IMG/VR virus record: IMGVR_UViG_3300012931_000291
Location: 1 to 61,044 of that record
DNA: 61,044 nucleotides
Reading direction: 5' to 3' (one strand)
Source: a virus
Taxonomy: Duplodnaviria; Caudoviricetes
The notes beneath the pieces were generated by a model. It saw nothing but the letters and a program-made list of their open reading frames with translations, searched no databases and had not been told where the DNA came from. This document shows positions 1 through 61,044 of this stretch, piece after piece; the first letter of the stretch is position 1, and every line of letters starts with the position of its first letter. The position numbers were made by a program, and so were the translations under genes.

Positions 1-409
1 CATTGGGAATGACACCTTCGCGTGCTGCAAGAGCCTGACATCGATCACCATCCCTGATTCAGTGACCAGTATTGGGGATGATGCCTTCTATGGCTGCGAA
101 GGCCTAGTATCGATTACGATTCCCGATTCAGTGACCAGCATCGGGGATGATGCTTTCTATGGCTGCGAAGGCTTAGTATCGATTACGATTCCTGATTCTG
201 TGACCAGCATTGGGGATACCGCCTTCTATGGCTGCACGAGCTTGACATCAGTCACGATAAACGCCACGAGCGTGCCAGCCTTGGGCAATTCTGCTTTTGA
301 CGAAAACAAAAGCGGACGATGTATTTACGTGTCTTTGGGATCGGTTGCCAGCTACAAAGCAGCCTGGCCTAGGTACGCAGATTATATTGTCACGCAGAAG
401 GAGGACTGA
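1..409 (+). CDS. BspA-type (TpLRR) leucine-rich repeat protein, 5' end outside window
   Basis: Frame is open from base 2. It carries 23-aa repeats of the form L.SITIPDSVTSIG..AFYGC and a C-terminal cap (IYV..GSV.SYKAAW..YA). Confidence 0.9.
   Translation, partial: IGNDTFACCKSLTSITIPDSVTSIGDDAFYGCEGLVSITIPDSVTSIGDDAFYGCEGLVSITIPDSVTSIGDTAFYGCTSLTSVTINATSVPALGNSAFDENKSGRCIYVSLGSVASYKAAWPRYADYIVTQKED
2..250 (+). repeat. 69-bp tandem coding repeats (LRR units)
   Basis: Units start at 2, 71, 140 and 209; those at 71 and 140 are nearly identical at DNA level. Confidence 0.9.
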
Positions 410-841
410 ATGGTCAATCAGGTTTTGGAGAATCAGTCAGGGGGGGCGGAGATGAGCGTGTTTGATCTTTACGACTACATGTCCTTGTACCTCGCTGACT
501 GGCAGAGGCAGTGGATTACTGAGACTTATCTGGAATGTCCAGATCGCGTGGAGAAGTTCAAAGAGCTCTGTGCGAAGAACTCAGACGTCTCGATTACCAT
601 GAATGCTATGTTTGTCGCTCGCTATCTACTCGAGAAGGAGAAGATCGTAGTTTTCCCTTGGGTTATCATCTCCCGTTCATTCGACCTCGGGGCTGGCAAC
701 TGGAAGATGCTCCTCCTCGACGAGTCAGCAGTGATTCAGAGCAAGGTATCGATCAGTGCTATCGTCGAGAAGATCAAGTGGCATGAGGAGATCAAGCTCG
801 TACCTCATCTAGACCAAGGCTTATACGAAATCATCCTCTGA
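410..841 (+). CDS. hypothetical protein
   Basis: 143-aa ORF abutting the upstream stop; no motif recognised. Confidence 0.6.
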   Translation: MVNQVLENQSGGAEMSVFDLYDYMSLYLADWQRQWITETYLECPDRVEKFKELCAKNSDVSITMNAMFVARYLLEKEKIVVFPWVIISRSFDLGAGNWKMLLLDESAVIQSKVSISAIVEKIKWHEEIKLVPHLDQGLYEIIL

Positions 842-848
842 GGCGCCG

Positions 849-1622
849 GTGATGACTTCACGCGATATCGTTGAGCTTCTTCGGCAGAGGCACGCGGAGG
901 ACTTGTTCGTTCCTGAATGCAAGAACGGTCCGACATGGACAAGCCATCATCGCCGCCTCGATGCTTGGGTGATGAAGAAGTCGTGGTCGTCTTTCAACAC
1001 CATCGGCTACGAGATCAAGGTCTCACGATCGGACTTCTTGGCCGATCAGAAAATGTCTGACTACATCCCTCTCTGCAATGACTTCTTCGTCGTTTGTCCC
1101 CCGGGCGTGGTCAAGTTCGCCTCGGAGCTCCCACTTGAAGCTGGCTGGCTTCAGGTCACGGGGACGGGGAACCGTTTGATCATCAAGAAGCGAGCCCAGC
1201 ACCGGCAGATAGACGACCCGATCATGCTCTACCGCTACATCTTGATGTGCAGGACTCAGATCACTACTGAGGCCCAGCTCGAAGTCGATCAGACTGAGTT
1301 CTGGAAGATCTGGATTGAGAAGAGAGAAGTCGACCGTTACTTAGGTCGCCGCGTGAGCAAGGCCCTGGCCGTGGAGATCAAGAAGTACACGGAGACAGTA
1401 CAAGAGGAGAATGATCGACTCAAGGCGAGGATCGAGTCCTTGGAAGAGATCGGGCAGAAGATCAAGGATCTTGGCCTCGATCCCAAGGCGCCGAAGTGGA
1501 GCTTGTACCGTCAGCTCGAGCATTACAAGAACGGCTCGAGCGAAGAGATCTTGATGAGGATCCAGGCAGCGATGTCCAATCTCAAGGAGCTCGAAGCAGC
1601 CTTGAAGGAGGCGAAGAAGTGA
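849..1622 (+). CDS. MmcB-like PD-(D/E)xK nuclease / DNA repair protein
   Basis: RLDAW...GYEIKVSRSDFLADQK motif, with a C-terminal coiled coil. Confidence 0.7.
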   Translation: MMTSRDIVELLRQRHAEDLFVPECKNGPTWTSHHRRLDAWVMKKSWSSFNTIGYEIKVSRSDFLADQKMSDYIPLCNDFFVVCPPGVVKFASELPLEAGWLQVTGTGNRLIIKKRAQHRQIDDPIMLYRYILMCRTQITTEAQLEVDQTEFWKIWIEKREVDRYLGRRVSKALAVEIKKYTETVQEENDRLKARIESLEEIGQKIKDLGLDPKAPKWSLYRQLEHYKNGSSEEILMRIQAAMSNLKELEAALKEAKK

Positions 1623-2083
1623 GTTGCATGAGGTGTGGGATGTGTTGCCGTGCCTTAATAGTCCCTATCGCACCAGAGCGCTTAAAAGATTTCAAGGATG
1701 CCGATCCCTACTCTTTTGACTACATGAAAATGTGGAAGCCTCTCACCTTGGACGAGGCGATGAAGATCAATCCTGGTCACTTTAGCCTGCTTGAAATTCG
1801 TGAGTATGTCGAGGGCCGGGGTCATTTCATCGAAGGATGTCATGGTTACATCTACTCTTGTTTGGCTCTTGTTGATAGTCCTGAGGGAGCGATTTGCACG
1901 GTTTACGATAAGCGACCTCTCGTCTGCTCCGACTACCCTTGGTATGGGCGTTCTCCCTCGCCTGGTTTTATCTTTTACTCGAGGACATGCGGGTACAAAG
2001 TAGATTTCAAAATCTACCAGAACAAGGGACTTCTTAGTAAAGCACTCAAGCTTCGGGCGAGGAAGAAGTCGAATGGTCTTTGA
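1619..2083 (+). CDS. YkgJ-family (CxxCxxCC) cysteine-cluster protein
   Basis: CMRCGMCC and CTVYDKRPLVCSDYP motifs; GTG start overlaps the upstream TGA. Confidence 0.8.
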   Translation: MSCMRCGMCCRALIVPIAPERLKDFKDADPYSFDYMKMWKPLTLDEAMKINPGHFSLLEIREYVEGRGHFIEGCHGYIYSCLALVDSPEGAICTVYDKRPLVCSDYPWYGRSPSPGFIFYSRTCGYKVDFKIYQNKGLLSKALKLRARKKSNGL

Positions 2084-2969
2084 TGTTATCGCCTTTCTCC
2101 GCGACAACGGTATCCAGTACTTCGAGGAAGGTGCCAACGTACAGAGAGGATGGGTTGGTGTCAGGTGTCCGTTTTGCTACGACCATTCCAACCACGGTGG
2201 TTTCAATCTTGCTAAAGGGTACTACAACTGCTGGAAGTGCGGGGGCCACCGAGTCATTGCCTACATCCAAGAGCTTCTTCGCGTCCCTGAACACGAAGCC
2301 ATCGACATCTACGATGATTATTCGTCAAGGACGACGATTCTTCAGCACCTCAACGACAAGAAGGTCGCGAAGGCGAAGAAGGTGGACATGCCAGGTGAAG
2401 AGCTTGGCAAGTTCCATCGCCGGTACCTTCTGGGCCGCGGATTCGATCCTGACTACATCTCGACGAAGTACCAGGTCAAAGGGACTGGTCCTGTGGGAAG
2501 TTTCAAACTCCGGTTGATGGTACCCATAATATATCATGGCCAACTCGTCTCGTTCAGTGGTCGCGACATCACTGGAAAGCAAGTTATCCGCTACAAGACT
2601 TGCAGTGTCGAGGAAAGTGTCATTAATCCTAAGCACGTCCTGTACAACTTGGATAACTGCAAGAAGGACTGGGTGGGTGTTGTCGAGGGTCCGTTCGACT
2701 GCTGGCGCATGGGTGATGACTACTGCGCCGGTCTCGGAACGACCTTCACTGACCAGCAGATTCGACTCCTCTCCTTCTACGACAAAGTGGTCTTCCTCTT
2801 CGACTCAGAGCCCGAGGCACAGGCCAGGGCAGAGAAGTACGGGATGCAGCTCTCATCCCTCGGCGTTAAGAAGGTCATCGTCGCGGACATCGAGACGAAC
2901 AAGGACCCGGCGGAGTTTTCGGAGCGGATGGCTGAACGAGTGAGACGGAAGGTAGGAGAGCTATTGTGA
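2073..2969 (+). CDS. DNA primase (Zn finger + TOPRIM)
   Basis: CPFC..H / CWKC zinc finger; VVEGPFD and FLFDSE TOPRIM motifs; KDPAE. Confidence 0.85.
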   Translation: MVFDVIAFLRDNGIQYFEEGANVQRGWVGVRCPFCYDHSNHGGFNLAKGYYNCWKCGGHRVIAYIQELLRVPEHEAIDIYDDYSSRTTILQHLNDKKVAKAKKVDMPGEELGKFHRRYLLGRGFDPDYISTKYQVKGTGPVGSFKLRLMVPIIYHGQLVSFSGRDITGKQVIRYKTCSVEESVINPKHVLYNLDNCKKDWVGVVEGPFDCWRMGDDYCAGLGTTFTDQQIRLLSFYDKVVFLFDSEPEAQARAEKYGMQLSSLGVKKVIVADIETNKDPAEFSERMAERVRRKVGELL

Positions 2970-4630
2970 AAGTAGTTGATATCGATTACAATATCTTAGT
3001 CATCCGATTTCGGCTCGAGTCCCAAAAGGAATTCTTCGAGCTTCTGGATAAGGTGAAGAACGGAGTGGAAGGCCGGACCTGGAACTCGAAGGCGAACGCG
3101 TGGAATGCCTTGCCAACGAAGAAGAATCTTGAGTACTTGAAGGACTTGGGATTCACTTTCACTAATCCAGTTCGAGAGCTCATGAGCGAGGCAGCTCCGA
3201 AGACGTTCATTGTCCCGGCCAAGTCAACACTCTCAGCCGTACAGATCGACGAGTCTAAGCTCGTTGGTTTCTTTCCCTACCAAGTCGAAGGAGTCAGGTT
3301 CCTGGAAGGACGCGATGGGGTAGGCGTCATTGGAGACGAGATGGGCCTGGGGAAGACGGTGCAGGCCCTGGGGTACCTGAAGATCCATCCAGAGGTCCGT
3401 CCGGCCCTTGTCGTCTGTCCTGCCGTTGCCAAGTATGTCTGGTTCGACGCGGCTCGGCAGTGGCTGAAGGTCAGGAAGTCAGAGATCGCAGTCTTGTCGA
3501 CGAGGACGACGTCCAACCTCCGAGGCGAACGCCCCTTGTACATTATCAACTATGACATCCTAAAGGACTGGGAGGAGGTGATCTCTACTTTGGGCATCCA
3601 GATCGTCATCGGCGACGAGGTCCAGTACATCTCGAATACGAAGGCCCAGAGGACTAAAGCCTTCGTCCGCGTTGCCAAGCACGTCAAGAAGAAGATCTTC
3701 CTCTCGGGCACGCCGATCAAGTCCTACCCCTACGAGTTCTTCACCGTCCTGAACCTGACGGAGCCGAAGGTGTTCTCGAACCAGTGGGCCTACCTCCAGA
3801 GGTACTGCGATCCGCGGCACAACGGCTTCGGTTGGACGTTCAAGGGAGCATCCAACCAGGACGAACTCCGCCGTCTGATCGAGCCGTTGATGCTCCGCCG
3901 CGAGAAAGCGGAAGTGCTTCCCGACCTGCCGCCGAAGCTGAAGCAAGTCGTTCCGCTCGAATGCGAAGCCGTCGAGTTTGCCACCTACGAGAACGCGGAC
4001 AAGGAGTTCCGCGAGTGGGTCAAGGACAACTTGTCGAAGAAGGGTTCGGCTGAGGCCAAGAACCAGGTCGAACATCTGAAGCAGCTCGCCTACTTGGCGA
4101 AGCGGAACTCCATCCTGAGGTGGATGAGAGAGTTCCTCGCCACCGGGCAAAAGCTCGTCGTCTTTGCCATTCACCTTCACGTCCTAGACGACATCGAGCG
4201 CGAGTTCAAGGATATCTCGGTCAGGATTGACGGGAAGACAAAGCCCGAAGACCGGAAGGCGATCGAACAGCAGTTCCAGAAGGATCCACTCGTCAAGTTG
4301 TTCATCGGCCAAGACGTAGCGGCAGGCGTGGCGATCACCTTGACAGCGTCTTCGGCAGTCGCCTTCTTGGAGTTCCCCTGGACCAACGCAGACATCGACC
4401 AGCCGGCCGACCGCTGCCATCGTATCGGGCAGAAGGACACGGTCAACGTCTACTTCCTGACCGCGAACGGGACGATCGAGAACAAGATCATCAAGCACTT
4501 GGACACGAACCGAGCAGTCGTGAAGAAACTCCTGGATGGGAAGGAGGTCCAGGACACCGATCTTCTGGCCAATCTGCTTGAGGACTATCTAAAAGGGGAG
4601 GAGGCAGAGGTTGAAGGCGAAGGAAATTGA
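2966..4630 (+). CDS. SNF2-family (HARP/SMARCAL1-like) helicase
   Basis: DEMGLGKT, VVCPA, DEVQ, LSGTP, MLRREK and DRCHRIGQ motifs. Confidence 0.9.
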   Translation: MKVVDIDYNILVIRFRLESQKEFFELLDKVKNGVEGRTWNSKANAWNALPTKKNLEYLKDLGFTFTNPVRELMSEAAPKTFIVPAKSTLSAVQIDESKLVGFFPYQVEGVRFLEGRDGVGVIGDEMGLGKTVQALGYLKIHPEVRPALVVCPAVAKYVWFDAARQWLKVRKSEIAVLSTRTTSNLRGERPLYIINYDILKDWEEVISTLGIQIVIGDEVQYISNTKAQRTKAFVRVAKHVKKKIFLSGTPIKSYPYEFFTVLNLTEPKVFSNQWAYLQRYCDPRHNGFGWTFKGASNQDELRRLIEPLMLRREKAEVLPDLPPKLKQVVPLECEAVEFATYENADKEFREWVKDNLSKKGSAEAKNQVEHLKQLAYLAKRNSILRWMREFLATGQKLVVFAIHLHVLDDIEREFKDISVRIDGKTKPEDRKAIEQQFQKDPLVKLFIGQDVAAGVAITLTASSAVAFLEFPWTNADIDQPADRCHRIGQKDTVNVYFLTANGTIENKIIKHLDTNRAVVKKLLDGKEVQDTDLLANLLEDYLKGEEAEVEGEGN

Positions 4631-6053
4631 CGCATCGTCTGAGCGTCAGATTGTAACCTATGCGATCACATCTAGCAGGTTCCTTCGCGATGTCAGTGTC
4701 GCGTTGCAGCCGGAGTACTTGGAGTCCTCGTACGCGAGGATCGTCGTCAAATGGGTCTTGGAGTACTACAAGGAATACCGAGAGGCCCCAGGGAAACACA
4801 TCCAGGAGTTGTACCAGAAGAACAGTTCCCAGATCAGAGATGAAGACGACACGGAGCTCGTCTCTGAGTTCCTCGTTCGGCTCTCCGACCAGTACAAGGA
4901 CGGAGACGTAGCCGGGGACAAGGACAACATCGACTTCATCGTCAAGAACGCGATCACCTACCTGAAGCTCCAGTCGGTGAAGCGCTTGAAAGAGAACCTA
5001 GATGTCTGCCTGCTGAACAAGGATTCAGTGAAGGCGGAGCAGGAGGTCGCGAACTTCCGTCGCGTTGAGACGCCGAGGGACAAGGGTGTCTCGATGTTCG
5101 AGGACACAGTGGCGGTGACGACGGCCTTCCTGGAAGAAGAAGATGCACTCTTCCGTTTCCCCGGCGTCCTGGGCGATGAGGTCGGAACCTTCACCAGGGG
5201 CGATCTGATCGCCTACCTCGCAGCTGCGAAGAGGGGGAAGTCCTGGTGGGAGTGGTACACCGCGCAGATGGCGACGTATCACGGCTTCCGCGCCGTTGTC
5301 TTCAACCTGGAGATGACGTCGAACCAGGTGATCCGCCGCTCCTGGACCTCTCTGACCGGGATGCCCCGCCGCAGGAAGGAGACCCAGCTCAAGCGGATGA
5401 TCGAGATCCCATACTTCGATCGTGACGGCGAGGAGGGTCCATGGAGGATTGAGACTCGGGAGAAGGAATACAACACTATCGACTTGACGAAGGTGGCGAC
5501 AAAGCAGAGGGGCTTCCGGCGGCAATTCCGTTCCGGCAACATCCGCATCTTCTCCCTTCCTGCCTATTCGGCGACGGTGAATGATATCCAGGCCCATCTT
5601 GACAACTTGCTCTACTACGACGAGTTTGCCCCAGACGTGATCGTCGTGGACTACGCGGATCTGATCGCCCCGACGGGGAACTACAGGGGCGAGTATCGTC
5701 AACAGCTCGACGAGATCTGGAAGAGCCTTAGGAGGATCGCCCAGGAGAGGAATGCCTTGGTCGTGACAGCTTCTCAGGCAGGTCGAGCCGCCTTCGATGC
5801 TGACGCGGCGGAGAAGGACATAGCAGAAGACATACGCAAGATTGCTCACGTCTCGAAGCTGATCTCGATCAACCAGACTAGAGTGGAACGAGATGTTGGT
5901 GTAATTCGGATTCAACAGCTCGTCGAGCGCGACGATAGAACAGGAGGGAGGAAGGTAGTGGTGCTGCAATGCCTAGATCTTGGTCAGGTGTGCCTTGACT
6001 CCAGGTTGCAGAAGGACGTCATCCTGCCCAAGCCACCGAACGGCAAGGACTGA
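4611..6053 (+). CDS. DnaB-like replicative helicase
   Basis: Walker A AAAKRGKS, FNLEM, VIVVDYADL and VVTASQ motifs. Confidence 0.85.
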   Translation: MKAKEIDASSERQIVTYAITSSRFLRDVSVALQPEYLESSYARIVVKWVLEYYKEYREAPGKHIQELYQKNSSQIRDEDDTELVSEFLVRLSDQYKDGDVAGDKDNIDFIVKNAITYLKLQSVKRLKENLDVCLLNKDSVKAEQEVANFRRVETPRDKGVSMFEDTVAVTTAFLEEEDALFRFPGVLGDEVGTFTRGDLIAYLAAAKRGKSWWEWYTAQMATYHGFRAVVFNLEMTSNQVIRRSWTSLTGMPRRRKETQLKRMIEIPYFDRDGEEGPWRIETREKEYNTIDLTKVATKQRGFRRQFRSGNIRIFSLPAYSATVNDIQAHLDNLLYYDEFAPDVIVVDYADLIAPTGNYRGEYRQQLDEIWKSLRRIAQERNALVVTASQAGRAAFDADAAEKDIAEDIRKIAHVSKLISINQTRVERDVGVIRIQQLVERDDRTGGRKVVVLQCLDLGQVCLDSRLQKDVILPKPPNGKD

Positions 6054-6057
6054 CAAG

Positions 6058-6101
6058 TTTTCAAACTATTGGTCGCCAAGACCAATAATATATCGAAGGA
6101 G
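6058..6101 (+). promoter_or_regulatory. bipartite promoter-like motif, copy 1 (upstream of queD)
   Basis: TTTTCAAACT-N10-AAGACCAATAATA-N4-GAAGGAG, identical in boxes and spacing to 17232-17275. Confidence 0.7.
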
Positions 6102-6111
6102 AAGAAAGGGA

Positions 6112-6450
6112 ATGTACGAGGTTCACAAGACGATGACTGTGGCTGGGGCTCATCATCTTAACTTGAACTACGAGTCCAGGTGTTCTAGTCTTCATGGACA
6201 TAATTGGCGAATTACAGTTGTTTGCCGCGTTAAGGATGATGGCCTAGACGTCAACGGCATGGTCGTAGACTTCACTGACATCAAGAAGATCGTCAACAAG
6301 TTCGACCATGCCAACCTCAATGATTTCGTCGTCCAGCCGACGGCGGAGAACATCGCGAAGTACCTCTACGAGGAGATTCCACACTGCGCCAGGATTGAGG
6401 TCGAGGAGACTGAAGGGAATAAGGTAGTATATGAACCCGATCGAGACTAG
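6112..6450 (+). CDS. queD: 6-carboxy-5,6,7,8-tetrahydropterin synthase
   Basis: AHHL, C..LHGHNW, FDHANLN and PTAENIA motifs. Confidence 0.92.
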   Translation: MYEVHKTMTVAGAHHLNLNYESRCSSLHGHNWRITVVCRVKDDGLDVNGMVVDFTDIKKIVNKFDHANLNDFVVQPTAENIAKYLYEEIPHCARIEVEETEGNKVVYEPDRD

Positions 6451-7045
6451 TATTGGCATCAAGATGAAGATTTCAGAGATATTTTATAGTTTGCAAGGTG
6501 AGGGTTACTGGGCAGGGATCCCAGCGGTGTTCGTTCGCTTCTCTGGATGCAATCGTTTTTGCTCGTTCTGCGACACCCAGCACAACTTCTTCTCCACGAT
6601 GTCTGTCAAGGACATTCTCCAGAAGGTGATGAGTCTCGGATCGGCACGAAGGGTAGTCGTGACTGGCGGTGAGCCGATGACACAGTTGGAAGGTTTTCAC
6701 GATCTCTCCCTCGCTTTCGCGGCCGCGGGGTACGAGGTTCATCTCGAGACGAACGGCGACTTCGAGGTCGATCCCTCGGAAGTGGATTGGCTTACAGTCA
6801 GCCCCAAGGGACCGGAGTGGAAGCAGAAGATCGGCGATGAGATCAAGGTCGTCTACACCGGTCAGTCCAAGGAGGAACTCGAGCAGTACCTAGAGTCCTC
6901 AGACAAGGTCTACTTCAAGCATCGCTTCCTCCAACCCTGCTCCACACCGGAGGGTTCCAACGTCGAGGCGACGGTCGAGTACATCAAGGCCGATCCGCGC
7001 TGGCGACTCTCCCTTCAGATTCACAAGTTGATTGGTGTAAGGTGA
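6431..7045 (+). CDS. queE: 7-carboxy-7-deazaguanine synthase (radical SAM)
   Basis: FYSLQGEG, CNRFCSFCDT, VTGGEP, ETNG and LSLQIHK motifs; true start may be slightly downstream. Confidence 0.92.
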   Translation: MNPIETSIGIKMKISEIFYSLQGEGYWAGIPAVFVRFSGCNRFCSFCDTQHNFFSTMSVKDILQKVMSLGSARRVVVTGGEPMTQLEGFHDLSLAFAAAGYEVHLETNGDFEVDPSEVDWLTVSPKGPEWKQKIGDEIKVVYTGQSKEELEQYLESSDKVYFKHRFLQPCSTPEGSNVEATVEYIKADPRWRLSLQIHKLIGVR

Positions 7046-7208
7046 AGTATGAGGACTGGGCAGGATATTCCTGAGTTTTGTGGTTGTGTAGAAAGGTTGT
7101 GGGGTGCAAGATTTCAGAGAAAACTAGGGAAAATATGCGACTTGCCCAACTAAAGAGATGGAAAATATATGGGAGACACGGAGAATGAAAAATGGAGGAG
7201 GTACAGTG

Positions 7209-7910
7209 ATGGAAGAGAGGTGCCAGCGGTGCGGAGCTGCCTTGACTGGCGGCAACTCCGAGGAAGGAGATTTGACTCTCTGCGTGAAGTGCGAAGAGCG
7301 ATACCTCGCGGCCAAGCAGTCCCTCCAGTCGGAGTTCGTAGGCGTGGCGAAGATCGAGAAAGGGATGACGACGATCCTCGAAGGTCTCCATGATGCCTTC
7401 GGCCTGGACCTGGAGGACGTCAATTTTAAGGACACGCCGAGGAGAGTGGCCAGGGCGTACGCGGAGATCTTCCGCGGCGTGAAGGACACGGACAAGCAGG
7501 TTCAGCGGATCCTCGGAACCTCCTTCCCTGCTGAGGTGAAGGAGATGATCGTCGTGAAGGACGTCAAGGCCTTCTCGATGTGTCCTCACCACTTCTTGCC
7601 CGTCGAGTACGACATCACTGTCGCCTACATCTCGAACGGGAAGGTCCTAGGGATCTCGAAGCTGTCCCGCCTGGCTGAGGTCTTGGCCAAGCGTCCAGTC
7701 CTTCAGGAGACCTTTACTGAGGAGATTGCAGAGGAACTCTTCAAAGGCGTCGAGGCCTTGGGTGTAGGCGTCTGGGTCGAGGGAACGCACTACTGCATGA
7801 AGATGCGGGGTGCTAAGCAGGTTCAAGCCAAGACAGTGACCTCGGCAATCCGGGGCTGCTTCGAGGAACCAGAAGTTCAAGCGGAGTTCTTGTCTTTGAC
7901 GAAGGGCTAG
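7209..7910 (+). CDS. folE: GTP cyclohydrolase I with N-terminal CxxC..CxxC extension
   Basis: TPRRVA, FSMCPHHFLP, GISKL.R, LQE and HYCMKMRG motifs; GGAGG upstream of ATG 7209. Confidence 0.92.
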   Translation: MEERCQRCGAALTGGNSEEGDLTLCVKCEERYLAAKQSLQSEFVGVAKIEKGMTTILEGLHDAFGLDLEDVNFKDTPRRVARAYAEIFRGVKDTDKQVQRILGTSFPAEVKEMIVVKDVKAFSMCPHHFLPVEYDITVAYISNGKVLGISKLSRLAEVLAKRPVLQETFTEEIAEELFKGVEALGVGVWVEGTHYCMKMRGAKQVQAKTVTSAIRGCFEEPEVQAEFLSLTKG

Positions 7911-7993
7911 TCGTTCTCAGATGAGAACGTGGATTGAAACGAGGAAGAAACGGTCTGGGAAGAATTCCTGGCCCTTATTACTAGGAGGAAGAA

Positions 7994-8644
7994 ATGCGAG
8001 ATAAGCTTATCGTGACGAGTGGGGGCATGGATTCGATCACTCTCCTCTACGAGCAGAAGGACAACATTAAGCGAGCACTGTCCTTCTGGTATGGGCAGAA
8101 GCACAAGAAGGAGCTCGACTTCGCGCGGTGCAACTGTGAGAAGCTGGGAATAAGCTGGTCGCTTATCGACCTGTCCAGCCTCCTTCCTGATCTCAAGTCC
8201 AACTTGCTTTATGGGGGTGGTGACATTCCCGAAGGGCATTATGAGGACGAGAACCAGAAGCTCACTGTCGTCCCGTTCAGGAATGGGATTATGCTCTCGA
8301 TCGCCTGTGGCATCGCGGAGTCCTGCGGGTGCAAGTCCGTCCTGATCGCCAACCACGCTGGTGACCATGCTATCTACCCGGACTGCCGGGACACGTTTAT
8401 CGAGCCGATGGCTAACGCGATGAAGTATGGGACCTACGCAAGGATTGTCCTTGAGGCCCCTTATACATACAAGACCAAGCGTGATATCGGCCTCATCGGC
8501 CATGATCTGGGTATTGATTACGGGAATGATACTTGGACTTGCTATAAGGGTCGCGTTCGCCATTGCGGCAAGTGTGGTGCATGCACTGAACGAAGGGAGG
8601 CTCTTGCGGGCTTCGACAACACGGTTTACGAGGCTTGGCTATGA
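7994..8644 (+). CDS. queC: 7-cyano-7-deazaguanine (preQ0) synthase
   Basis: SGGMDS, PFRNG, YPDCR and TWTCY...CGKCGACTERR motifs. Confidence 0.95.
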   Translation: MRDKLIVTSGGMDSITLLYEQKDNIKRALSFWYGQKHKKELDFARCNCEKLGISWSLIDLSSLLPDLKSNLLYGGGDIPEGHYEDENQKLTVVPFRNGIMLSIACGIAESCGCKSVLIANHAGDHAIYPDCRDTFIEPMANAMKYGTYARIVLEAPYTYKTKRDIGLIGHDLGIDYGNDTWTCYKGRVRHCGKCGACTERREALAGFDNTVYEAWL

Positions 8645-8940
8645 AGCTGTCAGAATTGCGTCCGTGCGACAAGTGTGGGGGACCGATCAATCCGATCTTC
8701 CACGTCGTCAGATATTCGCCCGCTGTCGTCAGTCAGCAGGCAGCGAGGGAGACGCTGGGCCTCAGCCAGATGTTCGGTGGTCACCTGGGTCTGGCGGAGG
8801 TGATGACCTCGAAGCCGGACGTAGTTTCGGTAGCCATGGACGACAAGGAGCACGCCGAGCTTGGTGTGGAGATCTTCCTCTGCAACGACTGCTACTGTGG
8901 CGATGTCAACCTTGCCGTCCTGGCAAAGAAGAAGGAGTAG
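8641..8940 (+). CDS. hypothetical Zn-ribbon protein
   Basis: CDKC ... CNDC pair; ATGA overlap with queC. Confidence 0.65.
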   Translation: MKLSELRPCDKCGGPINPIFHVVRYSPAVVSQQAARETLGLSQMFGGHLGLAEVMTSKPDVVSVAMDDKEHAELGVEIFLCNDCYCGDVNLAVLAKKKE

Positions 8941-8945
8941 ATTTC

Positions 8946-9617
8946 ATGGAGAAACTTACGAGAAAGGTTATGATCGGAACTCCCACATATGACGGACGTC
9001 TTGATGTTCGATATGTCGACGCGTTAATCAATACGATCAGGACAAGTCCTGTGGACACTTATGTGTTTCCTGTTTTCGTCCCTGGGGATGCGTTGGTTCA
9101 GCGCGCGCGGAACTACTTGTTTAGTTTAGCAATGCGTGCACAGGTGGACGATTTGGTCATGATCGATTCTGACATGGGGTGGGCTCCTGCTGATTTCTGG
9201 CGGTTGATGGCACATGACGTCCATTTTGTTGGAGCTCTTTGTCGACAGAAAATTGATGAAGTAGTACTAACAATTTACGCCCACGAAAATGCTATCCCCC
9301 AAGAATCAGGTTTGTTGGAGGTAGATGGTGTGGGGGGTATGGTTCGACTCACGTCTTTCGCGCTGAACAAGTTGTGGAATATGTCAAGTCCATACAAAAA
9401 CGGACTTGAGGTGTCACGAATGGTGTACGAAGTTACTATCGACGACAAGGGTGAATTAGTGGGAGAAGATCTTGCCGTGTGTAATAAGTGGAGATCTTTG
9501 AAGGAGCATGTGTATGTAGACACAACTATTTGTTGTGATCATGTTGGATTAAAGGTGTTTTCTATTCCGAAAGTCAGTAAGAACAAGGAGCAAGTAGATG
9601 AAGACCACACTCGATGA
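8946..9617 (+). CDS. GT-A fold (GT2-like) glycosyltransferase
   Basis: MIGTPTYDG, LVQRARN, DxD motif (IDSD), GEDLAVC and CDHVG. Confidence 0.8.
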   Translation: MEKLTRKVMIGTPTYDGRLDVRYVDALINTIRTSPVDTYVFPVFVPGDALVQRARNYLFSLAMRAQVDDLVMIDSDMGWAPADFWRLMAHDVHFVGALCRQKIDEVVLTIYAHENAIPQESGLLEVDGVGGMVRLTSFALNKLWNMSSPYKNGLEVSRMVYEVTIDDKGELVGEDLAVCNKWRSLKEHVYVDTTICCDHVGLKVFSIPKVSKNKEQVDEDHTR

Positions 9618-10047
9618 GATCAAGAAATGGGTCCCGCTGGCCAAGATGGAGTCAGCTGGCGAGGATGAGTTCAGGAAGAGGATCCAGGGCGCGATGGAGG
9701 TCGAGCTCCCACACGAGAAGCTTACACTTATCCCCTATCTTGGTAAGCCTGAGGTCGTGGAATACGCATCGGCAGAGCTCATAGGCCTCTGCCCTGTGAC
9801 CTTCCTCCCTGACGTCTACAAGATCAAGATTCGCTACGTCCCCGGGGAGAAGATTCCAGAGCTCAAGTCGCTGAAGTATTACTTCCTTGACTACGCAGAG
9901 CTCCCCATCTCCCACGAGCATCTGGCGTCGAGGATCTACGACCAGTTCAACGCGCAGGTGAATCCGCAGCTTCTGCGTGTCATCCTGGATGTCGCTGTCC
10001 GAGGGGGGATCATGACGACTGTCGACATCGGGACGGATGAGATATGA
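9598..10047 (+). CDS. queF: preQ0 nitrile reductase (preQ1 synthase)
   Basis: Catalytic LCPVT..PD, QueF motif ELKSLKYY, SHE and RGGI. Confidence 0.85.
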   Translation: MKTTLDEIKKWVPLAKMESAGEDEFRKRIQGAMEVELPHEKLTLIPYLGKPEVVEYASAELIGLCPVTFLPDVYKIKIRYVPGEKIPELKSLKYYFLDYAELPISHEHLASRIYDQFNAQVNPQLLRVILDVAVRGGIMTTVDIGTDEI

Positions 10048-10228
10048 TGTTATCCATGCTGATGCTCGACCGGATCAACCTGGCATAGATGAGCGCAGTA
10101 AAGTGCGGAGTAAAGGAGCCTATGCTCATCATCGGCCCTGGATCCGCTGAGGATCTGCGCCAGGAGCTGGTCGGACGAATTGGAAAGTTCATCCCGAAGA
10201 GCGTAGTAGAAGGAAAGAAGGAGAGTAC

Positions 10229-11107
10229 ATGCAGCTAAGTATGCTTCTGGATTCGGGAGCATTCTCCGCGTGGACGAAGCACTCGTCAGTCGATTTGGAC
10301 GCTTACATCGCGTTCATCAAGGAGCACAAGGATGACTTCGAGTACTACGTTAATCTCGACTGCATTCCTGGCGAGTGGGGACGGAAGCCGACGCGCGAGG
10401 AGATCGAGGCCTCAGCGGCGAAGGGGTATGCGAACTACGAGTACATGCTGTCTAAGGGGATTGAGAAAGACCGTCTGATCCACGTTTTCCATCAGCACGA
10501 GGACTGGAAGTGGTTGAAAAAGATGGTCAAGGAGATCCCTTACATTGGCCTTTCCCCCGCCAACGATTCTACTCAGCCGAGCAAGAAGCGGTGGCTGGAC
10601 GAGTGTATGATGTACACGACTGACGACTGTGGCTATCCTTTGGTCAAGACTCATGGGTTTGCTGTCACGGGCGTCGGTTTCATGTACCGCTACCCTTGGT
10701 TCTCAGTGGATTCCTTGACTTGGCGCCTCTGCGCTGGGTATGGCGGTATCTTCGTACCCGCCTGGAACATGAAGGGGGAGTTCATCTACAGTCGCACGCC
10801 CTTGGCGACGAAGATCACGGTCCGCGGCTCGACGAGGGAGATCGTCATGCGGAGGTTTGACTTCCTCTCCACCCAGGAGAAGGACAAGGTCTACGAGTAC
10901 ATCGCTTCCAAGGGCTTTAAGATGGGCAAGTCTGTCATGGAAGATGGCAAGGAGAAGATTATTGAGGAGGGACTTGTCAACTCGCACAAGCAGCGGGAGC
11001 TCCTGAACATCATGTTCTTCGAGGACTTCCTAGCCCGGATCGACCCCTTCCCGCACCGCCGGTACAAGGGTAAGGAGCTTCTGGTTCAAGGCTTCAACTT
11101 TACATAG
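10229..11107 (+). CDS. dpdA: DpdA-like DNA 7-deazaguanine transglycosylase (TGT fold)
   Basis: LLDSGAFSAW, NLD.IP, VFH, YIGL, THGFA and PWFSVDS motifs; lies in the que gene cluster. Confidence 0.82.
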   Translation: MQLSMLLDSGAFSAWTKHSSVDLDAYIAFIKEHKDDFEYYVNLDCIPGEWGRKPTREEIEASAAKGYANYEYMLSKGIEKDRLIHVFHQHEDWKWLKKMVKEIPYIGLSPANDSTQPSKKRWLDECMMYTTDDCGYPLVKTHGFAVTGVGFMYRYPWFSVDSLTWRLCAGYGGIFVPAWNMKGEFIYSRTPLATKITVRGSTREIVMRRFDFLSTQEKDKVYEYIASKGFKMGKSVMEDGKEKIIEEGLVNSHKQRELLNIMFFEDFLARIDPFPHRRYKGKELLVQGFNFT

Positions 11108-11117
11108 GAGGGAGAGA

Positions 11118-11417
11118 ATGGTCTATCGAAGCGAACAGTGCCGCGACTTCTATCGCGACGTCGAACTTAACACTGGCTTAGGCGAGGAAGTGGTGGATGC
11201 GATTCTGACAAGGATGGACCTCGCCCTCAAGGACAATGGTTTCGGTGGTATTGAGGCGACTCTCGCTCGGACGGACTTTCCTCGCCCGGCTGACATGGAG
11301 GCTGCGAACGAGTTTTTGAAGGAGCAGAAAGGGAACATCAAACTCCTCGCCATCCGAAACGGAGTACCTCTAGACATCACGGTCGAGGGTGCTTACTACG
11401 AGATCAAGGAGAAGTGA
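11118..11417 (+). CDS. hypothetical protein
   Basis: 99-aa ORF with a strong RBS. Confidence 0.65.
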   Translation: MVYRSEQCRDFYRDVELNTGLGEEVVDAILTRMDLALKDNGFGGIEATLARTDFPRPADMEAANEFLKEQKGNIKLLAIRNGVPLDITVEGAYYEIKEK

Positions 11418-11599
11418 TGCGTGTCTACTATGCAGGGTTCTACAACTTGAAGCCAGAGTACTTGGAGCCGATCAAAGACATCCAGGAGCTTCATGTCCTC
11501 AGGTCTTACTATTACCAAAAAGACCTCAGGGACTTCTTGAAGAAGGTCCACGAGTACAAAGCAGTACAAGAACAAGGAGTGAACAATGGAAGTGAATAG
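11414..11599 (+). CDS. small protein, possibly a detached TGT/DpdA N-terminal segment
   Basis: MRVYYAG...VLRSYYY; translationally coupled on both sides. Confidence 0.55.
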   Translation: MMRVYYAGFYNLKPEYLEPIKDIQELHVLRSYYYQKDLRDFLKKVHEYKAVQEQGVNNGSE

Positions 11600-12638
11600 G
11601 GAGCGGCTACTTCAATCGCTTCAGAACGCGATCGTGGGCTCGGAGAAAGGAGAGTTTTTGAATAATGCTTTCTCCTTCAAGGACGGCTATGTCCACACCT
11701 TCAAGGACTTCGTCGCCTTGTCGATCCACCTGGGGGACGAGTTCAAGTTTCTCAAGGGGTCGATCCGGGCCACTGAGTTCTTTTCCCTCTTGTCCAAGTA
11801 CACGATGGAGAAAGTTGATATCAATGTCCTCGACAACGGGCTGGAGGTTTGTAGTGGTCGGTCTAAGGCTCTATTCACCTTTCTCGAAGAGTCCGTCCTC
11901 AAGCAGGTCGATAACATGGCCCTCGAGTCGCTCGTCTGGTACCCGATGCCTGACGACTTCCGCGACGCCCTCTCCTTCTGCCTCCTCGGCGTCCGCGAGT
12001 ACAATCTCGAAGGCGTCAGGGTGAAGGGGAAGCTTGCTCTCTCGGTCGATTCCAAGAGGGTAAACTACTTCGAGATGAAGGAGACGGCCGGCGATTTCCT
12101 CCTCGAGGAGAAGGTCGTCACCGAGCTCCTCAAGTTCCAGGACTTTGTCCAGCTGGCCCAGTCCGACCAGCGAGTGTTCGTCAAGCTCGGCGATGGAACT
12201 ATTGTCTCTGGGCGAAGGAAGATGGACGTTGATTACCCGCTTGACAAGATCACGGCGATGATCGAGCAGATCACTCCCACCGAGGAAGACCCGAAGGGCA
12301 AGCTGCCTACGAGCTTCAAGTCGATGATTGGCCGCGCGTCGGTCCTCTCCTCCGAGATGTCTGGCCTGGCGGTTATCAAGATGGTCTTCGACAAGGAGTT
12401 CATCGAAGCGTCGTCCGAGCGTGCGACTGGAAAGTACGACGAGAAGCTCGATTGGGAGGAGATACCTGCTGGCCTCGATCAGCCGATCACGGTGTTTCTC
12501 GAGTCGTCCGCCGCCTTGTATGCGCTCGAGAAGTCGAGGACCTTCGCCATCAAGTCGACCGAGGGTCTGAAGCGCCTCGTCTTCATCGGCGATAACTGCA
12601 AGTGTTTCCTGGCCGCGTACACCGAGGGCAAGGAATGA
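11586..12638 (+). CDS. DNA sliding clamp (DnaN-like)
   Basis: 350 aa, begins MEVNRERLLQSL, contains SVDSKRV and DYP; sits next to the polymerase and clamp loader. Confidence 0.65.
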   Translation: MEVNRERLLQSLQNAIVGSEKGEFLNNAFSFKDGYVHTFKDFVALSIHLGDEFKFLKGSIRATEFFSLLSKYTMEKVDINVLDNGLEVCSGRSKALFTFLEESVLKQVDNMALESLVWYPMPDDFRDALSFCLLGVREYNLEGVRVKGKLALSVDSKRVNYFEMKETAGDFLLEEKVVTELLKFQDFVQLAQSDQRVFVKLGDGTIVSGRRKMDVDYPLDKITAMIEQITPTEEDPKGKLPTSFKSMIGRASVLSSEMSGLAVIKMVFDKEFIEASSERATGKYDEKLDWEEIPAGLDQPITVFLESSAALYALEKSRTFAIKSTEGLKRLVFIGDNCKCFLAAYTEGKE

Positions 12639-15316
12639 AACAAGGCTTCTTCGAGCAGCTCGGCCTGGAAGTGACCAAGACCTCCAGGCCGAGTTCTTCT
12701 CGTTCCGGCCCCCCTCGCAGGTCCTCCAACCTGACCAAGAAGGAGAATGAGACCTGCGAGGATTGCGGGTTGTACAAGACCTGCCAGTCGCCAAAGATGC
12801 CCCCAACGGGCAAAGGCGAGAAAGGCATCCTTATCGTCGCAGAAGCTCCGGGGAAGACAGAAGATGAGGAGGGGATCCAGCTGATCGGCAAGTCGGGCCA
12901 CTACCTGAGGACAGCACTAGAAGACCTCGGGGCTGACCTGGATCGTGACTTCTGGAAGACAAACGCAGTGATCTGCCGGCCGCCGGACAACCGCACGCCG
13001 ACGCCCAAGGAGCTTCGGATCTGCCGAGAAAACCTCCTGAACACGATCGAGGTCTACCAGCCGAAAGTCGTTGTCTTGATTGGCCAGCCGGCCTTCGACT
13101 CCTACCTGGGGCCTAGGCTGGTAGGCAGAATTAAAAATGTGCCGTATAGTAGTTGGGTGGGAATGACAATCCCCGACCAAGAAACCGGGCGATGGATCTG
13201 CCCGCTCTACCACCCCTCCTACCTCCTCCGCCTCCAGAATGAAGGCAGGAGAGATCGGGAGGAGCAGGAGGACAAAGTCCTCGCCGCGATGTACCGGCGA
13301 CAGCTCCAGCGTATTATCGACTTGGCCGATGAGCCCGTGCCCACCCTCGACTATGGCGATATCCAGACGACAGACGACGAGGCGACAGCAATCGAGTGGA
13401 TCAAGGCCGAGATGGCCGAGCAGCCCCGATGGCTCACCTTCGACTACGAGACCACTGGCCTGAAGCCCCACAGGGCGGGACACGGGATTCGAGTGGTCTC
13501 CTTCTGCGATGGGGTCAAGACCCGAGCGTTCAAGAACACCATGGAGACGGGGAAGTGGTGGGCCAAGCTCCTTCAGTCGTGCGACGAGAATCATACTGGG
13601 GTCATCGCGCACCACATGTCCTTCGAGGAGATGTGGTCGATGGAGATCCTGGGCACGAAGTTGGACATGAAGTGCCGCTGGGACACTATGCTCGGCGCGC
13701 ACATCATCGACAACAAGCGGTCGTGCGGATTGAAGTTCCTCGTCTACACGAAGTTCGGCGTCCTGGGATACGACCAGGACGTTGACTACTACATCGAGAC
13801 CAAGAAGCAGGGAGAGGACAACGACTCCTGCAACTCATTCAACCGGATTGACGAGGCTGACCAGAAGAAGCTCCTACGGTATGGTGCCGAAGATTCCTTT
13901 TTCACCTACAAGATCTTCCTCGATCAGTACGAGACGTTCAAGAAAGATCCCCACACCGGCCGTGGCGCAGCTTTCTTCTTCGAGTCCGTGGGCAGCTTGG
14001 CACGGATGCAGCAGAATGGCGTCTGCGTCGACATGGACGAACTCAAGTCGGTGAAGACCAAGATCACCAGGCGCCTCGAGTGCATCAAGGACCGAATCGA
14101 CTCCAGTCCCGAGGTCAAGAAGTGGGATGGCCTGACGGCGTTCAACTTCAAGTCAGGCCCCCAACTCTCCCACCTCCTGTACGACATCATGGGCATCGAG
14201 GTCAAGAAGAAGACTGGGTTGGACAAGGCCAGTACTGACGAGGAAGCTCTGGAGAAGATCGACGCGGATATTCCGATGGTTCATGATATTGTCGACTACC
14301 GCCATTGGTCGAAGGTCTTGACGACCTACCTGGGTCAGTACGAGCGGGAGGTGATGAATGGCCTGCTCCATGCCAACTTTGGTCTGGGCAACGTGGATAC
14401 CTTCCGCTCCTCCTCCTTCGACCCCAACCTCCAGAACGTGCCAAAGCGAGACGAGCAGGTCAAGAACTTGATCCGCTCGATCATCCGTCCGCGGCCGGGT
14501 CATCGGATCATCGAGTATGACTACAAGGCTCTGGAGGTCTCGATCGCGGGCTGCGTCTTCCGGGACCCCAACTGGCTCTCCTATTGCCGGGACACGTCGA
14601 AGGACATGCACCGCGATACAGCGATCGAGATTCTGTACCTGACTGACGAGTATGGGATGCCTTGGGAGGGGATCGAGAAGAAGATCGCCAAGCAGGTGCG
14701 GCAGGCGTCCAAGAACGGCTTCGTCTTCCCTTCAGTCTACGGCTCGTCTGGTAAGTCAGCTGCGGCAGGGATGTGGGAGCAGCTCCCAGACGACATCAAG
14801 CGTCATCTCAGGGTACACATTGGCATCAAGGACCTCGAAGGCTTTACTAAGAGGATGATTGCCTACGAGAAGGACTATTGGGGTGTGCGCTACCCCATCT
14901 ACGACAAGAACCGCCGTGATTTGTTCAAGTCCTACGAAAAGAAGGGGTATATTGAGCAAGTCACCGGGTTCCGCTGCTACGGGCCGATGTCGTTCATGCA
15001 AGTCGTGAACTACCCGGTTCAGGGCCCAGCCTCACACGTCAAGCTCAAGACCTTGTCCGAGGTGTCGCAGAGGATCGTCGACGAGAAGAAGGACATCTTG
15101 CCGATCATGGAGATCCATGACTCGATGCTCTTCGACGTGAATCCTGACGACGAGGCTTGGCTGGATGAGACAGTCCGCTACCATGGTATGGAGAAGGTGG
15201 CGCAGGATTGGAAGTGGATCATCGTCCCCCTGCTCCTCGAGAAGGAGCGGAGCGAAGTAGACGGGACCTGGGCCGTGATGAACGGATGTGGGTATCTTGG
15301 AGGAGGCAGAGAATGA
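12635..15316 (+). CDS. polA: family A DNA polymerase with N-terminal family-4 uracil-DNA glycosylase domain and 3'-5' exonuclease
   Basis: UDG: CEDC, AEAPG, TNAVICRPP.NRTP, YHPSYLLR. Exonuclease: FDYETTGL. Polymerase: PNLQNVP, YDYKALE, R...K......YG, IHDS. Confidence 0.92.
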   Translation: MKQGFFEQLGLEVTKTSRPSSSRSGPPRRSSNLTKKENETCEDCGLYKTCQSPKMPPTGKGEKGILIVAEAPGKTEDEEGIQLIGKSGHYLRTALEDLGADLDRDFWKTNAVICRPPDNRTPTPKELRICRENLLNTIEVYQPKVVVLIGQPAFDSYLGPRLVGRIKNVPYSSWVGMTIPDQETGRWICPLYHPSYLLRLQNEGRRDREEQEDKVLAAMYRRQLQRIIDLADEPVPTLDYGDIQTTDDEATAIEWIKAEMAEQPRWLTFDYETTGLKPHRAGHGIRVVSFCDGVKTRAFKNTMETGKWWAKLLQSCDENHTGVIAHHMSFEEMWSMEILGTKLDMKCRWDTMLGAHIIDNKRSCGLKFLVYTKFGVLGYDQDVDYYIETKKQGEDNDSCNSFNRIDEADQKKLLRYGAEDSFFTYKIFLDQYETFKKDPHTGRGAAFFFESVGSLARMQQNGVCVDMDELKSVKTKITRRLECIKDRIDSSPEVKKWDGLTAFNFKSGPQLSHLLYDIMGIEVKKKTGLDKASTDEEALEKIDADIPMVHDIVDYRHWSKVLTTYLGQYEREVMNGLLHANFGLGNVDTFRSSSFDPNLQNVPKRDEQVKNLIRSIIRPRPGHRIIEYDYKALEVSIAGCVFRDPNWLSYCRDTSKDMHRDTAIEILYLTDEYGMPWEGIEKKIAKQVRQASKNGFVFPSVYGSSGKSAAAGMWEQLPDDIKRHLRVHIGIKDLEGFTKRMIAYEKDYWGVRYPIYDKNRRDLFKSYEKKGYIEQVTGFRCYGPMSFMQVVNYPVQGPASHVKLKTLSEVSQRIVDEKKDILPIMEIHDSMLFDVNPDDEAWLDETVRYHGMEKVAQDWKWIIVPLLLEKERSEVDGTWAVMNGCGYLGGGRE

Positions 15317-15540
15317 ACAAGCGGTTGCAAGAAGCCGTCGATGAGCACCAGGCCGAAGAGGAAGAGTGGAGAACCATTCTCGACCAGTGTGACAAGATGC
15401 TCTTCGACGACGATTATGACTTCGCCTCAGACACAATCCAGGGCATCCGTGACCACATCGTGGAGAACAAGTCAGTCACGCCTGGGCAGAGGAAGGCGAT
15501 CGTTAACATTCGGCGGTCCGTAGAAAATCGAGATTGGTAA
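15313..15540 (+). CDS. hypothetical protein
   Basis: ATGA overlap with polA stop; RBS present. Confidence 0.6.
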   Translation: MNKRLQEAVDEHQAEEEEWRTILDQCDKMLFDDDYDFASDTIQGIRDHIVENKSVTPGQRKAIVNIRRSVENRDW

Positions 15541-15551
15541 GGAGGATATGT

Positions 15552-16493
15552 ATGGGTCTTTATCACAAGTACAGGCCGCAGAATTTCGAGGACATGCTCG
15601 GCAACAAGGAGGTCATCCAGACCCTCAACGACGCTCTGGCCAACCCAGAACGTTCTCACGCCTTCCTGTTCACCGGGCCTAGCGGGTGCGGGAAGACCAC
15701 GGCGGCGCGCATCTTCGCGAAGAAGCTCGGCGTCGATGACCTTGCCCTGATCGAGGTCAACTCGGCGAACAACAGAGGCATCGACACCGCTCGAGGAATC
15801 ATCTCGCAGATGCAGTCCTTCCCCTTTCAAGGGAAGATCTGGGTCTGGATCATCGACGAGGTGCATATGACGTCGAAGGACTTCCAGAACGCGATGTTGA
15901 AGCCCCTCGAGGACACGCCGGAGCACGTCTACTTCTTCCTCTGCACCACGAACCCCGAGAAGCTGATCAAGCCGATCAAGACGCGGTGCTCGGAGATCCA
16001 GTTCTCGTCCTTGGAACCCCGATACATCTCCCTCCTCCTGAAGCGGACAGTCCGAGAGGAGAACATCGAGCTGCTCCCGGAGGTGTCCGAGGAGATCGTC
16101 GACGCCTGCCAAGGCTCCGCCCGAGCCGCACTCGTCGCCCTGGAGAAGGTGGCGAAGCTCGATAAGGAACAAGCTCTCAAGCTCCTCCGCTCGAATCCGT
16201 CGGACCTCGAGATGGAGGAGGGGAAAACGCTCGACCTCTGTCGGGCACTCATGAAGAAAGACGGAACCTGGGGGGATGTAGCGGATACTCTCAAGGGCGT
16301 CTATGAGGAGGAGTCAGATTTCGAGAAGATCCGTTACCAGGTGCTGGGGTATGCTAACTCGATTCTCTTACAAGGGAGGGAGAACTCGAGGGCAGCGTTG
16401 ATTGTCGAGTGCTTCTCCCAGCCCTTCTACGATTCTGGGAAGGCAGGGTTGACACTAGCGGCTTATCAGAGTATGACCCTCGGGAGAGGGTAG
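15552..16493 (+). CDS. dnaX: clamp loader, DNA polymerase III gamma/tau-like AAA+ ATPase
   Basis: LYHKYRP, GPSGCGKTT, IIDEVH, LKPLED, TRC and GSAR motifs. Confidence 0.88.
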   Translation: MGLYHKYRPQNFEDMLGNKEVIQTLNDALANPERSHAFLFTGPSGCGKTTAARIFAKKLGVDDLALIEVNSANNRGIDTARGIISQMQSFPFQGKIWVWIIDEVHMTSKDFQNAMLKPLEDTPEHVYFFLCTTNPEKLIKPIKTRCSEIQFSSLEPRYISLLLKRTVREENIELLPEVSEEIVDACQGSARAALVALEKVAKLDKEQALKLLRSNPSDLEMEEGKTLDLCRALMKKDGTWGDVADTLKGVYEEESDFEKIRYQVLGYANSILLQGRENSRAALIVECFSQPFYDSGKAGLTLAAYQSMTLGRG

Positions 16494-16508
16494 TAAGGAG
16501 GTTTTTGA

Positions 16509-17231
16509 ATGGACTTAATGAAGAGTTTCAAGGAAGTCGACAAGATCGGCGCGAAGGGCTTTAAGCTCTACGACGTTTTTCTCGCCGCCTTCGTCGCGCT
16601 TCTGCTCCTGTCGAACATCATCGCTGTCAAGCTGATTGCGGTGGGGCCTATAGTCCTAACCGCCGCAGTCTTCCTATTTCCCCTGTCCTACATTTTCGGC
16701 GATGTGCTCACGGAGGTCTACGGCTATGCGAGGTCTAGGCGGATGATCTGGCTCGGCTTTGCGGCCAACATCCTGATGGTCCTTGCCTTTTGGTTGGCTA
16801 TCTCTCTGCCGGCGCCTGTGTTCTGGAAGAACCAGGAAGCGCTCGTCACTGTGCTCGGCTCTGTTCCGAGGATTGTCCTCGCCTCCCTGATAGCATACTG
16901 GGTTGGTGAGTTCATGAACTCCTACGTCTTGGCAAGGATGAAGGAGTGGATGATCAAGTGGGATCCGAATCACAAACACCTCTGGATGAGGACGATCGGC
17001 TCGACCATCGTGGGCGAAGGCCTTGATTCTATACTATTTGTTATCATCGGTTTCTTTGGGACTATGCCGTTCGGGGCAGTACTGATGATGATCTTTTGGC
17101 AGTGGGTATTCAAGTGTGGAATCGAGATTGTGTTCACACCCCTCACTTACAAAGTCGTTGCCACGGTGAAGAAGGTGGAAGGCGTTGACACCATTGGCGC
17201 TGCGACATACAGTCCGTTGGTCTTCAAGTAA
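16509..17231 (+). CDS. yhhQ: queuosine-precursor (preQ0/preQ1) transporter
   Basis: Hydrophobic; SNIIAVK, FPLSYIFGDVLTEVYG, PRIVLASLIAY and RTIGST motifs. Confidence 0.9.
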   Translation: MDLMKSFKEVDKIGAKGFKLYDVFLAAFVALLLLSNIIAVKLIAVGPIVLTAAVFLFPLSYIFGDVLTEVYGYARSRRMIWLGFAANILMVLAFWLAISLPAPVFWKNQEALVTVLGSVPRIVLASLIAYWVGEFMNSYVLARMKEWMIKWDPNHKHLWMRTIGSTIVGEGLDSILFVIIGFFGTMPFGAVLMMIFWQWVFKCGIEIVFTPLTYKVVATVKKVEGVDTIGAATYSPLVFK

Positions 17232-17275
17232 TTTTCAAACTTGGGGCGGTGAAGACCAATAATAAGTTGAAGGAG
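17232..17275 (+). promoter_or_regulatory. bipartite promoter-like motif, copy 2
   Basis: TTTTCAAACT-N10-AAGACCAATAATA-N4-GAAGGAG, same as 6058-6101. Confidence 0.7.
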
Positions 17276-17280
17276 TGATC

Positions 17281-17790
17281 ATGGACAGTCAGGAAGAGAA
17301 GCTCCTCGCCGAGCTCGAGAGTGTTCAGCGAGACGTTCGCATCAATAAGTACAAGCTCGACGAGGAGTGTGCTCGTCAGTCGACCTTGTACCTTTACTAT
17401 TCCGATCTCCTCGCCGAAGCGAAAGACTCCGAGGACGAAGCCGACGACGCACTCGACAAGGTCCTGGGTGTGGTCGAGATGAAGCTCCGGGACAGTCCGC
17501 CTGAAGGAGTCAAGGTCACTGACTCGACAATCAAGGCTCTGGTGGCTAAGGACGACGAGGTCGATAAGGCTAAGGAGAAGCTTCGGAAGGCGAAGAAGTG
17601 GAAGTACCGTATCGAGGGCATCGTCAACTCGATGGGGCACAAGAAGTCGGGGCTCGACAACCTTGTCGTGCTCTGGTCCAGGGGGTACTACATGTCCGAC
17701 GCCGGGACACCTCGGACGGGCGCGGATGAGGCTTCGGAACGTCTCAGGGGCAACCTCAACAACAGAAAAGAAGGAGAGGAGAAGAAATGA
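17281..17790 (+). CDS. UvsY-like recombination mediator
   Basis: Helical protein with DVRINKYKLDEEC..Q..LY..Y; located upstream of SSB and RecA-like genes. Confidence 0.55.
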   Translation: MDSQEEKLLAELESVQRDVRINKYKLDEECARQSTLYLYYSDLLAEAKDSEDEADDALDKVLGVVEMKLRDSPPEGVKVTDSTIKALVAKDDEVDKAKEKLRKAKKWKYRIEGIVNSMGHKKSGLDNLVVLWSRGYYMSDAGTPRTGADEASERLRGNLNNRKEGEEKK

Positions 17791-18902
17791 AGACCTCTAG
17801 CAGCAGTCTCAAGAACAGGTATGCAGAGTCGGCTAGGACGAAGGACTCAGGGGGCAGCAACGGCCCATTCAGCTTCCCTTCCGAGACCAAGTTTTACAAG
17901 GCTAAGGAGGCGAGGAACCGTCTCATCATCCTATCGTTCCCGATCAAGACGAAGAAGCACCCCCTCGTCGCCAAGGGTCGCTGGAAGATCGGCGACTATG
18001 ACTATGTGATGGACGTCTGGGTTCATCAACGATTTGGCGGTGGAGACCAAGACTTTGTCTGTCTGAAGAAGAACTACAACAAGCCTTGCCCGTGTTGCGA
18101 GCTCGCCGAGGAGTATCGACAGGCCGTGAAGGAGGAGGAGTATAAGGCCGCCAAGGCTTCCAGGCGTGTTGTTTACAACGTTCTTGACGCCCGTTCGCCT
18201 GAGAAGGGCGTGATGATCTTCTCCACCTCTCATTACCTCTTCGAGCACGAGCTCATCGAGGAAGCCATTGCCTCCGGTGTCGGCGGTGAGCCTGTCGATT
18301 TCGCAGTCGACTTCCTCCGTAAGGATGAAAACGGCCGTGTGGACCTCGGCGTTGAGAACGGGAAAGTCATCTCCTTCCGTGGGGCGATGACCAAGCTCGG
18401 CCAGAACGAGTATTTGGAGTTCAAGTCCTTCTCGTTCGAGACCCGCGACGAGTCTCTCCCCCGCGATATCCAGAGCGAGGTTATCTCCCTGGACGAGGCG
18501 TTGACTGTCATGTCCTACGACGACATGCAGAGTGCCGTCTACGGGCAGGATGATGATGAGGAAGAGGAAGAGCGCGGCGAGTCTGGTCGAGGCAGGGGCG
18601 AGGAGCAGGACGAGCGGCCTAACAGGTCCAACCGGGACGATGATCGCGAGCGCGGGAGCGATCGGGAGGATGACCACAGGCCGAGCAGGGACGACGATCG
18701 GCCCAGGGAGCGCGACCGCGACCAAGATCGCCGCAGGGACGAGCCTAGGGAGGAGAAGCCGAAGGACGAGCCGAAGGGTGACACCTGCCCGGCCGGCTAC
18801 AAGTTCCCGGATGATTGGGACAAGAAGCCTGAGTGCTCGAAGTGCAAGGTCTGGGACCGATGCGGAGACGCCCTCGAAGCGACGAAGAAGGCGAAGAAGT
18901 GA
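17787..18902 (+). CDS. gp32-like single-stranded DNA-binding protein
   Basis: H...C.......CPCC zinc site, YNV motif, acidic low-complexity linker and Cys-rich C-terminal domain. Confidence 0.7.
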   Translation: MKTSSSSLKNRYAESARTKDSGGSNGPFSFPSETKFYKAKEARNRLIILSFPIKTKKHPLVAKGRWKIGDYDYVMDVWVHQRFGGGDQDFVCLKKNYNKPCPCCELAEEYRQAVKEEEYKAAKASRRVVYNVLDARSPEKGVMIFSTSHYLFEHELIEEAIASGVGGEPVDFAVDFLRKDENGRVDLGVENGKVISFRGAMTKLGQNEYLEFKSFSFETRDESLPRDIQSEVISLDEALTVMSYDDMQSAVYGQDDDEEEEERGESGRGRGEEQDERPNRSNRDDDRERGSDREDDHRPSRDDDRPRERDRDQDRRRDEPREEKPKDEPKGDTCPAGYKFPDDWDKKPECSKCKVWDRCGDALEATKKAKK

Positions 18903-19297
18903 AAGGATCTGACTTCCCTGACAAGGAGGTCTTGACAACGGCAGATGCACTCCGCTTCTGTCGTTTCAGGGGGTGGTCGACGTCCTCGGCTGCCCTCTAT
19001 TACCAGGGCCTCCGGTTCGGCTTTATGACGAAATCACTCGATGGGTACCACTGGCAGTTCAGTCGGGCGGGTTTAAGCAAGTTCTTGATGCAGAAGAACC
19101 TTCAGGCCCCACCCGGGTATTTGTCTGTCGCTGAGTTGGCGAAGAAAGTGAACCTTAACTTATCCATTGTCTATCAGCGGATCAAGGACTGGGGCGTTGA
19201 GACAATCAAGGTGGGGCCGAAGAAGACAATCTATGTCAGTGAGCTCTCATACGAGCGTCGACGAAGAGTGAAGGAGAGAATACCCCTCGATGAATGA
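18899..19297 (+). CDS. putative HTH DNA-binding protein
   Basis: YLSVAELAKKVNLNLSIVYQRIK; GTG start overlapping the SSB stop. Confidence 0.55.
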   Translation: MKGSDFPDKEVLTTADALRFCRFRGWSTSSAALYYQGLRFGFMTKSLDGYHWQFSRAGLSKFLMQKNLQAPPGYLSVAELAKKVNLNLSIVYQRIKDWGVETIKVGPKKTIYVSELSYERRRRVKERIPLDE

Positions 19298-20477
19298 AGA
19301 AACCTTCTCGACTGGATCAGACCTCCTCGACCTGGTGGTCGGTGGCGGGCAGAGGTTTGGCTACCCTGCTGGTAGGGTGATTAACATTGTCGGTGACAAG
19401 TCGAGTGGAAAGACCTTTCTGACCTGCGAGCTCATCGCCGCTGCATACCATAAGTGGAAGGATAAGCTTAAGTTGATATACGACGACGCGGAGTCTGGGT
19501 TCACCTTTGACACCGAAGCTCTTTACGGTTTCAAGATCATCCCCGACGAGGACAAGAGAGTCAAGTCGAGGACAGTTGAGGAGTGGTCCTGCAACTTCCG
19601 CGAATTCCTCGGAACGCTAGAAGACGACGAGGTCGGGATCTATGTTTTGGACACTCTGGACGGCCTTTCGTCTCAGCAAATACATGACCGGGCGGAGGAG
19701 CGGTTTAAGACCTTCAAGTCGAAAGGTGCCGCTGCAGTCAAGGGCTCTTATCAGATGGAGTCCGCGAAGTTTCTCTCTCAGGAGTTCTTCAAGGAGCTCA
19801 CGGCTATGACGGAGGACAAGAAGGTCCTCCTGGTTGTAGTCTCTCAGGTCCGGGACAAGATCGATTCGATGTTCAATGAGCAAACCCGTTCCGGCGGTCG
19901 TGCTCTTGACTTCTATGCCCACACCGCCCTCTGGCTCTCGACGGCGCAGAAGGTCATTCGTAAGGACCGAGTTGTAGGCGTAGTAGTCAAGGCGATGACT
20001 AAGAAGTCGAAGACCCCTAGACCGTTCCGCAATTGCTTTTTCACCCTACTCTTCGACTACGGGCTGGACAACGTCGGCTCAAACCTCGACTTCCTCTACG
20101 ACCTCAGAACCGACAAAGGCGAGATGCGCTCGTCGTCAGAGTCACTTCAGTGGTCGGAGAACGCGAAGGAGGTGACTCCGAAGGCGCTCGTTGAGTTCAT
20201 CAAAGTCCAAGGCTCGGAAAAAGAAGAGCTTTTTAAGATCGCCAAAAAGCAATATAATTTAGAAGGTGTTCGGAAGATCACCGAATGGATCGTCGGTGAA
20301 GCAGGTCTGAAGGAGCAGTTCGAGGCTGAGTTCGGAGTGTCAATGCGCCGCGGCGAGCTAATTAACTGGATCGAGGCAAACGGTAAGCAAGCCGAACTTA
20401 GCGAGAGGGTCAAGACTAAGTGGGAATTGATCGAGGATGCAGTCAAGTCAGATCGCCCGAAGAAGTACGCCGAATGA
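19290..20477 (+). CDS. RecA/UvsX-like recombinase
   Basis: STGS..LD, GDKSSGKT, DAE, SQVRDKI and SGGRALDFYA motifs. Confidence 0.88.
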   Translation: MNEETFSTGSDLLDLVVGGGQRFGYPAGRVINIVGDKSSGKTFLTCELIAAAYHKWKDKLKLIYDDAESGFTFDTEALYGFKIIPDEDKRVKSRTVEEWSCNFREFLGTLEDDEVGIYVLDTLDGLSSQQIHDRAEERFKTFKSKGAAAVKGSYQMESAKFLSQEFFKELTAMTEDKKVLLVVVSQVRDKIDSMFNEQTRSGGRALDFYAHTALWLSTAQKVIRKDRVVGVVVKAMTKKSKTPRPFRNCFFTLLFDYGLDNVGSNLDFLYDLRTDKGEMRSSSESLQWSENAKEVTPKALVEFIKVQGSEKEELFKIAKKQYNLEGVRKITEWIVGEAGLKEQFEAEFGVSMRRGELINWIEANGKQAELSERVKTKWELIEDAVKSDRPKKYAE

Positions 20478-20704
20478 TTCAGGACTTTGGCGTCGATGAG
20501 CGGGAGCTTTATAAGACGTGGATTGCTTATATCCACGGCCTGGCCCACAAGGTGAAATCGCCGGACGTACTCCGAGCGATGAGAGAGTCCTCGCAGATTG
20601 ATCCAAGGACCTTGGACTACTTTACGATGATGGGGATGGATCTCTTTATGGAATCCATATCTAAAGAAGTGGCGAGGAGGGAGCATGCCGACCAGCCTCA
20701 GTAA
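20474..20704 (+). CDS. hypothetical protein
   Basis: ATGA overlap with the RecA-like stop. Confidence 0.55.
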   Translation: MIQDFGVDERELYKTWIAYIHGLAHKVKSPDVLRAMRESSQIDPRTLDYFTMMGMDLFMESISKEVARREHADQPQ

Positions 20705-21179
20705 CAAAGAACTCCACACCCTCATCAACATCATCGATGATTGCTTCAAGTCCGAACTGATGCCGAAGGAAGTCGAAGTCCTGTACAAGCGGATGGTCAG
20801 GGCGACGAAGAAGATCACAGTCCAGTCGGCTAAGAGCAAAGGACGAGGTCTTCAATACTGGGTCTGCGAGAAGATTGGTGTCATCCTGGGCGTGAAGTTC
20901 GTCCAGTCGGATGATCTCTGCCCGGTCCACTCGCGCGAGATGGGTCAATCTGGAAGTGACATCGTTCTGCGCACGATCGAGGCACAGAAAAAGTTCCCGT
21001 TCACAGTCGAGTGCAAGTCGGCTGAGACCTTTGAGCTGATAAAGACTATCGAGCAGGTTAGGGCCAACCAGAAGGACGGCACTTCTTGGATGATTGTGCA
21101 TAAACGAAAAGCTTTGATGGAGCCGATTGTTATTCTTGAGTGGACTTCCTTTGAGAACTTATTAAGGGGCTTGAAGTGA
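20685..21179 (+). CDS. Holliday-junction resolvase-like PD-(D/E)xK nuclease
   Basis: KSKGRGLQ, GSDI and VECK motifs. Confidence 0.7.
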   Translation: MPTSLSNKELHTLINIIDDCFKSELMPKEVEVLYKRMVRATKKITVQSAKSKGRGLQYWVCEKIGVILGVKFVQSDDLCPVHSREMGQSGSDIVLRTIEAQKKFPFTVECKSAETFELIKTIEQVRANQKDGTSWMIVHKRKALMEPIVILEWTSFENLLRGLK

Positions 21180-21235
21180 TCGTGTACTTGGCTAGAAATA
21201 GAACTGGGTAAATTGGGGAAGGAGAAGTAAACGAA

Positions 21236-21784
21236 GTGCTGGGTATGAGGCGCGTTGTACGACCCACGGAAGCGTTCACCTCAAGTTCCGCGGAACAAAA
21301 CCGAAAGGTACAAACCCCCGCGAAGCTCCTTCGTAAGCTTCTCCTTCCTCTTCTTTTGTTTGTAGCTTTCTTTGCCTGGGGGCAGACCATTGATGCCGAG
21401 ACTGAGCAGTGGGTTATCAACTACGGTTTGAGCAAGGGGATACCGGCTTCAGTGACGAGGCAGTTGATGATCGAGGAATCAGATAGAATCCCGACAGCTG
21501 TTAGTAAGCTTACGATAGAAGGTTACTCTTCGCGAGGTCTGTTCCAGTTGTACGACCGACCTTCAAATATTGAATGGTTGTTGGATACCTATTGGCATCG
21601 AAAGTATTCATTTGACATTTATGATCCGAGGGACAATGCAGAAGTGGCGTTGACGTATTTGGCAGCGCTACACAGACGATTTGGTACTTGGTACTTGGCG
21701 CTCTGCTACTACAATCATGGGGACGTCAAAACGATCCCAGACGAGACGGATGCCTATGCGCTCCGAATCATAAATGCGAGGTGA
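21236..21784 (+). CDS. lytic transglycosylase (SLT domain) with N-terminal hydrophobic segment
   Basis: EES, RGLFQL, DPRDN, YL and ALCYYNHG motifs; start uncertain. Confidence 0.8.
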   Translation: MLGMRRVVRPTEAFTSSSAEQNRKVQTPAKLLRKLLLPLLLFVAFFAWGQTIDAETEQWVINYGLSKGIPASVTRQLMIEESDRIPTAVSKLTIEGYSSRGLFQLYDRPSNIEWLLDTYWHRKYSFDIYDPRDNAEVALTYLAALHRRFGTWYLALCYYNHGDVKTIPDETDAYALRIINAR

Positions 21785-21787
21785 AGG

Positions 21788-22207
21788 ATGAAAGCGAAAG
21801 TCGTCTGTAACAAGTGTGCCTACTTGATGGTCGTGAAAGGCGTTGCTCCCTTCTGCCTGGCTGGGGCATACTTCGTTGATTCTGAGCTCTGCCGGAAGGT
21901 GGATGTTAAGGGGATAAAGGTTGCGGCGAAGGTTAACAAGTCGATGAACTGCAAGAAAAAGAAGCGGATTTCCTTGAAGGCTAACGCTTTCCATCGCTGG
22001 CTCAAGACCGACCTGAAGCGAAAGGGTCTCCAGTATGCCGGTCGTGATCTCTCAGCTTACAAGTGCGTTACATTGGAGAAGAAATATGTTGGACAGCTAT
22101 CAAGAGACAGTGGATCGCTTGAACTCGGGGAAAAAGCCCTCCTTGCCGGAGCAGGAAGCTCCACCGGAGCCGGAGGAGTCGTCTCAGCAGACGAAGTCGG
22201 AGGCTGA
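21788..22207 (+). CDS. hypothetical Cys-containing protein
   Basis: Basic 139-aa ORF with CNKC. Confidence 0.5.
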   Translation: MKAKVVCNKCAYLMVVKGVAPFCLAGAYFVDSELCRKVDVKGIKVAAKVNKSMNCKKKKRISLKANAFHRWLKTDLKRKGLQYAGRDLSAYKCVTLEKKYVGQLSRDSGSLELGEKALLAGAGSSTGAGGVVSADEVGG

Positions 22208-22424
22208 AGCGAAGCCTGATCGCCCTCCGCGCGTGATTGATGTCCGAGGTGAGCTCGAGATCACGATCATGAAATCGCTCTCCGCGGACAAGGGAGACAC
22301 CTATACTCAGTGTGAGTTCCTCGTGAACCTCACTATGGATGATCGGGTAAAGGAGGGAGTCATCGTTTTAGACGTTGCCAAGACCAGAAGGCTCTTGAAG
22401 TTGTTGAACCTCGAAGGTGTGTGA
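22086..22424 (+). CDS. hypothetical protein
   Basis: ATG 22086 preceded by GGAG; stop coupled to the next gene. Confidence 0.55.
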   Translation: MLDSYQETVDRLNSGKKPSLPEQEAPPEPEESSQQTKSEAEAKPDRPPRVIDVRGELEITIMKSLSADKGDTYTQCEFLVNLTMDDRVKEGVIVLDVAKTRRLLKLLNLEGV

Positions 22425-23074
22425 TGGCAGAGAGCAAAGACTTGACCCCGCTGGATCAGCCGCCGGATACGACACCAGTTTTCAGGGAGAAGATGGAGAA
22501 GATTTTCGCGTCCGTTTACTCCCAAGACGACCCTGAGCTCCCTCTTCTTCCTGAGAAGCATCGGATGTTTGCCTTCCGATGGGCTACGGAGTTCAGGACG
22601 AACGCTGACTGGGGGAGGATTTTCCATGTCAGTGATACACGGATTGCCGAGTGGAAGAAGAACCCGAAGATTCTTAAGTATTATTTAATTATTCGGCGGA
22701 AGCAGAATCTCGTTTTGATGGAGAGGATGAAGCTTCTCGAGACGAAAGCTTTCCAGAAGTTGTATGAGCTCTTAGATATGGATATCACGGATAAGAATGC
22801 TGATGTCATCAGGAAGACAATTATGAATGTCCTGGGTGTCGATGTTGAAGGAACCCTCAACTTGAGGGTGACTGCGGAGGCCAGGGCCGTAGCCTCCACA
22901 AGTGCATTGGGCGGTGAGGCTAAGGCAGCAGCCAAGGTTGAGACGAGTCTAGATATCAAGAAACTGCGCGACAGGCTAGACGAGATGGCCCTTTTGGAGG
23001 ACTTAGTAATAGTAGAACCGGAACCTGTAGAGTCAGATGTTAATGACAAGGTAGAAAATAATGATAATATATAA
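22421..23074 (+). CDS. putative terminase small subunit / HTH protein
   Basis: HTH-like segment (WGRIFHVSDTRIAEWKKNP) followed by helices; lies upstream of terL. Confidence 0.45.
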   Translation: MMAESKDLTPLDQPPDTTPVFREKMEKIFASVYSQDDPELPLLPEKHRMFAFRWATEFRTNADWGRIFHVSDTRIAEWKKNPKILKYYLIIRRKQNLVLMERMKLLETKAFQKLYELLDMDITDKNADVIRKTIMNVLGVDVEGTLNLRVTAEARAVASTSALGGEAKAAAKVETSLDIKKLRDRLDEMALLEDLVIVEPEPVESDVNDKVENNDNI

Positions 23075-23804
23075 AGTTATTTGTTATTGTACTGGTATGC
23101 TTTATATCGGGAAAACATGTATGTCGTTGAATGCGCGTAAGTATTATCATTTGTATGATGCAAAGCGAGGGAGTAGAGTTTATTTTCATAATGCTCTTCG
23201 AAAGTATGGCGTCGGGAACTTTGACTGGCAAGTGATTGATCAAGCTGAGTCCAAACAAGAACTTAACGAGAAGGAAAAGTACTGGATCCAGTTCTATAAG
23301 TCGTTTGATCCGCAGTTTGGTTATAATTTGACGATGGGTGGAGATGGAAATACAGCAGGAAATAAATTGTCAGGAGAAACGAAAAGAAAAATAGGAGCAG
23401 CTCTTGAAGGGCATATAACATCCATTGAGACAAGACAGAAAATTAGTGTTGCAAATAAGGGACGTATTTACCCCGAAGAATATGGAAAGAAAATGAGTAC
23501 TATTTTGAGAGGAAGAAAACAACCCAATGAAGTTGTACAGAAAAGAGCAAAATCTCTTAAGGGACATATAACATCTGATGAGACACGAAGAAAGATTGGG
23601 ATTGCAAATAAAGGAAAGATACGAACCGAAGAACAAAAAGAACAACAGCGTAGAAAAATGAAAGGGCGAAAGTTACCTGAGTATGCTGGGCAACATGTAG
23701 GTAGGACACAATCTAAAGAAATCAAAGACAAGATTTCTATTAAGATGAAACAAGTGTGGCAAGAAAGACGGTCAGGAGGAACAGAATGGACAGGAAAAGT
23801 TTGA
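23061..23804 (+). mobile_element. GIY-YIG homing endonuclease with NUMOD3 repeats
   Basis: IIYK...YIGKT, ALRKYG, E..WI, GYNLT.GG and repeated S.ETR.KI motifs; AT-rich. Confidence 0.9.
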
Positions 23805-24271
23805 AGAAGAACCAAGCGAGGAAGCGATTGCTCAAGGTCCAAGAGGCAATTAAAGACCTTCTCCAGCCGATCTACGCGTTGTCTTCCGAGGTTTTTGCCG
23901 AGGCTAAGAAGCGTTTTGACGAGTACCGTGTTAATGAAGGCATCGCCGATGGAGAAGTTATTTGCTCCCCGGTTACTGAGGAGATCATTATGAAGCTTTT
24001 TGACGACTGGAAACAACAAATCGTTATCAGGAGTCGCAAGCTTGGCTTGAAAGTGATTAAGAAGTACTCTCTTAGTATCGCCGTGGAAGCCTGGATCTTC
24101 TGCCGTCAAAATATCATTAAGAATCGTAGTCAGATTCAGGGTGTGCCGATTGTCTGGAAGGCTATTGATGAGTATTTTCAGCAGTTCGTCGACGAGGTGC
24201 AGATGCAGATCTTGGCTGAGATGGACAAGGAGAATCAATGCTTTGAAGATTCTAAGAGTGTCCTTGAGTAG
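23786..24271 (+). CDS. hypothetical protein
   Basis: AGGAGG upstream of ATG (MDRKSL...). Confidence 0.6.
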   Translation: MDRKSLKKNQARKRLLKVQEAIKDLLQPIYALSSEVFAEAKKRFDEYRVNEGIADGEVICSPVTEEIIMKLFDDWKQQIVIRSRKLGLKVIKKYSLSIAVEAWIFCRQNIIKNRSQIQGVPIVWKAIDEYFQQFVDEVQMQILAEMDKENQCFEDSKSVLE

Positions 24272-24301
24272 TCCACCGGAGTTTCTTCGTAGGAGGAGAA
24301 G

Positions 24302-24586
24302 ATGAAATGCACAGTTTGCGGTAAAGAGTCAGAAAAAGGTGCAAAAGTCACAATAACTATTTTCAGGGAAAAGATATTTTTTTATTGCAGCCCTGCTTGT
24401 GTTAAAAAGAGCAGGCATGGAATAGGAATAAAACAAGCGCTTCTTAAGATGTTTGAAGATCATGCCATATCCAACACAGATTTCAACTCGACAACTACCA
24501 GTGTAGGACAATGCAAAATGTCCACAGTGACAAAACTTGATGAATTTGCTACGCCGTGTAGCAGTTGCAAGTCAATGTTAGGCTGA
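24302..24586 (+). CDS. small Zn-finger protein (CxxC...FYCSxxC)
   Basis: Strong RBS; reads through an attC-like site. Confidence 0.55.
   Translation: MKCTVCGKESEKGAKVTITIFREKIFFYCSPACVKKSRHGIGIKQALLKMFEDHAISNTDFNSTTTSVGQCKMSTVTKLDEFATPCSSCKSMLG
24469..24583 (+). repeat. attC-like site 1 (degenerate)
   Basis: ATCCAAC-ACAGA-TTTCAACT-CGACAACT ... AGTTGCAAGT-CAAT-GTTAGGC. Confidence 0.55.
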
Positions 24587-24619
24587 CAATCACGGCGGAT
24601 AATTTGCAAGGAGAGAAAT

Positions 24620-24784
24620 ATGGCACACGGAAAGAGCAAGTCACAGTCGAATCCGAATGGAGTACGGTCTATCTCCAATGGCGCTGAACGCGCACCAAAA
24701 GCCCTTCGCCGACTTGGTAAAAAGCTTATGTTGGATTGTACTGACAAAGAACTTGAGAGAGTTTCGCAGGTAAAGAGAGTCTAA
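24620..24784 (+). CDS. 54-aa cassette-like ORF (not in the ORF track)
   Basis: AAGGAG RBS; MAHGKSKSQSNPNG...VKRV; its TAA lies inside the GTCTAAC box of attC-like site 2. Confidence 0.65.
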   Translation: MAHGKSKSQSNPNGVRSISNGAERAPKALRRLGKKLMLDCTDKELERVSQVKRV

Positions 24785-24839
24785 CAACTGAATCAATCTG
24801 ACAATGCTTGCGCGTTGTCAGGTTATCTAAATGTTATAT
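24779..24839 (+). repeat. attC-like site 2
   Basis: GTCTAAC-AACTG-AATCAATC-TGACAA-loop-TTGTCA-GGTTATC-TAAAT-GTTATAT, giving the R''/L''/L'/R' layout with an unpaired C in L''. Confidence 0.72.
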
Positions 24840-24859
24840 GGGCCTGGGTAGAGGTTGTT

Positions 24860-25237
24860 ATGGAAGATGGGATTGAAATTGAAAAAGAATGTATTGAAGC
24901 ATTTGAAAAATATATGCGAAGTGTTGGTATGAACCCACTCTCCGACACTATCCGTATGGGGCAGTTTTGGAATATCTGGAAAGCCTCATGGTTTACATGT
25001 ATTAATGCGCCGGGGCGTAGAACAACTACTTCGCTTGTTACTAAGACTTCGGATTGTGGAGGATGTATGCACGTAAAGAAATTAATTAGAATTGTCCATA
25101 TCGCAGATGCAGTAGAAATAATCTGTAATGAAACAGGGATGACAATTCCAGATTGTATAGATAGGCTTGTAGGGGTAGACGGGTTGACTACTGCTGATGC
25201 AAAAGAAGTTAAATTATATCACATGAAAAGGATATGA
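24860..25237 (+). CDS. hypothetical cassette-like protein
   Basis: GAGG RBS; lies between attC-like sites 2 and 3. Confidence 0.55.
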   Translation: MEDGIEIEKECIEAFEKYMRSVGMNPLSDTIRMGQFWNIWKASWFTCINAPGRRTTTSLVTKTSDCGGCMHVKKLIRIVHIADAVEIICNETGMTIPDCIDRLVGVDGLTTADAKEVKLYHMKRI

Positions 25238-25287
25238 ATTTGACAACGAGTTTGACCTGACAACCACAAAGGCCGGTTGTCAGGTAT
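25238..25287 (+). repeat. attC-like site 3 (right end lost)
   Basis: ATTTGAC-AACGA-GTTTGACC, with a perfect ACCTGACAACC/GGTTGTCAGGT stem directly after the ORF stop. Confidence 0.5.
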
Positions 25288-25409
25288 ACAGATAATCTGC
25301 GAGAGGAGAAAGATTGTATGAAAACCAATGGCCTCACATGGAGACAGTTGTGCATTTGATTGGGGGTCAGGCTGAGAATGTATCGACGAGAAATGCAAAG
25401 GAGTAAATT

Positions 25410-25634
25410 GTGATTAGTAATTCGGTGAGAATAAATCCCTATGATTACACCTGGTATCATCCGTTTGATCTTATCGGCCCTTGCCGTTTTATTGGATTTG
25501 ATGAATTTGGGAGAGGCCGATTTAAGGTAGGGATTGGATCTGTTTTTCCCGATAGCCAATGTAACTCGGGAGAACTTAGAAGTAACTCCATGATTATTGG
25601 GGAGTGCCTCGCAGGAGTAGAAGATGCCGGATGA
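25410..25634 (+). CDS. hypothetical protein
   Basis: AAGGAG upstream; overlaps the terL start. Confidence 0.45.
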   Translation: MISNSVRINPYDYTWYHPFDLIGPCRFIGFDEFGRGRFKVGIGSVFPDSQCNSGELRSNSMIIGECLAGVEDAG

Positions 25635-27414
25635 AGTACAACATTTAGCTGAGCAAATTACTTTGAAAGATGTGGATTTGAAAGAGCTTTTGAAAGATAA
25701 AGCTCCAATATTGTACTGGGCAACAAATTATCATAGAAACATTCGCGGTGATCGGATGTCTTTCAAAGATCGATGGTATTTAGCTTCTTTGTATCGCGAT
25801 TTCCTCAAGTTTCATAAGTTAGCAGTGATGAAACCTGTCCAGCATGGCTTATCTGAGTTGTTTATCGTCGGCTCGTTCTACGAAGCAGCAGAACTCGGAT
25901 ATATCGTCATGTACGTCTTGCCGAAGTACAAAGGCCGAGATCGATTTGTCAACTCGCGCGTGGATACAGTTATTCGCAGGGTTCCAGCTTATGGAAGGAT
26001 GATGAGTGATGCAGCCGGAACCAGTCGAGTTGCTCTGAAGCAGTTTGGTAAGGGGCAACTCTTGTATGTCGGCTCTAACGTGGAAGATGAGTTTGTTGAG
26101 GTTCCAGTGGACTCAGCCTTCGTTGACGAGAAAGATAGATGCAATCAGCGAAATCTTCTGCTTTTGCCAGACCGCTATTCCGCCAGCCCACATAAGTTCC
26201 ATCGGGAGATTTCGACGCCAACTATCGAGGGGAGGGGTATTGATGGGCGGATCCAGACGAGCACGAAAGGCTACTGGATGATCAAGTGTGAAGGTTGCAA
26301 TTATCGCTTCTTTCCCGGCTTCTTCGAGGCAGTGATGAAGCAGGTAGAGGAGAGGAAGTGGATCCCCCGAGACGAGAAGTGCGGGGAGTTTGACGAGCCC
26401 CGAGTGATTTGCCCGAAGTGCAACCGACCAGTCAATCGCTTTTCTAAGGGGGAGTATGTTGAGGAGTATCCAGGGCGGGAGTGGGTAGGACGGATCGTCG
26501 CCCCGACGGTCAGCCCGACGGTGACGATGCGAGAACTTGTTACTGTGTGGGATGAGTCCTTCCTGAACCCTTTGAAGAAGGAGTTCTTTTACAATTCCCG
26601 CCTAGGTCTTCCTTACACGTCGGAAGGTGCGAAGTTCTCCTCCGGTCTACTCACTGGCATCCAGATCCCTTACCAATATCCAGTTGATCGAACCACCGTT
26701 CACGGGCCGTTGTTCATGGGCGTGGACGTCGGCGATGTGCTGACCGTGGTGATACGCGAGAGGATCAGAGATGAGCATGGGATTTTGAACCGTCGTCTGG
26801 TCTTGGCTACGGAGCTTCCCAGCTTCACCTTGCTCAAGGACATGATTAGGGAGTGGAATCCTCGAGTATGCGTTATCGACGCTGACCCCGAGATTCACAA
26901 CATCGCTTCTTTGAAGGGGGAGTTCAAGAATATTTTCTCCTCCCGTTTCCAGCACGCCCTGCTTGAGTTTCGCATCAATCGAGAAGACAGAGTCCTGAAT
27001 GAGGACCGGACGGCAGCTATCGACAGCTTGAAAGCAGCGATCGAGGCGCATGCTTTGATGAACCCAGAAGGATCGGAGGTCTTAGTTGGGGGTCGATACT
27101 GGTCGCAGATGCAGGCTTCAACGCGTGTCCTGGTTGTGAACGAGAACAACCCTGAGAAGTCCTACTATTCGTGGGAGGAGAACTCGCCGGACCACTTTAT
27201 GCTCGCTGAGACGTATTGCAACCAGGCAAGCAGACTCCTCCCCAGTGAATCAGTCTTGGATTATTACGCGCAGGTGGCAGCGCAAGGTGCAGCTCCCACG
27301 CAGCAGGCGATTGTGACACCGATAGGTGGGGGGCAAGCAATGTCTCAGGCTGAGTTGAACACTCTGGCCCAGCAGTCACCTGAGCAATTTTTGGACTCTT
27401 TGAGAAAGTTGTAG
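25624..27414 (+). CDS. terL: terminase large subunit (GpA-like)
   Basis: MKPVQHGLSE, FVDEKD, ISTPT, two CxxC motifs, LGLPY, MGVDVG and PDHF. Confidence 0.88.
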   Translation: MPDEVQHLAEQITLKDVDLKELLKDKAPILYWATNYHRNIRGDRMSFKDRWYLASLYRDFLKFHKLAVMKPVQHGLSELFIVGSFYEAAELGYIVMYVLPKYKGRDRFVNSRVDTVIRRVPAYGRMMSDAAGTSRVALKQFGKGQLLYVGSNVEDEFVEVPVDSAFVDEKDRCNQRNLLLLPDRYSASPHKFHREISTPTIEGRGIDGRIQTSTKGYWMIKCEGCNYRFFPGFFEAVMKQVEERKWIPRDEKCGEFDEPRVICPKCNRPVNRFSKGEYVEEYPGREWVGRIVAPTVSPTVTMRELVTVWDESFLNPLKKEFFYNSRLGLPYTSEGAKFSSGLLTGIQIPYQYPVDRTTVHGPLFMGVDVGDVLTVVIRERIRDEHGILNRRLVLATELPSFTLLKDMIREWNPRVCVIDADPEIHNIASLKGEFKNIFSSRFQHALLEFRINREDRVLNEDRTAAIDSLKAAIEAHALMNPEGSEVLVGGRYWSQMQASTRVLVVNENNPEKSYYSWEENSPDHFMLAETYCNQASRLLPSESVLDYYAQVAAQGAAPTQQAIVTPIGGGQAMSQAELNTLAQQSPEQFLDSLRKL

Positions 27415-27498
27415 TTTTATTATGGAAGTTATCGAAGGGTGCTATGCTTCACATTTAAGAAAGTGATATCAACTGAGTCTTAGAGGGAGGAGGGTGCT

Positions 27499-27864
27499 AT
27501 GCTTAGGAACTTTGGAGTGATTTTTGTTTTGGTCTTTGTTGCCGTAGTTGTTGTCTGGATGGTTCGAGATGCGATGAAGAAATTGAATGTTGATTGTGAT
27601 CGACTTGTCCCTTTCGATTATGACGAAGGTCCAAAGCGTTTGTATAGGATATGTGTCTACGTTATAGAAGTTAATAAACAGGCGGCGAATTTCTCATTCA
27701 TCATTCCAGGACGGTATAAGGATAGAAAAATCATCTTGCCTTTGCGCGATTTACCGGAGAAGCTACGAGAAGCTATTTGTTCAGGGAAGTATTTGTATGT
27801 TAGGGCGAATATTAAGGCTTCTGATATTGAGGACCTTTGGTTTGAGGGTTGGGGGGAGGTGTAA
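27499..27864 (+). CDS. hypothetical protein with N-terminal membrane anchor
   Basis: Hydrophobic N-terminus; RBS present. Confidence 0.6.
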   Translation: MLRNFGVIFVLVFVAVVVVWMVRDAMKKLNVDCDRLVPFDYDEGPKRLYRICVYVIEVNKQAANFSFIIPGRYKDRKIILPLRDLPEKLREAICSGKYLYVRANIKASDIEDLWFEGWGEV

Positions 27865-27865
27865 G

Positions 27866-28126
27866 ATGTACAACCGAATCTATATGAGTAATGCAAAAGT
27901 GGGATCAATTATTGATTCGATCTTCGATGAACTCGCGGCCGCAGAGAAAAAGCATCCTGAATGGCCAGAGGATAAAATACACGCCGTCGCAATAATGGTC
28001 GAAGAAGCAGGAGAATCGATGCAAGCCGTACTTGATTATACTTATGCAAACGGCGATATTGAGCATCTAAAGAAAGAGTTGGCACAAACTGGAGCAATGT
28101 GTCTCCGAGTGCTTATGCACTTATAA
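27866..28126 (+). CDS. MazG-like all-alpha NTP pyrophosphohydrolase
   Basis: EEAGE ... KKELAQ pattern. Confidence 0.6.
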   Translation: MYNRIYMSNAKVGSIIDSIFDELAAAEKKHPEWPEDKIHAVAIMVEEAGESMQAVLDYTYANGDIEHLKKELAQTGAMCLRVLMHL

Positions 28127-28267
28127 AACTTTATATGTGTCGAAGAGACGATCCAAGCGTTAGTGGCTTGGAATTATTTGTAAGGATTGAGTAGGAGGAG
28201 AAAATGACTTTTGATATGACACGGTGCAGGATTGGAGGCTGTCTAGTTAGAAGGGAGGAAGGGTCAA

Positions 28268-28486
28268 ATGCGAAGTATTTGTGAGATGGGCGGTGCTACG
28301 AGAGATCTGTGGTCACTCTTTCCTTTGCTACATGATTATAGTACGGCCCACTATTTTCGTACCTGCGCTCGATGTAGCTGCGGTCAAGAACTTTTTACGA
28401 ACGGGCAAGGACTGTGGAAATGCTTTTCTTGTGGTAAGAAATATTCGCAGAAAAGAACTTCGAGCGACCACCAAAAAAGAACTTAA
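28268..28486 (+). CDS. small Zn-ribbon protein
   Basis: CSCG ... WKCFSCG. Confidence 0.35.
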   Translation: MRSICEMGGATRDLWSLFPLLHDYSTAHYFRTCARCSCGQELFTNGQGLWKCFSCGKKYSQKRTSSDHQKRT

Positions 28487-28500
28487 ATCCAAACTAATTG

Positions 28501-28529
28501 TTGACATTCTAACGAGTTTGGTATATACT
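28501..28529 (+). promoter_or_regulatory. sigma70-type promoter upstream of portal
   Basis: TTGACA-17 bp-TATACT. Confidence 0.8.
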
Positions 28530-28586
28530 TGTAGTTAAGCGCCTTCCACAAAAATGAGAGCCTTGATTGTATAGGAGGGTATTAGC

Positions 28587-30179
28587 ATGAGAAAAAATTC
28601 ACACGCAAAAAAACAACATCGAGAACTCGTTGATGTCGAAGCCAAGTTAAAGAAATTAGAAAGTGACATCCTTGACCCCTCTGTAGTTAATTGGATGCTT
28701 AGGGGAGGAATGCGGGGTATTCGCGAACGTTTGCTTAAAGTTGACTATGCTGTGGTCAGGAACGTTGTAGACCGCGTTCCTCTGTTAAATGCCATTGTAA
28801 AGACCCGGATAAATCAAGTTCTTCCTTTCTCTGTCTACGTGTCAGAAGATAGGGTTAAAGATGGGGAGAAGGGCTTTCGGGTTGTTCCTATTGTTGACGA
28901 GAATGTGGATGATGAGGAAGTAAAGCAGATTAGGGAGTTTATCGAGCAGACTGGGGTTGTTTACTCGTCCGAAAGAGAAGATGATTTTAGTGACTACTTG
29001 CAGATGCTCGTCCGCGAGATAGGAACGATTGACCAGATTGGGACTGAACTACAGTATAATCTAGGCGGCGATGTTGCTGCCTTTCGTTTGTTAGATGGGG
29101 CTACGTTGAAAAGGACGTCGGAGGACTATCCGAAGAAGGATATTAGATTTGTCCAGGTGATTGACGACAAGTTGATTGAGGAGTTTAATGACAACAACTT
29201 GATATTCGATTACAAAAACAAGCGAGTAGACATCAGGTTCCGGGGATATGGCTACTCCGACGCAGAAATGGCAATCGATCTCATTACCACTTTGCTCTTC
29301 GGTTACAATCATCTCCGCGATCAGTTTGTCAGGGACAAGATACCTCGTGGATTTATTTCTGTGATGGGAGACATCGACTCAAAAGGAGTTACGGCTATTC
29401 AGCAGTATTGGTATTCGGCAATGTCAGGTGCTGGGGGTCAGTGGGCATTGCCAATTCTTCCATCGGGTAAGGATGGAGTTGGCCTCGATTTCAAGGCGAT
29501 TGGTACGAGTAACAAGGAGATGGAGTATCATCGGGGGATGATGTTTCTAAGTTCGATTATCTGCGCCGTTTTTGCCATTGACATGGCTGAGTTAGGGATC
29601 AAAGCCGAGGATAGTACGTCTGTTATTGGGGCTAATGAGATTGGGCCGAGGATTGAGGCATCGAAAGATCGTGGTCTAGATAGCCTCCTCATGTTTATCT
29701 CTCAGCACATGAACAAGATCATGCGCAAAACGTGTTGGGGCAAGAAATATCGTTTTGCTTTTTCTGGTCAGGAAGTAAAAGATCAGATGAAGTTAACGCA
29801 GATCATGCAAGCTCGTCTTCAAACTGATCTAACGATTAACGACATCCTCAAGAAAGAGGGTAAGGAGGAGCGGAAGGAAGATTGGGCGAACATTATCCTT
29901 AACCCCCTGGTCGTGCAGATGGTTATGTCTGAGAAGAATGCTGCGGCACAGAAAGAAGCGCAGGAAGCCCAGCAAAACATGTTTGGTAATGAGATGTTCG
30001 GTGAGCAGGAGTCTGGAAGCAGCGAAGGTGGTGTCGAGCAGGAAGAAGAGGAAAGTCCTGAAGGTGAAGAGGGTCAAGCCGAGCAGGAAGAAGAAGTAGC
30101 CAAGTCGCAGTCCGACGATTGGAGTACATGGCGTAAGAAGTTTGCTGGACGTACGCGAGAGAGAGAGATCATCCGATGA
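28587..30179 (+). CDS. portal protein
   Basis: 530 aa, downstream of terL; LDGAT, GYGYS..E, GYN, KEMEY, AELG and LTINDI motifs; acidic tail. Confidence 0.85.
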   Translation: MRKNSHAKKQHRELVDVEAKLKKLESDILDPSVVNWMLRGGMRGIRERLLKVDYAVVRNVVDRVPLLNAIVKTRINQVLPFSVYVSEDRVKDGEKGFRVVPIVDENVDDEEVKQIREFIEQTGVVYSSEREDDFSDYLQMLVREIGTIDQIGTELQYNLGGDVAAFRLLDGATLKRTSEDYPKKDIRFVQVIDDKLIEEFNDNNLIFDYKNKRVDIRFRGYGYSDAEMAIDLITTLLFGYNHLRDQFVRDKIPRGFISVMGDIDSKGVTAIQQYWYSAMSGAGGQWALPILPSGKDGVGLDFKAIGTSNKEMEYHRGMMFLSSIICAVFAIDMAELGIKAEDSTSVIGANEIGPRIEASKDRGLDSLLMFISQHMNKIMRKTCWGKKYRFAFSGQEVKDQMKLTQIMQARLQTDLTINDILKKEGKEERKEDWANIILNPLVVQMVMSEKNAAAQKEAQEAQQNMFGNEMFGEQESGSSEGGVEQEEEESPEGEEGQAEQEEEVAKSQSDDWSTWRKKFAGRTREREIIR

Positions 30180-30275
30180 GGTGCTTGAAGACGAAAAAGC
30201 AGAAAGTCCTGGTGACTCAAACAGGCACGAATGCAGTAAACTCATCATTCCCACGCCTTAGTATAGGAGAAGAAC

Positions 30276-30446
30276 ATGCTTGAACCAGTAGAAGAGACTA
30301 GGGAGGACTTCACTGCACCACTAGGCGCACTTAAAGATCTAATCAAGAGCGACCAGAAACCCGTAAGTGATTGTACACCTCTGTTCAAGTCACGTGTACA
30401 TACTGATGTAGAGACGTCTGAGACTGACCCAGATTTCGATATGTAA
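30276..30446 (+). CDS. 56-aa hypothetical protein (not in the ORF track)
   Basis: AGGAG RBS; contains LIKS and LFKS. Confidence 0.45.
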   Translation: MLEPVEETREDFTAPLGALKDLIKSDQKPVSDCTPLFKSRVHTDVETSETDPDFDM

Positions 30447-30483
30447 CAAGGTTGAAAAGAAATCACCTTGTATTAGAAGTTGG

Positions 30484-31539
30484 GTGGGGAAGAACACCGA
30501 GAAGGAGGAAGATGAGATGATCCCGATGAAACTGAATAAGGCAGCCACAGGGGGCCCGGCAAAGCCCAAGACCAAGAAGGCCAAGGACGCGAAGTTCGAG
30601 AAAGTCATGAGGGAGTTCAAAGCCGGCACGCTCCATTCTGGTTCGGGCGAGATCGTTAAAGACAGGCAGCAGGCCTTAGCTATCGCTGCCTCTGAGGCTG
30701 GCATCTCGTACAAGAAGGCCATGGAGCCTTCTGACCTAGCGTTCCTCAAGTCCAAGATGAATGCCGGGGAGCTCGTCGAGTTGATTAAAGGAGGTGAGGC
30801 GCTAGCCACGGTTATCACGCCGAAGAAGATCTGCTACGCCTCGGTAGTCAACAGTGCCTTGTACACGCTGAAGAACATGGCTGTTATGCTCACTGACGAC
30901 GAAGTGGCGGCCAAGATCGAGATGCTTAAGACAAGCCTGGCTGTCATGCCTGACGGAGAGATCAAGACGATAGTCTTCGCAGCTCTGGACAAGCTGAAGG
31001 GCTTGAAGACTATGGACGACGACACGACGTGGAAGATCCAGGAGGCTATCAGCGGTCTAATCAGGATCACAATGGACCTCCAGAAGTCCGAGCCAGACCG
31101 CAAGTTCCTTCGCCCACTCTACAAGGCGGGGATGATCGGGAAACTCGATCACGAGTACATGGCATTCGAGGATCTTCAGAAAGCTCGGTATATTAAGAGG
31201 GAGGGTGGGCCAGGTCATTACAAGTATACCTACGCGGATGGCAAAGGTGGCGGTGGAGGCAGGGTCTCGAAGTACGAAAAGTACGTCAAGCACGAGCACT
31301 ACCAAGGGAATCCTGACGAGACGAAGCAGTCGCTAGGGTACACCATTCCCAAAGGCTCGACCATCCTTAAGACGGTTGGTTCGCAGACCCGTCCGCTCTC
31401 GTGGGAGGAAGTGGATGCTGTTGTCAAGCAGCTCCACGAGAAGTATCCTGAGGCACATGTCAGTACCGAGGAGGACTACATCCCTCACCACGGCTACGGT
31501 TACCGTGTCCACGCCTGGACCAGCAAGAAAGGCAAGTAA
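30484..31539 (+). CDS. head-region protein with DUF6496-like domain
   Basis: KVMREFKAGTLHSGSG..VK.RQQALAIA.SEA; KARYIKREG.PG.Y.Y.Y motif. Confidence 0.7.
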   Translation: MGKNTEKEEDEMIPMKLNKAATGGPAKPKTKKAKDAKFEKVMREFKAGTLHSGSGEIVKDRQQALAIAASEAGISYKKAMEPSDLAFLKSKMNAGELVELIKGGEALATVITPKKICYASVVNSALYTLKNMAVMLTDDEVAAKIEMLKTSLAVMPDGEIKTIVFAALDKLKGLKTMDDDTTWKIQEAISGLIRITMDLQKSEPDRKFLRPLYKAGMIGKLDHEYMAFEDLQKARYIKREGGPGHYKYTYADGKGGGGGRVSKYEKYVKHEHYQGNPDETKQSLGYTIPKGSTILKTVGSQTRPLSWEEVDAVVKQLHEKYPEAHVSTEEDYIPHHGYGYRVHAWTSKKGK

Positions 31540-31551
31540 GAGCAGAAGATC

Positions 31552-33504
31552 GTGAAGTTCGTCAAGCCGTCCCAGTACGCTGATCTCGTCAAAGCCAAAG
31601 GCCTCCCGATGGGGGCTGTTCGTATGTACAAAAACGGCGAGTGGTTCCGCAAAGTAGGAGGAGCGAAGGGATGGGAGTATGTCGGTAAGCAGGGCGGGGC
31701 CAAGGCCAAGCAGGTCGTGGATGAGGCCAAGACGAAAGGTTTACCGGTAGTCATGCCCTCAGCGCAGGGTGGAGGACAGAAGGCTAATGTAGTTGCTGGT
31801 GGGGCTGTCAAGAAGCCGAGGATAAACCTTGGGGCTAAGGTTCACCTAGAGAAGTGGGCCAAGGAAGATCCAGGAGCGTTCAAAGCCGCCGTCGCCCACG
31901 CTATCAACGTCAAGAACCCTCACCCGATGTTCGGCTCGGCAGACATTAAGGGCAAGATGTCTCGCTGGGACCTGGCAATGATGGTTAAAGTGGCCGCCGA
32001 GCACGGTTTGGTAGCACCTGAGCCGAAAGTCAAGCCAGTGCTCGTGAATGAGGCCAAGCAGAAGCGCGAGGTTAAAGATGAGGCCAAGGCGGAAGCCAAG
32101 GCTAGGGCAGAGGCTAGTGCTGCGAAGGCTGAGAGAGAAGCCATCCCTGAAGGATGGGACAAGATGGACTACGGCGAACAGATCGTCGCCAATCGGAAGC
32201 TGTTCGTCGAGCAGATGATGGAAGCCCGGAGAGCTAAGTGGGGTGGGAAGCCCTTCGATCCGAAGAACGCCGAGGACCACAAGAATGTTAAGCTATGGAT
32301 GAACGCCGGCTCCACAGCTCTGGTGAACATAATGGAAGCCGTCCGGAAGGATCCTGTCAAGGAGAAGCACGAGGCCAGTGTAGGGAGGGCCAAGAGGGGG
32401 AATGTCCCTAAGAGCTGGGACAAGATGGACTACGGCGAGCAGGTCGTTGCCAACCGGAAGCTGTTCGTCGAGAATATGTTGGAGGAGGCTCGAAAGGTCA
32501 AGGGGGATGAGCGGCCTTTCGACCCGAAGAATGCTGACGACCGCAAGAATGTTAAAGAGTGGATGAAAGCTGGCCCCAGGGCCCTGGTGGGGATGATGGA
32601 AGCCATCCGGAAGGATCCTGTCAAGGCCAAGCGCCAGGCCGAGGCCAAGGCAGAAGCCGAGGAGAAGAGCATCGCGGCCAAGAAGCTCCTCAAGGAGATC
32701 ATCGATAGGGACACTCCGAAGTCCCCGCAGGAGATCGCGCTTGCCCAGTCAGACGTGGTCGGGAAGAAGAACGTAAGCAATGGGCATGTCAACGTCGTCC
32801 GGGTCCTGGACATCAAGTCCCCGGAAGGCAAGGAGGCCAAGGCCATTTTCAAGCCCATCGAAGGCGAATGTGAGATGGACCTCAGAGAGGGGAATATCCC
32901 ACTTGGCGAGCAGTGGAAGAGGGAGCGCCTAACCTATATAGTCGACCAGATTGTAAATATTGGCGTTGTGCCCACGGTTGTTGTCAAAGAAGTCGATGGC
33001 AAGCCAGGTGCCATGATGGACTTCGTCGACGGCAAGGTCTGGGCTGAGGCTAGTGAGGCGATGCAGAATAAGGTACCCACGCTTGAGTACCAGAAGCTAG
33101 TCCTTCTGGACTGGCTCATCTGCAACACTGATCGCCATGGCATGAACTGGATGATTGACAACGCCGGAAAGGTGTATGCGATCGACAACGGCTTAGCCTT
33201 CCCCGAAAAAGTCAATTTTGGGGAGTGGAACGGATATAGGTGCATACCTCACCAGATCCTCCAAAGACGCCACGGCCTCGAACTGCCGGACGAGCTCAAG
33301 GGCTTGCTAACCCCGGAGAAGAAGAAGCGGATCATCGGAGCGATACAGATGTTCAACCTCGGAGGGAAGGCTGTTGAGTTGTTCGAGAAGAGATGGGATT
33401 ACCTAGTAAAACATGGAGCCTTCCCTGAGTATAACGAGGTGGAGGGATTTATGGTCCTGAATCGTGAGACGCCTAACTGGGCGTCATTGGAGAGAGTAAG
33501 ATGA
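31552..33504 (+). CDS. multidomain protein with C-terminal PI3/PI4-kinase/HipA-like kinase
   Basis: AIFKP, RERLTY, VPTVV, DWLICNTDRHGMNW and AIDNGLAFP motifs. Confidence 0.82.
   Translation: MKFVKPSQYADLVKAKGLPMGAVRMYKNGEWFRKVGGAKGWEYVGKQGGAKAKQVVDEAKTKGLPVVMPSAQGGGQKANVVAGGAVKKPRINLGAKVHLEKWAKEDPGAFKAAVAHAINVKNPHPMFGSADIKGKMSRWDLAMMVKVAAEHGLVAPEPKVKPVLVNEAKQKREVKDEAKAEAKARAEASAAKAEREAIPEGWDKMDYGEQIVANRKLFVEQMMEARRAKWGGKPFDPKNAEDHKNVKLWMNAGSTALVNIMEAVRKDPVKEKHEASVGRAKRGNVPKSWDKMDYGEQVVANRKLFVENMLEEARKVKGDERPFDPKNADDRKNVKEWMKAGPRALVGMMEAIRKDPVKAKRQAEAKAEAEEKSIAAKKLLKEIIDRDTPKSPQEIALAQSDVVGKKNVSNGHVNVVRVLDIKSPEGKEAKAIFKPIEGECEMDLREGNIPLGEQWKRERLTYIVDQIVNIGVVPTVVVKEVDGKPGAMMDFVDGKVWAEASEAMQNKVPTLEYQKLVLLDWLICNTDRHGMNWMIDNAGKVYAIDNGLAFPEKVNFGEWNGYRCIPHQILQRRHGLELPDELKGLLTPEKKKRIIGAIQMFNLGGKAVELFEKRWDYLVKHGAFPEYNEVEGFMVLNRETPNWASLERVR
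32155..32626 (+). repeat. internal ~70-aa domain duplication
   Basis: WDKMDYGEQ.VANRKLFVE...PFDPKNA.D.KNVK.WM.AG...MEA.RKDPVK begins at 32155 and at 32416. Confidence 0.9.
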
Positions 33505-33752
33505 GAATGATACAATTCAAGTCCGTCCAGGATGACGGAACGGTCAAGATCGTAGGGACGGCTAAGCTGGTCGACGGGAAGGTCGTTATTGTCACATCGA
33601 AATCTGGGCTTAAGACACGGCTTAAGACAGATGAAATCATAGGTCTCGATAACAAGGCTAAGACACCAGAGAATGGTATCGATTGGCTTGAGGCGTTACC
33701 TTACAATTATCATGGCAGTCGTTTCTTCGCCGAGGAAGTGGAGGTCAAGTAA
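33501..33752 (+). CDS. small hypothetical protein between the kinase genes
   Basis: ATGA-coupled to kinase 1. Confidence 0.7.
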   Translation: MRMIQFKSVQDDGTVKIVGTAKLVDGKVVIVTSKSGLKTRLKTDEIIGLDNKAKTPENGIDWLEALPYNYHGSRFFAEEVEVK

Positions 33753-33754
33753 TC

Positions 33755-35638
33755 ATGGTCTTGCTGAAGGCTCGGGCCATGCCCACGGGGGCTATTCGCC
33801 ACTACGCGAACGGTGAGACCTTCAGGAAGGTTGGCGGGACCAAGGGCTGGGAGTACGTGGGTAAGATGGGATCAGCCAAGGCGAAGGCAGCGGAGGAAGA
33901 AGCTAGGAAGAACGGGCTTCCAATCATCCACGCCGAGCCCAAGGCCGGTGGCGGACAGCAACAACCCCAGAAGCCCTCGACATCCAAGGCATCGACGAAC
34001 ATCGCAGTCGATCCTGCCAAGGTGAAAGCTCACCCGATCCCTCCTGACCTGAGGAAGGAGTGGCAGGCTAACGGGGGCGTGAATAATCCCGAGTACCGCA
34101 AGTGGGTTGAGGAGAACTGGGCCCAGGGTGCGGAGGAGAAGGGGATCGCGTTCCCCAGGATGAGTACCTATGAGAAGATGTCTGTCGAGCAGATGTACAA
34201 TTATGCTAGTGACAAGTTCAAAGTATCAATCGAGGACAAGATTACCAAGGAGAACAAAGCTGCTTGGCACTCAATCTTCTACCAGCTCGACACCCTCCAC
34301 GACCTAGGTTTCATCAACAAGAGGCTGCTCACAATCGGTTTCGAGAAAGACGCACTTGACAAGGACGGGAACCTTCGCTTGAACGGGGGCCTCTGCAAGG
34401 CATACTACCAAGAGAATGAGCACCGCATCGAGTTGAGTCCGAAGTACAAGGACAGCTTCGTGCACGAGTACTTCCATCATCTCGATGCCACTGGCGGAGC
34501 AGAGGACTACAAGGAGCGTATGGAAGCCCAGCTCGCGCTCATCAACGCGCTGAAAGCCACGAAGAGCTACCAGAAGTTCGTCGCGCTGGACATCAAGCGA
34601 GGCAAGACTTACTACAGCGACGTCGGGGAGATGATTGCTCGCTTGGGCGCGGAGTATGTCTATTATCACGTCAAGAACTCGGGTGAGAAGCCTGCAATTC
34701 GCATGGTACAAGCTCCGTACAGGACGGACTTCTCACCCTCAGAATTTGTCAAGCTGAAGCCACTCCTTGAGAAGGCATTCGCCAAGCAGAAGACCACTGA
34801 GCCCGGACCTGAGGAGAAGAAGCAGGGGATCTTGATTAAAGCCACTCTTGACGTAACAGCTCGCCTGGTACTAGCAAAACCCACTGTCTACTACTCGCTA
34901 GGCGAGGAGGATTTATACAAGGGAGCAGTGGTCAAGGTTCAGGACATGCCAGGCGCGAAGAGCGGGAAGACACAGAAGCTCATCCTGCTCAGCCCGACAG
35001 GAACGATCGTCGAGGCAGCGTGGAAGACTAAGCAGGACCGCGATGTTAGGAAGGGCAACATCCCAGCCGGTACGGAGTGGAAGCGGGAACGACTTGCGTA
35101 CCTAGTGTCGGAGATCCTGGGCTTGCAGAACGTGCCCCCAGTCGTAGTCAGGCGAGTTGATGGGAAGATCGGCTCCGCGATGAGCATGGTCTATGCCGAC
35201 ACGTGGAAAGCGTCAGGCCTGGAGTACAAAGATGTCTACGTCCGCGAGTGGCAGAAGCTCGCCGTTTTAGACTGGTTGATCTGTGCTACCGATCGCCACC
35301 GCCGCAACTGGCTGGTGGATGACAGCGGCAAGTTCTGGGCCATCGACAACGATCTAAGCTTCCCGGAGAAGGCGGAGTATGGTCTGTTCGAGGGCTATCG
35401 CTCCCGGCCTCATTGGTATCTGAACGAGCACCAGACACTCGCCCTCATGGACGATATCGTCCGCTTGTTCAGCCAGGAGAAGAAGAGGGAGATCCTTGTC
35501 CAGATGGTCAAATATGGAATAGCCTCGAAAGGCAGAGTGATCTTCGCTAGAAGGTGGGAGTACCTGGTGGCGGAGAAAGCTCTCCCACCCTACGTGGAGT
35601 TGGATAAGGGTTTCATGGAGAAGCCGAAGGGAGAGTGA
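33755..35638 (+). CDS. polyvalent protein: HExxH zincin (LPD1-like) domain + PI3/PI4-kinase/HipA-like kinase
   Basis: FVHEYFHHLD...YYS...EMIAR; RERLAY, DWLICATDRHRRNW and AIDNDLSFP. Confidence 0.82.
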   Translation: MVLLKARAMPTGAIRHYANGETFRKVGGTKGWEYVGKMGSAKAKAAEEEARKNGLPIIHAEPKAGGGQQQPQKPSTSKASTNIAVDPAKVKAHPIPPDLRKEWQANGGVNNPEYRKWVEENWAQGAEEKGIAFPRMSTYEKMSVEQMYNYASDKFKVSIEDKITKENKAAWHSIFYQLDTLHDLGFINKRLLTIGFEKDALDKDGNLRLNGGLCKAYYQENEHRIELSPKYKDSFVHEYFHHLDATGGAEDYKERMEAQLALINALKATKSYQKFVALDIKRGKTYYSDVGEMIARLGAEYVYYHVKNSGEKPAIRMVQAPYRTDFSPSEFVKLKPLLEKAFAKQKTTEPGPEEKKQGILIKATLDVTARLVLAKPTVYYSLGEEDLYKGAVVKVQDMPGAKSGKTQKLILLSPTGTIVEAAWKTKQDRDVRKGNIPAGTEWKRERLAYLVSEILGLQNVPPVVVRRVDGKIGSAMSMVYADTWKASGLEYKDVYVREWQKLAVLDWLICATDRHRRNWLVDDSGKFWAIDNDLSFPEKAEYGLFEGYRSRPHWYLNEHQTLALMDDIVRLFSQEKKREILVQMVKYGIASKGRVIFARRWEYLVAEKALPPYVELDKGFMEKPKGE

Positions 35639-35639
35639 G

Positions 35640-35975
35640 ATGGAGCGCCTGAGGCCATCGCAGATTCAGATGTTGATGAAATCGAAGTACCTTCGTCGTT
35701 ACCGTGGTCCAAATGGGGAGTGGGTGTATATATATAAAGAAGGTGGAAAGGACAAGACATTGTCTTTCTTAGATAATGCAGACAGTGATAATGACCCAAT
35801 AAAGGATGCTGTCAAGGCAATTCTAGCCGATGGGGAAAAGAATGGATTCGACTGGAAAAAGACATTGTCTATGGCGCAAGAAGCCGCAGCCAAAACAAAT
35901 AGGACTGAGAAAGAAAAGAAGAAGATGGCACTTGATATAGTGAAACGTGCAGTCGAAGAATATGAAGGGAAATAA
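35640..35975 (+). CDS. small head-region protein
   Basis: LMKSKYLRRYRGPNGEWVYIY motif. Confidence 0.65.
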   Translation: MERLRPSQIQMLMKSKYLRRYRGPNGEWVYIYKEGGKDKTLSFLDNADSDNDPIKDAVKAILADGEKNGFDWKKTLSMAQEAAAKTNRTEKEKKKMALDIVKRAVEEYEGK

Positions 35976-35978
35976 AGC

Positions 35979-36167
35979 ATGGCTTTAACAGTAGGTGGGA
36001 CGGAGCAAAAACCCATCGTAGACAACTGGGACGACTCGAAGCACACACCTCTCGAGAATGCAATTGTTCACCTGCTGAAGTATATGCTTAGCAGAAACAT
36101 CATCTCCTACGAGGAGCAGCAGGAAATCGCGAAGATGTTTCCGATCTTGTGGGGGAATGAGAGATGA
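35979..36167 (+). CDS. hypothetical protein
   Basis: 62-aa ORF in operon register. Confidence 0.55.
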   Translation: MALTVGGTEQKPIVDNWDDSKHTPLENAIVHLLKYMLSRNIISYEEQQEIAKMFPILWGNER

Positions 36168-36268
36168 AGAAGAAGGTAGTTAGTCAACTTTGTCTAGCCT
36201 TCAAGGAGATCTGGGTCTACCTCTTTACTGTTCTAGGTGTACTTGTTTTGGTCACCTTAATCATTTAG
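36164..36268 (+). CDS. 34-aa membrane peptide (not in the ORF track)
   Basis: ATGA overlap; MKKKVV...IWVYLFTVLGVLVLVTLII. Confidence 0.45.
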   Translation: MKKKVVSQLCLAFKEIWVYLFTVLGVLVLVTLII

Positions 36269-36272
36269 GAGA

Positions 36273-36899
36273 TTGAGTATGAGTAAGATCGTTTGGGAAG
36301 TCTTGAAAAAAGCCGAGCGAGCAAACCACAAGTACATCAAGAAAGTAGGGTCTAAGTATTTCTACACCCAGGAACAAATTGACTCATTCAAGTTGACCAA
36401 GAAGTCTGACGGCTATTATTATATGGATGAGATGAAAATTACGAACGATCCGAAGAAAGCTGAGGCGTTCGAGGAGAAAGTCAAGGAACACAAGGACGTC
36501 GGCAAGGCCCCGCTGAAGGTAGGGCAGAAGGTCCAGATTAAAAGTTCTCATCTGAGGAGTTTGGGTCGAGGAGTGGTGGGAACGATCAAAGAGATCGGCG
36601 AAGACTTTGTGCGCGTAGTGAACGAGGCAGGAAACGTCTTCCGCGTCCCGGCCTCCGCCCTAACCTTTGCTAAGAGTATTTATAGTGTGGATGAGATCCT
36701 CGAGGAGCTTGAGAAAGGGTTTAGGCGGAAGGGCTTCGGCTTTGGTGGGCCGAAGAAGGCACGGAAGGCGAGTACACCGATGGGCTCGGTCAAGGTCCAG
36801 AACGGCAAGAGGTACATGAAGACCGAGAAGGGATGGAAGGTGATGAAATCTATTCGCCTGACCATCCCGATCAAGTCGAAGGATACGGAGGAGTCGTGA
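36273..36899 (+). CDS. basic head-region protein
   Basis: LKKA..ANHKYIKK, SH3/KOW-like LKVGQKVQI and PMGSVK..NGKRYMKT.KGW motifs. Confidence 0.7.
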   Translation: MSMSKIVWEVLKKAERANHKYIKKVGSKYFYTQEQIDSFKLTKKSDGYYYMDEMKITNDPKKAEAFEEKVKEHKDVGKAPLKVGQKVQIKSSHLRSLGRGVVGTIKEIGEDFVRVVNEAGNVFRVPASALTFAKSIYSVDEILEELEKGFRRKGFGFGGPKKARKASTPMGSVKVQNGKRYMKTEKGWKVMKSIRLTIPIKSKDTEES

Positions 36900-38209
36900 C
36901 CAAGGTAGCACTCTATGTCTCGGCGAGCAGATTGGAGAAGGCTCGTGCTCACAAGTTGGCACCCCGAAAAGCTGTTGCACCGACGCGCGTACCACATACT
37001 CACCAGGAGACAAGTCCCTGGAAGGCTCACCAGCAGTTCGAGGAGCAGGCAACTACTGTCGTCTCCGACCGACTCCTCGCCCTTTTCCTCACTATTCGGC
37101 GTCAGTGGCTTCACCAGACGGGTGAGTTTCACAAAGCAGTGCCGGCAGATCAGCTTTTCAAGCTGAACGGTAGGATCTTTATCAGTCCGAAGACAGGGAA
37201 GCCACTGACGCAGAAACAGTGGGACGAGGTGGTGAAGACCTTGGACCAGTCAATGGCTCGGATTTTCAAGGACCAGCCTGACGTCTTGGTCCGCAAGGCT
37301 ATGCTCCTCGGCAAGATCTTGCAGGGTATGGATTACGAGTCGAGGATGACTTCCTCCCTGGATCAGATCCCCACTGCACTCCAACTACCAAAGGACGACA
37401 TGTGGCAGAACGCCTACACCTTCGGCCGCCAGCATGCTGCGGAGCAGATGGTCGACTTGGAGGCGTCGGCACGGAAGAAGATCTCGACGACTATCTTGAA
37501 TGCGATTAAGAACAAGCAGACTACTAGGCAGCTCGAGGTCGCACTATTCGACGAGTTTGCTGACCTAAACCGCGATTGGAGGATGATAGCCGAGACTGAA
37601 ATTGCGACCAATGTCAACGCTGGGATTCTTATGGAAGAGACAGGGGACAGGAAGGAAGGGGAGACGGTCTACATGATCGGCATCTCTGCCCCTGGTGCTT
37701 GTTCTGACTGCATGCGGCTCATCAATAAGCAGGTCGTAGTTCTCTCCGATGAGCCTACGCCGAGCGGGACGATGAAGATTGATGGCGAAGAGTATGATGT
37801 TATTTGGATAGGTAAGAACAACATCGGGAGGAAGGGTTCCAACCTCTGGGCGTGCACGCCGCTTCACCCTCATTGCCGGTGCTCGTGGACTCGGTACTAC
37901 CCGGAGATGAAAGAACTCCTTGGTTTAGGGAAGTCGGTCAAGGAGCCAGAGGAGAAGATAATGATAAAGTTGGCTGACATCTTCACTGGGAAAGGATCGA
38001 AGCGGCCCGACTCGGACTTCAACCAGACTGAGTTGGCTATTGGGATCTGGATCGAGGGCGAGCACACAAACAACTTCGACGCCGCGAAGTACATTGCTAA
38101 GGATCACCTGACTGAGAGGGAAGACTACTACAAAACACCGCTCTTCAAAGATGAGCGGGCAAGGGCGTTGAAGGAGCTGGGGAAGAAAGCTAAGGAAGTG
38201 ACGTCGTGA
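36896..38209 (+). CDS. MuF/SPP1 gp7-like head morphogenesis protein with C-terminal DUF5661-like extension
   Basis: DWRMIAETE, ACSDC and PLHPHCRC motifs; C-terminal GIWIEGEHT...IAKDHLTE..DYY. Confidence 0.8.
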   Translation: MTKVALYVSASRLEKARAHKLAPRKAVAPTRVPHTHQETSPWKAHQQFEEQATTVVSDRLLALFLTIRRQWLHQTGEFHKAVPADQLFKLNGRIFISPKTGKPLTQKQWDEVVKTLDQSMARIFKDQPDVLVRKAMLLGKILQGMDYESRMTSSLDQIPTALQLPKDDMWQNAYTFGRQHAAEQMVDLEASARKKISTTILNAIKNKQTTRQLEVALFDEFADLNRDWRMIAETEIATNVNAGILMEETGDRKEGETVYMIGISAPGACSDCMRLINKQVVVLSDEPTPSGTMKIDGEEYDVIWIGKNNIGRKGSNLWACTPLHPHCRCSWTRYYPEMKELLGLGKSVKEPEEKIMIKLADIFTGKGSKRPDSDFNQTELAIGIWIEGEHTNNFDAAKYIAKDHLTEREDYYKTPLFKDERARALKELGKKAKEVTS

Positions 38210-38451
38210 ACGAGAAGATCGTCTCCGCGGCTTGCAAGAGAGGGGAAAAGGTCTGGACCGGCGAGAGACATAATAAGATCATCGAGCAGATGTTTAACGA
38301 AGGTTTGGGCATGCCAGTCCGCCAGTCCGAGCAGGGCTTTCTCACTTCCGAGGGGCGGTTCGTCGATCGATACGACGCTGCTGTCCTCGCCTTTGAGGCC
38401 GGCCAGACCGAGATCCTGAAGAGCTGCCTCAGTTCAGAAGATTTGTGGTAA
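38206..38451 (+). CDS. hypothetical phage protein
   Basis: G.RH, QGFLTS.GRFVDR..A and L.SEDLW motifs. Confidence 0.7.
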   Translation: MNEKIVSAACKRGEKVWTGERHNKIIEQMFNEGLGMPVRQSEQGFLTSEGRFVDRYDAAVLAFEAGQTEILKSCLSSEDLW

Positions 38452-38461
38452 AGGGGAGTCC

Positions 38462-38641
38462 ATGGGAGAGGCTAAGAAGGTGAGGGTCAAGCTCGTCGTC
38501 CACTCGGATTACGTCGAGCATATCCGGTGTAGGGACTGCTCAGCCTTGTTGTTCAAAGCAAAGATACCACTCCTGAAGTCGGAGCAGCCTATGGGTATTG
38601 AAGTGAAGTGTCGACGGTGTGGTAAAATCAATCGGTTCTAA
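38462..38641 (+). CDS. Mu Com-like zinc-ribbon regulator (59 aa, not in the ORF track)
   Basis: IRCRDCSALLFK...IEVKCRRCGKIN; GGGGAG RBS. Confidence 0.8.
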   Translation: MGEAKKVRVKLVVHSDYVEHIRCRDCSALLFKAKIPLLKSEQPMGIEVKCRRCGKINRF

Positions 38642-38658
38642 AAAGGTTGTAGAAGGGG

Positions 38659-38687
38659 TTTACAGTTTGTTGAAGTTCCCCTATACT
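38659..38687 (+). promoter_or_regulatory. sigma70-type promoter of the capsid operon
   Basis: TTTACA-17 bp-TATACT. Confidence 0.7.
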
Positions 38688-38707
38688 TAATATTGTCGAG
38701 CTTCCAG

Positions 38708-38775
38708 AAAGCCGTCATCCGTCTTTTATAGATTGGTCATCTTCGCCGATCTAAACGGATGACGGCTTTTTCTTT
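38708..38775 (+). terminator. long leader hairpin followed by a T-tract
   Basis: Perfect 15-bp inverted repeat (38708-38722 / 38755-38769), inner TAGATTGG/CCGATCTA stem, then a T-rich run. Confidence 0.7.
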
Positions 38776-38793
38776 GTAACTAGGAGTGAGTGG

Positions 38794-39597
38794 ATGAGAG
38801 GATTTCCAGATCTTCCAATTGACATAGAATCTGACAACCCGTTCTACGCCGGCTTCGCTTCCGCGACGCTGATCAAGGCGGAGGAAGAGGGCTCCAAATG
38901 GGTCGTCTACCTCGAGGCGTCGAACGAGCAGCAGGACCAGGAGGAAGAGATCACGGTCATGAAGGCGTTGAAGGACGCCGCCAACTACTACATGACACAC
39001 GGAGTGATCTCCTGGGACCATCAGCACAAGCTCCAGAAGGATCCAGCATACATCATCGGCGAGCCTCTGGACGTAGCCTTCACCTCAGCCAAGTCAACCT
39101 TGGTGAAAGCGATGCTCTACAAAGAGAACAAGCGAGCGCAGGGGGTCATGGAGAATGTTCTATCGAAGACCTCCCGCTTCGGCGCTTCCATTGGGGGTTA
39201 TATCCTGAAGAAGGCGATTGAGAACGCGCAGAAATTCATTCGCCGCGTTATCTGGGACGACACTGCCATCACCCACAAGCCTGTCAATGATACGACACTC
39301 GGACATGTTCAACTTGTCCCTTTCACATCCTTTGCCAAGAGTTTGACTGCGGGAGGCGGCGTAGACGCGAGTTCGTTCTCGGGGGGCAGGGCCTTGATTG
39401 GCGAGTCACTCCAAGGTGCCAAGTTCGGCGAACCGGAGATGACAAAGCTATTCAAAGCCTTCCTCAAGGGAGTAAAGGAGGGTACGCTGGGGAGTTATCA
39501 AGACACTCGTGCCTGGGTCGCGGAGACAGTCCCGTTGGGAGTCTCGACTGACCAGGTCATGAACTTCATATTCGCAAAGCTCACGAAGAAATCCTAG
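38794..39597 (+). CDS. prohead protease
   Basis: AS.E..DQEEE, ISWDH, IIGEP, ASIGG and AITHKPVN motifs. Confidence 0.8.
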   Translation: MRGFPDLPIDIESDNPFYAGFASATLIKAEEEGSKWVVYLEASNEQQDQEEEITVMKALKDAANYYMTHGVISWDHQHKLQKDPAYIIGEPLDVAFTSAKSTLVKAMLYKENKRAQGVMENVLSKTSRFGASIGGYILKKAIENAQKFIRRVIWDDTAITHKPVNDTTLGHVQLVPFTSFAKSLTAGGGVDASSFSGGRALIGESLQGAKFGEPEMTKLFKAFLKGVKEGTLGSYQDTRAWVAETVPLGVSTDQVMNFIFAKLTKKS

Positions 39598-39610
39598 AGG
39601 AGGTATTTAG

Positions 39611-40399
39611 ATGGACGGCAAGGAGAATAAAGATCAGAACCTCGACGCGGCCACTCTCGAAAAGAGCTGGAACGAGGCGTGTGAGGATCTGAGGAAGTCC
39701 CTCGGGGACGGAGCCACCCCCGCCGTGGACAAGAAGGAGCTCGAGGAGGCTAATGCCATCCTCGCCAAGTCTGGCGCCACCGCGGACGAGCTCAAGAAGG
39801 CCCAAACGATCTTGGCTAAGGCAATGTCTGCATCTGACAAGGGCGAGGGCGCCGAGCAGGAGGAAGAGGAGTCAATCTCGACTGAGGAGAGCGAGTCTGA
39901 GAGTACACCTCCCCCGGCCAAGAAGTCTTTTGAGGAGGCAGTGGCCGAAGATGATCCTGAGGCAGAGATCGCAATGGACATCGAGCCCTACCTCAAGTCT
40001 CTCGCCCACGAAATCGGCGAGAGTCTCGAGAAGGCGAGGAAACCCCTCGATCGCTTGGCCAAGCTTGAGAAGTCAGTGTCTGAGCTCTCAAGCATCGTTA
40101 AAGCTATCGGGAAAGCTGTCCTGGCGAACGCCGAGATGCAGAAAAGCATCAAGACTGATATCGCCAAGTTCGGCTCCATTGAGATCCCATCTATGGCGCG
40201 TTTGCGCAAGGGCGGTGATCGCTTCCAGGTAGAGGAAGGTGGTGCTGAGATGACTGTCATGGAAGTCATGGCGAAGGCTACAGAGCTCTGTCGTAAGGGC
40301 GAGATATCCACGACTGACATCTCAATTCTCGAGAGTCGCCTCCAATCTGGTGGTGGCATTCCGGAGAGCATGAAGCCGCTCTTCGCGAAGAAAGTATAA
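39611..40399 (+). CDS. scaffolding protein
   Basis: Acidic and helical; between protease and capsid genes; many K-[SAG] sites. Confidence 0.7.
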   Translation: MDGKENKDQNLDAATLEKSWNEACEDLRKSLGDGATPAVDKKELEEANAILAKSGATADELKKAQTILAKAMSASDKGEGAEQEEEESISTEESESESTPPPAKKSFEEAVAEDDPEAEIAMDIEPYLKSLAHEIGESLEKARKPLDRLAKLEKSVSELSSIVKAIGKAVLANAEMQKSIKTDIAKFGSIEIPSMARLRKGGDRFQVEEGGAEMTVMEVMAKATELCRKGEISTTDISILESRLQSGGGIPESMKPLFAKKV

Positions 40400-40416
40400 G
40401 GTAAAGGAGGACTAGA

Positions 40417-41853
40417 ATGGATCTCTTCGAGAGAAATTATAACGGCTTCGCCCAGAGTAACTCTGAGACTATGGAGTTACTGAGCAAGGCTTTGACTGCC
40501 GGAACTGGCGTTGATGCCTCAGCGTTTACGGGTGGGCGTGCGCTCACTCCAGAATCCTTGGATTTCACTCTCGTTAATATCCTGTTTTCGCAGGACGAGG
40601 CGAGGCTTTTCCAGAGGCTCAAGAAGACCCCAGTCAAATCGGTCGTACGCCAGTGGAACACGCGTACTGAAGTTGGTCAGGATGATGGTGCATGGGTAAC
40701 CGAGGGGGGCACTTCTGAATCGTCCGATCAAACAATCGCTCGTATGTTTGCAGTCGCGAAGTACTTGCAGACCTATAGGCAGGTCACTCTCCAGGCTGCG
40801 ATGAGTGAGATGACCGAGAACGCAATGGCTATTGAAAAAGATGCCGGTACGCGTTGGATCATCCGAAATGTCGAGAAGGGCCTCTTTGATGGAAATTCTT
40901 CATTCATCTCTGAGCAGCCCGATGGTCTGAAAGTCCAGATTCCGTCCACGAACGTCATCGACTTCCGAGGTGGTCACGCCGATAGGGAGACGTTCGAGAA
41001 TAAGATTACTGAGGGCCTTGGCACCATTCGTGCCAGTTATGGTAAAGGCAATCTGCTCTTGTCATCTATCAAAGTGACCACAGACATTTCGCACATGCTT
41101 CGAGACAAATATCGTGTGCCTCTTCCTGCCGTCGGAGCGCCCAGCCAACTTGGTCTTCCTGGCGCCGGAGCAGTCGGTGGAGTAGCTGGGGCCACCTTCC
41201 CCATCAACTTCCCCACTCCCTTTGGTAATCCTGAGGTTCTGGATGATGTATTCATCCAGGAGGGGAGCATTCCTGTCGCTTCAACCCTTACTACGAAATG
41301 CCCCAGCCAGCCCACCGTTGCTGGTGTTGCTCATGGAGCGGACGCATCATCGAAGTTTGGTTCAGCTGACGCAGGTGATTACGTCTACAAGGTCGTTGGT
41401 GTCAACAAGTATGGTGACTCAGTTGCCTCAGCGGAGGTTCTTGTGACCGGCGTTGCAGCTGGGGACAAGGTTACCTTCCAAGCGACTCCTGGTGTCATCG
41501 TCCCGACTGCGTGGAAGATTTATCGGTCCAAAGTTGGTGGTACTACTGGGGCCGAGGTCAAATTCATGAGCGAGGTGGCTTATGCACTTGACTCTGGTCA
41601 GGTTTATCAGACCCTCAGCGATCTCAACGCGGATCTGCCTGGCTGCTCTGATGTTTACCTTCTTACCTTGGATCCGTCGTTTGACGCGATCGAGTGGTTC
41701 CAGTTCCTCCCACTCATGAAGTTCGACCTCTACCCGGTCAACGCGGCAGTTTACCCGTTCCTCATGATCCTCTACGGTGCGATGGCGCTTAAGAAGCCCG
41801 TCCAGCACATTAGGATTAAGAACGTCTGCCCGACCAACGGAGGTTGGTTCTGA
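40417..41853 (+). CDS. major capsid protein
   Basis: LSKALTAG...GGRAL..ESLD, VEKGLFDG, DGL, NVIDFRG, QFLPLMK and LYGA motifs; position. Confidence 0.88.
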   Translation: MDLFERNYNGFAQSNSETMELLSKALTAGTGVDASAFTGGRALTPESLDFTLVNILFSQDEARLFQRLKKTPVKSVVRQWNTRTEVGQDDGAWVTEGGTSESSDQTIARMFAVAKYLQTYRQVTLQAAMSEMTENAMAIEKDAGTRWIIRNVEKGLFDGNSSFISEQPDGLKVQIPSTNVIDFRGGHADRETFENKITEGLGTIRASYGKGNLLLSSIKVTTDISHMLRDKYRVPLPAVGAPSQLGLPGAGAVGGVAGATFPINFPTPFGNPEVLDDVFIQEGSIPVASTLTTKCPSQPTVAGVAHGADASSKFGSADAGDYVYKVVGVNKYGDSVASAEVLVTGVAAGDKVTFQATPGVIVPTAWKIYRSKVGGTTGAEVKFMSEVAYALDSGQVYQTLSDLNADLPGCSDVYLLTLDPSFDAIEWFQFLPLMKFDLYPVNAAVYPFLMILYGAMALKKPVQHIRIKNVCPTNGGWF

Positions 41854-41864
41854 TCAACGGTTGA

Positions 41865-41896
41865 GGGGCTCATTCGAGTAAGGCGGAGCCCCCTTT
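41865..41896 (+). terminator. hairpin after the capsid gene
   Basis: GGGGCTC...GAGCCCC followed by CTTT. Confidence 0.5.
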
Positions 41897-41922
41897 ACTC
41901 TTCCAAAAAAAGGAGGGAGAGA

Positions 41923-43173
41923 ATGGATACGAGTATAAAAGAGAGGCTGAACGGAGCGTGCCCTGCGCTGAAAGCGGCGCAACTAGGCACGCTTCTCGAC
42001 AGCTTCGAGGGCTTTCTCCCCAGTATGGTCAGAGGTACTTGGTATTTCGTAGATCCAACAGCGGGAGATAACGCGGCTGACGGCTTAACGCCAGATACCG
42101 CAGTCAAGGACATCGTTGCAGCGTACGCCAAGTGCGTTGATGGCGCTGGAGATGGAATCGTTCTTATGTCGGCGGGTACTACCTCGGCCGGTACCACAAG
42201 TTATCTAAAACAGACTCTCACCTGGGCCAAGAGCGGCATTACCGTTCTTGGCTTAGCGTCAGGGACCAGAAGGGCTAGTCGGGCTAGGATTGCCTCCAAG
42301 GAGATCACCAGTTCTGGCACGACCTTCGCGCAAGCAGCTAATGCCATCACTCGCGAGACGGGCAGTTTCGTCACCGATGGCTGGGTCGTAGGGATGAAGG
42401 GCTACATTGCAGACTCGGGCTCGAACAACGGAGCAACATTTACTGTTACCTCCGTTGATGCTCTCAGTCTTGGGGTCTCTGAGACCCTGAACGTCCAGAC
42501 CAAGGCTCAGACTGTCTCCTGCGTGCTCACCAGTTACCTTCCGAGTGACATCACGGTTAGCGGGAGCAATAACGCTTTCTTCAACGTCTCAATCGGGAAT
42601 TATGGCTCACAGGTCGGGTCGCTTGGTGGTGTCAAAGTCACGGGGGCCAGGAATTACTTCGACAGGGTGCACATGCTTGGTGCGTGCCACGCGACGCCCG
42701 CTGCTCAGACTGGGGCCTATGACCTCGACCTGGGCGACGGCGGCGAGGAGAACACCTTCGAGCGATGCACCTTTGGTTCCAACACAATCATCAGGGCCGC
42801 AGCGAACGGGAACATCTCGTTCTCCGGTTCCTCGGCAGCGACGGCTCCCGACCGGAACGCGTTCTACGACTGTGACATCCTGTCGTATTCGGATACGGCT
42901 GGTAAGGGTGCCATTATCTCTAACGGGGCGACCTCGATGCAGGGTGTGACGGTCTTCGCCCGGTGCCGGTTCATGAACTGGAACGACAACGGGATTGGAG
43001 CACTCACTAGTGCCTTCATCGGCACAAAGCCCACCTCGGGAGCGATCCTCATAGACGCCTGCTCCCTGGTTGGCTGGTCAGCCTGGGATTCAGTGGCCGG
43101 CAATGACATGGTCTACGTTGCCAACTCAGCGGCCGTGGCCAGCGGCGGGGGCGGCATCGCGACTACAGTCTAA
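41923..43173 (+). CDS. virion structural protein, beta-helix-like (head decoration or fibre)
   Basis: YFVDP..GDN..DGLTP..A motif; N.F..C repeats; rich in Gly/Ser/Thr/Ala. Confidence 0.6.
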   Translation: MDTSIKERLNGACPALKAAQLGTLLDSFEGFLPSMVRGTWYFVDPTAGDNAADGLTPDTAVKDIVAAYAKCVDGAGDGIVLMSAGTTSAGTTSYLKQTLTWAKSGITVLGLASGTRRASRARIASKEITSSGTTFAQAANAITRETGSFVTDGWVVGMKGYIADSGSNNGATFTVTSVDALSLGVSETLNVQTKAQTVSCVLTSYLPSDITVSGSNNAFFNVSIGNYGSQVGSLGGVKVTGARNYFDRVHMLGACHATPAAQTGAYDLDLGDGGEENTFERCTFGSNTIIRAAANGNISFSGSSAATAPDRNAFYDCDILSYSDTAGKGAIISNGATSMQGVTVFARCRFMNWNDNGIGALTSAFIGTKPTSGAILIDACSLVGWSAWDSVAGNDMVYVANSAAVASGGGGIATTV

Positions 43174-43252
43174 GGCGAGAACGCCTGATACAAGGAGGGA
43201 GGTGAGGAGTGTACCTCAGTAATGGGTTCACTCCTCCCTTTTGAATAAGAAG

Positions 43253-43585
43253 ATGAGTACCGCAAGATACGCGATCAAGATTGCAGATGAAGACCTCACG
43301 AAGAATGTTGACCTGACAGCGGTTGACTTCAATCGTCGTTACTGCCTAGAGCGAGTACTCAAGTCCACCGACGGAGCAGTAACCGTCGACTTGTCTGTCG
43401 TAGGGACTCAGTCCTTGCTTTACTTGGAAACCTCGGCCCCGATTACGGTGGGTCTTAACGACGGGGCGACCTTCGTAGTCACCTCCGTTTTGTTTATGAC
43501 GGAGGGCATGGACATCGTCTCCATCCAGAACCTTGATTCTCTGGTGGATGCGACTGTCAAGCTCTACGCCTACGGGAGTGTGTAG
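43253..43585 (+). CDS. hypothetical structural protein
   Basis: Beta-rich ORF in the head-neck operon. Confidence 0.55.
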   Translation: MSTARYAIKIADEDLTKNVDLTAVDFNRRYCLERVLKSTDGAVTVDLSVVGTQSLLYLETSAPITVGLNDGATFVVTSVLFMTEGMDIVSIQNLDSLVDATVKLYAYGSV

Positions 43586-43588
43586 GCT

Positions 43589-44737
43589 ATGATCACGTTG
43601 AAGATCTTCACTCAGCCGGAAGACCTCTACCTGCTGATGAAGACGAAGGGCTACACACACATCCGCATTTACCAAGGTGACACTCAGACAGGTACCTTCG
43701 CAGAGATCACGACGTCAGTGACGAGAATTGCACTTCAGATTGGAGTACTAAACTACTCCTTCGTCGTAGATGTCGAGGCGGAAACGAAGTGGTTCAAGTA
43801 CTCCTTTGGCAACGACACCATCGAGTCGATCATCTCCCCGCCGTTCAGGATCCAACTCGGAGATCCATCAAAGGTTGGTTACTCGTTCAACAACTATCAG
43901 TCCCCTCTCGGCTCGTTCGGGAAAGTCCTGACCCCTGACGACATGAGATACAACTATCTCTGGGGCCTGGATCTCGTGTCGAACAATGCTGCGTATGACA
44001 ACTGGGACGACACGCAGTCAGACTACGCCGTCGCTGCCGGTGTCCGCGACTTCGAGAAAATCTTGAACATTGACATCCTTAGAAGGAAGTGGAAAACCAA
44101 GCCTGTCACCGGAAAGGATAGGAAGGCAGCGGTCTGGATGGACGGGGACCCCTTGATCTACACGGATGAGGAGTTCCCCTACGACTTCGACCCTGATACC
44201 TGGCTCAACTTCGGGTTTGTCCAACTCCGCCACTCCCCCATCATAGAAGTAACGAGGTTCGAGCTGGTCGGTCCGACAGAGAGTTCCATCCTGGACTTGA
44301 GGGAGTGGGCAAGGGTAGAAAAGGACTTCGGTCAGCTCCACGCCTTCCCGAGGAACCAAATGCTCTACGGGCCCTTCCTGGGTGCTTACGGCACGGTCTT
44401 GCTCTGGCAAATGAAAAGATACCCGCAAGGTTTGGAAATCGACTATGAGAGTGGGTTCGAGAACTCAGACGCCGTACCTGCCGATCTGCGAGATGTGATT
44501 GGCAAGTGGAGCGCTTGCAAGATGCTGAACATCACTGGTGATGGTATTCTGCCGGGATTCAGTTCCCAGTCAGTCAGCCTGGATGGACTCAGTGAGTCGT
44601 TTTCGTCCACGCAGAGCCCGACGAACGCGTATTTCGGTGCGAGGATCAATCAGTACCTGAAGGAGATCGCAGACTGGTTGTCGAAGAACAAATACAAGTA
44701 TGGAGGTATACCCCTCGGTTTCGTGAAGGGCAATTGA
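43589..44737 (+). CDS. head-tail adaptor / neck protein
   Basis: IDYESGF, VPADL and SQSVSLDGLSES motifs; position. Confidence 0.7.
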   Translation: MITLKIFTQPEDLYLLMKTKGYTHIRIYQGDTQTGTFAEITTSVTRIALQIGVLNYSFVVDVEAETKWFKYSFGNDTIESIISPPFRIQLGDPSKVGYSFNNYQSPLGSFGKVLTPDDMRYNYLWGLDLVSNNAAYDNWDDTQSDYAVAAGVRDFEKILNIDILRRKWKTKPVTGKDRKAAVWMDGDPLIYTDEEFPYDFDPDTWLNFGFVQLRHSPIIEVTRFELVGPTESSILDLREWARVEKDFGQLHAFPRNQMLYGPFLGAYGTVLLWQMKRYPQGLEIDYESGFENSDAVPADLRDVIGKWSACKMLNITGDGILPGFSSQSVSLDGLSESFSSTQSPTNAYFGARINQYLKEIADWLSKNKYKYGGIPLGFVKGN

Positions 44738-44738
44738 T

Positions 44739-45893
44739 ATGGGCATAATGCAGATGAGGCCATCTTCCCCCTCGTTGTGGGAGGAGTCAATAGATCGCCG
44801 AGGCCAACACGTTCTCTGGTACTCAGCTTCTGCCTGTTTCTGTATGTCCGACAACGGACGAGTCGACCCGAACTGCCCTCGATGCTACGGGAAGGGCTTT
44901 ACCTACTCGCCAGTGCGTTCCACGAGAAGGATCGTCTGGGGTGTCACAGATGGGAAAGCTACCTTGGATCTGACGTCCATGAAGATTCACATCAAATCGA
45001 TTAACCGTGTCTTCCTGGCCGCTGACCAGGAGATCGTCATCCAGTCTTTTACGTCCACGTCGATCACACCCGCAGTGCAGATCAAGAAGGGCATTCGCTT
45101 CACCCTGGACTACGAGGAGAGCTTCGAGAACACCTATTCTGGTACCTGTACTTACATAGGCCGAGGTCTAATAGACGTACCAATTAGGTTGGTCAACAAC
45201 CAGAACTACTTCGCCGGAGCGCTTGTCGAAGTAGCGGAACTTCAGAACGTCACGAAGGGCAAGTCGATGAAGATCGACGCGATCTGGGGGAACAAGATTC
45301 TCACCTCCGACGCCTGCGATGAGACTGACGAGCTCACTGTTGTCTGCACCTACCTGAAGGCTGCGAAATTTCTTATCACGTCGATCAATCCGAAGTCCAA
45401 GATCGAGAACAACATGGTCTTGCAGCAGGCGGACGCGATGATGTCCTTCCCTGGGACCTTCCACATCGGTCGCGGTGACGTCATCGTTTTGCAGATGGCT
45501 GAGATGAAGGAGACGATGATCGGCTACAACGAGGGGGACTCATTTGTCTTCCCCTTCCAATCGATCGCGACGATTCTGCGCGTCGAAGACAAGTATGGAG
45601 AGATCACTGACTACACCCTGGTCAGAGAGAACGAGATCCTCTGGGGTTTGAGAAAGCCTGATCGCTTCTCTTGCACTTTTGCCTACCACCCTGCCTTTAC
45701 CGTATTGGATGATCTGCCGACTGTCCGATACTCCGAGAACAAGATCTGGCCGAAACGTGTCTTCCTCAAGAAGTTCAGCACGTTTTTACATTCTTCGAGG
45801 ATGCTTTCTCTGGAGTCTGTGGATGCAGACGCCTCAGACATCGGCCTGCTCGATGATCCTCTCAAGGATTCAGAGCAGGGGGGTTTACTATGA
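44739..45893 (+). CDS. neck / head-closure protein
   Basis: CFC...CPRCYGKGF motif; position. Confidence 0.6.
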   Translation: MGIMQMRPSSPSLWEESIDRRGQHVLWYSASACFCMSDNGRVDPNCPRCYGKGFTYSPVRSTRRIVWGVTDGKATLDLTSMKIHIKSINRVFLAADQEIVIQSFTSTSITPAVQIKKGIRFTLDYEESFENTYSGTCTYIGRGLIDVPIRLVNNQNYFAGALVEVAELQNVTKGKSMKIDAIWGNKILTSDACDETDELTVVCTYLKAAKFLITSINPKSKIENNMVLQQADAMMSFPGTFHIGRGDVIVLQMAEMKETMIGYNEGDSFVFPFQSIATILRVEDKYGEITDYTLVRENEILWGLRKPDRFSCTFAYHPAFTVLDDLPTVRYSENKIWPKRVFLKKFSTFLHSSRMLSLESVDADASDIGLLDDPLKDSEQGGLL

Positions 45894-46720
45894 CGGAAGC
45901 GTCGATGCTCCAGGTGTCAATCGTTCCTGACGACCAGGGATTAGCAGATCTCATCGGGGCTTTAGAGATGGTCTCCACGAAGTACTTGCCAAACACGGTT
46001 AGGGCTATCAAGGTCTCAACCGCTCTCCTAGAGTATACGTGGAAAGCCTATGCGATGGGCGCAGCAATCCCTGGAACGAAGATCCGACTGAAGTCGGTCC
46101 GCGGCGAGTATGCAAAGTCGATCCACAAGTCGTTCCAAGGCCTGCACGGAGTCGTCTACTCTGACAGTCCCTACGCCGCGTCCATCGAGGATGGCGAGGA
46201 AGCGAAGGATCTGAAGAAGATCATCCCCTTCGGGCCCAGGGCACGGATGGGCAAGAATGGTCCATACTCGATCGTCCCCTTCCGTCACGGGGCTCCAGGC
46301 TCCCTCAGCGCGCCGATGCCTTCGGCAGTGTATGGGCAGATCCTGGCAAAGATTAGGGCCGGAGAGATCAAGAAGTCGACGGTACAGAAGAAGGTGCCTG
46401 GTTTCAACGCGGCCGGCGAGGTCGTGCTGACCAACAAGTACAAGTGGGGATCGAGGATGAAGCTCCCCCAGTTCCCGAACCTAGAGGGCATGGTTGTCTT
46501 CAACGTCTCGGCTGGTAACCAGGCTCGCGGGGAATACTTAACCTTCCGAGTCGTCTCGGCGAATGCCCCGAAGCAGTCGAATGCGCAGAAGGGCTGGGCC
46601 AACTCGTGGGTGGTTCCTGCACGGCAGGGGATGCATCTCACTCGCTACGTCGTAGCGAACACCAAAGAAGTGATCGGCGAGGCCATCCGGGCTGGGATCA
46701 CGATGGATCTCATGCCATAG
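45890..46720 (+). CDS. neck/tail completion protein
   Basis: YAASIEDG, DLK, VPFRHG, YLTFRVVS and SWVVP motifs. Confidence 0.6.
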   Translation: MTEASMLQVSIVPDDQGLADLIGALEMVSTKYLPNTVRAIKVSTALLEYTWKAYAMGAAIPGTKIRLKSVRGEYAKSIHKSFQGLHGVVYSDSPYAASIEDGEEAKDLKKIIPFGPRARMGKNGPYSIVPFRHGAPGSLSAPMPSAVYGQILAKIRAGEIKKSTVQKKVPGFNAAGEVVLTNKYKWGSRMKLPQFPNLEGMVVFNVSAGNQARGEYLTFRVVSANAPKQSNAQKGWANSWVVPARQGMHLTRYVVANTKEVIGEAIRAGITMDLMP

Positions 46721-46730
46721 GAGGGGCTAG

Positions 46731-47447
46731 ATGGCAAAACTCGTTCTGACCAAGATTCCAGATTGCGAGGCACTCATCGCAGATGATATCCGTGCTTGGT
46801 TTGATACGGAGCAGAAGTTCTCGGAACTCTTCCCCAAGGTCAATCTGAAGGTCTCGACAGACCATCCGTTCGTCGGCTTGCTTCAGCAATCAGTCCCTGA
46901 GGGGGGCAAGTACGACGTAACTGGCTTCCCCTGCATTACTGTCATCGACACGAACTTCTCGAAGCTCGTGGAGACTCCGGTCCTGCCGCAGACGATGAAG
47001 CTCCTTCCCATTCTGGTCGATGAGATTAGGGCTGGGGGTAGGAACAAGTTCATCATGTCGAAGCAAGCCCTGGCGGAGCTGGAAGCGGCATTCAAGGGGA
47101 AGGAGTTCCTCCGCGCCGAGGGGTACCAGACGCTGCGCCGGACTCAGATGGCTATCGAAGTTTGGGCGGCGAATAAGGTCCAGAAGGACAAGATCTTCGA
47201 TCTGATCTCTGCTTACCTGGTTGGCGAGCAGAGGTTCAAGCAGCATACCGAGAATGAGGTTATCATCGAGGAAGAGTCAATCAACGGTGAGAAGTCAGGA
47301 ATCTACAACTTCGACTTCGGTGAAGTCTTGTACGGGGCAATGATCCACTTCAGCACTGCCTACACTGTTGGCTACTATGAAGTGAAGGACTACACTATAG
47401 TTGGAGCAATCACGGTAGAAGCTCATGGAATGGTAGGGGAGGATTAG
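46731..47447 (+). CDS. putative tail terminator
   Basis: FPCITV motif; upstream of sheath. Confidence 0.5.
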   Translation: MAKLVLTKIPDCEALIADDIRAWFDTEQKFSELFPKVNLKVSTDHPFVGLLQQSVPEGGKYDVTGFPCITVIDTNFSKLVETPVLPQTMKLLPILVDEIRAGGRNKFIMSKQALAELEAAFKGKEFLRAEGYQTLRRTQMAIEVWAANKVQKDKIFDLISAYLVGEQRFKQHTENEVIIEEESINGEKSGIYNFDFGEVLYGAMIHFSTAYTVGYYEVKDYTIVGAITVEAHGMVGED

Positions 47448-47449
47448 AG

Positions 47450-47740
47450 ATGGAAAACGGAGAAGAGACAGTGGCCGAGGCCAGCGTGGATGTCGACACC
47501 TCGCAGTATCGGCCAGTAAAGGGCAAGAAGGGGGTCAAGGAGACAACCCAAGTTAAAGAGTCTCCAGTCGAAGATCCTCGCCTTATGGACGTGCGAACGT
47601 ATTTGGAAGAGGACGAAGGAGAGCTTAATCTCCACCCAACGCAGAAGGAAGCCCTGAGGTGGCATTACCGAGGTAAGATCCTTCCCTACGCTGAGTGGAA
47701 AACGCTCATCCACAATGATCATACGCGTCGAGCGGAATAA
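47450..47740 (+). CDS. hypothetical protein
   Basis: 96-aa ORF with RBS. Confidence 0.55.
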   Translation: MENGEETVAEASVDVDTSQYRPVKGKKGVKETTQVKESPVEDPRLMDVRTYLEEDEGELNLHPTQKEALRWHYRGKILPYAEWKTLIHNDHTRRAE

Positions 47741-47755
47741 AGAAGGAGGATATTC

Positions 47756-49774
47756 ATGGGAGTTAAAGCTGCCGTTTTCCAGTCAGGGAGCATGGCTTCC
47801 TCGCACTACATACCGGGAGCATATTCGCGGATCGACTTCCAGAAGTCAGCTGGTGGTCTTTCATCCATCAACAATGCAGTCATTGTTGGTGATGCCCGAG
47901 GAGGCGAACCCAATGAACTCCTCTGGTTCAGTTCGCCTAGCGAAGCCGAAGCAACTTTGAGGAGTGGGCCACTCCTCAAAGCAATTAAACATGCTTTCCA
48001 ACCTAGCCCGGATTACACACCTCAAACCATCGCTGCTTTGCGTGTTAATCCAGGTCTCCAGGCAAATAGGACGCTCTCCAAAGTGTCGGCAGGCTTGGCA
48101 GAAAAAGTCAGGCTTATCGTCACTCACGCTGCGACGGCCAGTGAGGACGTCTCGATCATTCTGAACGGTGCCTCGGCGGTCACCATTGCAGTGGCCAGCG
48201 GGGATACGCCTGCTCAGATCGCGACCAAGATCGCCGCCGGGACTTTCCCTGGCTACTCCGCGGCCGCGTCGACTGACACGGTCACCTTCACGGCCTCCGC
48301 GGTCGGAAAGAACAGTGGAGCGAACACCTTCAGCGGTGGGACCACCGGAGTCACAGGAACCATCGCGAGAACAGTCGTGGGTATTGACGCCGCGACTTAC
48401 TACCCAATGGATGTGGATGCCTGGGACTGGGGCCTACACGGCAATCAGGTGAAGCTCAAGCTAGCTGCGGGCACGAACCAAGGCAAGATGCTAACCGTGC
48501 AGTTCATGTCCGAGACTGCTTACGTGGCTGACGACGTCTACAAAGCATCGATCCTGATCCAGTACACTGGGTCTGAGGCCTCCTGCGTACTGAGTATTAC
48601 GGATACTGAGCTTTTCACCGTCACTCCGGCTCACACTCAGGAGATCTCGGTCGATTTCGCCTCGTTTGAAACTGTCGAAGATGTGGTGAATTACATCAAC
48701 GACCAATCTGGATACTCAGCGACTCTTAGTGCCCTCGTGTCCACTGATCCGTCAAACGAACTTGATTGGGTTACTGCTCTAGACATCAAGACTGCTGCAG
48801 TAACTCTCGAATCAACAGTGCAAGCCTTAGTTGATGCCCTGAATGATTGCCCTTGGTGCGCAAACGCTCAATACGATGTTACGCAGGTCGGCCGAGTCCT
48901 CCCGGACAACATCACGACCTGGTCGTACTTCACTGGCGGTACCGACGGTGCCTACACCTCCTCGGAGTGGGCAACCTCGCTGGAGTACTTGGAGACGCAG
49001 GACATCCAGCTCATTGGTACCTCCTCGACCGACGCGGCAATACACGCCCTCATCCGAACTCACGTGGAGAAGATGAACAGTGTGACTGGCAAGTCGGAGC
49101 GCCAGGCCATACTCGGTGGTGCATCCGGGGAGACTATTGCTCAGGTGATCGCCAGGGCTCAGGCTATCAATTCGTCCGCGGTCTGCCTTGCCTACCCAGA
49201 ATTTCAAGATTGGAATGACGATGAAAGCGAGGTTATTTGGTGGGCCCCGGCTTATTACGCGTGCAAGCTTATTGGTTTGGCAACCTGCTTGGCGTTGAAT
49301 GAGCCGTTGACAAACAAACAACTTTCCGTCTTAGGCCTCACGTCGATTAAGACAACCGACCTGGAGAAGCTTATTCAAGGAGGTGTTTGCGCTGCGTACA
49401 AGAATCCGTTAGGGCAGTTCGTTAACTTGCGACAGATTACTACTTACCAAGGAAATCTGCTCCAGAAAAATGAGTTCTCAATGATGCGAGAGGCCTTGTA
49501 TATCAACAGGGATCTTCGCAACACTTTGGAGCAAAGTTTCGTTGGTCGGGCGATGACCAACAGCCTGCTCACGGACGTGGACGCGACAGTCAACCTCAAG
49601 CTTGCTCAGTATGCAGCACTCGGCCTCTTTAACGGTGACCCGATGTACTGGGGCTACCTGAGGAAGGTCAACGGGGATCAGATTATCGTTGAATTCAACT
49701 GTTACCTGACCCCACCGACGAACTTTATCTTCATCACCTCGCACATGGCGGTCTACGCCTCGACGACAGCGTGA
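47756..49774 (+). CDS. contractile tail sheath protein
   Basis: PGAYS, G.A.GG.P, DWG..GNQ, GGTDG, EPLTNK and RQITT motifs. Confidence 0.88.
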   Translation: MGVKAAVFQSGSMASSHYIPGAYSRIDFQKSAGGLSSINNAVIVGDARGGEPNELLWFSSPSEAEATLRSGPLLKAIKHAFQPSPDYTPQTIAALRVNPGLQANRTLSKVSAGLAEKVRLIVTHAATASEDVSIILNGASAVTIAVASGDTPAQIATKIAAGTFPGYSAAASTDTVTFTASAVGKNSGANTFSGGTTGVTGTIARTVVGIDAATYYPMDVDAWDWGLHGNQVKLKLAAGTNQGKMLTVQFMSETAYVADDVYKASILIQYTGSEASCVLSITDTELFTVTPAHTQEISVDFASFETVEDVVNYINDQSGYSATLSALVSTDPSNELDWVTALDIKTAAVTLESTVQALVDALNDCPWCANAQYDVTQVGRVLPDNITTWSYFTGGTDGAYTSSEWATSLEYLETQDIQLIGTSSTDAAIHALIRTHVEKMNSVTGKSERQAILGGASGETIAQVIARAQAINSSAVCLAYPEFQDWNDDESEVIWWAPAYYACKLIGLATCLALNEPLTNKQLSVLGLTSIKTTDLEKLIQGGVCAAYKNPLGQFVNLRQITTYQGNLLQKNEFSMMREALYINRDLRNTLEQSFVGRAMTNSLLTDVDATVNLKLAQYAALGLFNGDPMYWGYLRKVNGDQIIVEFNCYLTPPTNFIFITSHMAVYASTTA

Positions 49775-49810
49775 TGAGAGCAGTCTGAAAAGGAAGGGAG
49801 GAACTAGAAC

Positions 49811-50275
49811 ATGTCACAGAAACTGATAGCCGGCGGTGCGTGGGTCCAAGTCAAGGTCAAGGATACGGACGGAAAGTGGAAGGCAATCGGCCTCGCTTCC
49901 GGCTGCTCCTACGACGAAGACTGGGCCATCCAGCCCGCCAACGTGCTCAATCATCTCGGCCCCATCTCGTATGACTCACAAGGCTACTCGTGCACGATCA
50001 CAATCAACACCTTCGTGCCCGAGAACCCGGCAGCGATCTCGATCTTACCCGATGGAGGCGAGATCACGATCAAGGATCTCCTCCCCACGAGGGACACGGT
50101 CCAGACCGACGGGAAGGGCAAGCAGTTCGATGGACTTCAGTTCGTCAACACCGCTACCCAGGAGTCACTTCACGAGTTCGCGGACGTCATCATCGCCTCC
50201 AACGGCGAGCAGGTGGCACCTAACAGCTACGTGACAGCGAACATTCGGATGAACGCGGTGAAACGGACGAAGTAG
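49811..50275 (+). CDS. tail tube protein
   Basis: 154 aa, beta-rich, immediately after the sheath. Confidence 0.75.
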   Translation: MSQKLIAGGAWVQVKVKDTDGKWKAIGLASGCSYDEDWAIQPANVLNHLGPISYDSQGYSCTITINTFVPENPAAISILPDGGEITIKDLLPTRDTVQTDGKGKQFDGLQFVNTATQESLHEFADVIIASNGEQVAPNSYVTANIRMNAVKRTK

Positions 50276-50397
50276 CCGTCGAGAAACACATCTAACCCAG
50301 CCTCACTATGGGGTTGGGAGAGCGAGTCCATTTAAGGAGACATGCAATGAACCGAGCAGGAAAGGCAGCAGGAGACCAGAGGGAAGAGGCGAAGAAG

Positions 50398-50898
50398 ATG
50401 ACAGCGGAGCAGAACAAGCCGGAAGTGAACGAGACGCTGAAAAAGCTTTTGTCCGGCGAGGATCTCTTCGAGACTGTCGAGACCGATCGAGGAACGTTCA
50501 CCATCAAGTACCCTCGCCCCAAAGTCCTACGCCAGATCCAAGTCCTCCTCGCGCAGAGGTTCGATGACGTCAATCTGGGGAATATTGCCCCGTCGACGCT
50601 TCGCTTCTACGAAATCTATGCAACGCTCGACATTGTCATTGTCAAGGCACCTCAGTGGTGGGACGATCTGGACTCGTCAGAAGATTGCCCTGACGACAAG
50701 CTCATCGGCGATCTCTACAGGAGGTATCTTCGCTTTTACAATAGAATTCAGTCGGAAATTGGCGGAGCTGGAGCGGGATCTGGAAAAGAGCCTCCAGCAG
50801 GCGCCAGCGGAACTGAAAAAGCGGATGTGGTTGCTGGAGCATTTTCGGGTATTGCCCACGACGAAGGAGTACCAGGAGCTGATGGAAGAACAGATTGA
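50398..50898 (+). CDS. tail assembly chaperone
   Basis: GTFTIKYP, YATL...IVKAPQWW and LY..YL.F motifs; between tube and tape measure. Confidence 0.7.
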   Translation: MTAEQNKPEVNETLKKLLSGEDLFETVETDRGTFTIKYPRPKVLRQIQVLLAQRFDDVNLGNIAPSTLRFYEIYATLDIVIVKAPQWWDDLDSSEDCPDDKLIGDLYRRYLRFYNRIQSEIGGAGAGSGKEPPAGASGTEKADVVAGAFSGIAHDEGVPGADGRTD

Positions 50899-51094
50899 CG
50901 TTCTGTTCTTGTACCATGTCATGCGTCCGAGCGACGAGCAGCTTCGGGAGTACTACCGGCAGGAGGTCAAGACAGGGCAGGTCCAAGAGACACTTCCTGT
51001 CGAGTTGCTGAAAGCCCAAGGGTACACTGACGAGCAGATCGAGCGGATGAGAGCAGCAATCCCCCTGGCAGTCTCAGGGGAGAGGAAGAAGTAG
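50735..51094 (+). CDS. tail chaperone C-terminal extension (+1 frame; probably frameshift-fused)
   Basis: MWLLEHFRVLPT...EEQI..LF motif; overlaps the chaperone; start coordinate inferred. Confidence 0.5.
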   Translation, partial: FTIEFSRKLAELERDLEKSLQQAPAELKKRMWLLEHFRVLPTTKEYQELMEEQIDVLFLYHVMRPSDEQLREYYRQEVKTGQVQETLPVELLKAQGYTDEQIERMRAAIPLAVSGERKK

Positions 51095-53458
51095 ATGCCG
51101 GGAGCTCAGGTAGTCGGCATTCAGATAGATGTTCACGAAAACGCCTCAGTAGTAGGCCCCCGCGTTGCTCAGGTCTTCGAGAACATCGGAGATGCTGGGC
51201 AGCAAGCGGGGGCATCTTTACAAGACGCCTTCGACTTTTCCAAACTCAGTAGTCAGCTCGAGGGCTTTGCTGAAAAAGTCGACCGTTTGTACGAGACTAA
51301 GCTTGGTAAGCAACGAGAGCTCCAGACACGGTATATGGAGCTCCGCAATCAGACTATGGAGCAGAAGCTTAACACCCCCGAGGAGCGAGCAATCGCCCGG
51401 AGTAGTGAGGGTGGTGCTGGCAGCCGCGCGCTGATGACTGTCTCCCGTGCAGGAAGCGCAGTCGCACAAGCAGGAGAGACGGGGAACGCAATAGGGCCTG
51501 GGGCGAACATACTTGAGTCCCTGGGTGGAGCAGTTTCTAAGGCGGGACCGGTCGGTGCAGGGATCGCCGCGGTCGCAGGTGTTGTCTCCGTAACCGCGGT
51601 TATCACCGACCAGCTGACCAAGACTTACGAGGCCTTTGTGCCCACGATTATGGATACGACTGCTGCCCTAGGCCAACTCGGGAAATCTGCGGGCGAGAAC
51701 TCAATCGCGTTCAGAAAGAACCTACGCGAAGCTGCTGACGCTGCCTCCCAGTTTGGCTACTCTATCGAGACTGGCAACGAGGTGATGAGCAAACTCGCCC
51801 ACGGAGGAGTAGGTGGTGTAGCTGCGACCAGGGATGTCTTGGCTTACGCGAGAGGCTTCGGCGTAAGCCCAGGTGATTTGACCAACGCTAAGATCATGGC
51901 TGCGACGTATGATAAAGGATCAAACGTTCTAGGTCTGACCGCAGGCGGCGTAGGCATTCAGGGGATCGGTAGTGGCAGGTACGAAGAGTATTTGAATGCC
52001 TTAACTTCTGCGATGGAGGACGCCGTAGGAAAGGGTGTATCCAGGAGCTTCGAGGACATTTCTGGATCACTTAATTTCTTCTCCCGCCTTGGTCCGATGT
52101 GGCAAGGGCAGGTGGGTGCGCAGAAGGTTGCAGGGTTGAACCAGGCGCTGGCAGGCGCGACCGGACTCCAGAGCGAGACAGATGTTATCCTCTACCGAGC
52201 GGCTAAGGCTGAGGCTGTGAAAAGTGCCAAGGGTCAGTTTGACTACATCGACGTCATGCAGCGGATGGAGCAAGGCATGACAGTCGGGATGTTCAAGCAA
52301 ATATATGACCAGGTGAAGCAGATGACTGGGGGGTCAAAGACGGACATGATTGAGATGCTTCGTCAGACCTTCGGTGTAAACTATTCGATGGCTTCGAGTC
52401 TCTACCAGGCTGGGGCTGGGGGCGGTGGGGACCTGGCAAGCCTCGTGGCTAAACTACCCCCACCAACGGCTGAGTCAGACGAGATGAAACTTACAAAACA
52501 AGAGAACATGATTCGAATGGCAGTTATTGAAGCTGGGGAAACACTGCTTCCGGCAAAAACAGAAATTGTTAGTTCTCTTGCTGATGTTGTAAAACTCTTG
52601 TCGAAAATTGCAGGTGTTGACCTGGAATCTCAGACGAATGCGACAAGGGGTAAGGCAACACGCGAAGCACAGGTGACTGCTTCCAAAGAGTTTAGAAAAA
52701 ATTACGAACAAAAGTTTATTGATTGGGGCCAGACCACTAGTCAAACTTTACCTGGACAGCAGTTCGTCTCTGAATTATCTGACATCGGTATTGGTGGGGC
52801 GAATGGAGCACTCATAGATCTCATGAGCGGAACTGATACTGTAAATCAGGATGCGGCGGCAAAGCTGATGACTGCACTTCAAGGACTGAATCCAACACAA
52901 ATAGGGATGCTCTCAGGTGGCAAATACGGATCGCAAATGCAAGGTATTTTGGCTAGTATTGGAAACAAGGATCGTGTACTCCAGTCAGAAGAGACTGGTA
53001 GCTTCTACCAGGAATTTCAACCCATACTCGCAGCAGTGACTAAAGAGGCAGCTGGATATACTAGCAAGGCCCCAGCCGTTGGAAGTCTTGCAGCACTCTC
53101 CCGGTATACTATGGGTCTTCCAGAGGAGAACCCCAATTCTCTTCAAGCAGTGGGACGATATGGTCTTCAACAGCTTATGGATCAACTTACTGATCTTCAG
53201 CGGCCGCGGAAGAAAGGTTTGTTCGGGGAATCAGACGAGACTTACTCAGCTCGTTTAGCTAAAGCACAGAAGTTGGAAGATGCCTTGACAGGGCTTACGC
53301 CTGGACAAGTGGAAGGATTGATTAGTTCAGGCTCCCTAGGTGAGATGTATGCAAAGAATCAACTTTCGACGAAGGATGTAGATGCCTTAATCAAAGCGTT
53401 GAAGGATAACACCGCGGCCTTGAATGCCCCGGCAACTGTTACTGTGCAGTCGAAGTAG
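51095..53458 (+). CDS. tape measure protein
   Basis: 787 aa, rich in Ala/Gly, helical; position. Confidence 0.8.
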   Translation: MPGAQVVGIQIDVHENASVVGPRVAQVFENIGDAGQQAGASLQDAFDFSKLSSQLEGFAEKVDRLYETKLGKQRELQTRYMELRNQTMEQKLNTPEERAIARSSEGGAGSRALMTVSRAGSAVAQAGETGNAIGPGANILESLGGAVSKAGPVGAGIAAVAGVVSVTAVITDQLTKTYEAFVPTIMDTTAALGQLGKSAGENSIAFRKNLREAADAASQFGYSIETGNEVMSKLAHGGVGGVAATRDVLAYARGFGVSPGDLTNAKIMAATYDKGSNVLGLTAGGVGIQGIGSGRYEEYLNALTSAMEDAVGKGVSRSFEDISGSLNFFSRLGPMWQGQVGAQKVAGLNQALAGATGLQSETDVILYRAAKAEAVKSAKGQFDYIDVMQRMEQGMTVGMFKQIYDQVKQMTGGSKTDMIEMLRQTFGVNYSMASSLYQAGAGGGGDLASLVAKLPPPTAESDEMKLTKQENMIRMAVIEAGETLLPAKTEIVSSLADVVKLLSKIAGVDLESQTNATRGKATREAQVTASKEFRKNYEQKFIDWGQTTSQTLPGQQFVSELSDIGIGGANGALIDLMSGTDTVNQDAAAKLMTALQGLNPTQIGMLSGGKYGSQMQGILASIGNKDRVLQSEETGSFYQEFQPILAAVTKEAAGYTSKAPAVGSLAALSRYTMGLPEENPNSLQAVGRYGLQQLMDQLTDLQRPRKKGLFGESDETYSARLAKAQKLEDALTGLTPGQVEGLISSGSLGEMYAKNQLSTKDVDALIKALKDNTAALNAPATVTVQSK

Positions 53459-53467
53459 GAGTGAAAG

Positions 53468-54883
53468 ATGGCAATTAGTACGTATAGCAGAACCCCAGCC
53501 TTTTCAATCGAGGTGGTTCGACCAGACTATACGCAAGCACAGTCCTACAAGGAAGATCTGATCGTAGTCTTTGGAATGTCTGGTAATTCAGGGCAGTCCA
53601 CTGCTTGTATTTCTTACGAGTTCCAGGAGTTGACAGCCAGTCTTGAAGGAAGTTTTTCTTTCACCACGACTTTGGAACGCGATTCACAAGGAAAAACTTG
53701 GTATGATAAGATTAAGTCCCGGGACCTCGTGCGCATCTCCGAGCATGGAAAGGTCAGATTTGTGGGGTATCTTGCAGACAAACGGTACATAGCACGAATG
53801 GCTGAACGAGGACCAGAGCGTTCGATCTTGTTCAGCGGAAAATCAATCGGTTCTTTCCTAGTCACGTTTTCAATTATTTTGGATCTTCATATACTTTCTG
53901 CCTCGACCACGGCGCAGACAGCACAAACAAAGTTTATGGAAGCTATCGCAGCGAATGTTGATACAGGACAGCAGATGGCCGCAGTCATCGTTGCTATCAA
54001 AGATGCTTACTTTGAGATGATGGAAGCGATCGGAGGGAACCAAAATCTCGGCGTGAAGCATATTATCGACTCAATGTTTGACTTTTCTACTAGAATGTCC
54101 ACCTCGTTGACTGCCCAGTACCCAATTGCCATCTCTGCATTCCAGACGCAGGAAAACAATCTCTGGGACACGATCTCCCAGGTCCTCAACCCACCCTTCC
54201 ATGAATTGTATGGAATGTGGGATCCTGATGCGAAGAAGTATCAGATATGGCTTCGTCAGACTCCTTTTGATGCTTCTGATTGGATGAATCTCCCAATCTT
54301 TAAGATTCCAGATGATATCCCGGCTCTTTTATTGGTTGATTATGATGTGGGGGCCTCAGACGCAGATGTCAAGACCTTTTTTGTCTGCACTCTGCCGGGT
54401 TCTGGTATTTCTCGCGAGAAAGCATTGACACTTGATAGCTACTCTCGAAGTGCAGTAGTTGATGACACGAAGTGGCCTTATTATGGGTTTAGGCCAATGT
54501 ACGTGGAGTGTCGTTTTTTTTCTCGCTCGGAGGAGAATCAAAAGAACTTCTCGGGCGCGGAGCAGTTGATGCACGACTTGTCACAGAAGCTCTACGACTG
54601 GTACTCGAACAACGCAGATTTTCTGACCGGGACAGTCACAATCATGTCCGTTGAAGATAATACATATAAGGCCTATCCGAGGATTGGTGAACGCCTAGGG
54701 TTTCTCGGCGGTGAATTTTACATTGAGGCAACAAAGTCCTCTTGGCAATATGAAGGACAAATGACTCGCTCGTTGTCTGTTTCGAGGGGGTACATGTATA
54801 CGGCAACTGGTAGTCAGCGTGAACCGATCCAACAAGTCGGACCAAAGATTGGTGTACTTGAGCAAGGAGCAGCTAATGGCTAA
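53468..54883 (+). CDS. baseplate hub protein
   Basis: PFHELY, LRQTPF, YGFRP and RIGERL...EFYIE...SW....T.LSVSRG motifs. Confidence 0.7.
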   Translation: MAISTYSRTPAFSIEVVRPDYTQAQSYKEDLIVVFGMSGNSGQSTACISYEFQELTASLEGSFSFTTTLERDSQGKTWYDKIKSRDLVRISEHGKVRFVGYLADKRYIARMAERGPERSILFSGKSIGSFLVTFSIILDLHILSASTTAQTAQTKFMEAIAANVDTGQQMAAVIVAIKDAYFEMMEAIGGNQNLGVKHIIDSMFDFSTRMSTSLTAQYPIAISAFQTQENNLWDTISQVLNPPFHELYGMWDPDAKKYQIWLRQTPFDASDWMNLPIFKIPDDIPALLLVDYDVGASDADVKTFFVCTLPGSGISREKALTLDSYSRSAVVDDTKWPYYGFRPMYVECRFFSRSEENQKNFSGAEQLMHDLSQKLYDWYSNNADFLTGTVTIMSVEDNTYKAYPRIGERLGFLGGEFYIEATKSSWQYEGQMTRSLSVSRGYMYTATGSQREPIQQVGPKIGVLEQGAANG

Positions 54884-55625
54884 GAATATGAATATCATTT
54901 TTCGTAAACCCCCAGAGCAAATTTCCCAAGCCTCAGAGGTACAGAACAAGAAGCGGATGGATGAAACCTCCTTCGGAAACTCCTTCCTGCCTTTGATGTG
55001 GGGGAAGGTCAAGGAAAAAACTGGAATGCAAACCGTAAATATCGAGTTGATAAACGGTTTGAAGATTAAGGATGTACCGGTTGCCTCGAAGGAATGGGTT
55101 GCACCAGGAACAGTACAAGACAGCACGCTTTCTTCTGGTCAGATCGATCTTCCACCTGTCAACGCCAAAGTCCTCATTGCCTTTATAGATGGGGTGATTG
55201 ACAATCCGGTTGTACTCCCAATATCTGGTTTCGATATTTTGATCAGCAATCAGTTGAAGGTACTTCTGAAGTCAGATCAACAATCGAAAGTTATAAATGT
55301 GGATGAGTATGGATGGAAGATGACCTACGACAAGGAGACAGGTAAGCTGATTTATCAGAGCCCTGACGTCGACGACTATAACCAGATTACGCTTACCGTC
55401 GATGTGGAGAACAAGTCGATTGTCCTGGATCATCGTTACTCGACGGACTCGACCGACCGGAACACGATCACTATCGACACGAACGGGATTTCCTTGGTCG
55501 ATACATTCGGCAATGAGTTTGAGTTTGCAAGTACTGGGGTGAAAATAACAGATTTGAACGGCAACACGATAGAAGGAGGAACGACGAGCTTAAAGCTGAA
55601 CGGCAACCTGGAGGTTTTACAGTGA
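54876..55625 (+). CDS. baseplate spike (gpV-like)
   Basis: LPPVNAKVLIAFIDG OB-fold motif, followed by D..GN beta repeats. Confidence 0.7.
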   Translation: MAKNMNIIFRKPPEQISQASEVQNKKRMDETSFGNSFLPLMWGKVKEKTGMQTVNIELINGLKIKDVPVASKEWVAPGTVQDSTLSSGQIDLPPVNAKVLIAFIDGVIDNPVVLPISGFDILISNQLKVLLKSDQQSKVINVDEYGWKMTYDKETGKLIYQSPDVDDYNQITLTVDVENKSIVLDHRYSTDSTDRNTITIDTNGISLVDTFGNEFEFASTGVKITDLNGNTIEGGTTSLKLNGNLEVLQ

Positions 55626-56002
55626 GTAAGGCCTTCTTCACCACCGCAGGGTCGATAGAACACGACTCAGGATCGGTCGTCTCTGGCGGGTCCTTCTCCA
55701 TTTCTACCCCTGCGTCCACGAAGATCAAGGCTTCTGGCAACTTCGTATACATTGGGCCTACTATCACTGTATCATTCAGCGGAGGGAACATGTCTGGGAT
55801 GGTTCCAGGATCTGTCGCGGGCGCTGGAACCATCGCGCCGACGACGAGTAAGAACTACGAGATTCCGTCACTCGGAATCCTCCGTGATGAAGATTCAGGG
55901 ACTTTGATAGGAACAGGACAGCCGACGGGTGGTGGCTCACCTGTCCCAGTGAGCATCCCTTGTCATTGTCACGATACACAAATAAAGGTTGTAGGAGGGT
56001 GA
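55622..56002 (+). CDS. putative spike-tip protein
   Basis: Small, rich in Gly/Ser/Thr; follows the spike gene. Confidence 0.45.
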   Translation: MSKAFFTTAGSIEHDSGSVVSGGSFSISTPASTKIKASGNFVYIGPTITVSFSGGNMSGMVPGSVAGAGTIAPTTSKNYEIPSLGILRDEDSGTLIGTGQPTGGGSPVPVSIPCHCHDTQIKVVGG

Positions 56003-56003
56003 T

Positions 56004-57704
56004 ATGAGTGTATCCTATCCAAACCTTTACCAGAGATCAATTCTCTTCGAGATCATCAACATTAAAAATCCTAGCGAGATTGTCTCTGCGTTTACACTAA
56101 CAATCCCGCCCGACTCAATTGAAATCACACAAGGTCAGCGTATTACCAGAACTAAGACCTTTGGTGGGGTATTTATTGACGACTACGGTTTGGATGTGGC
56201 TAAGATTACTATTTCTGGTACGACAGGAAATGGAGACCTTCGAGCAACATACATTCCGGGTAAGAGCGGGGCACTTGAACAGTACTCAGGCAAAGATGCA
56301 ATTTATGCCTTCCGTGACAAAATCGCACGGTACAAGAATCTCTTGGTTGGAAAGGGTTTTGAATCTTATGAAATGAGGATGTATGATTTCTCAACTGTTC
56401 CTGACACTACTGCTCTAGACACAGTTCAAAACTCGACGACAGATGGTTGGGTCGTTTCCCTTGACGATTTCAAAATTAGTAGATCGAAAGATCGTCCTCT
56501 TTGGTATAACTATTCTATCGAGCTTGTTGGACTGTATCCTCTTCCCACTCCTCGATCGAAGGTTGCTGATGAAATGGATCCAATTGTAAGTCCAACTGGG
56601 GATACAGATCTTGCTACTCTAAGTAATGAGGTAAACCAAGGACTAGCCACAGTTAAAGTTCCAACGGCAAAAGATTGGCTCCAAGATGCAATTTATGGCA
56701 TGCGACGGTGTATCAATGCAGTGAAAGCTGCTTATTCGTGGTCAGCGAATCTTTTGAACAAGATTGATAATGTATTTGCCACTTTGGATGATTTGGAAGA
56801 ACTTTGCCTTGAATACATTGATGCTACAGGAAATCTTGTTACTGAGGCTTCCGGTTTGTACTCGAAGATTTTTGAGGTCGCAGAGTTTCCAGGTGCAGCA
56901 GCTGTTACGGCTATGAGTACAACGAATGAGGTAATGCAAGAAATAGAGGATGAAATAGAGGACAGCACCGCCATTACAGAAACTTTAGGGAATAATTACG
57001 ATTATGTTGTTCAACTTTGTGAGGAGACCAAAAGAATCGCCGCGAGAATTGTTAATTTTGGCAAGTCACAAGTAGTCGATACTGAGGTTACTGTCCAAGT
57101 TAATGGGCAGAACGTTACAATTTACGGGACAATCTCAATCACTGCAGATTCTGCGGTTACATTGGATAAGTTGGCTGCGCAGTACTATGGTGATCCATCT
57201 TTAGCTATGTTAATTGCTGTGTACAATGGCTTGACTAACAATGACGTTGTAGCAGGTGTAGTTATTAGAATCCCTCAAACAGTTCGATCGAATCTTGTTC
57301 TTGATAACAAGATTTATTCTTGGGATCGTTTGTCGAATTATGGAACAGACATCCTTCTTGCTTCTTCGTCTCAAGGAGCGAAGTTAGTCATTGCAGAATC
57401 TGGAGATTTCTCTTATGTTTCGGGTAAAGACAACTTACTCCAAGCAATCAATCTCCGTCTGAATGAGCAGTTGGGTAAGCGGTTGCGGTTGACCGTTTAT
57501 GGCCTCTCAGTCGCGATTGGCTCGCCGAGAACAAATACAGCTCCAATTGAGTACATTCTTTCTAATCTACGGGATACCTTGAAGCAGGATCCTCGAGTGA
57601 AGTCGATTGACAATATCAAATTGAACGGAGTAGGGGATAGTTTGTATGTAGCGTTTAACGTTCAAGCTATTAGTGACTCTATTTCCTATGAAGGAGTATT
57701 GTAA
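56004..57704 (+). CDS. tube initiator + LysM-like + gp25-like baseplate fusion
   Basis: TKTFGG..IDDYG..ISGTTG; TLDKLAAQYYGD...IA.YN; SGKDNLLQAI..RL...YG...QDPRV. Confidence 0.75.
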   Translation: MSVSYPNLYQRSILFEIINIKNPSEIVSAFTLTIPPDSIEITQGQRITRTKTFGGVFIDDYGLDVAKITISGTTGNGDLRATYIPGKSGALEQYSGKDAIYAFRDKIARYKNLLVGKGFESYEMRMYDFSTVPDTTALDTVQNSTTDGWVVSLDDFKISRSKDRPLWYNYSIELVGLYPLPTPRSKVADEMDPIVSPTGDTDLATLSNEVNQGLATVKVPTAKDWLQDAIYGMRRCINAVKAAYSWSANLLNKIDNVFATLDDLEELCLEYIDATGNLVTEASGLYSKIFEVAEFPGAAAVTAMSTTNEVMQEIEDEIEDSTAITETLGNNYDYVVQLCEETKRIAARIVNFGKSQVVDTEVTVQVNGQNVTIYGTISITADSAVTLDKLAAQYYGDPSLAMLIAVYNGLTNNDVVAGVVIRIPQTVRSNLVLDNKIYSWDRLSNYGTDILLASSSQGAKLVIAESGDFSYVSGKDNLLQAINLRLNEQLGKRLRLTVYGLSVAIGSPRTNTAPIEYILSNLRDTLKQDPRVKSIDNIKLNGVGDSLYVAFNVQAISDSISYEGVL

Positions 57705-58789
57705 TGGCAACATACAATGCCAAAACTTATCGAGCAATTCTTGCCGATATGGAGGCGTGGATCATTGCAACGCAAGACAAGATCACCGATTTCAACGAGG
57801 GAGCAGGAATAACTTCCTTTGTTGAAGCAGTAGCACAGCAAGTTGAGCAGATTTATCTCCGAGCAAAGATTGGGTTTATTAAGTATCTGCCAAATCTTCC
57901 TTTCTATGCCTTTGGATTTGCTAAAAACTCAGGCACAAATGCAGTAGGTGTAGTTGTTTTTTCGAGAAATACAGCAACCACCGACTCTGTTTCTATCCCC
58001 ATTGGGACGATTGTGTCCACATCTTCTGGATTACGTTTTATTACTACTACGCTGGGGACGATTCTAGCAAATGAAACAGCATCTGATGATGTAGCAATTG
58101 AGGCTTATGACATTGGTACACAATACAACGTTCCGGCAAACACAATCGATGTCATGACCACATCTGTAGTTGGCGTTGATACTGTTGACAATGCTGCGGC
58201 AACGACAGGTGGATTAGACGAAGAGACTGACAATGCTTTTGAACAGAGGTTCCACACATACGTTTTGGGTCTTGGGCGAGGGAATGTTTCAGGGTTGATA
58301 ACTTGTGCGAAGTCAGTTGAAGGTGTACGTTCGGCTAGTGTGGTCGAGCACTTTCCACCCATAACAGGGTTCTGGAATGTCTCTTTGTATATAGACGACG
58401 GGACGGGACTAGCCCCTGATACTCTTATTACTGCTGTTGAAGAAGTGTTAATTGGTGATGGTACTACATCTAATCCGGGGTACAAACCTGCTGGAATCAA
58501 TGTACGTGTTCTTGGTCCAACCTTGGTACCAATCCCAGTAACTGTAGTTGTTACTAGTACAGGAAGCATTTCTGATGATACAATAAAAACAAATATCCAG
58601 ACTGCAATCGAAAATTACATCAACACCCTGGTTTTAGGCGAAGATTTCATCTACTATGAGTTAATAAACGTACTTATGGGTGTACCTGGGGTCTACAATC
58701 TTGTACTAAGTACTCCTACAGATGATGTGACTATTGCTGAAACTCAGATAGCTAGAACCGGTACGATTACTATTACATTTGCAGTATGA
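57704..58789 (+). CDS. baseplate J-like wedge protein
   Basis: ITDFNEG, IPIGT, G..YNV and GGLDEETD..F..R motifs. Confidence 0.88.
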   Translation: MATYNAKTYRAILADMEAWIIATQDKITDFNEGAGITSFVEAVAQQVEQIYLRAKIGFIKYLPNLPFYAFGFAKNSGTNAVGVVVFSRNTATTDSVSIPIGTIVSTSSGLRFITTTLGTILANETASDDVAIEAYDIGTQYNVPANTIDVMTTSVVGVDTVDNAAATTGGLDEETDNAFEQRFHTYVLGLGRGNVSGLITCAKSVEGVRSASVVEHFPPITGFWNVSLYIDDGTGLAPDTLITAVEEVLIGDGTTSNPGYKPAGINVRVLGPTLVPIPVTVVVTSTGSISDDTIKTNIQTAIENYINTLVLGEDFIYYELINVLMGVPGVYNLVLSTPTDDVTIAETQIARTGTITITFAV

Positions 58790-58804
58790 GAGGGGGGGGG
58801 TAAA

Positions 58805-59959
58805 ATGTCTCAAATAGATGAATTGAATCAGTTAATGCCCACTAATCTTGACAAAACGACTGCTGAGTACATCTCTATATTTGGTAATGAGACATTTACA
58901 TCAATTTCTCCTATCGAGGAATCTTCGGATTTTCAATGTGGTGCGATTGCAAACGAGTTGGAGTACGTGAAGGGATTTATTGATTATATTACTCGGACGG
59001 CAAGTATTGACGATTTTTATGGTGTTTATTTAGAAAAAGTGGTGAGTTTCTTTACTGGTTTGACTCGAAATCCCTCAGAAACTGATGCAGAACTTCGTCT
59101 GCGTTTCAATGCGCTTGTTGTAAGGAAGAATAATTTCTCGTGGTTGACTACATGGATGATTCGAGATGTTTTCAGTTATTTCTTTGACGTAAATACTATT
59201 TATGTAGTGGAAAATTACGTACTAGATGATTTTGTCGTTGATGGTAGTTTTGAAATTGATCCGACTTTGAATTGGGTGGTAAATACAAGTGGGGGGTCTA
59301 GTATTAGTTTTGTTGCACACGATATGTTTTATGGGTCCACTTGTGCTGAGTTTGTTGTTGATGCACTAGGGAGTACATGTTCTTTATCACAAACTTTGTC
59401 TGCGGTACCCGAGGGGTATTACATACTCAATTTCTTTGTTAAAGATGACCAACCATCAGCAACATCAAACTTGTTTAAGCTTATGCTCCAGCGATCTAGT
59501 GACAGTTACTACTACAATTTTACATCTTTTTCATGGCAGGCGGCTGCAACATATAAGGTCATGAGCAAGAATTCAAGCGCAGAATATGAATCAAAACAAG
59601 TTTTCGTTGAGATGACTATCGATGATGATTTGACTCTAACTTTTGAAAATGTCGGCAGCACCTCTGAAGAATACACGTTCTGGATTGACCGAGTAGAATT
59701 TGGAACGATGTTGGACTATCCTACTATCAAGTTGATTTTTGTAGATGAAAATTTAGGCACAGGGTATTTAAGTATTTGGCCTAGTGGGGAAGATCCTATT
59801 GCGACATATGAATACACAGAAGCTAGTTATATAGAACAGTGTTATGTATCTGGGTTTGGTGGGACTGGGCTTCTTCCATACTTTTATGATCTGCTTGAAA
59901 TTATTCGTCCTGCAGGGGTAAAGAGTATGATAGAAGTAGTTTGGCGTGCACATACATAG
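58805..59959 (+). CDS. baseplate wedge protein with inserted carbohydrate-binding-like domain
   Basis: R...ETDAELR.R at the N-terminus, IRPAGV at the C-terminus, and a DGSFE...W beta-sandwich-like insert. Confidence 0.65.
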   Translation: MSQIDELNQLMPTNLDKTTAEYISIFGNETFTSISPIEESSDFQCGAIANELEYVKGFIDYITRTASIDDFYGVYLEKVVSFFTGLTRNPSETDAELRLRFNALVVRKNNFSWLTTWMIRDVFSYFFDVNTIYVVENYVLDDFVVDGSFEIDPTLNWVVNTSGGSSISFVAHDMFYGSTCAEFVVDALGSTCSLSQTLSAVPEGYYILNFFVKDDQPSATSNLFKLMLQRSSDSYYYNFTSFSWQAAATYKVMSKNSSAEYESKQVFVEMTIDDDLTLTFENVGSTSEEYTFWIDRVEFGTMLDYPTIKLIFVDENLGTGYLSIWPSGEDPIATYEYTEASYIEQCYVSGFGGTGLLPYFYDLLEIIRPAGVKSMIEVVWRAHT

Positions 59960-59970
59960 GGGGAAGAAAT

Positions 59971-61044
59971 ATGAGTGAGATTAAGTCGACAGCGTATTAT
60001 GCTAATGAAGTTCTCAAGAATGATGACATTAGTTTTGATGCGGCTAATTCTATCGATAACGTAGCGGTGTTTTTAGCTCGATGTTTTGGGCCATTTACAA
60101 ATGCAGTCATTTTTCAAGGACTTCTTGTCCAAGAACGAGATACTCCATCGATGAATATTGATGTAACTGCCGGGTTTGCATTCGATCCTACTTCGGAGAC
60201 GATGATTAACAACTCAGCTTTGGCAGGACCTATAGCGATTGATGCAGCTGATGTGAGCAACACACGTATTGATATTATTGAGATACAACAAGAAGAAGTA
60301 GCATATGATATTCAACAACGTGCGTTCAGGAGTCCCGTTTCTCCGAACCCAATTTCGTACTCCAATGTGGCGACGAAAAACCAGTATGTAGCTACGATCA
60401 AAGCGAAGACAGGAGTAGCTGGCAGCGGAGCTGTTGCTCCTACTGTTGATAGCGGATGGGTAAAGCTAGCGGAAATTACGGTTCCTGCTGGAGCTACAAC
60501 TATTCTTGATGCTAATATCAAGAACTGCACTGCCGGTGTAGACGGAGAAAGCTCACCAGCTTGGACAACTGAGAAAGCTATTACCTTTGAATGGAGTAAG
60601 TTCTACTTGTTGTCATCGAAAGCGTTGTTTAATGTAGCCGTTGGTTACTTAGCTCTAGCTGCGAACACGACAGGCACTAGTAATGTAGCCGTTGGTTATA
60701 CAGTCTTAGCCGCGAACACGATAGGTATTGACAATATAGCCGTTGGTTACTTAGCTCTAGCCGCGAATACAACGGGTACTGGTAATGTGGCTGTCGGTGC
60801 ATCGGCTTTGACAGCAAGTACGATAGGTGTTAACAATGTAGCTGTCGGTGCATCGGCTTTAGCCGCGAATACAACAGGCGTTGATAACGTAGCTGTTGGT
60901 AGATCAGCTCTGATGGCAAATACGACAGGTTATAGTAATGTAGCCGTTGGTTACTTAGCCTTAGCCGCGAACACGACAGGTACATACAATGTAGCTGTTG
61001 GTAGATCAGCCCTAGCCGTGAATACGACAGGTGCTAGTAACGTA
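59971..61044 (+). CDS. tail fibre protein, 3' end outside window (not in the ORF track)
   Basis: Frame is open from ATG 59971 to the end: MSEIKSTAYY..., PSMNIDVTAG, RIDII, GWVKLAEITV, then NVAVG..AL..NTTG repeats. Confidence 0.85.
   Translation, partial: MSEIKSTAYYANEVLKNDDISFDAANSIDNVAVFLARCFGPFTNAVIFQGLLVQERDTPSMNIDVTAGFAFDPTSETMINNSALAGPIAIDAADVSNTRIDIIEIQQEEVAYDIQQRAFRSPVSPNPISYSNVATKNQYVATIKAKTGVAGSGAVAPTVDSGWVKLAEITVPAGATTILDANIKNCTAGVDGESSPAWTTEKAITFEWSKFYLLSSKALFNVAVGYLALAANTTGTSNVAVGYTVLAANTIGIDNIAVGYLALAANTTGTGNVAVGASALTASTIGVNNVAVGASALAANTTGVDNVAVGRSALMANTTGYSNVAVGYLALAANTTGTYNVAVGRSALAVNTTGASNV
60631..61044 (+). repeat. 51-bp (17-aa) tandem repeats, YadA-head-like
   Basis: Units start at 60631, 60682, 60733 and onward; eight complete units plus the start of a ninth. 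Confidence 0.9.

Follow-up and report, generated by a model that had tools for sequence, protein, structure and literature searches.

Directly before the large terminase gene (terL) of a virulent-type myovirus lies an accessory block of about 1.3 kb (24305-25626) that carries four small open reading frames (ORFs) of 94, 54, 125 and 74 aa. Positions refer to the window, the whole stretch of 61,044 nt that was analysed. The block is best described as a mosaic of accessory genes that probably holds one orphan integron-type cassette and not an active array, a description given about an even chance of being correct. In this model, the four-ORF mosaic would have been inserted at the ribosome-binding site (RBS) and start codon of terL. 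Behind each of the first three ORFs lies one member of a hairpin family, in which an RTYYRAC-like box is separated by 5 nt from a 3-pair helix; a single bulged base and then a CCTGACAA stem come next. The 54-aa ORF and the hairpin behind it, called site 2, would most likely be a genuine integron-type cassette, either by descent or still able to recombine, with a GTTAGGC core at its start and an attC-type site of 61 nt at its end. Only the left half of such a site is retained in the two remaining hairpins (sites 1 and 3) and in a hairpin of an unrelated phage (locus L007). Since no integrase was found in the phage or in the binned genome (MAG), the cassette would at present be an orphan attC or a relic, not part of a working array.

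Site 2 occupies 24779-24839 on the + strand and reads GTCTAAC-AACTG-AAT-C-AATCTG ... CAGGTT-ATC-TAAAT-GTTATAT. An earlier note on this DNA had seen here the full layout RYYYAAC-5-L''...L'-5-GTTRRRY-like with an unpaired C, and this is what the site contains. The terminal boxes are GTCTAAC (R'', RYYYAAC) and GTTATAT (R', one mismatch to GTTRRRY), and five of the seven R''/R' positions pair when G-T is counted. Between them, L'' (AAT-C-AATCTG) and L' (CAGGTT-ATC) form a helix with the bulged C at its canonical place, and the unpaired spacers, AACTG and TAAAT, are both 5 nt long. The stem has 13 pairs and the loop is TTGC. The second extrahelical base that is present in the class 1 training sites is missing. 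The stop codon of the 54-aa ORF (TAA, 24782-24784) lies inside GTCTAAC, again as the earlier note had it.

Two covariance models, distinct from those of IntegronFinder, were constructed for this analysis; genuine attC sites of integrons on plasmids and chromosomes served as their input. The first (R1) contains 7 sites and the second (R2) 18 rows with 15 distinct sites, and the window was scanned on both strands with filters off. Both models rank site 2 first in the 61-kb window, at 21.4 bits (E 0.0044) with R1 and, rising with the broader model, 29.7 bits (E 6.2e-5) with R2; the E-values of these models are rough, and a per-window value overstates the case, since this window was singled out of very many. 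On sequence alone, site 2 scores 16.7 bits against a profile of the attC left half, with p 9.4e-7 per position (5.33 million MAG positions).

Real attC sites outside the R2 training set score 17.6-27.6 bits. In the controls, R2 gives at most 10.4 bits in 98 kb of other phage loci and at most 17.8 bits in 93.5 kb of loci chosen for CTGACAA hairpins. Strand assignments by R2 are weak, since one of its rows is in reverse orientation and it gives real attC sites up to 29.2 bits on their reverse strands. The layout of boxes and pairs alone is not rare: a simple rule-based attC scan finds 12 scattered matches in the 2.73-Mb MAG.

The putative cassette is a single unit of 256 nt (24578-24833, + strand), recognised by its GTTAGGC core and by the stop codon inside R''. 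It runs from TTAGGC through an RBS, the 54-aa ORF (24620-24784) and the attC to the G of GTTATAT; the core lies at 24577-24583, 36 nt ahead of the ATG. As in integron cassettes, a single small promoter-less ORF begins shortly after the core and has its stop codon in R''. IntI would have cut site 2 in the past. An 83-aa homologue with 39-41% identity occurs elsewhere in a related phage locus (L020), where it is followed by an ordinary terminator-like hairpin and not by an attC. An 80% homologue is found on a 750-bp contig, and an IMG/VR scan for close relatives gave none for this ORF. The relatives of the 94-aa and 54-aa ORFs lie on phage contigs or on one short contig, and no integron arrays were seen there.

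As DNA, the core of site 2 (24795-24824) folds on the + strand at -9.2 kcal/mol (z -2.4), and 5 of 200 shuffled sequences do as well. The bottom strand, to whose folding the earlier note had pointed, does fold (-7.0 kcal/mol), but the top strand is better by 2.2 kcal/mol because two top-strand G-T pairs turn into A-C mismatches on the bottom. Site 2 differs here from most real attC sites: in 12 of the 14 compared, the bottom strand equals or exceeds the top in stability. As RNA, the core reaches -17.9 kcal/mol (z -5.0), and site 2 is more stable in the sense strand (-20.3 kcal/mol) than in the antisense strand (-14.8 kcal/mol).

Better folding of the sense strand is one of several features that suit a second model, in which the block is an ordinary moron-type insertion. 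In this model, small genes from low-GC phages each carry a 3' sense-strand RNA stem-loop, which would act as a stabiliser of the mRNA 3' end, as a processing site or as a weak terminator. The hairpins would be alike by descent, and the fit of site 2 to attC would be due to chance or convergence, noticed because the reader sought it. This model is quite possible, if less probable than the orphan cassette.

Hendrix and colleagues reportedly described morons in work on HK97/HK022: they are accessory genes that sit between two genes which are neighbours in related phages. The position of the block corresponds to this. Its left neighbour is a conserved 171-aa gene (23756-24271, + strand; 34-44% identity in relatives by tblastn) and its right neighbour is terL (25624-27414, + strand), which encodes a gpA-type ATPase (Pfam GpA_ATPase, E 3.6e-17; PHROG terminase large subunit, E 2.8e-63; the ESM Atlas lead says only 'viral terminase'). 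In four distinct relatives, L001/L014, L002/L017, L013 and L015, the whole block is missing, and the homologue of the 171-aa gene stands directly before TerL, abutting or overlapping terL (tblastn). The composition deviates as well: most of the window has a G+C content of about 0.53 but the block ORFs one of 0.36-0.47, which bears out the earlier note's description of small AT-rich ORFs. Extra genes between genes adjacent in related phages, foreign composition and small size with unknown function are all shared with morons.

The borders of the block, like its absence from relatives, count in favour of the moron model and of the mosaic block with an orphan cassette alike. An 18-nt direct repeat of RBS and ATG brackets the insertion, with the left copy at 24287-24304 and the right copy, which is the RBS and ATG of terL, at 25609-25626 (both + strand, 16/18 identical). 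The repeat suggests that short-homology recombination of the ordinary sort brought the block in. In the relative L001, one such RBS-ATG junction stands before terL. The earlier note had envisaged presence and absence of ORF-plus-site units among relatives with junctions at G/TT. Absence from four relatives was found, but the borders are the repeat and not G/TT; no relative with part of the block was found, and the comparison concerns the whole block.

Further evidence for the moron model comes from the 94-aa ORF (24302-24586, + strand). Its first 57 residues, with a CxxC ... CSPAC motif, are conserved, and its tail is a frame-shifted extension through site 1 that ends at the TGA inside CTGACAA. 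A homologue of 65 aa, 79% identical over residues 1-56, occurs in the IMG/VR loci L007 and L008, and a representative library holds four proteins at E <= 0.001, the query itself among them. In L007, as read from the sequence, the 65-aa gene lies behind a consensus TTGACA-17-TATAAT promoter and ahead of a related hairpin, the classic moron layout of a gene with its own promoter and a downstream hairpin. The DNA homology between the window and L007 (24291-24497, 76.6%) begins at the RBS and ends at the left arm of the L007 hairpin, which is the only hairpin of the block's type in that 31.7-kb contig. The block in the window differs from morons in this respect, as a + strand scan of 21500-28500 found no promoter-like or terminator-like site inside it (9 and 5 sites in total, against 9.0 and 6.0 expected).

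The 125-aa ORF (24860-25237, + strand, ATG at 24860) is an orphan that finds only itself among 5.8 billion proteins. It has no match in Pfam, PHROG, NCBIfam or PADLOC, and the ESM Atlas gives no usable lead (best feature score 0.77, TM below 0.5). The 74-aa ORF (25410-25634, + strand), taken from the ORF list, has a GTG start and overlaps the start of terL; no relatives were found, with no match in five viral records and none to a family in Pfam, PHROG, NCBIfam or PADLOC. Six ORFs in all were run against NCBIfam and PADLOC, with no match.

Between site 3 and the 74-aa ORF lies a non-coding stretch (25291-25412, + strand) that internal sequence comparison resolves into repeated junction modules. 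Its first part, 25291-25314, is a copy of the leader of the 54-aa ORF (79% identical to 24598-24621). Its last part, 25343-25412, is a copy of the 'CAGTTG ... GTYAGGCTGASAAT ... GCAAAGGAG' junction, here with GTCAGGC; 25366-25379 is 86% identical to 24577-24590, and the longer alignment was made by inspection of the letters. Two other starts are preceded by copies of the leader and RBS that follow the GTTAGGC core. Such repetition is what phage gene arrays typically show, unlike integron cassettes, and it counts in favour of the moron model. A similar arrangement is the PeSL of T4-type phages, said by Arbiol et al. 2010 to be a mobile regulatory cassette of early promoter and stem-loop. Here too, short intergenic modules of stem-loop and leader/RBS are repeated and flank small ORFs in a variable region, and recombination between the repeats could drive shuffling. 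Unlike PeSL, the repeat of the block has no promoter and far fewer copies, and no circles or shuffled variants were seen.

With the hairpins themselves, the evidence on the moron model is divided. In its favour, they are strong as RNA: for the core of site 2 (see above) and for site 3 (-20.1 kcal/mol), none of 200 shuffled sequences folds as well. Like intrinsic terminators and intercistronic mRNA stem-loops, they are stable sense-strand hairpins directly after stop codons. Unlike intrinsic terminators, none is followed by a T run, the terminator scan is silent there, and they share a conserved stem-base sequence, an upstream box and a bulged base. The sense-strand bias is confined to site 2 and absent in sites 1, 3 and the L007 hairpin, and G-U bias was for this reason dropped as an argument for an RNA role. 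The moron model also leaves three things unexplained: the conserved RTYYRAC box, with a spacer of 5 nt and a bulged base, on the 5' side of all hairpins; the GTTAGGC core; and an attC match of 29.7 bits where about 190 kb of controls reach at most 17.8 bits. Should site 2 prove not to work as an attC, the block would be no more than an ordinary insertion of accessory genes.

Three related palindromes behind small ORFs had been described in the earlier note. Sites 2 and 3 do have strong folds with a common stem, but site 1 does not belong with them as a fold. Site 1 (24469-24583) carries both boxes, ATCCAAC and GTTAGGC, without a supporting fold: its folding energy does not stand out from that of shuffled sequence (+ strand z -1.0, - strand z -0.07). 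Its inner imperfect hairpin (24499-24529) is weak, with an RNA z of -1.9 and 9 of 200 shuffles as good. The half-profiles give 7.4 bits (p 1.2e-4) for the left half and 5.1 bits for the right half, which ends at GTTAGGC. With R2, only the minus strand, the wrong one, matches (12.4 bits, E 1.4). As an attC, site 1 is not convincing. Its weak match, with its E of 1.4 for the window, falls within 200 nt of site 2, a proximity that counts in favour of the orphan cassette.

Site 3 (25238-25285, + strand) consists of an attC-like left half, ATTTGAC-AACGA-GTT-T-GACCTG, that runs into a perfect 11-pair hairpin (25255-25285). Perfect stems of at least 11 pairs occur at only three loci in the window, this one included. 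As DNA, the core has z -4.3 on the + strand and -5.4 on the - strand, and 0 of 200 shuffles are as good. There is no R' box of the GTT type, and the scores are low (R2, 9.1 bits, E 9; left-half profile, 3.7 bits, p 6.4e-4). Longer readings of site 3 as attC, with R' at 25348 (GTTGTGC) or 25366 (GTCAGGC), were dropped, as neither model reports them at E <= 10. A "collapsed left half" claimed at 25017 (GTAGAAC) lies inside the 125-aa ORF, is not RYYYAAC and has no model match. The home-made covariance models thus accept site 2 of the three proposed sites but neither site 1 nor site 3, and on this basis IntI would not be expected to use sites 1 and 3 or the L007 hairpin as substrates.

The hairpins are a family by sequence. 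Sites 2 and 3 have in common the stem CTGACAA(Y)/(R)TTGTCAG. The window contains 14 copies of CTGACAA, an ordinary count (9.4 +/- 3.1 expected), and 6 of the 14 fall within 24583-25283. Site 2, site 3 and the L007 hairpin share a consensus of 3 pairs, a bulge and 12 pairs, with compensatory change in 3 of the 15 pairs. Across the family, variation is found in the upper stem and the loop, with the stem base and an ACAAC box 9 nt ahead of it conserved; the left-half profile gives p 1e-4 to 6e-4 for the other three members at the aligned positions.

Copies beyond these are scarce. The MAG has no hairpin of the family other than the two in this contig, save two short chance palindromes. The pattern CCTGACAAC-N5-12-GTTGTCAGG has four matches in IMG/VR, all unrelated. 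The extended motif ACAAC-N9-CTGACAA...TTGTCAGG has 2 matches in IMG/VR and 22 (about 17 independent) in 185,579 species genomes, counts that are near the chance expectation of about 16, itself a rough estimate. Four of the extended-motif matches proved to be an intergenic repeat of about 105 nt in one Spirochaetaceae MAG, which is not attC-like (10-11.5 bits) and belongs to no Rfam family. Rfam, searched with 22000-28000 at E <= 10, gives only chance matches to eukaryotic families.

A more speculative model makes the hairpins a phage-borne family of attC-type folded sites, defined by the left simple site, the bulged base and the CCTGACAA stem. Small phage genes would travel between unrelated phages as RBS-ORF-hairpin units, and these units would be the raw material for integron cassettes or the substrates of an unrecognised recombinase. 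This model is improbable. If it were true, cassettes could originate from phage morons. The family bears on the open question of how attC sites and cassettes arose, and the more unusual point of the block is that related hairpins have an attC-like left half, one of them behind a homologous gene in an unrelated phage.

The earlier note favoured an active array of three attC sites, in which the phage gains and shuffles cassettes by means of an integron integrase supplied by the host or encoded elsewhere. Site 2 passes the attC models, attC-like left halves are found in all family members, and five of the seven R2 matches in the window at E <= 10 lie inside this 1-kb stretch. Such clusters are also known: Qi et al. 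2023 (PMC9892861) described them in phages, virulent ones included. In that study, integron parts were found in 21 of 10,705 phage genomes, and IntI1 recombined 5 of the 6 phage-borne attC sites tested. A cluster of attC sites lacking integron-integrase (CALIN) is defined there by at least two sites of at least 20 bits within 3 kb. The block is like the integron attC sites and CALINs of phages in the anatomy of site 2, with R''/L''/L'/R', 5-nt spacers, a canonical bulge and a length of 61 nt, and in its virulent-type carrier without an integrase, as is true of several cases in that paper. It differs in having one passing site, where the published clusters have at least two, and in the mismatch in R'; the next best site has 12.4 bits and is on the opposite strand. 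Unlike integron attC sites, site 2 is more stable in its top strand and its neighbouring hairpins are without R'.

That no integrase was found counts against the active array and the orphan cassette alike, and it fits the moron model. An integrase or tyrosine recombinase was not found among the 60 window ORFs scanned, as the earlier note had stated. Its proposal of an IntI in the host or elsewhere fared worse. A complete integron would contain intI (TIGR02249) and an adjoining attI; the MAG, which is 83% complete, has 0 IntI matches. None of 41 genomes, own plus relatives, exceeds the family cut-off, and IntI at E <= 1e-40 is missing from all 85 genomes of the host's family. In the phylum, 2 of 400 genomes are over the cut-off. 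Tyrosine recombinases (PF00589) are found neither in the MAG nor in five viral records. The attC left-half pattern has three foreign single matches in the 400 phylum genomes, about the chance level, and no source array. In the assembled contigs of two wetland sequencing runs, a possible source of this DNA, contigs being blind to rare variants, the stretch is present in one form without joints; two further runs contain only short pieces of it, and no RNA run is listed as holding it. With sites 1 and 3 failing, borders away from G/TT, entry at an RBS repeat and no IntI known in the host lineage, the active array is very unlikely. From the cassette reading of the earlier note, the anatomy of site 2, an ORF bounded by GTTAGGC and attC and the absence of the block from related phages are supported; the array, the gain at G/TT and the IntI are not.

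If site 2 is a working attC, a virulent-type phage of a wetland community carries a ready-made cassette where no integron is found in the host lineage. It would be one more case for the recently described phage route of cassettes between bacteria. The earlier note also likened the boxes to Treponema integron repeats; a search for FlaA, a spirochaete flagellar marker, gave no match in the MAG and none in control genomes either, and so carries no weight.

Least likely of all is that the hairpins are recognised, through the CCTGACAA stem base and the ACAAC box upstream of it, by another sequence-specific protein, be it an unknown recombinase or nuclease or a phage-encoded RNA-binding regulator: the conserved stem base and box, the compensated and varying upper stem, the variable half-site spacing, which argues for recognition of a folded strand and not of duplex DNA, and a homing endonuclease gene 0.5 kb upstream speak for it, but there is no candidate protein, the small ORFs belong to no family, the phage has two strong copies and one weak copy and the L007 contig one, and the extended-motif counts are near chance.

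This homing endonuclease gene (23061-23804, + strand) has the Pfam domains GIY-YIG and NUMOD3 and matches the PHROG homing endonuclease family with E 4e-35. None of 12 related loci contains a match to it, and it is a separate low-GC insertion (GC 0.37) just upstream of the block, between a conserved 217-aa gene and the 171-aa gene.

Rfam holds no model of the integron attachment site attC, and a model was therefore built. An integron integrase encoded by G404, a genome belonging to the same phylum, scores 429 bits against TIGR02249 and served as the query for plasmid integrons. Seven integron regions were retrieved, five of them class 1 integrons and the other two from Kovacikia and Candidatus Tenderia. 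The first model, R1, is an alignment of seven attC sites behind annotated cassette genes, with the textbook structure of 7 pairs, 5 unpaired bases, 3 pairs, a bulge and 6 pairs. It recovered further unseen real sites at 15.6-61.7 bits and missed some others. The second, R2, was made from the 18 R1 matches in integron loci, of which 15 were distinct sites, 2 were duplicates and 1 was a reverse-strand row. Under R2, real attC sites held out of training scored 17.6-27.6 bits, 98 kb of other phage loci reached at most 10.4 bits, and 93.5 kb of loci picked for their CTGACAA hairpins did not exceed 17.8 bits.

With both strands of the whole window searched and filters off, the top R1 match is exactly the hairpin at 24779-24839, site 2, on the plus strand (21.4 bits, E 0.0044). 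Five of the eight R1 matches at E <= 10 fall inside the stretch that the earlier note described as an integron-cassette-like array with three attC-like sites. Under R2, site 2 scores 29.7 bits (E 6.2e-5; the E-values of such home-built models are rough). The covariance models thus uphold site 2 but not site 1 (24469-24583; 12.4 bits, E 1.4, minus strand only) or site 3 (25238-25285; 9.1 bits). Site 2 also stands out in a profile of the attC left half that uses sequence alone (16.7 bits; per-position p 9.4e-7 against the background of the MAG into which the phage contig was binned). Since the 54-aa ORF begins 36 nt after a perfect GTTAGGC core, 24578-24833 can be read as one putative cassette of 256 nt. 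The stop codon TAA of this ORF falls within GTCTAAC, as had been claimed. In sequence and shape, the match of site 2 to attC is too good to be dismissed.

Sites 2 and 3 are real hairpins. Folded as DNA, the core of site 2 (24795-24824) was equalled by 5 of 200 shuffles and that of site 3 (25255-25285) by 0 of 200; the RNA folds, at -17.9 and -20.1 kcal/mol, were equalled by none of 200 shuffles in either case. Site 1, the remaining imperfect palindrome of the earlier note, is no more stable when folded than its shuffled versions (z -1.0 and -0.07). The stem CTGACAA/TTGTCAG is common to the hairpins, and 6 of the 14 copies of the heptamer in the window lie within 700 bases.

A further hairpin of this family occurs in an unrelated low-GC phage. 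Residues 1-57 of the 94-aa ORF match, with 79% identity, a 65-aa protein in its IMG/VR contigs L007 (G+C 0.40) and L008, and DNA homology between the window and L007 (76.6%) runs from the ribosome-binding site (RBS) to the left arm of the hairpin behind the 65-aa gene. The stem base of the L007 hairpin, CCTGACAATT ... AATTG-CAGG, is the same. The aligned spot in the window has decayed, with a frame shift by which the 94-aa ORF reads about 30 codons further. When the L007 hairpin is aligned with sites 2 and 3, the consensus consists of 12 unpaired bases (RTYYRAC box, ACAAC) followed by 3 pairs, a single-base bulge and a stem of 12 pairs, with compensating changes in 3 of the 15 pairs. At the aligned positions the left-half profile gives 7.9 bits for the L007 hairpin, 7.4 for site 1 and 3.7 for site 3 (p 1e-4 to 6e-4), on a par with or above the left halves of five held-out real sites. 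This family-wide attC-like left half and bulge suggests common descent from attC-type sites.

There is perhaps an even chance that the site 2 unit is one orphan integron-type cassette or cassette relic, the neighbouring hairpins being its decayed relatives. The main rival, which is quite possible, takes all the hairpins as sense-strand stem-loops carried with morons, site 2 being an attC look-alike. Several results tell against an integron origin. The bottom-strand fold proposed as a check came out the other way: the top strand of site 2 is more stable by 2.2 kcal/mol, whereas 12 of 14 real attC sites have a bottom strand that equals or exceeds the top in stability. Real sites presented as the reverse strand also score as high as 29.2 bits under R2. 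A rule-based scan of the MAG found 12 scattered sites, so the box-and-pair layout alone is not rare. The leader behind GTTAGGC, RBS included, recurs before two other starts, once with GTCAGGC, and the window was picked by the earlier reader out of very many. Only site 2 reaches 20 bits, whereas Qi et al. 2023 (PMC9892861) set a cluster criterion of at least two sites of 20 bits or more. The same paper describes recombination by IntI1 of attachment sites and cassette clusters of temperate and virulent phages; the site 2 cassette, if real, would be a further case of these already published phage-borne attC sites and cassettes.

An active three-site array driven by a host integrase is unlikely, despite the score of site 2, given that IntI gave no match in the MAG, passed the cut-off in 0/41 own-plus-relative genomes and in only 2/400 genomes of the phylum, and was found in 0/85 genomes of the host's family at E <= 1e-40. 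No array with a left half of the site 2 type was found in 400 phylum genomes, and assembled contigs of two runs, which are blind to rare variants, hold a single form of the stretch. The MAG (83% complete) and five related viral records gave no PF00589 recombinase, and the MAG's lineage may lack Xer-type recombinases or have highly divergent ones. The PF00589 search was positive in 14 of 14 control genomes, with the MAG giving no match; the integron-integrase model at E <= 0.001 had any match in only 3 of 24 same-family genomes.

L042, a locus of a same-phylum genome with an integron integrase, holds a 44-nt palindrome, GCCCAAC ... GTTAGGC, at 4353-4396 and a partial copy near intI at 6879-6904. 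Neither model picked up this palindrome, which resembles an attC or attI-proximal site of very small size. An intergenic repeat of about 105 nt occurs at least four times in one Spirochaetaceae MAG, on four contigs (about position 2000 in L057, L061 and L073; about 518 of L068, minus strand). The repeat has two hairpins built from CCTGACAA/TTGTCAGG and matches neither attC model nor any Rfam family.

The block of small ORFs (24305-25626) is, as a whole, an ordinary mosaic insertion of accessory genes. The G+C content of 23-26 kb is 0.39-0.42, compared with about 0.53 in most of the window. Six IMG/VR and 13 metagenome loci of TerL relatives were fetched, and 12 were compared by tblastn with the region's nine proteins. 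In four distinct relatives (L001/L014, L002/L017, L013 and L015; TerL identity 61-79%), terL directly follows the 171-aa gene, which directly follows the 217-aa gene; the block as a whole is missing from them. Its borders in the window are not at G/TT: an 18-nt direct repeat (16/18 identical) flanks the block, each copy being an RBS plus ATG, the left for the 94-aa ORF and the right for terL. L001 has one junction of this type. The block therefore probably came in at the terL translation start via short-homology recombination, not at an att site. A 2023 preprint (10.1101/2022.09.11.507474) reports cassettes inserted outside att sites.

The homing endonuclease and the 94-, 125- and 74-aa ORFs are absent from all 12 loci by tblastn. 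A relative of the 54-aa ORF (39-41% identity) occurs in one, L020, 3.3 kb upstream of terL and before queD, followed by an ordinary terminator-like hairpin. The free-standing GIY-YIG/NUMOD3 homing endonuclease gene (23061-23804; GC 0.37) overlaps two conserved genes, of 217 and 171 aa, at their ends. It lies 0.5 kb upstream of the block and is a low-GC insertion in its own right, the second in this region.

The window is a virulent-type myovirus contig, judging from its gene content and from the scan of 60 ORFs, which confirmed that it lacks a detectable integrase. All sizeable genes lie on the plus strand. They include a primase, SNF2 and DnaB-type helicases, a RecA-like protein, a family A DNA polymerase with an N-terminally fused uracil-DNA-glycosylase-superfamily domain (12602-15316), a gpA-type large terminase, a portal protein and baseplate proteins. 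The phage contig (G000:C110, 63.8 kb) sits in a MAG of 2.73 Mb. A 7-deazaguanine gene set (PTPS/QueD, radical-SAM QueE, GTP cyclohydrolase I (folE), QueC and a QueF-like protein) with a Vut_1/YhhQ-type transporter, at 5980-10047 and 16509-17231, suggests that the phage DNA is modified. The two other perfect hairpins of the window with 11-12 pairs, at 47955-47981 and 12659-12693, are unrelated in sequence to the CTGACAA family. Directly after the portal region, two adjoining proteins of about 630-650 aa (31552-33504 and 33755-35638) both show, at the C-terminus, a short stretch matching the PI3/PI4-kinase family (E about 1e-9), an unusual feature for a head module.

Follow-up and report, generated by a model that had tools for sequence, protein, structure and literature searches.

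The closest described systems are phage enzymes that enter the host together with the DNA, and phage kinases that act on host proteins. Phage T4 packs Alt and the internal proteins into its head and delivers them along with its DNA, and there is precedent for MuF fusions and packaged effectors (both PMC5512222). Phage kinases are deployed against host defences (PMC13645617); according to these two sources, gp0.7, the protein kinase of phage T7, has numerous host proteins as substrates and works against defences. The injected phage proteins known so far fall into few enzyme classes; these proteins act before phage gene expression and are therefore prime counter-defence candidates. Here we analysed a window of 61,044 nt (the whole stretch of DNA, from the Caudoviricetes record IMGVR_UViG_3300012931_000291), in which an earlier note had pointed to two related kinases, here named KinA and KinB, encoded between the portal and MuF genes. 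We regard it as moderately likely that this interval is a variable cargo section in the head-gene module of a lytic-looking myovirus of about 65 kb, and that its kinases are packaged, ejected and then phosphorylate host targets.

Gene content of the interval between portal and MuF

The features are listed in Table 1. The block genes lie on a single strand throughout and are closely spaced. A promoter-like site with 11 of 12 consensus bases precedes the portal gene (28501–28529), and no convincing terminator-like site was found on the + strand in the cargo block and the head genes past the portal gene, the next ones listed being at 43369 and 43400. The two open reading frames of about 630–650 aa announced in the earlier note are present. 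Five further genes in the interval, encoding the 351-, 83-, 111-, 62- and 208-aa proteins, were absent from it.

Table 1. Features of the kinase block and its flanks in the window
Feature	Residues (aa)	Position	Strand	Evidence or remark
Portal protein		28587–30179	+	phrog_12, E 2.5e-27; upstream block edge
351-aa protein with DUF6496		30484–31539	+	Pfam DUF6496, 28.6 bits (cut-off 24)
DUF6496 of 351-aa protein	32–72	30577–30699	+	Pfam
Tag KARYIKREGGPGHYKYTY of 351-aa protein	233–250	31180–31233	+	regex
KinA		31552–33504	+	650 aa, GTG start
N-module of KinA	8–75	31573–31776	+	A2 alignment profile, E 5e-36
Tandem helical repeats of KinA		32128–32373 and 32389–32637	+	83 aa each
Kinase domain of KinA	378–641	32683–33474	+	K434, E458, D527, N532, D545
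83-aa protein		33501–33752	+	directly after KinA
KinB		33755–35638	+	627 aa
N-module of KinB	1–65	33755–33949	+	A2 alignment profile, E 2e-33
Zincin-like core of KinB	~200–310	34352–34684	+	HEYFH aa 237–241 (34463–34477), D244, E292
Kinase domain of KinB	376–626	34880–35632	+	K424, E445, D513, N518, D531
111-aa protein		35640–35975	+	orthologues in L001 and L005
Tag KSKYLRRYRGPNGEWVYIY of 111-aa protein	14–32	35679–35735	+	regex
62-aa protein		35979–36167	+	downstream of 111-aa gene
208-aa protein		36273–36899	+	looser tag near N-terminus, module-like stretch near C-terminus
Looser tag HKYIKKVGSKYFYT of 208-aa protein	near N-terminus		+	
MuF-like head morphogenesis protein		36833–38209	+	DUF5661-like C-terminus; downstream block edge
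Head maturation protease		38794–39597	+	head-gene context; span 38794–41853 matches phrog_1028 (E 1.8e-20) and phrog_752 (E 4.8e-60)
Scaffold-like protein		39611–40399	+	head-gene context
Major capsid protein		40417–41853	+	head-gene context

The flanks proposed earlier are of unequal standing. The portal is supported by its PHROG match, its score against Pfam Phage_portal (36.9 bits) being under the cut-off of 39.1, and the MuF-like protein reaches only a sub-threshold 18.8 bits against Pfam Phage_Mu_F (threshold 29.6). Three of its five orthologues match Phage_Mu_F at E ≤ 0.01 (best 0.0009, over a near-complete profile), and its position and variable effector ends agree with MuF identity. 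With MuF orthologues that bear ADP-ribosyltransferase and cupin domains in relatives, and with the strict matches of a short tag confined to it, the block is an effector hot spot. Orthologues of the 351-aa protein occupy the equivalent position in loci L001, L002 and L006, and the middle and C-terminal parts of the 208-aa protein reappear in L005, P0018 and P0177.

The tag, an 18-aa Tyr/Lys-rich sequence found by regular expression, recurs in several block proteins; both matches of the strict expression in a six-frame translation of the 2.73-Mb bin fall inside the block. Situated at N-termini and domain junctions, it may act as a signal for loading or processing. A search for a protease cut-site motif common to the kinases was blank in the kinases and small proteins, and no cleavage site was identified in KinA or KinB. 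Among block proteins, a 25-aa stretch of 76% identity is common only to the protease (aa 182–206) and the capsid protein (aa 24–48).

A small gene follows each kinase gene. The start of the 83-aa gene shares 4 bases with the end of KinA, and its protein, whose orthologues are 40–60% identical, has no family match among Pfam, PHROG and NCBIfam profiles. The 62-aa gene lies directly 3' of KinB in L002 and L005 (58–77% identity), and in the window the 111-aa gene intervenes. Neither is universal with its kinase: the 83-aa gene directly follows KinA in four of five loci (the window, L001, L005 and L006; L009 is without it), and the 62-aa gene is near KinB in three of six, including the window. Gene order makes the 83- and 62-aa proteins candidate partners of KinA and KinB, respectively; they may chaperone the kinases or hold them quiet in the producing cell, as the small member of a toxin–immunity type pair would.

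Domain architecture of KinA and KinB

KinA consists, in order, of an N-terminal module (N-module), a four-helix domain, two helical repeats and a PI3/4K-like kinase domain; in KinB the N-module is followed by a zincin-like domain and then by the kinase domain. The C-terminal kinase domains are paralogous with intact DRH..N and ID-N motifs, as claimed earlier, and share 95 of 217 residues (44%; BLASTP E 4e-49). The catalytic set of KinA is complete, including D527-R-H..N532. In an alignment of 82 family members, the two catalytic Asp residues of KinB, D513 and D531, never vary, and its Lys, Glu and Asn positions are kept in at least 90% of the sequences. Both proteins pass the gathering cut-off of Pfam PI3_PI4_kinase (PF00454; 39.8 and 39.4 bits against 27.1), in a match that spans just about 58 aa of the catalytic-loop stretch.

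In the AlphaFold model of KinB, the kinase part (aa 380–620) has pLDDT > 94 and adopts a two-lobed kinase fold with a helical C-terminal part (helices 551–607); the KinA kinase domain is the 44% identical counterpart. Foldseek comparison with the PDB gave at least 500 matches at E ≤ 0.001, headed by PI 4-kinases and PI 3-kinases, with PI4KII alpha and beta filling the top 12 rows (E 4e-10 to 1e-8). A profile search against PI4KII beta (E 1.5e-8) aligned the LDW..NTDRH..NW and AIDNGLAFPE stretches of the family. The earlier note would have given up its reading had structure prediction shown no kinase fold; that fold is modelled in KinB, and so the reading survives this point. Its phrase 'PI3/4K-HipA-like' holds for the first part and fails for the second: no HipA model of Pfam matches window proteins P0002 or P0003 at E ≤ 0.01, and in the relative P0009 HipA_2 scores 24.3 bits, under the threshold of 27. 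The sole NCBIfam match is TIGR03843 (SCO1664), at 44.6 and 46.3 bits and a cut-off of 172.4, and PADLOC gave just trivial catalytic-loop matches (E > 0.001). On sequence and modelled fold, KinA and KinB belong to the PI3/PI4-kinase superfamily, with type II PI 4-kinases nearest. They appear as ancient duplicates that have kept all catalytic residues, and kinase activity is predicted for both.

The N-terminus of about 50 aa, called near-identical in the two proteins, is a shared module far beyond chance, and its identity is in fact 59% (40 of 68 residues; BLASTP E 8e-17). In the models it is well defined (pLDDT about 86–93 in KinA and 93–97 in KinB), as three strands and a helix in KinA. The ESM Atlas gave no usable feature match for it, and structural rows of TM 0.49–0.55 over 50 aa carry little weight. 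The short tag and the C-terminus of the 208-aa protein looked by eye like diverged N-modules and were rejected, since profile E-values of 0.27–12 (12 for the 208-aa protein stretch) are not significant. The earlier proposal that these 50 aa are a packaging address now seems doubtful on comparative grounds. Four of the five complete KinB orthologues (L002, L005, L006 and L009) are without the module, which in L005 is reduced to a 15-aa remnant, and in L003/L004-type phages the module is the C-terminus of small proteins of about 160 aa adjoining phrog_1362 and replication genes rather than head genes; it is therefore not a required packaging signal. The module, of about 60 aa, could instead be a mobile docking domain, whose partner might be the capsid or portal, DNA or a host factor.

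The middles of the two proteins differ. A duplication in KinA had been noticed correctly, with a length (about 70 aa) that falls short of the 83 aa of each copy. The copies are 66% identical (E 3e-39) and wholly helical (pLDDT 85–92), and their number differs between orthologues. A weak AsiA match on the repeat (E 0.012) was taken as chance, and a wide VIA-align fold search with the N-terminal half of KinA returned uninformative helical bundles (best Z 6.4) and barely covered the N-module. In KinB the HEYFH motif is present as reported and identical in the two homologues found in total, the L002 open reading frame and P0177. All three sequences keep SF[VT]HEYFHHL and the downstream Glu (E292), and two of the three have Asp at +3 after HExxH. 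The core is modelled as three strands and then the HExxH helix, at a pLDDT of just 40–60; no peptidase profile matched the KinB middle, for which Pfam yields only LPD1 (E 0.053). The modularity described earlier extends to the relatives, in which orthologues have gained or lost the N-module and the zincin-like domain as well as copies of the repeat.

Relatives and the fate of the kinases

Searches with tblastn located the kinases, flanked by portal on one side and MuF or protease on the other, in six distinct phages: the window, L001 (=L007), L002 (=L010), L005, L006 (=L039) and L009. In a phylogenetic tree, nine rows form a KinA clade (support 97/98) and nine a KinB clade (95/99), with one kinase per clade in the window, L005, L006 and L009. 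In L002, the N-module and the zincin-like domain form the N-terminus of an open reading frame of at least 901 aa, which continues into MuF and carries tags. Among ten distant kinase loci scanned, head genes are fused or adjacent in five: MuF–kinase fusions adjoin the portal gene in L015 and L028, and the neighbour is MuF in L011, portal in L031 and a capsid gene in L013. They are absent from the other five. A Pfam scan of 29 family representatives found two with InPase and DUF5661 and one with a weak MuF match. Some fold matches in BFVD bear the names 'phage head morphogenesis domain' and 'phage portal protein'. Others are HSTV-2 gp16, whose gene lies between those for capsid and sheath, and Onyinye gp16, which is a polyvalent ADP-ribosyltransferase adjoining terminase; the literature searched on haloarchaeal viruses contained nothing about HSTV-2 gp16. 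The portal–MuF position in six phages and the MuF fusions lend comparative support to the earlier idea of head cargo. The conserved order of the genes and the fusions seen in relatives are direct findings, as are the sequences, the fold and the catalytic residues.

The kinase family is large: a threshold of E ≤ 0.001 yields about 6,500 cluster representatives. Stand-alone members of about 270 aa are common among the top 150 of these, and other members lie inside giant bacterial multi-kinase or toxin-like proteins. Since such members exist and half of the distant loci are without head genes, the kinase domain is not virion-specific. A search for cultured relatives in the 'phages' collection gave no match to the DNA or to P0002, and the KinB domain matched only Onyinye-type mycobacteriophages there (E 2e-3); none of 20 searched genomes related to the bin has the kinase.

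From these comparisons we infer packaging, ejection, a substrate, and roles for partners and tag. Both kinases probably travel in the capsid and enter the host along with the DNA. Their genes would be expressed late, along with the head genes, and the proteins would enter the procapsid, as proposed for MuF-linked polyvalent effectors, and leave it with the DNA. At the onset of the next infection they would phosphorylate host targets, serving takeover or disarming defences. The zincin-like domain would process KinB or attack a host protein, and recruitment of a target would fall to the helical repeats of KinA. Proteins are the likelier substrate; this is an assumption, because the nearest relatives of known structure are lipid kinases. 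A further idea, offered tentatively and on the doubtful side, is an addressing and processing code, made up of the 18-aa Tyr/Lys-rich hairpin tag and the 50-aa module, that loads interchangeable enzymes for a twin-kinase first strike, each kinase being silenced by its partner. Its cargo would comprise the two PI4KII-like kinases, ADP-ribosyltransferases, the zincin-like peptidase and, in a relative, even a sigma-factor domain.

That the kinases are made late and stay unpackaged seems unlikely to us. They would then act in the producing cell on assembly or host proteins, or block superinfection, and would owe their place in the head module merely to co-regulation or recombination. The retention of KinB orthologues without N-module or tag in four of five complete cases fits such a role, as do the common stand-alone relatives, and head incorporation is read from comparison and not proven by sequence. 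The MuF-fused relatives argue the other way, as do the MuF fusion of the N-module and zincin-like domain in L002 and the ADP-ribosyltransferase domains, of a type known from injected effectors, in adjoining MuF orthologues.

Packaged or not, the enzymes might phosphorylate an inositol lipid of the host membrane, an envelope precursor or a defence signal molecule rather than proteins, which we consider distinctly unlikely. In both sequence and fold, type II PI 4-kinases match best, followed by Vps34, a xylosylkinase and Fam20, and SCO1664 (TIGR03843), which is the closest bacterial family with a name, is without known substrate. Type II PI 4-kinases are marked by a Cys-rich palmitoylated membrane insert, whereas the phage domain is minimal (about 250 aa) and no Cys-rich stretch was seen on reading the KinA and KinB translations; moreover, the superfamily includes protein kinases, and HipA and Fam20C models match relatives. 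It is highly improbable that KinA and KinB have a structural or assembly role in the head, as internal or scaffold-like components whose kinase fold is a scaffold and whose enzymatic activity is irrelevant. Their unvarying position among head genes and the long helical repeats of KinA would suit such components, but the catalytic residues are complete in both paralogues and kept across the 82 family members, and the active site is preserved while the architecture turns over freely.

If the kinases are packaged as we favour, a PI3/PI4K-like family joins the list of injected enzymes, the tag and module become a genetic handle on cargo addressing to capsids, and the recent finding of a phage kinase broadly disarming defences is widened. 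A substrate identified here might also account for the giant bacterial toxin-like proteins in which the family occurs.

Comparison with known systems

The polyvalent and MuF effectors described by Iyer et al. 2017 (PMC5512222) and Jamet et al. 2017 (PMC5576092) likewise have conflict-type enzyme domains beside portal and MuF (here zincin-like and kinase, with ADP-ribosyltransferase at orthologous loci), domain shuffling among polypeptides and small ORFs after effector genes. As in polyvalent effectors, KinB joins two conflict-type domains in one polypeptide. The phage-type metallopeptidase described in PMC5512222 has HExxH and Asp three residues on, in agreement with two of the three sequences here. 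The polyvalent-protein kinase described there is of the Ser/Thr/Tyr-kinase type and has lost the C-terminal subdomain, whereas the kinases here are PI3/PI4K-like with a helical C-terminal part; in Pfam, PF00454 was the sole kinase family matched by the window kinases, and the Ser/Thr/Tyr-kinase type was not matched. In PMC5576092, the paper on MuF toxins, the main text does not contain the word 'kinase'. Unlike MuF-fused effectors, the window kinases are separate genes. The literature searched contained no description of PI3/PI4K-like kinases encoded within the head module of a phage. The locus probably combines a known phage strategy, injected cargo, with an enzyme family for which no characterised member was found.

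Type II PI 4-kinases (PDB 4hne, 4hnd, 4wtv and 9hhm) are the best fold match and have the catalytic-loop and AIDNGLAFP stretches in common with the phage kinases, yet identity is only 17–23%, the phage domain is far smaller and its host is prokaryotic. DRH..N in the phage kinases stands against DRG.DN in the aligned PI4KII beta. SCO1664 (TIGR03843) and HipA-type kinases belong to the same superfamily, with KinA and KinB far under the TIGR03843 cut-off. The best functional analogy is T7 gp0.7, an early product made after entry and not known as a head-module protein; the kinases here showed no relation to it in sequence or fold. T4 internal proteins carry short N-terminal targeting peptides, which offer an analogy for the tag and module; there is no sequence relation to T4 cargo, and the N-module, unlike those peptides, is a folded domain of about 50 aa that also occurs at C-termini.

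KinA and KinB as paralogous kinases

The earlier note had described KinA and KinB as proteins sharing near-identical N-termini and paralogous C-terminal kinase domains with intact motifs. The kinase part of this description holds: the two domains, at KinA aa 378-641 and KinB aa 376-626, share 44% identity over 217 aa (E 4e-49), and both pass the Pfam PI3_PI4_kinase model. The Lys, the Glu, the DRH..N motif and the metal-binding Asp are present in each, and none of the 82 aligned family members deviates at the two Asp positions, which are D527 and D545 in KinA and D513 and D531 in KinB. The N-termini are indeed shared (59% identity over 68 aa, E 8e-17), but "near-identical" was an overstatement. 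The duplication in the middle of KinA consists of two tandem copies, 66% identical, with a unit of 83 rather than 70 aa, and the HEYFH noted in the middle of KinB lies at aa 237-241.

Structure prediction gave the proposed kinase fold. The AlphaFold model of KinB, computed from an 82-row alignment, has pLDDT >94 at aa 380-620, folds the shared N-terminal domain (the N-module) into three strands and a helix (pLDDT 93-97), and reaches only 32-65 in the middle. A Foldseek search of the PDB with this model placed type II PI 4-kinases alpha and beta on top (E 4e-10 to 1e-8), followed by Vps34, PI4KIII beta and Fam20. A sequence profile of six kinase domains also led to these PDB entries (E 1.5e-8); the region that it aligns to the PI4K-II entries takes in the catalytic loop as well as AIDNGLAFP. 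In the model of the N-terminal half of KinA, the module is followed by a four-helix domain at aa 93-150, predicted with confidence, and by two helical repeats; a structural search with this half returned no informative fold match. Pfam also matches aa 204-227, within the repeat of KinA, to AsiA, the anti-sigma factor of T4 (E 0.012), but this match is below threshold and probably due to chance.

In a maximum-likelihood tree built from 24 kinase domains after removal of the duplicate loci L007 and L010, a KinA clade (support 97/98) is split from a KinB clade (95/99). Each clade is represented once in the window and once in each of three homologous loci from other genomes (L005, L006 and L009), and therefore KinA and KinB are old paralogues and not the products of a recent duplication. 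Profile searching of 1.84 billion representatives yielded 6,463 family proteins at E <= 0.001, 2,049 at <= 1e-10 and 44 at <= 1e-30, among which stand-alone proteins of ~270 aa are numerous. In a Pfam scan of 29 proteins among the best 150 matches, two carry the polyvalent-protein pyrophosphatase domain and DUF5661, two carry DUF3626, the N-terminus of a 1,313-aa member weakly matches MuF, and several giant members contain toxin-type domains or multiple copies (three or four) of the kinase. The sole NCBIfam match of the kinases is the uncharacterised SCO1664 family, far under its cut-off, and the PADLOC models gave no real match to them.

Conserved gene order and links to virion genes

The window, contig C110 (63.8 kb) of the 129 contigs in a 2.73-Mb bin, is almost wholly phage and carries nearly all of its genes on the + strand; no integrase was seen in it. 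Its first third contains the replication genes (primase, helicases, DNA polymerase, clamp loader and UvsX-like recombinase). The capsid protein has a distant likeness (27-29% identity) to those of SPO1/Twort-type myoviruses. It shares with the head protease a 25-aa stretch, LTAG.GVDAS.F.GGRAL..ESL (capsid protein aa 24-48, protease aa 182-206; 76% identical), which is absent from all other proteins of the block and might serve both proteins for docking or cleavage. The motif search revealed no cut site in KinA or KinB. The G+C content is 0.42-0.50 at window 22001-30000 compared with 0.52-0.58 over most of the window, and it drops again past 54 kb.

Nothing resembling the block was found on the other contigs of the bin. 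According to tblastn of the block proteins against homologous loci, its layout recurs in five other distinct phages (see table).

Features of the window and of homologous loci
Sequence	Feature	Position	Remark
Window	7-deazaguanine DNA modification gene set	6431-11107	first third of window
Window	QueE-like radical SAM protein	6431-7045	
Window	GTP cyclohydrolase	7158-7910 and 9598-10047	
Window	queuine tRNA-ribosyltransferase/DpdA-like protein	10229-11107	
Window	DNA polymerase	12602-15316	
Window	terminase	25624-27414	
Window	portal	28587-30179	upstream of block
Window	KinA	31552-33504	650 aa
Window	AsiA-like stretch of KinA repeat	32161-32232	probably chance
Window	83-aa gene	33501-33752	directly after KinA
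Window	KinB	33755-35638	627 aa
Window	62-aa gene	35979-36167	after KinB
Window	protease	38794-39597	downstream of block
Window	25-aa stretch, protease	39337-39411	
Window	capsid protein	40417-41853	
Window	25-aa stretch, capsid protein	40486-40560	
Window	tail sheath	47756-49774	baseplate genes next
L001 (=L007)	gene order		portal, 351-aa homologue, KinA, 83-aa homologue, 111-aa homologue, MuF
L002 (=L010)	gene order		portal, 351-aa homologue, KinB, 62-aa gene, 587-aa tagged protein, >=901-aa ORF
L005	gene order		KinA, 83-aa gene, KinB, 62-aa gene, fused 208/111-aa homologue, MuF, protease, scaffold
L006 (=L039)	gene order		351-aa homologue, KinA, 83-aa gene, zinc-ribbon-like gene, KinB, MuF
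L009	gene order		KinA, KinB, MuF, protease, scaffold, capsid
L003	small module protein	9704-10192	
L004	small module protein	2395-2871	
L005	MuF orthologue	4241-5998	
L006	MuF orthologue	5628-7637	
L006	zinc-ribbon-like protein	3363-3557	precedes KinB
L009	zinc-ribbon-like protein	1375-1632	precedes KinB
L001	membrane-spanning-looking protein	7159-7524	within cargo block
L005	membrane-spanning-looking protein	3379-3753	within cargo block
L006	membrane-spanning-looking protein	4374-4655	within cargo block
L036	HSTV-2 gene 16	10647-12119	490 aa
L035	Onyinye gene 16	5263-9285	1,340 aa

The start of the 83-aa gene and the stop codon of KinA overlap. This gene directly follows KinA in four of five loci, the C-terminus of its product (W[LM].ALP.NY.GSRF) being invariant or nearly so, and the 62-aa gene follows KinB in three of six. 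Two further small proteins were observed in these loci: one with paired Cys, zinc-ribbon-like, for which the window has no counterpart between 33752 and 33755, and a conserved one that looks membrane-spanning.

Ten more distant kinase loci were scanned with PHROGs (54 of 85 ORFs of >=140 aa; L034 and L022 left out). MuF-kinase fusions adjoin the portal gene in L015 and L028, MuF lies immediately 5' of a 1,112-aa kinase-bearing protein in L011, the portal gene is two genes upstream of the kinase in L031, and a capsid gene is upstream of it in L013; the scan found no head genes in L012, L016, L019, L024 and L026. Foldseek against predicted viral structures matched L7TJZ0 of the haloarchaeal virus HSTV-2, a 1,340-aa protein of Mycobacterium phage Onyinye annotated as "ADP-ribosyltransferase", several proteins with the name "phage head morphogenesis domain containing", and one with the name "phage portal protein, HK97". 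Gene 16 of HSTV-2 is located between capsid and sheath genes and gene 16 of Onyinye directly before terminase and portal; the kinase profile matches both weakly (E 1.8e-7 and 2.2e-8, respectively). As cultured viruses, these two are possible test systems for the kinase family.

The best-supported account, and one that we hold to be somewhat better than an even bet, is that the block is capsid cargo, with two active atypical kinases that would be delivered at infection. Its main rival, that the kinases are late-expressed but unpackaged, appears rather improbable to us. The substrate of the kinases could be protein, lipid or a small molecule.

The N-module, the tag and domain shuffling

A profile search with the N-module found 13 proteins, of which eight are kinases. 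The other five are small, at 158-260 aa (four are intact, one is truncated), and end in the module. The small proteins of L003 and L004, from unrelated phages, join an unknown N-terminal domain to it and are flanked by phrog_10079 and phrog_1362, near replication genes and not head genes. The proposal that the module is a simple packaging address is disfavoured by these neighbourhoods together with KinB orthologues that lack the module; a docking domain, whose partner is possibly DNA or a host factor, fits the data.

The 18-aa Tyr/Lys-rich tag has the form Y-[ITVL]-[KR]-[KR], a Gly-containing turn and aromatic-x-Y-x-[YF], and always stands either at the N-terminus of a protein or where two domains join; its likeness to module strands 2-3 was judged by eye only. 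Six-frame translation of the whole bin gave two occurrences, both inside the block. L001, L002, L005 and L006 have two, five, two and three, respectively, but since these loci consist mostly of the block, the exclusivity of the tag was judged from the window and bin only.

KinB of L005 has 271 aa, in which the first 15 residues of the module (a remnant scoring only E 0.015 with the module profile) are joined straight to the kinase domain, so that ~350 residues have been lost in frame compared with the KinB of the window; the KinB proteins of L002, L006 and L009 likewise stand alone. The >=901-aa ORF of L002 opens with the module and a zincin-like domain, a region that has 30% identity to KinB aa 3-310 and in which SFTHEYFHHLD and GEIIAR are conserved, and continues with two tags and then MuF. 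Besides this ORF, the only homologue found for the zincin-like part of KinB is P0177, an 877-aa protein from a 97-kb contig. It combines DUF6496 with three tags, a domain resembling the middle part of the 208-aa protein, sigma-70 region 2 (a precomputed Pfam call) and a zincin-like domain with HEYFH, and might represent a sigma factor with tags that is carried as cargo. The MuF orthologue of L005 has an ADP-ribosyltransferase after the tag (20.5 bits, below threshold), that of L006 a tag, ADP-ribosyltransferase (29.5 bits vs 23.4), MuF and cupin, and the MuF-like protein of the window a DUF5661-like end in place of ADP-ribosyltransferase or cupin. Because domains are gained, lost and fused among orthologues, the block is a recombination hot spot for effector-type domains.

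Comparison with known systems

Neither a PI3/PI4K-like kinase family as packaged cargo, kept as an ancient pair, nor the tag and module system was found in the literature searched; the names that databases assign automatically already point to the kinase domain in a few viral proteins. Packaged effectors are known, as are polyvalent architectures (PMC5512222 and PMC5576092). According to PMC5576092, small ORFs follow 89.4% of 191 MuF toxin genes; the 83- and 62-aa genes behind the kinases recall this arrangement, although the pairs are not universal here. The shuffling of effector-type domains in the block matches that of the polyvalent and MuF-linked proteins described in the two papers.
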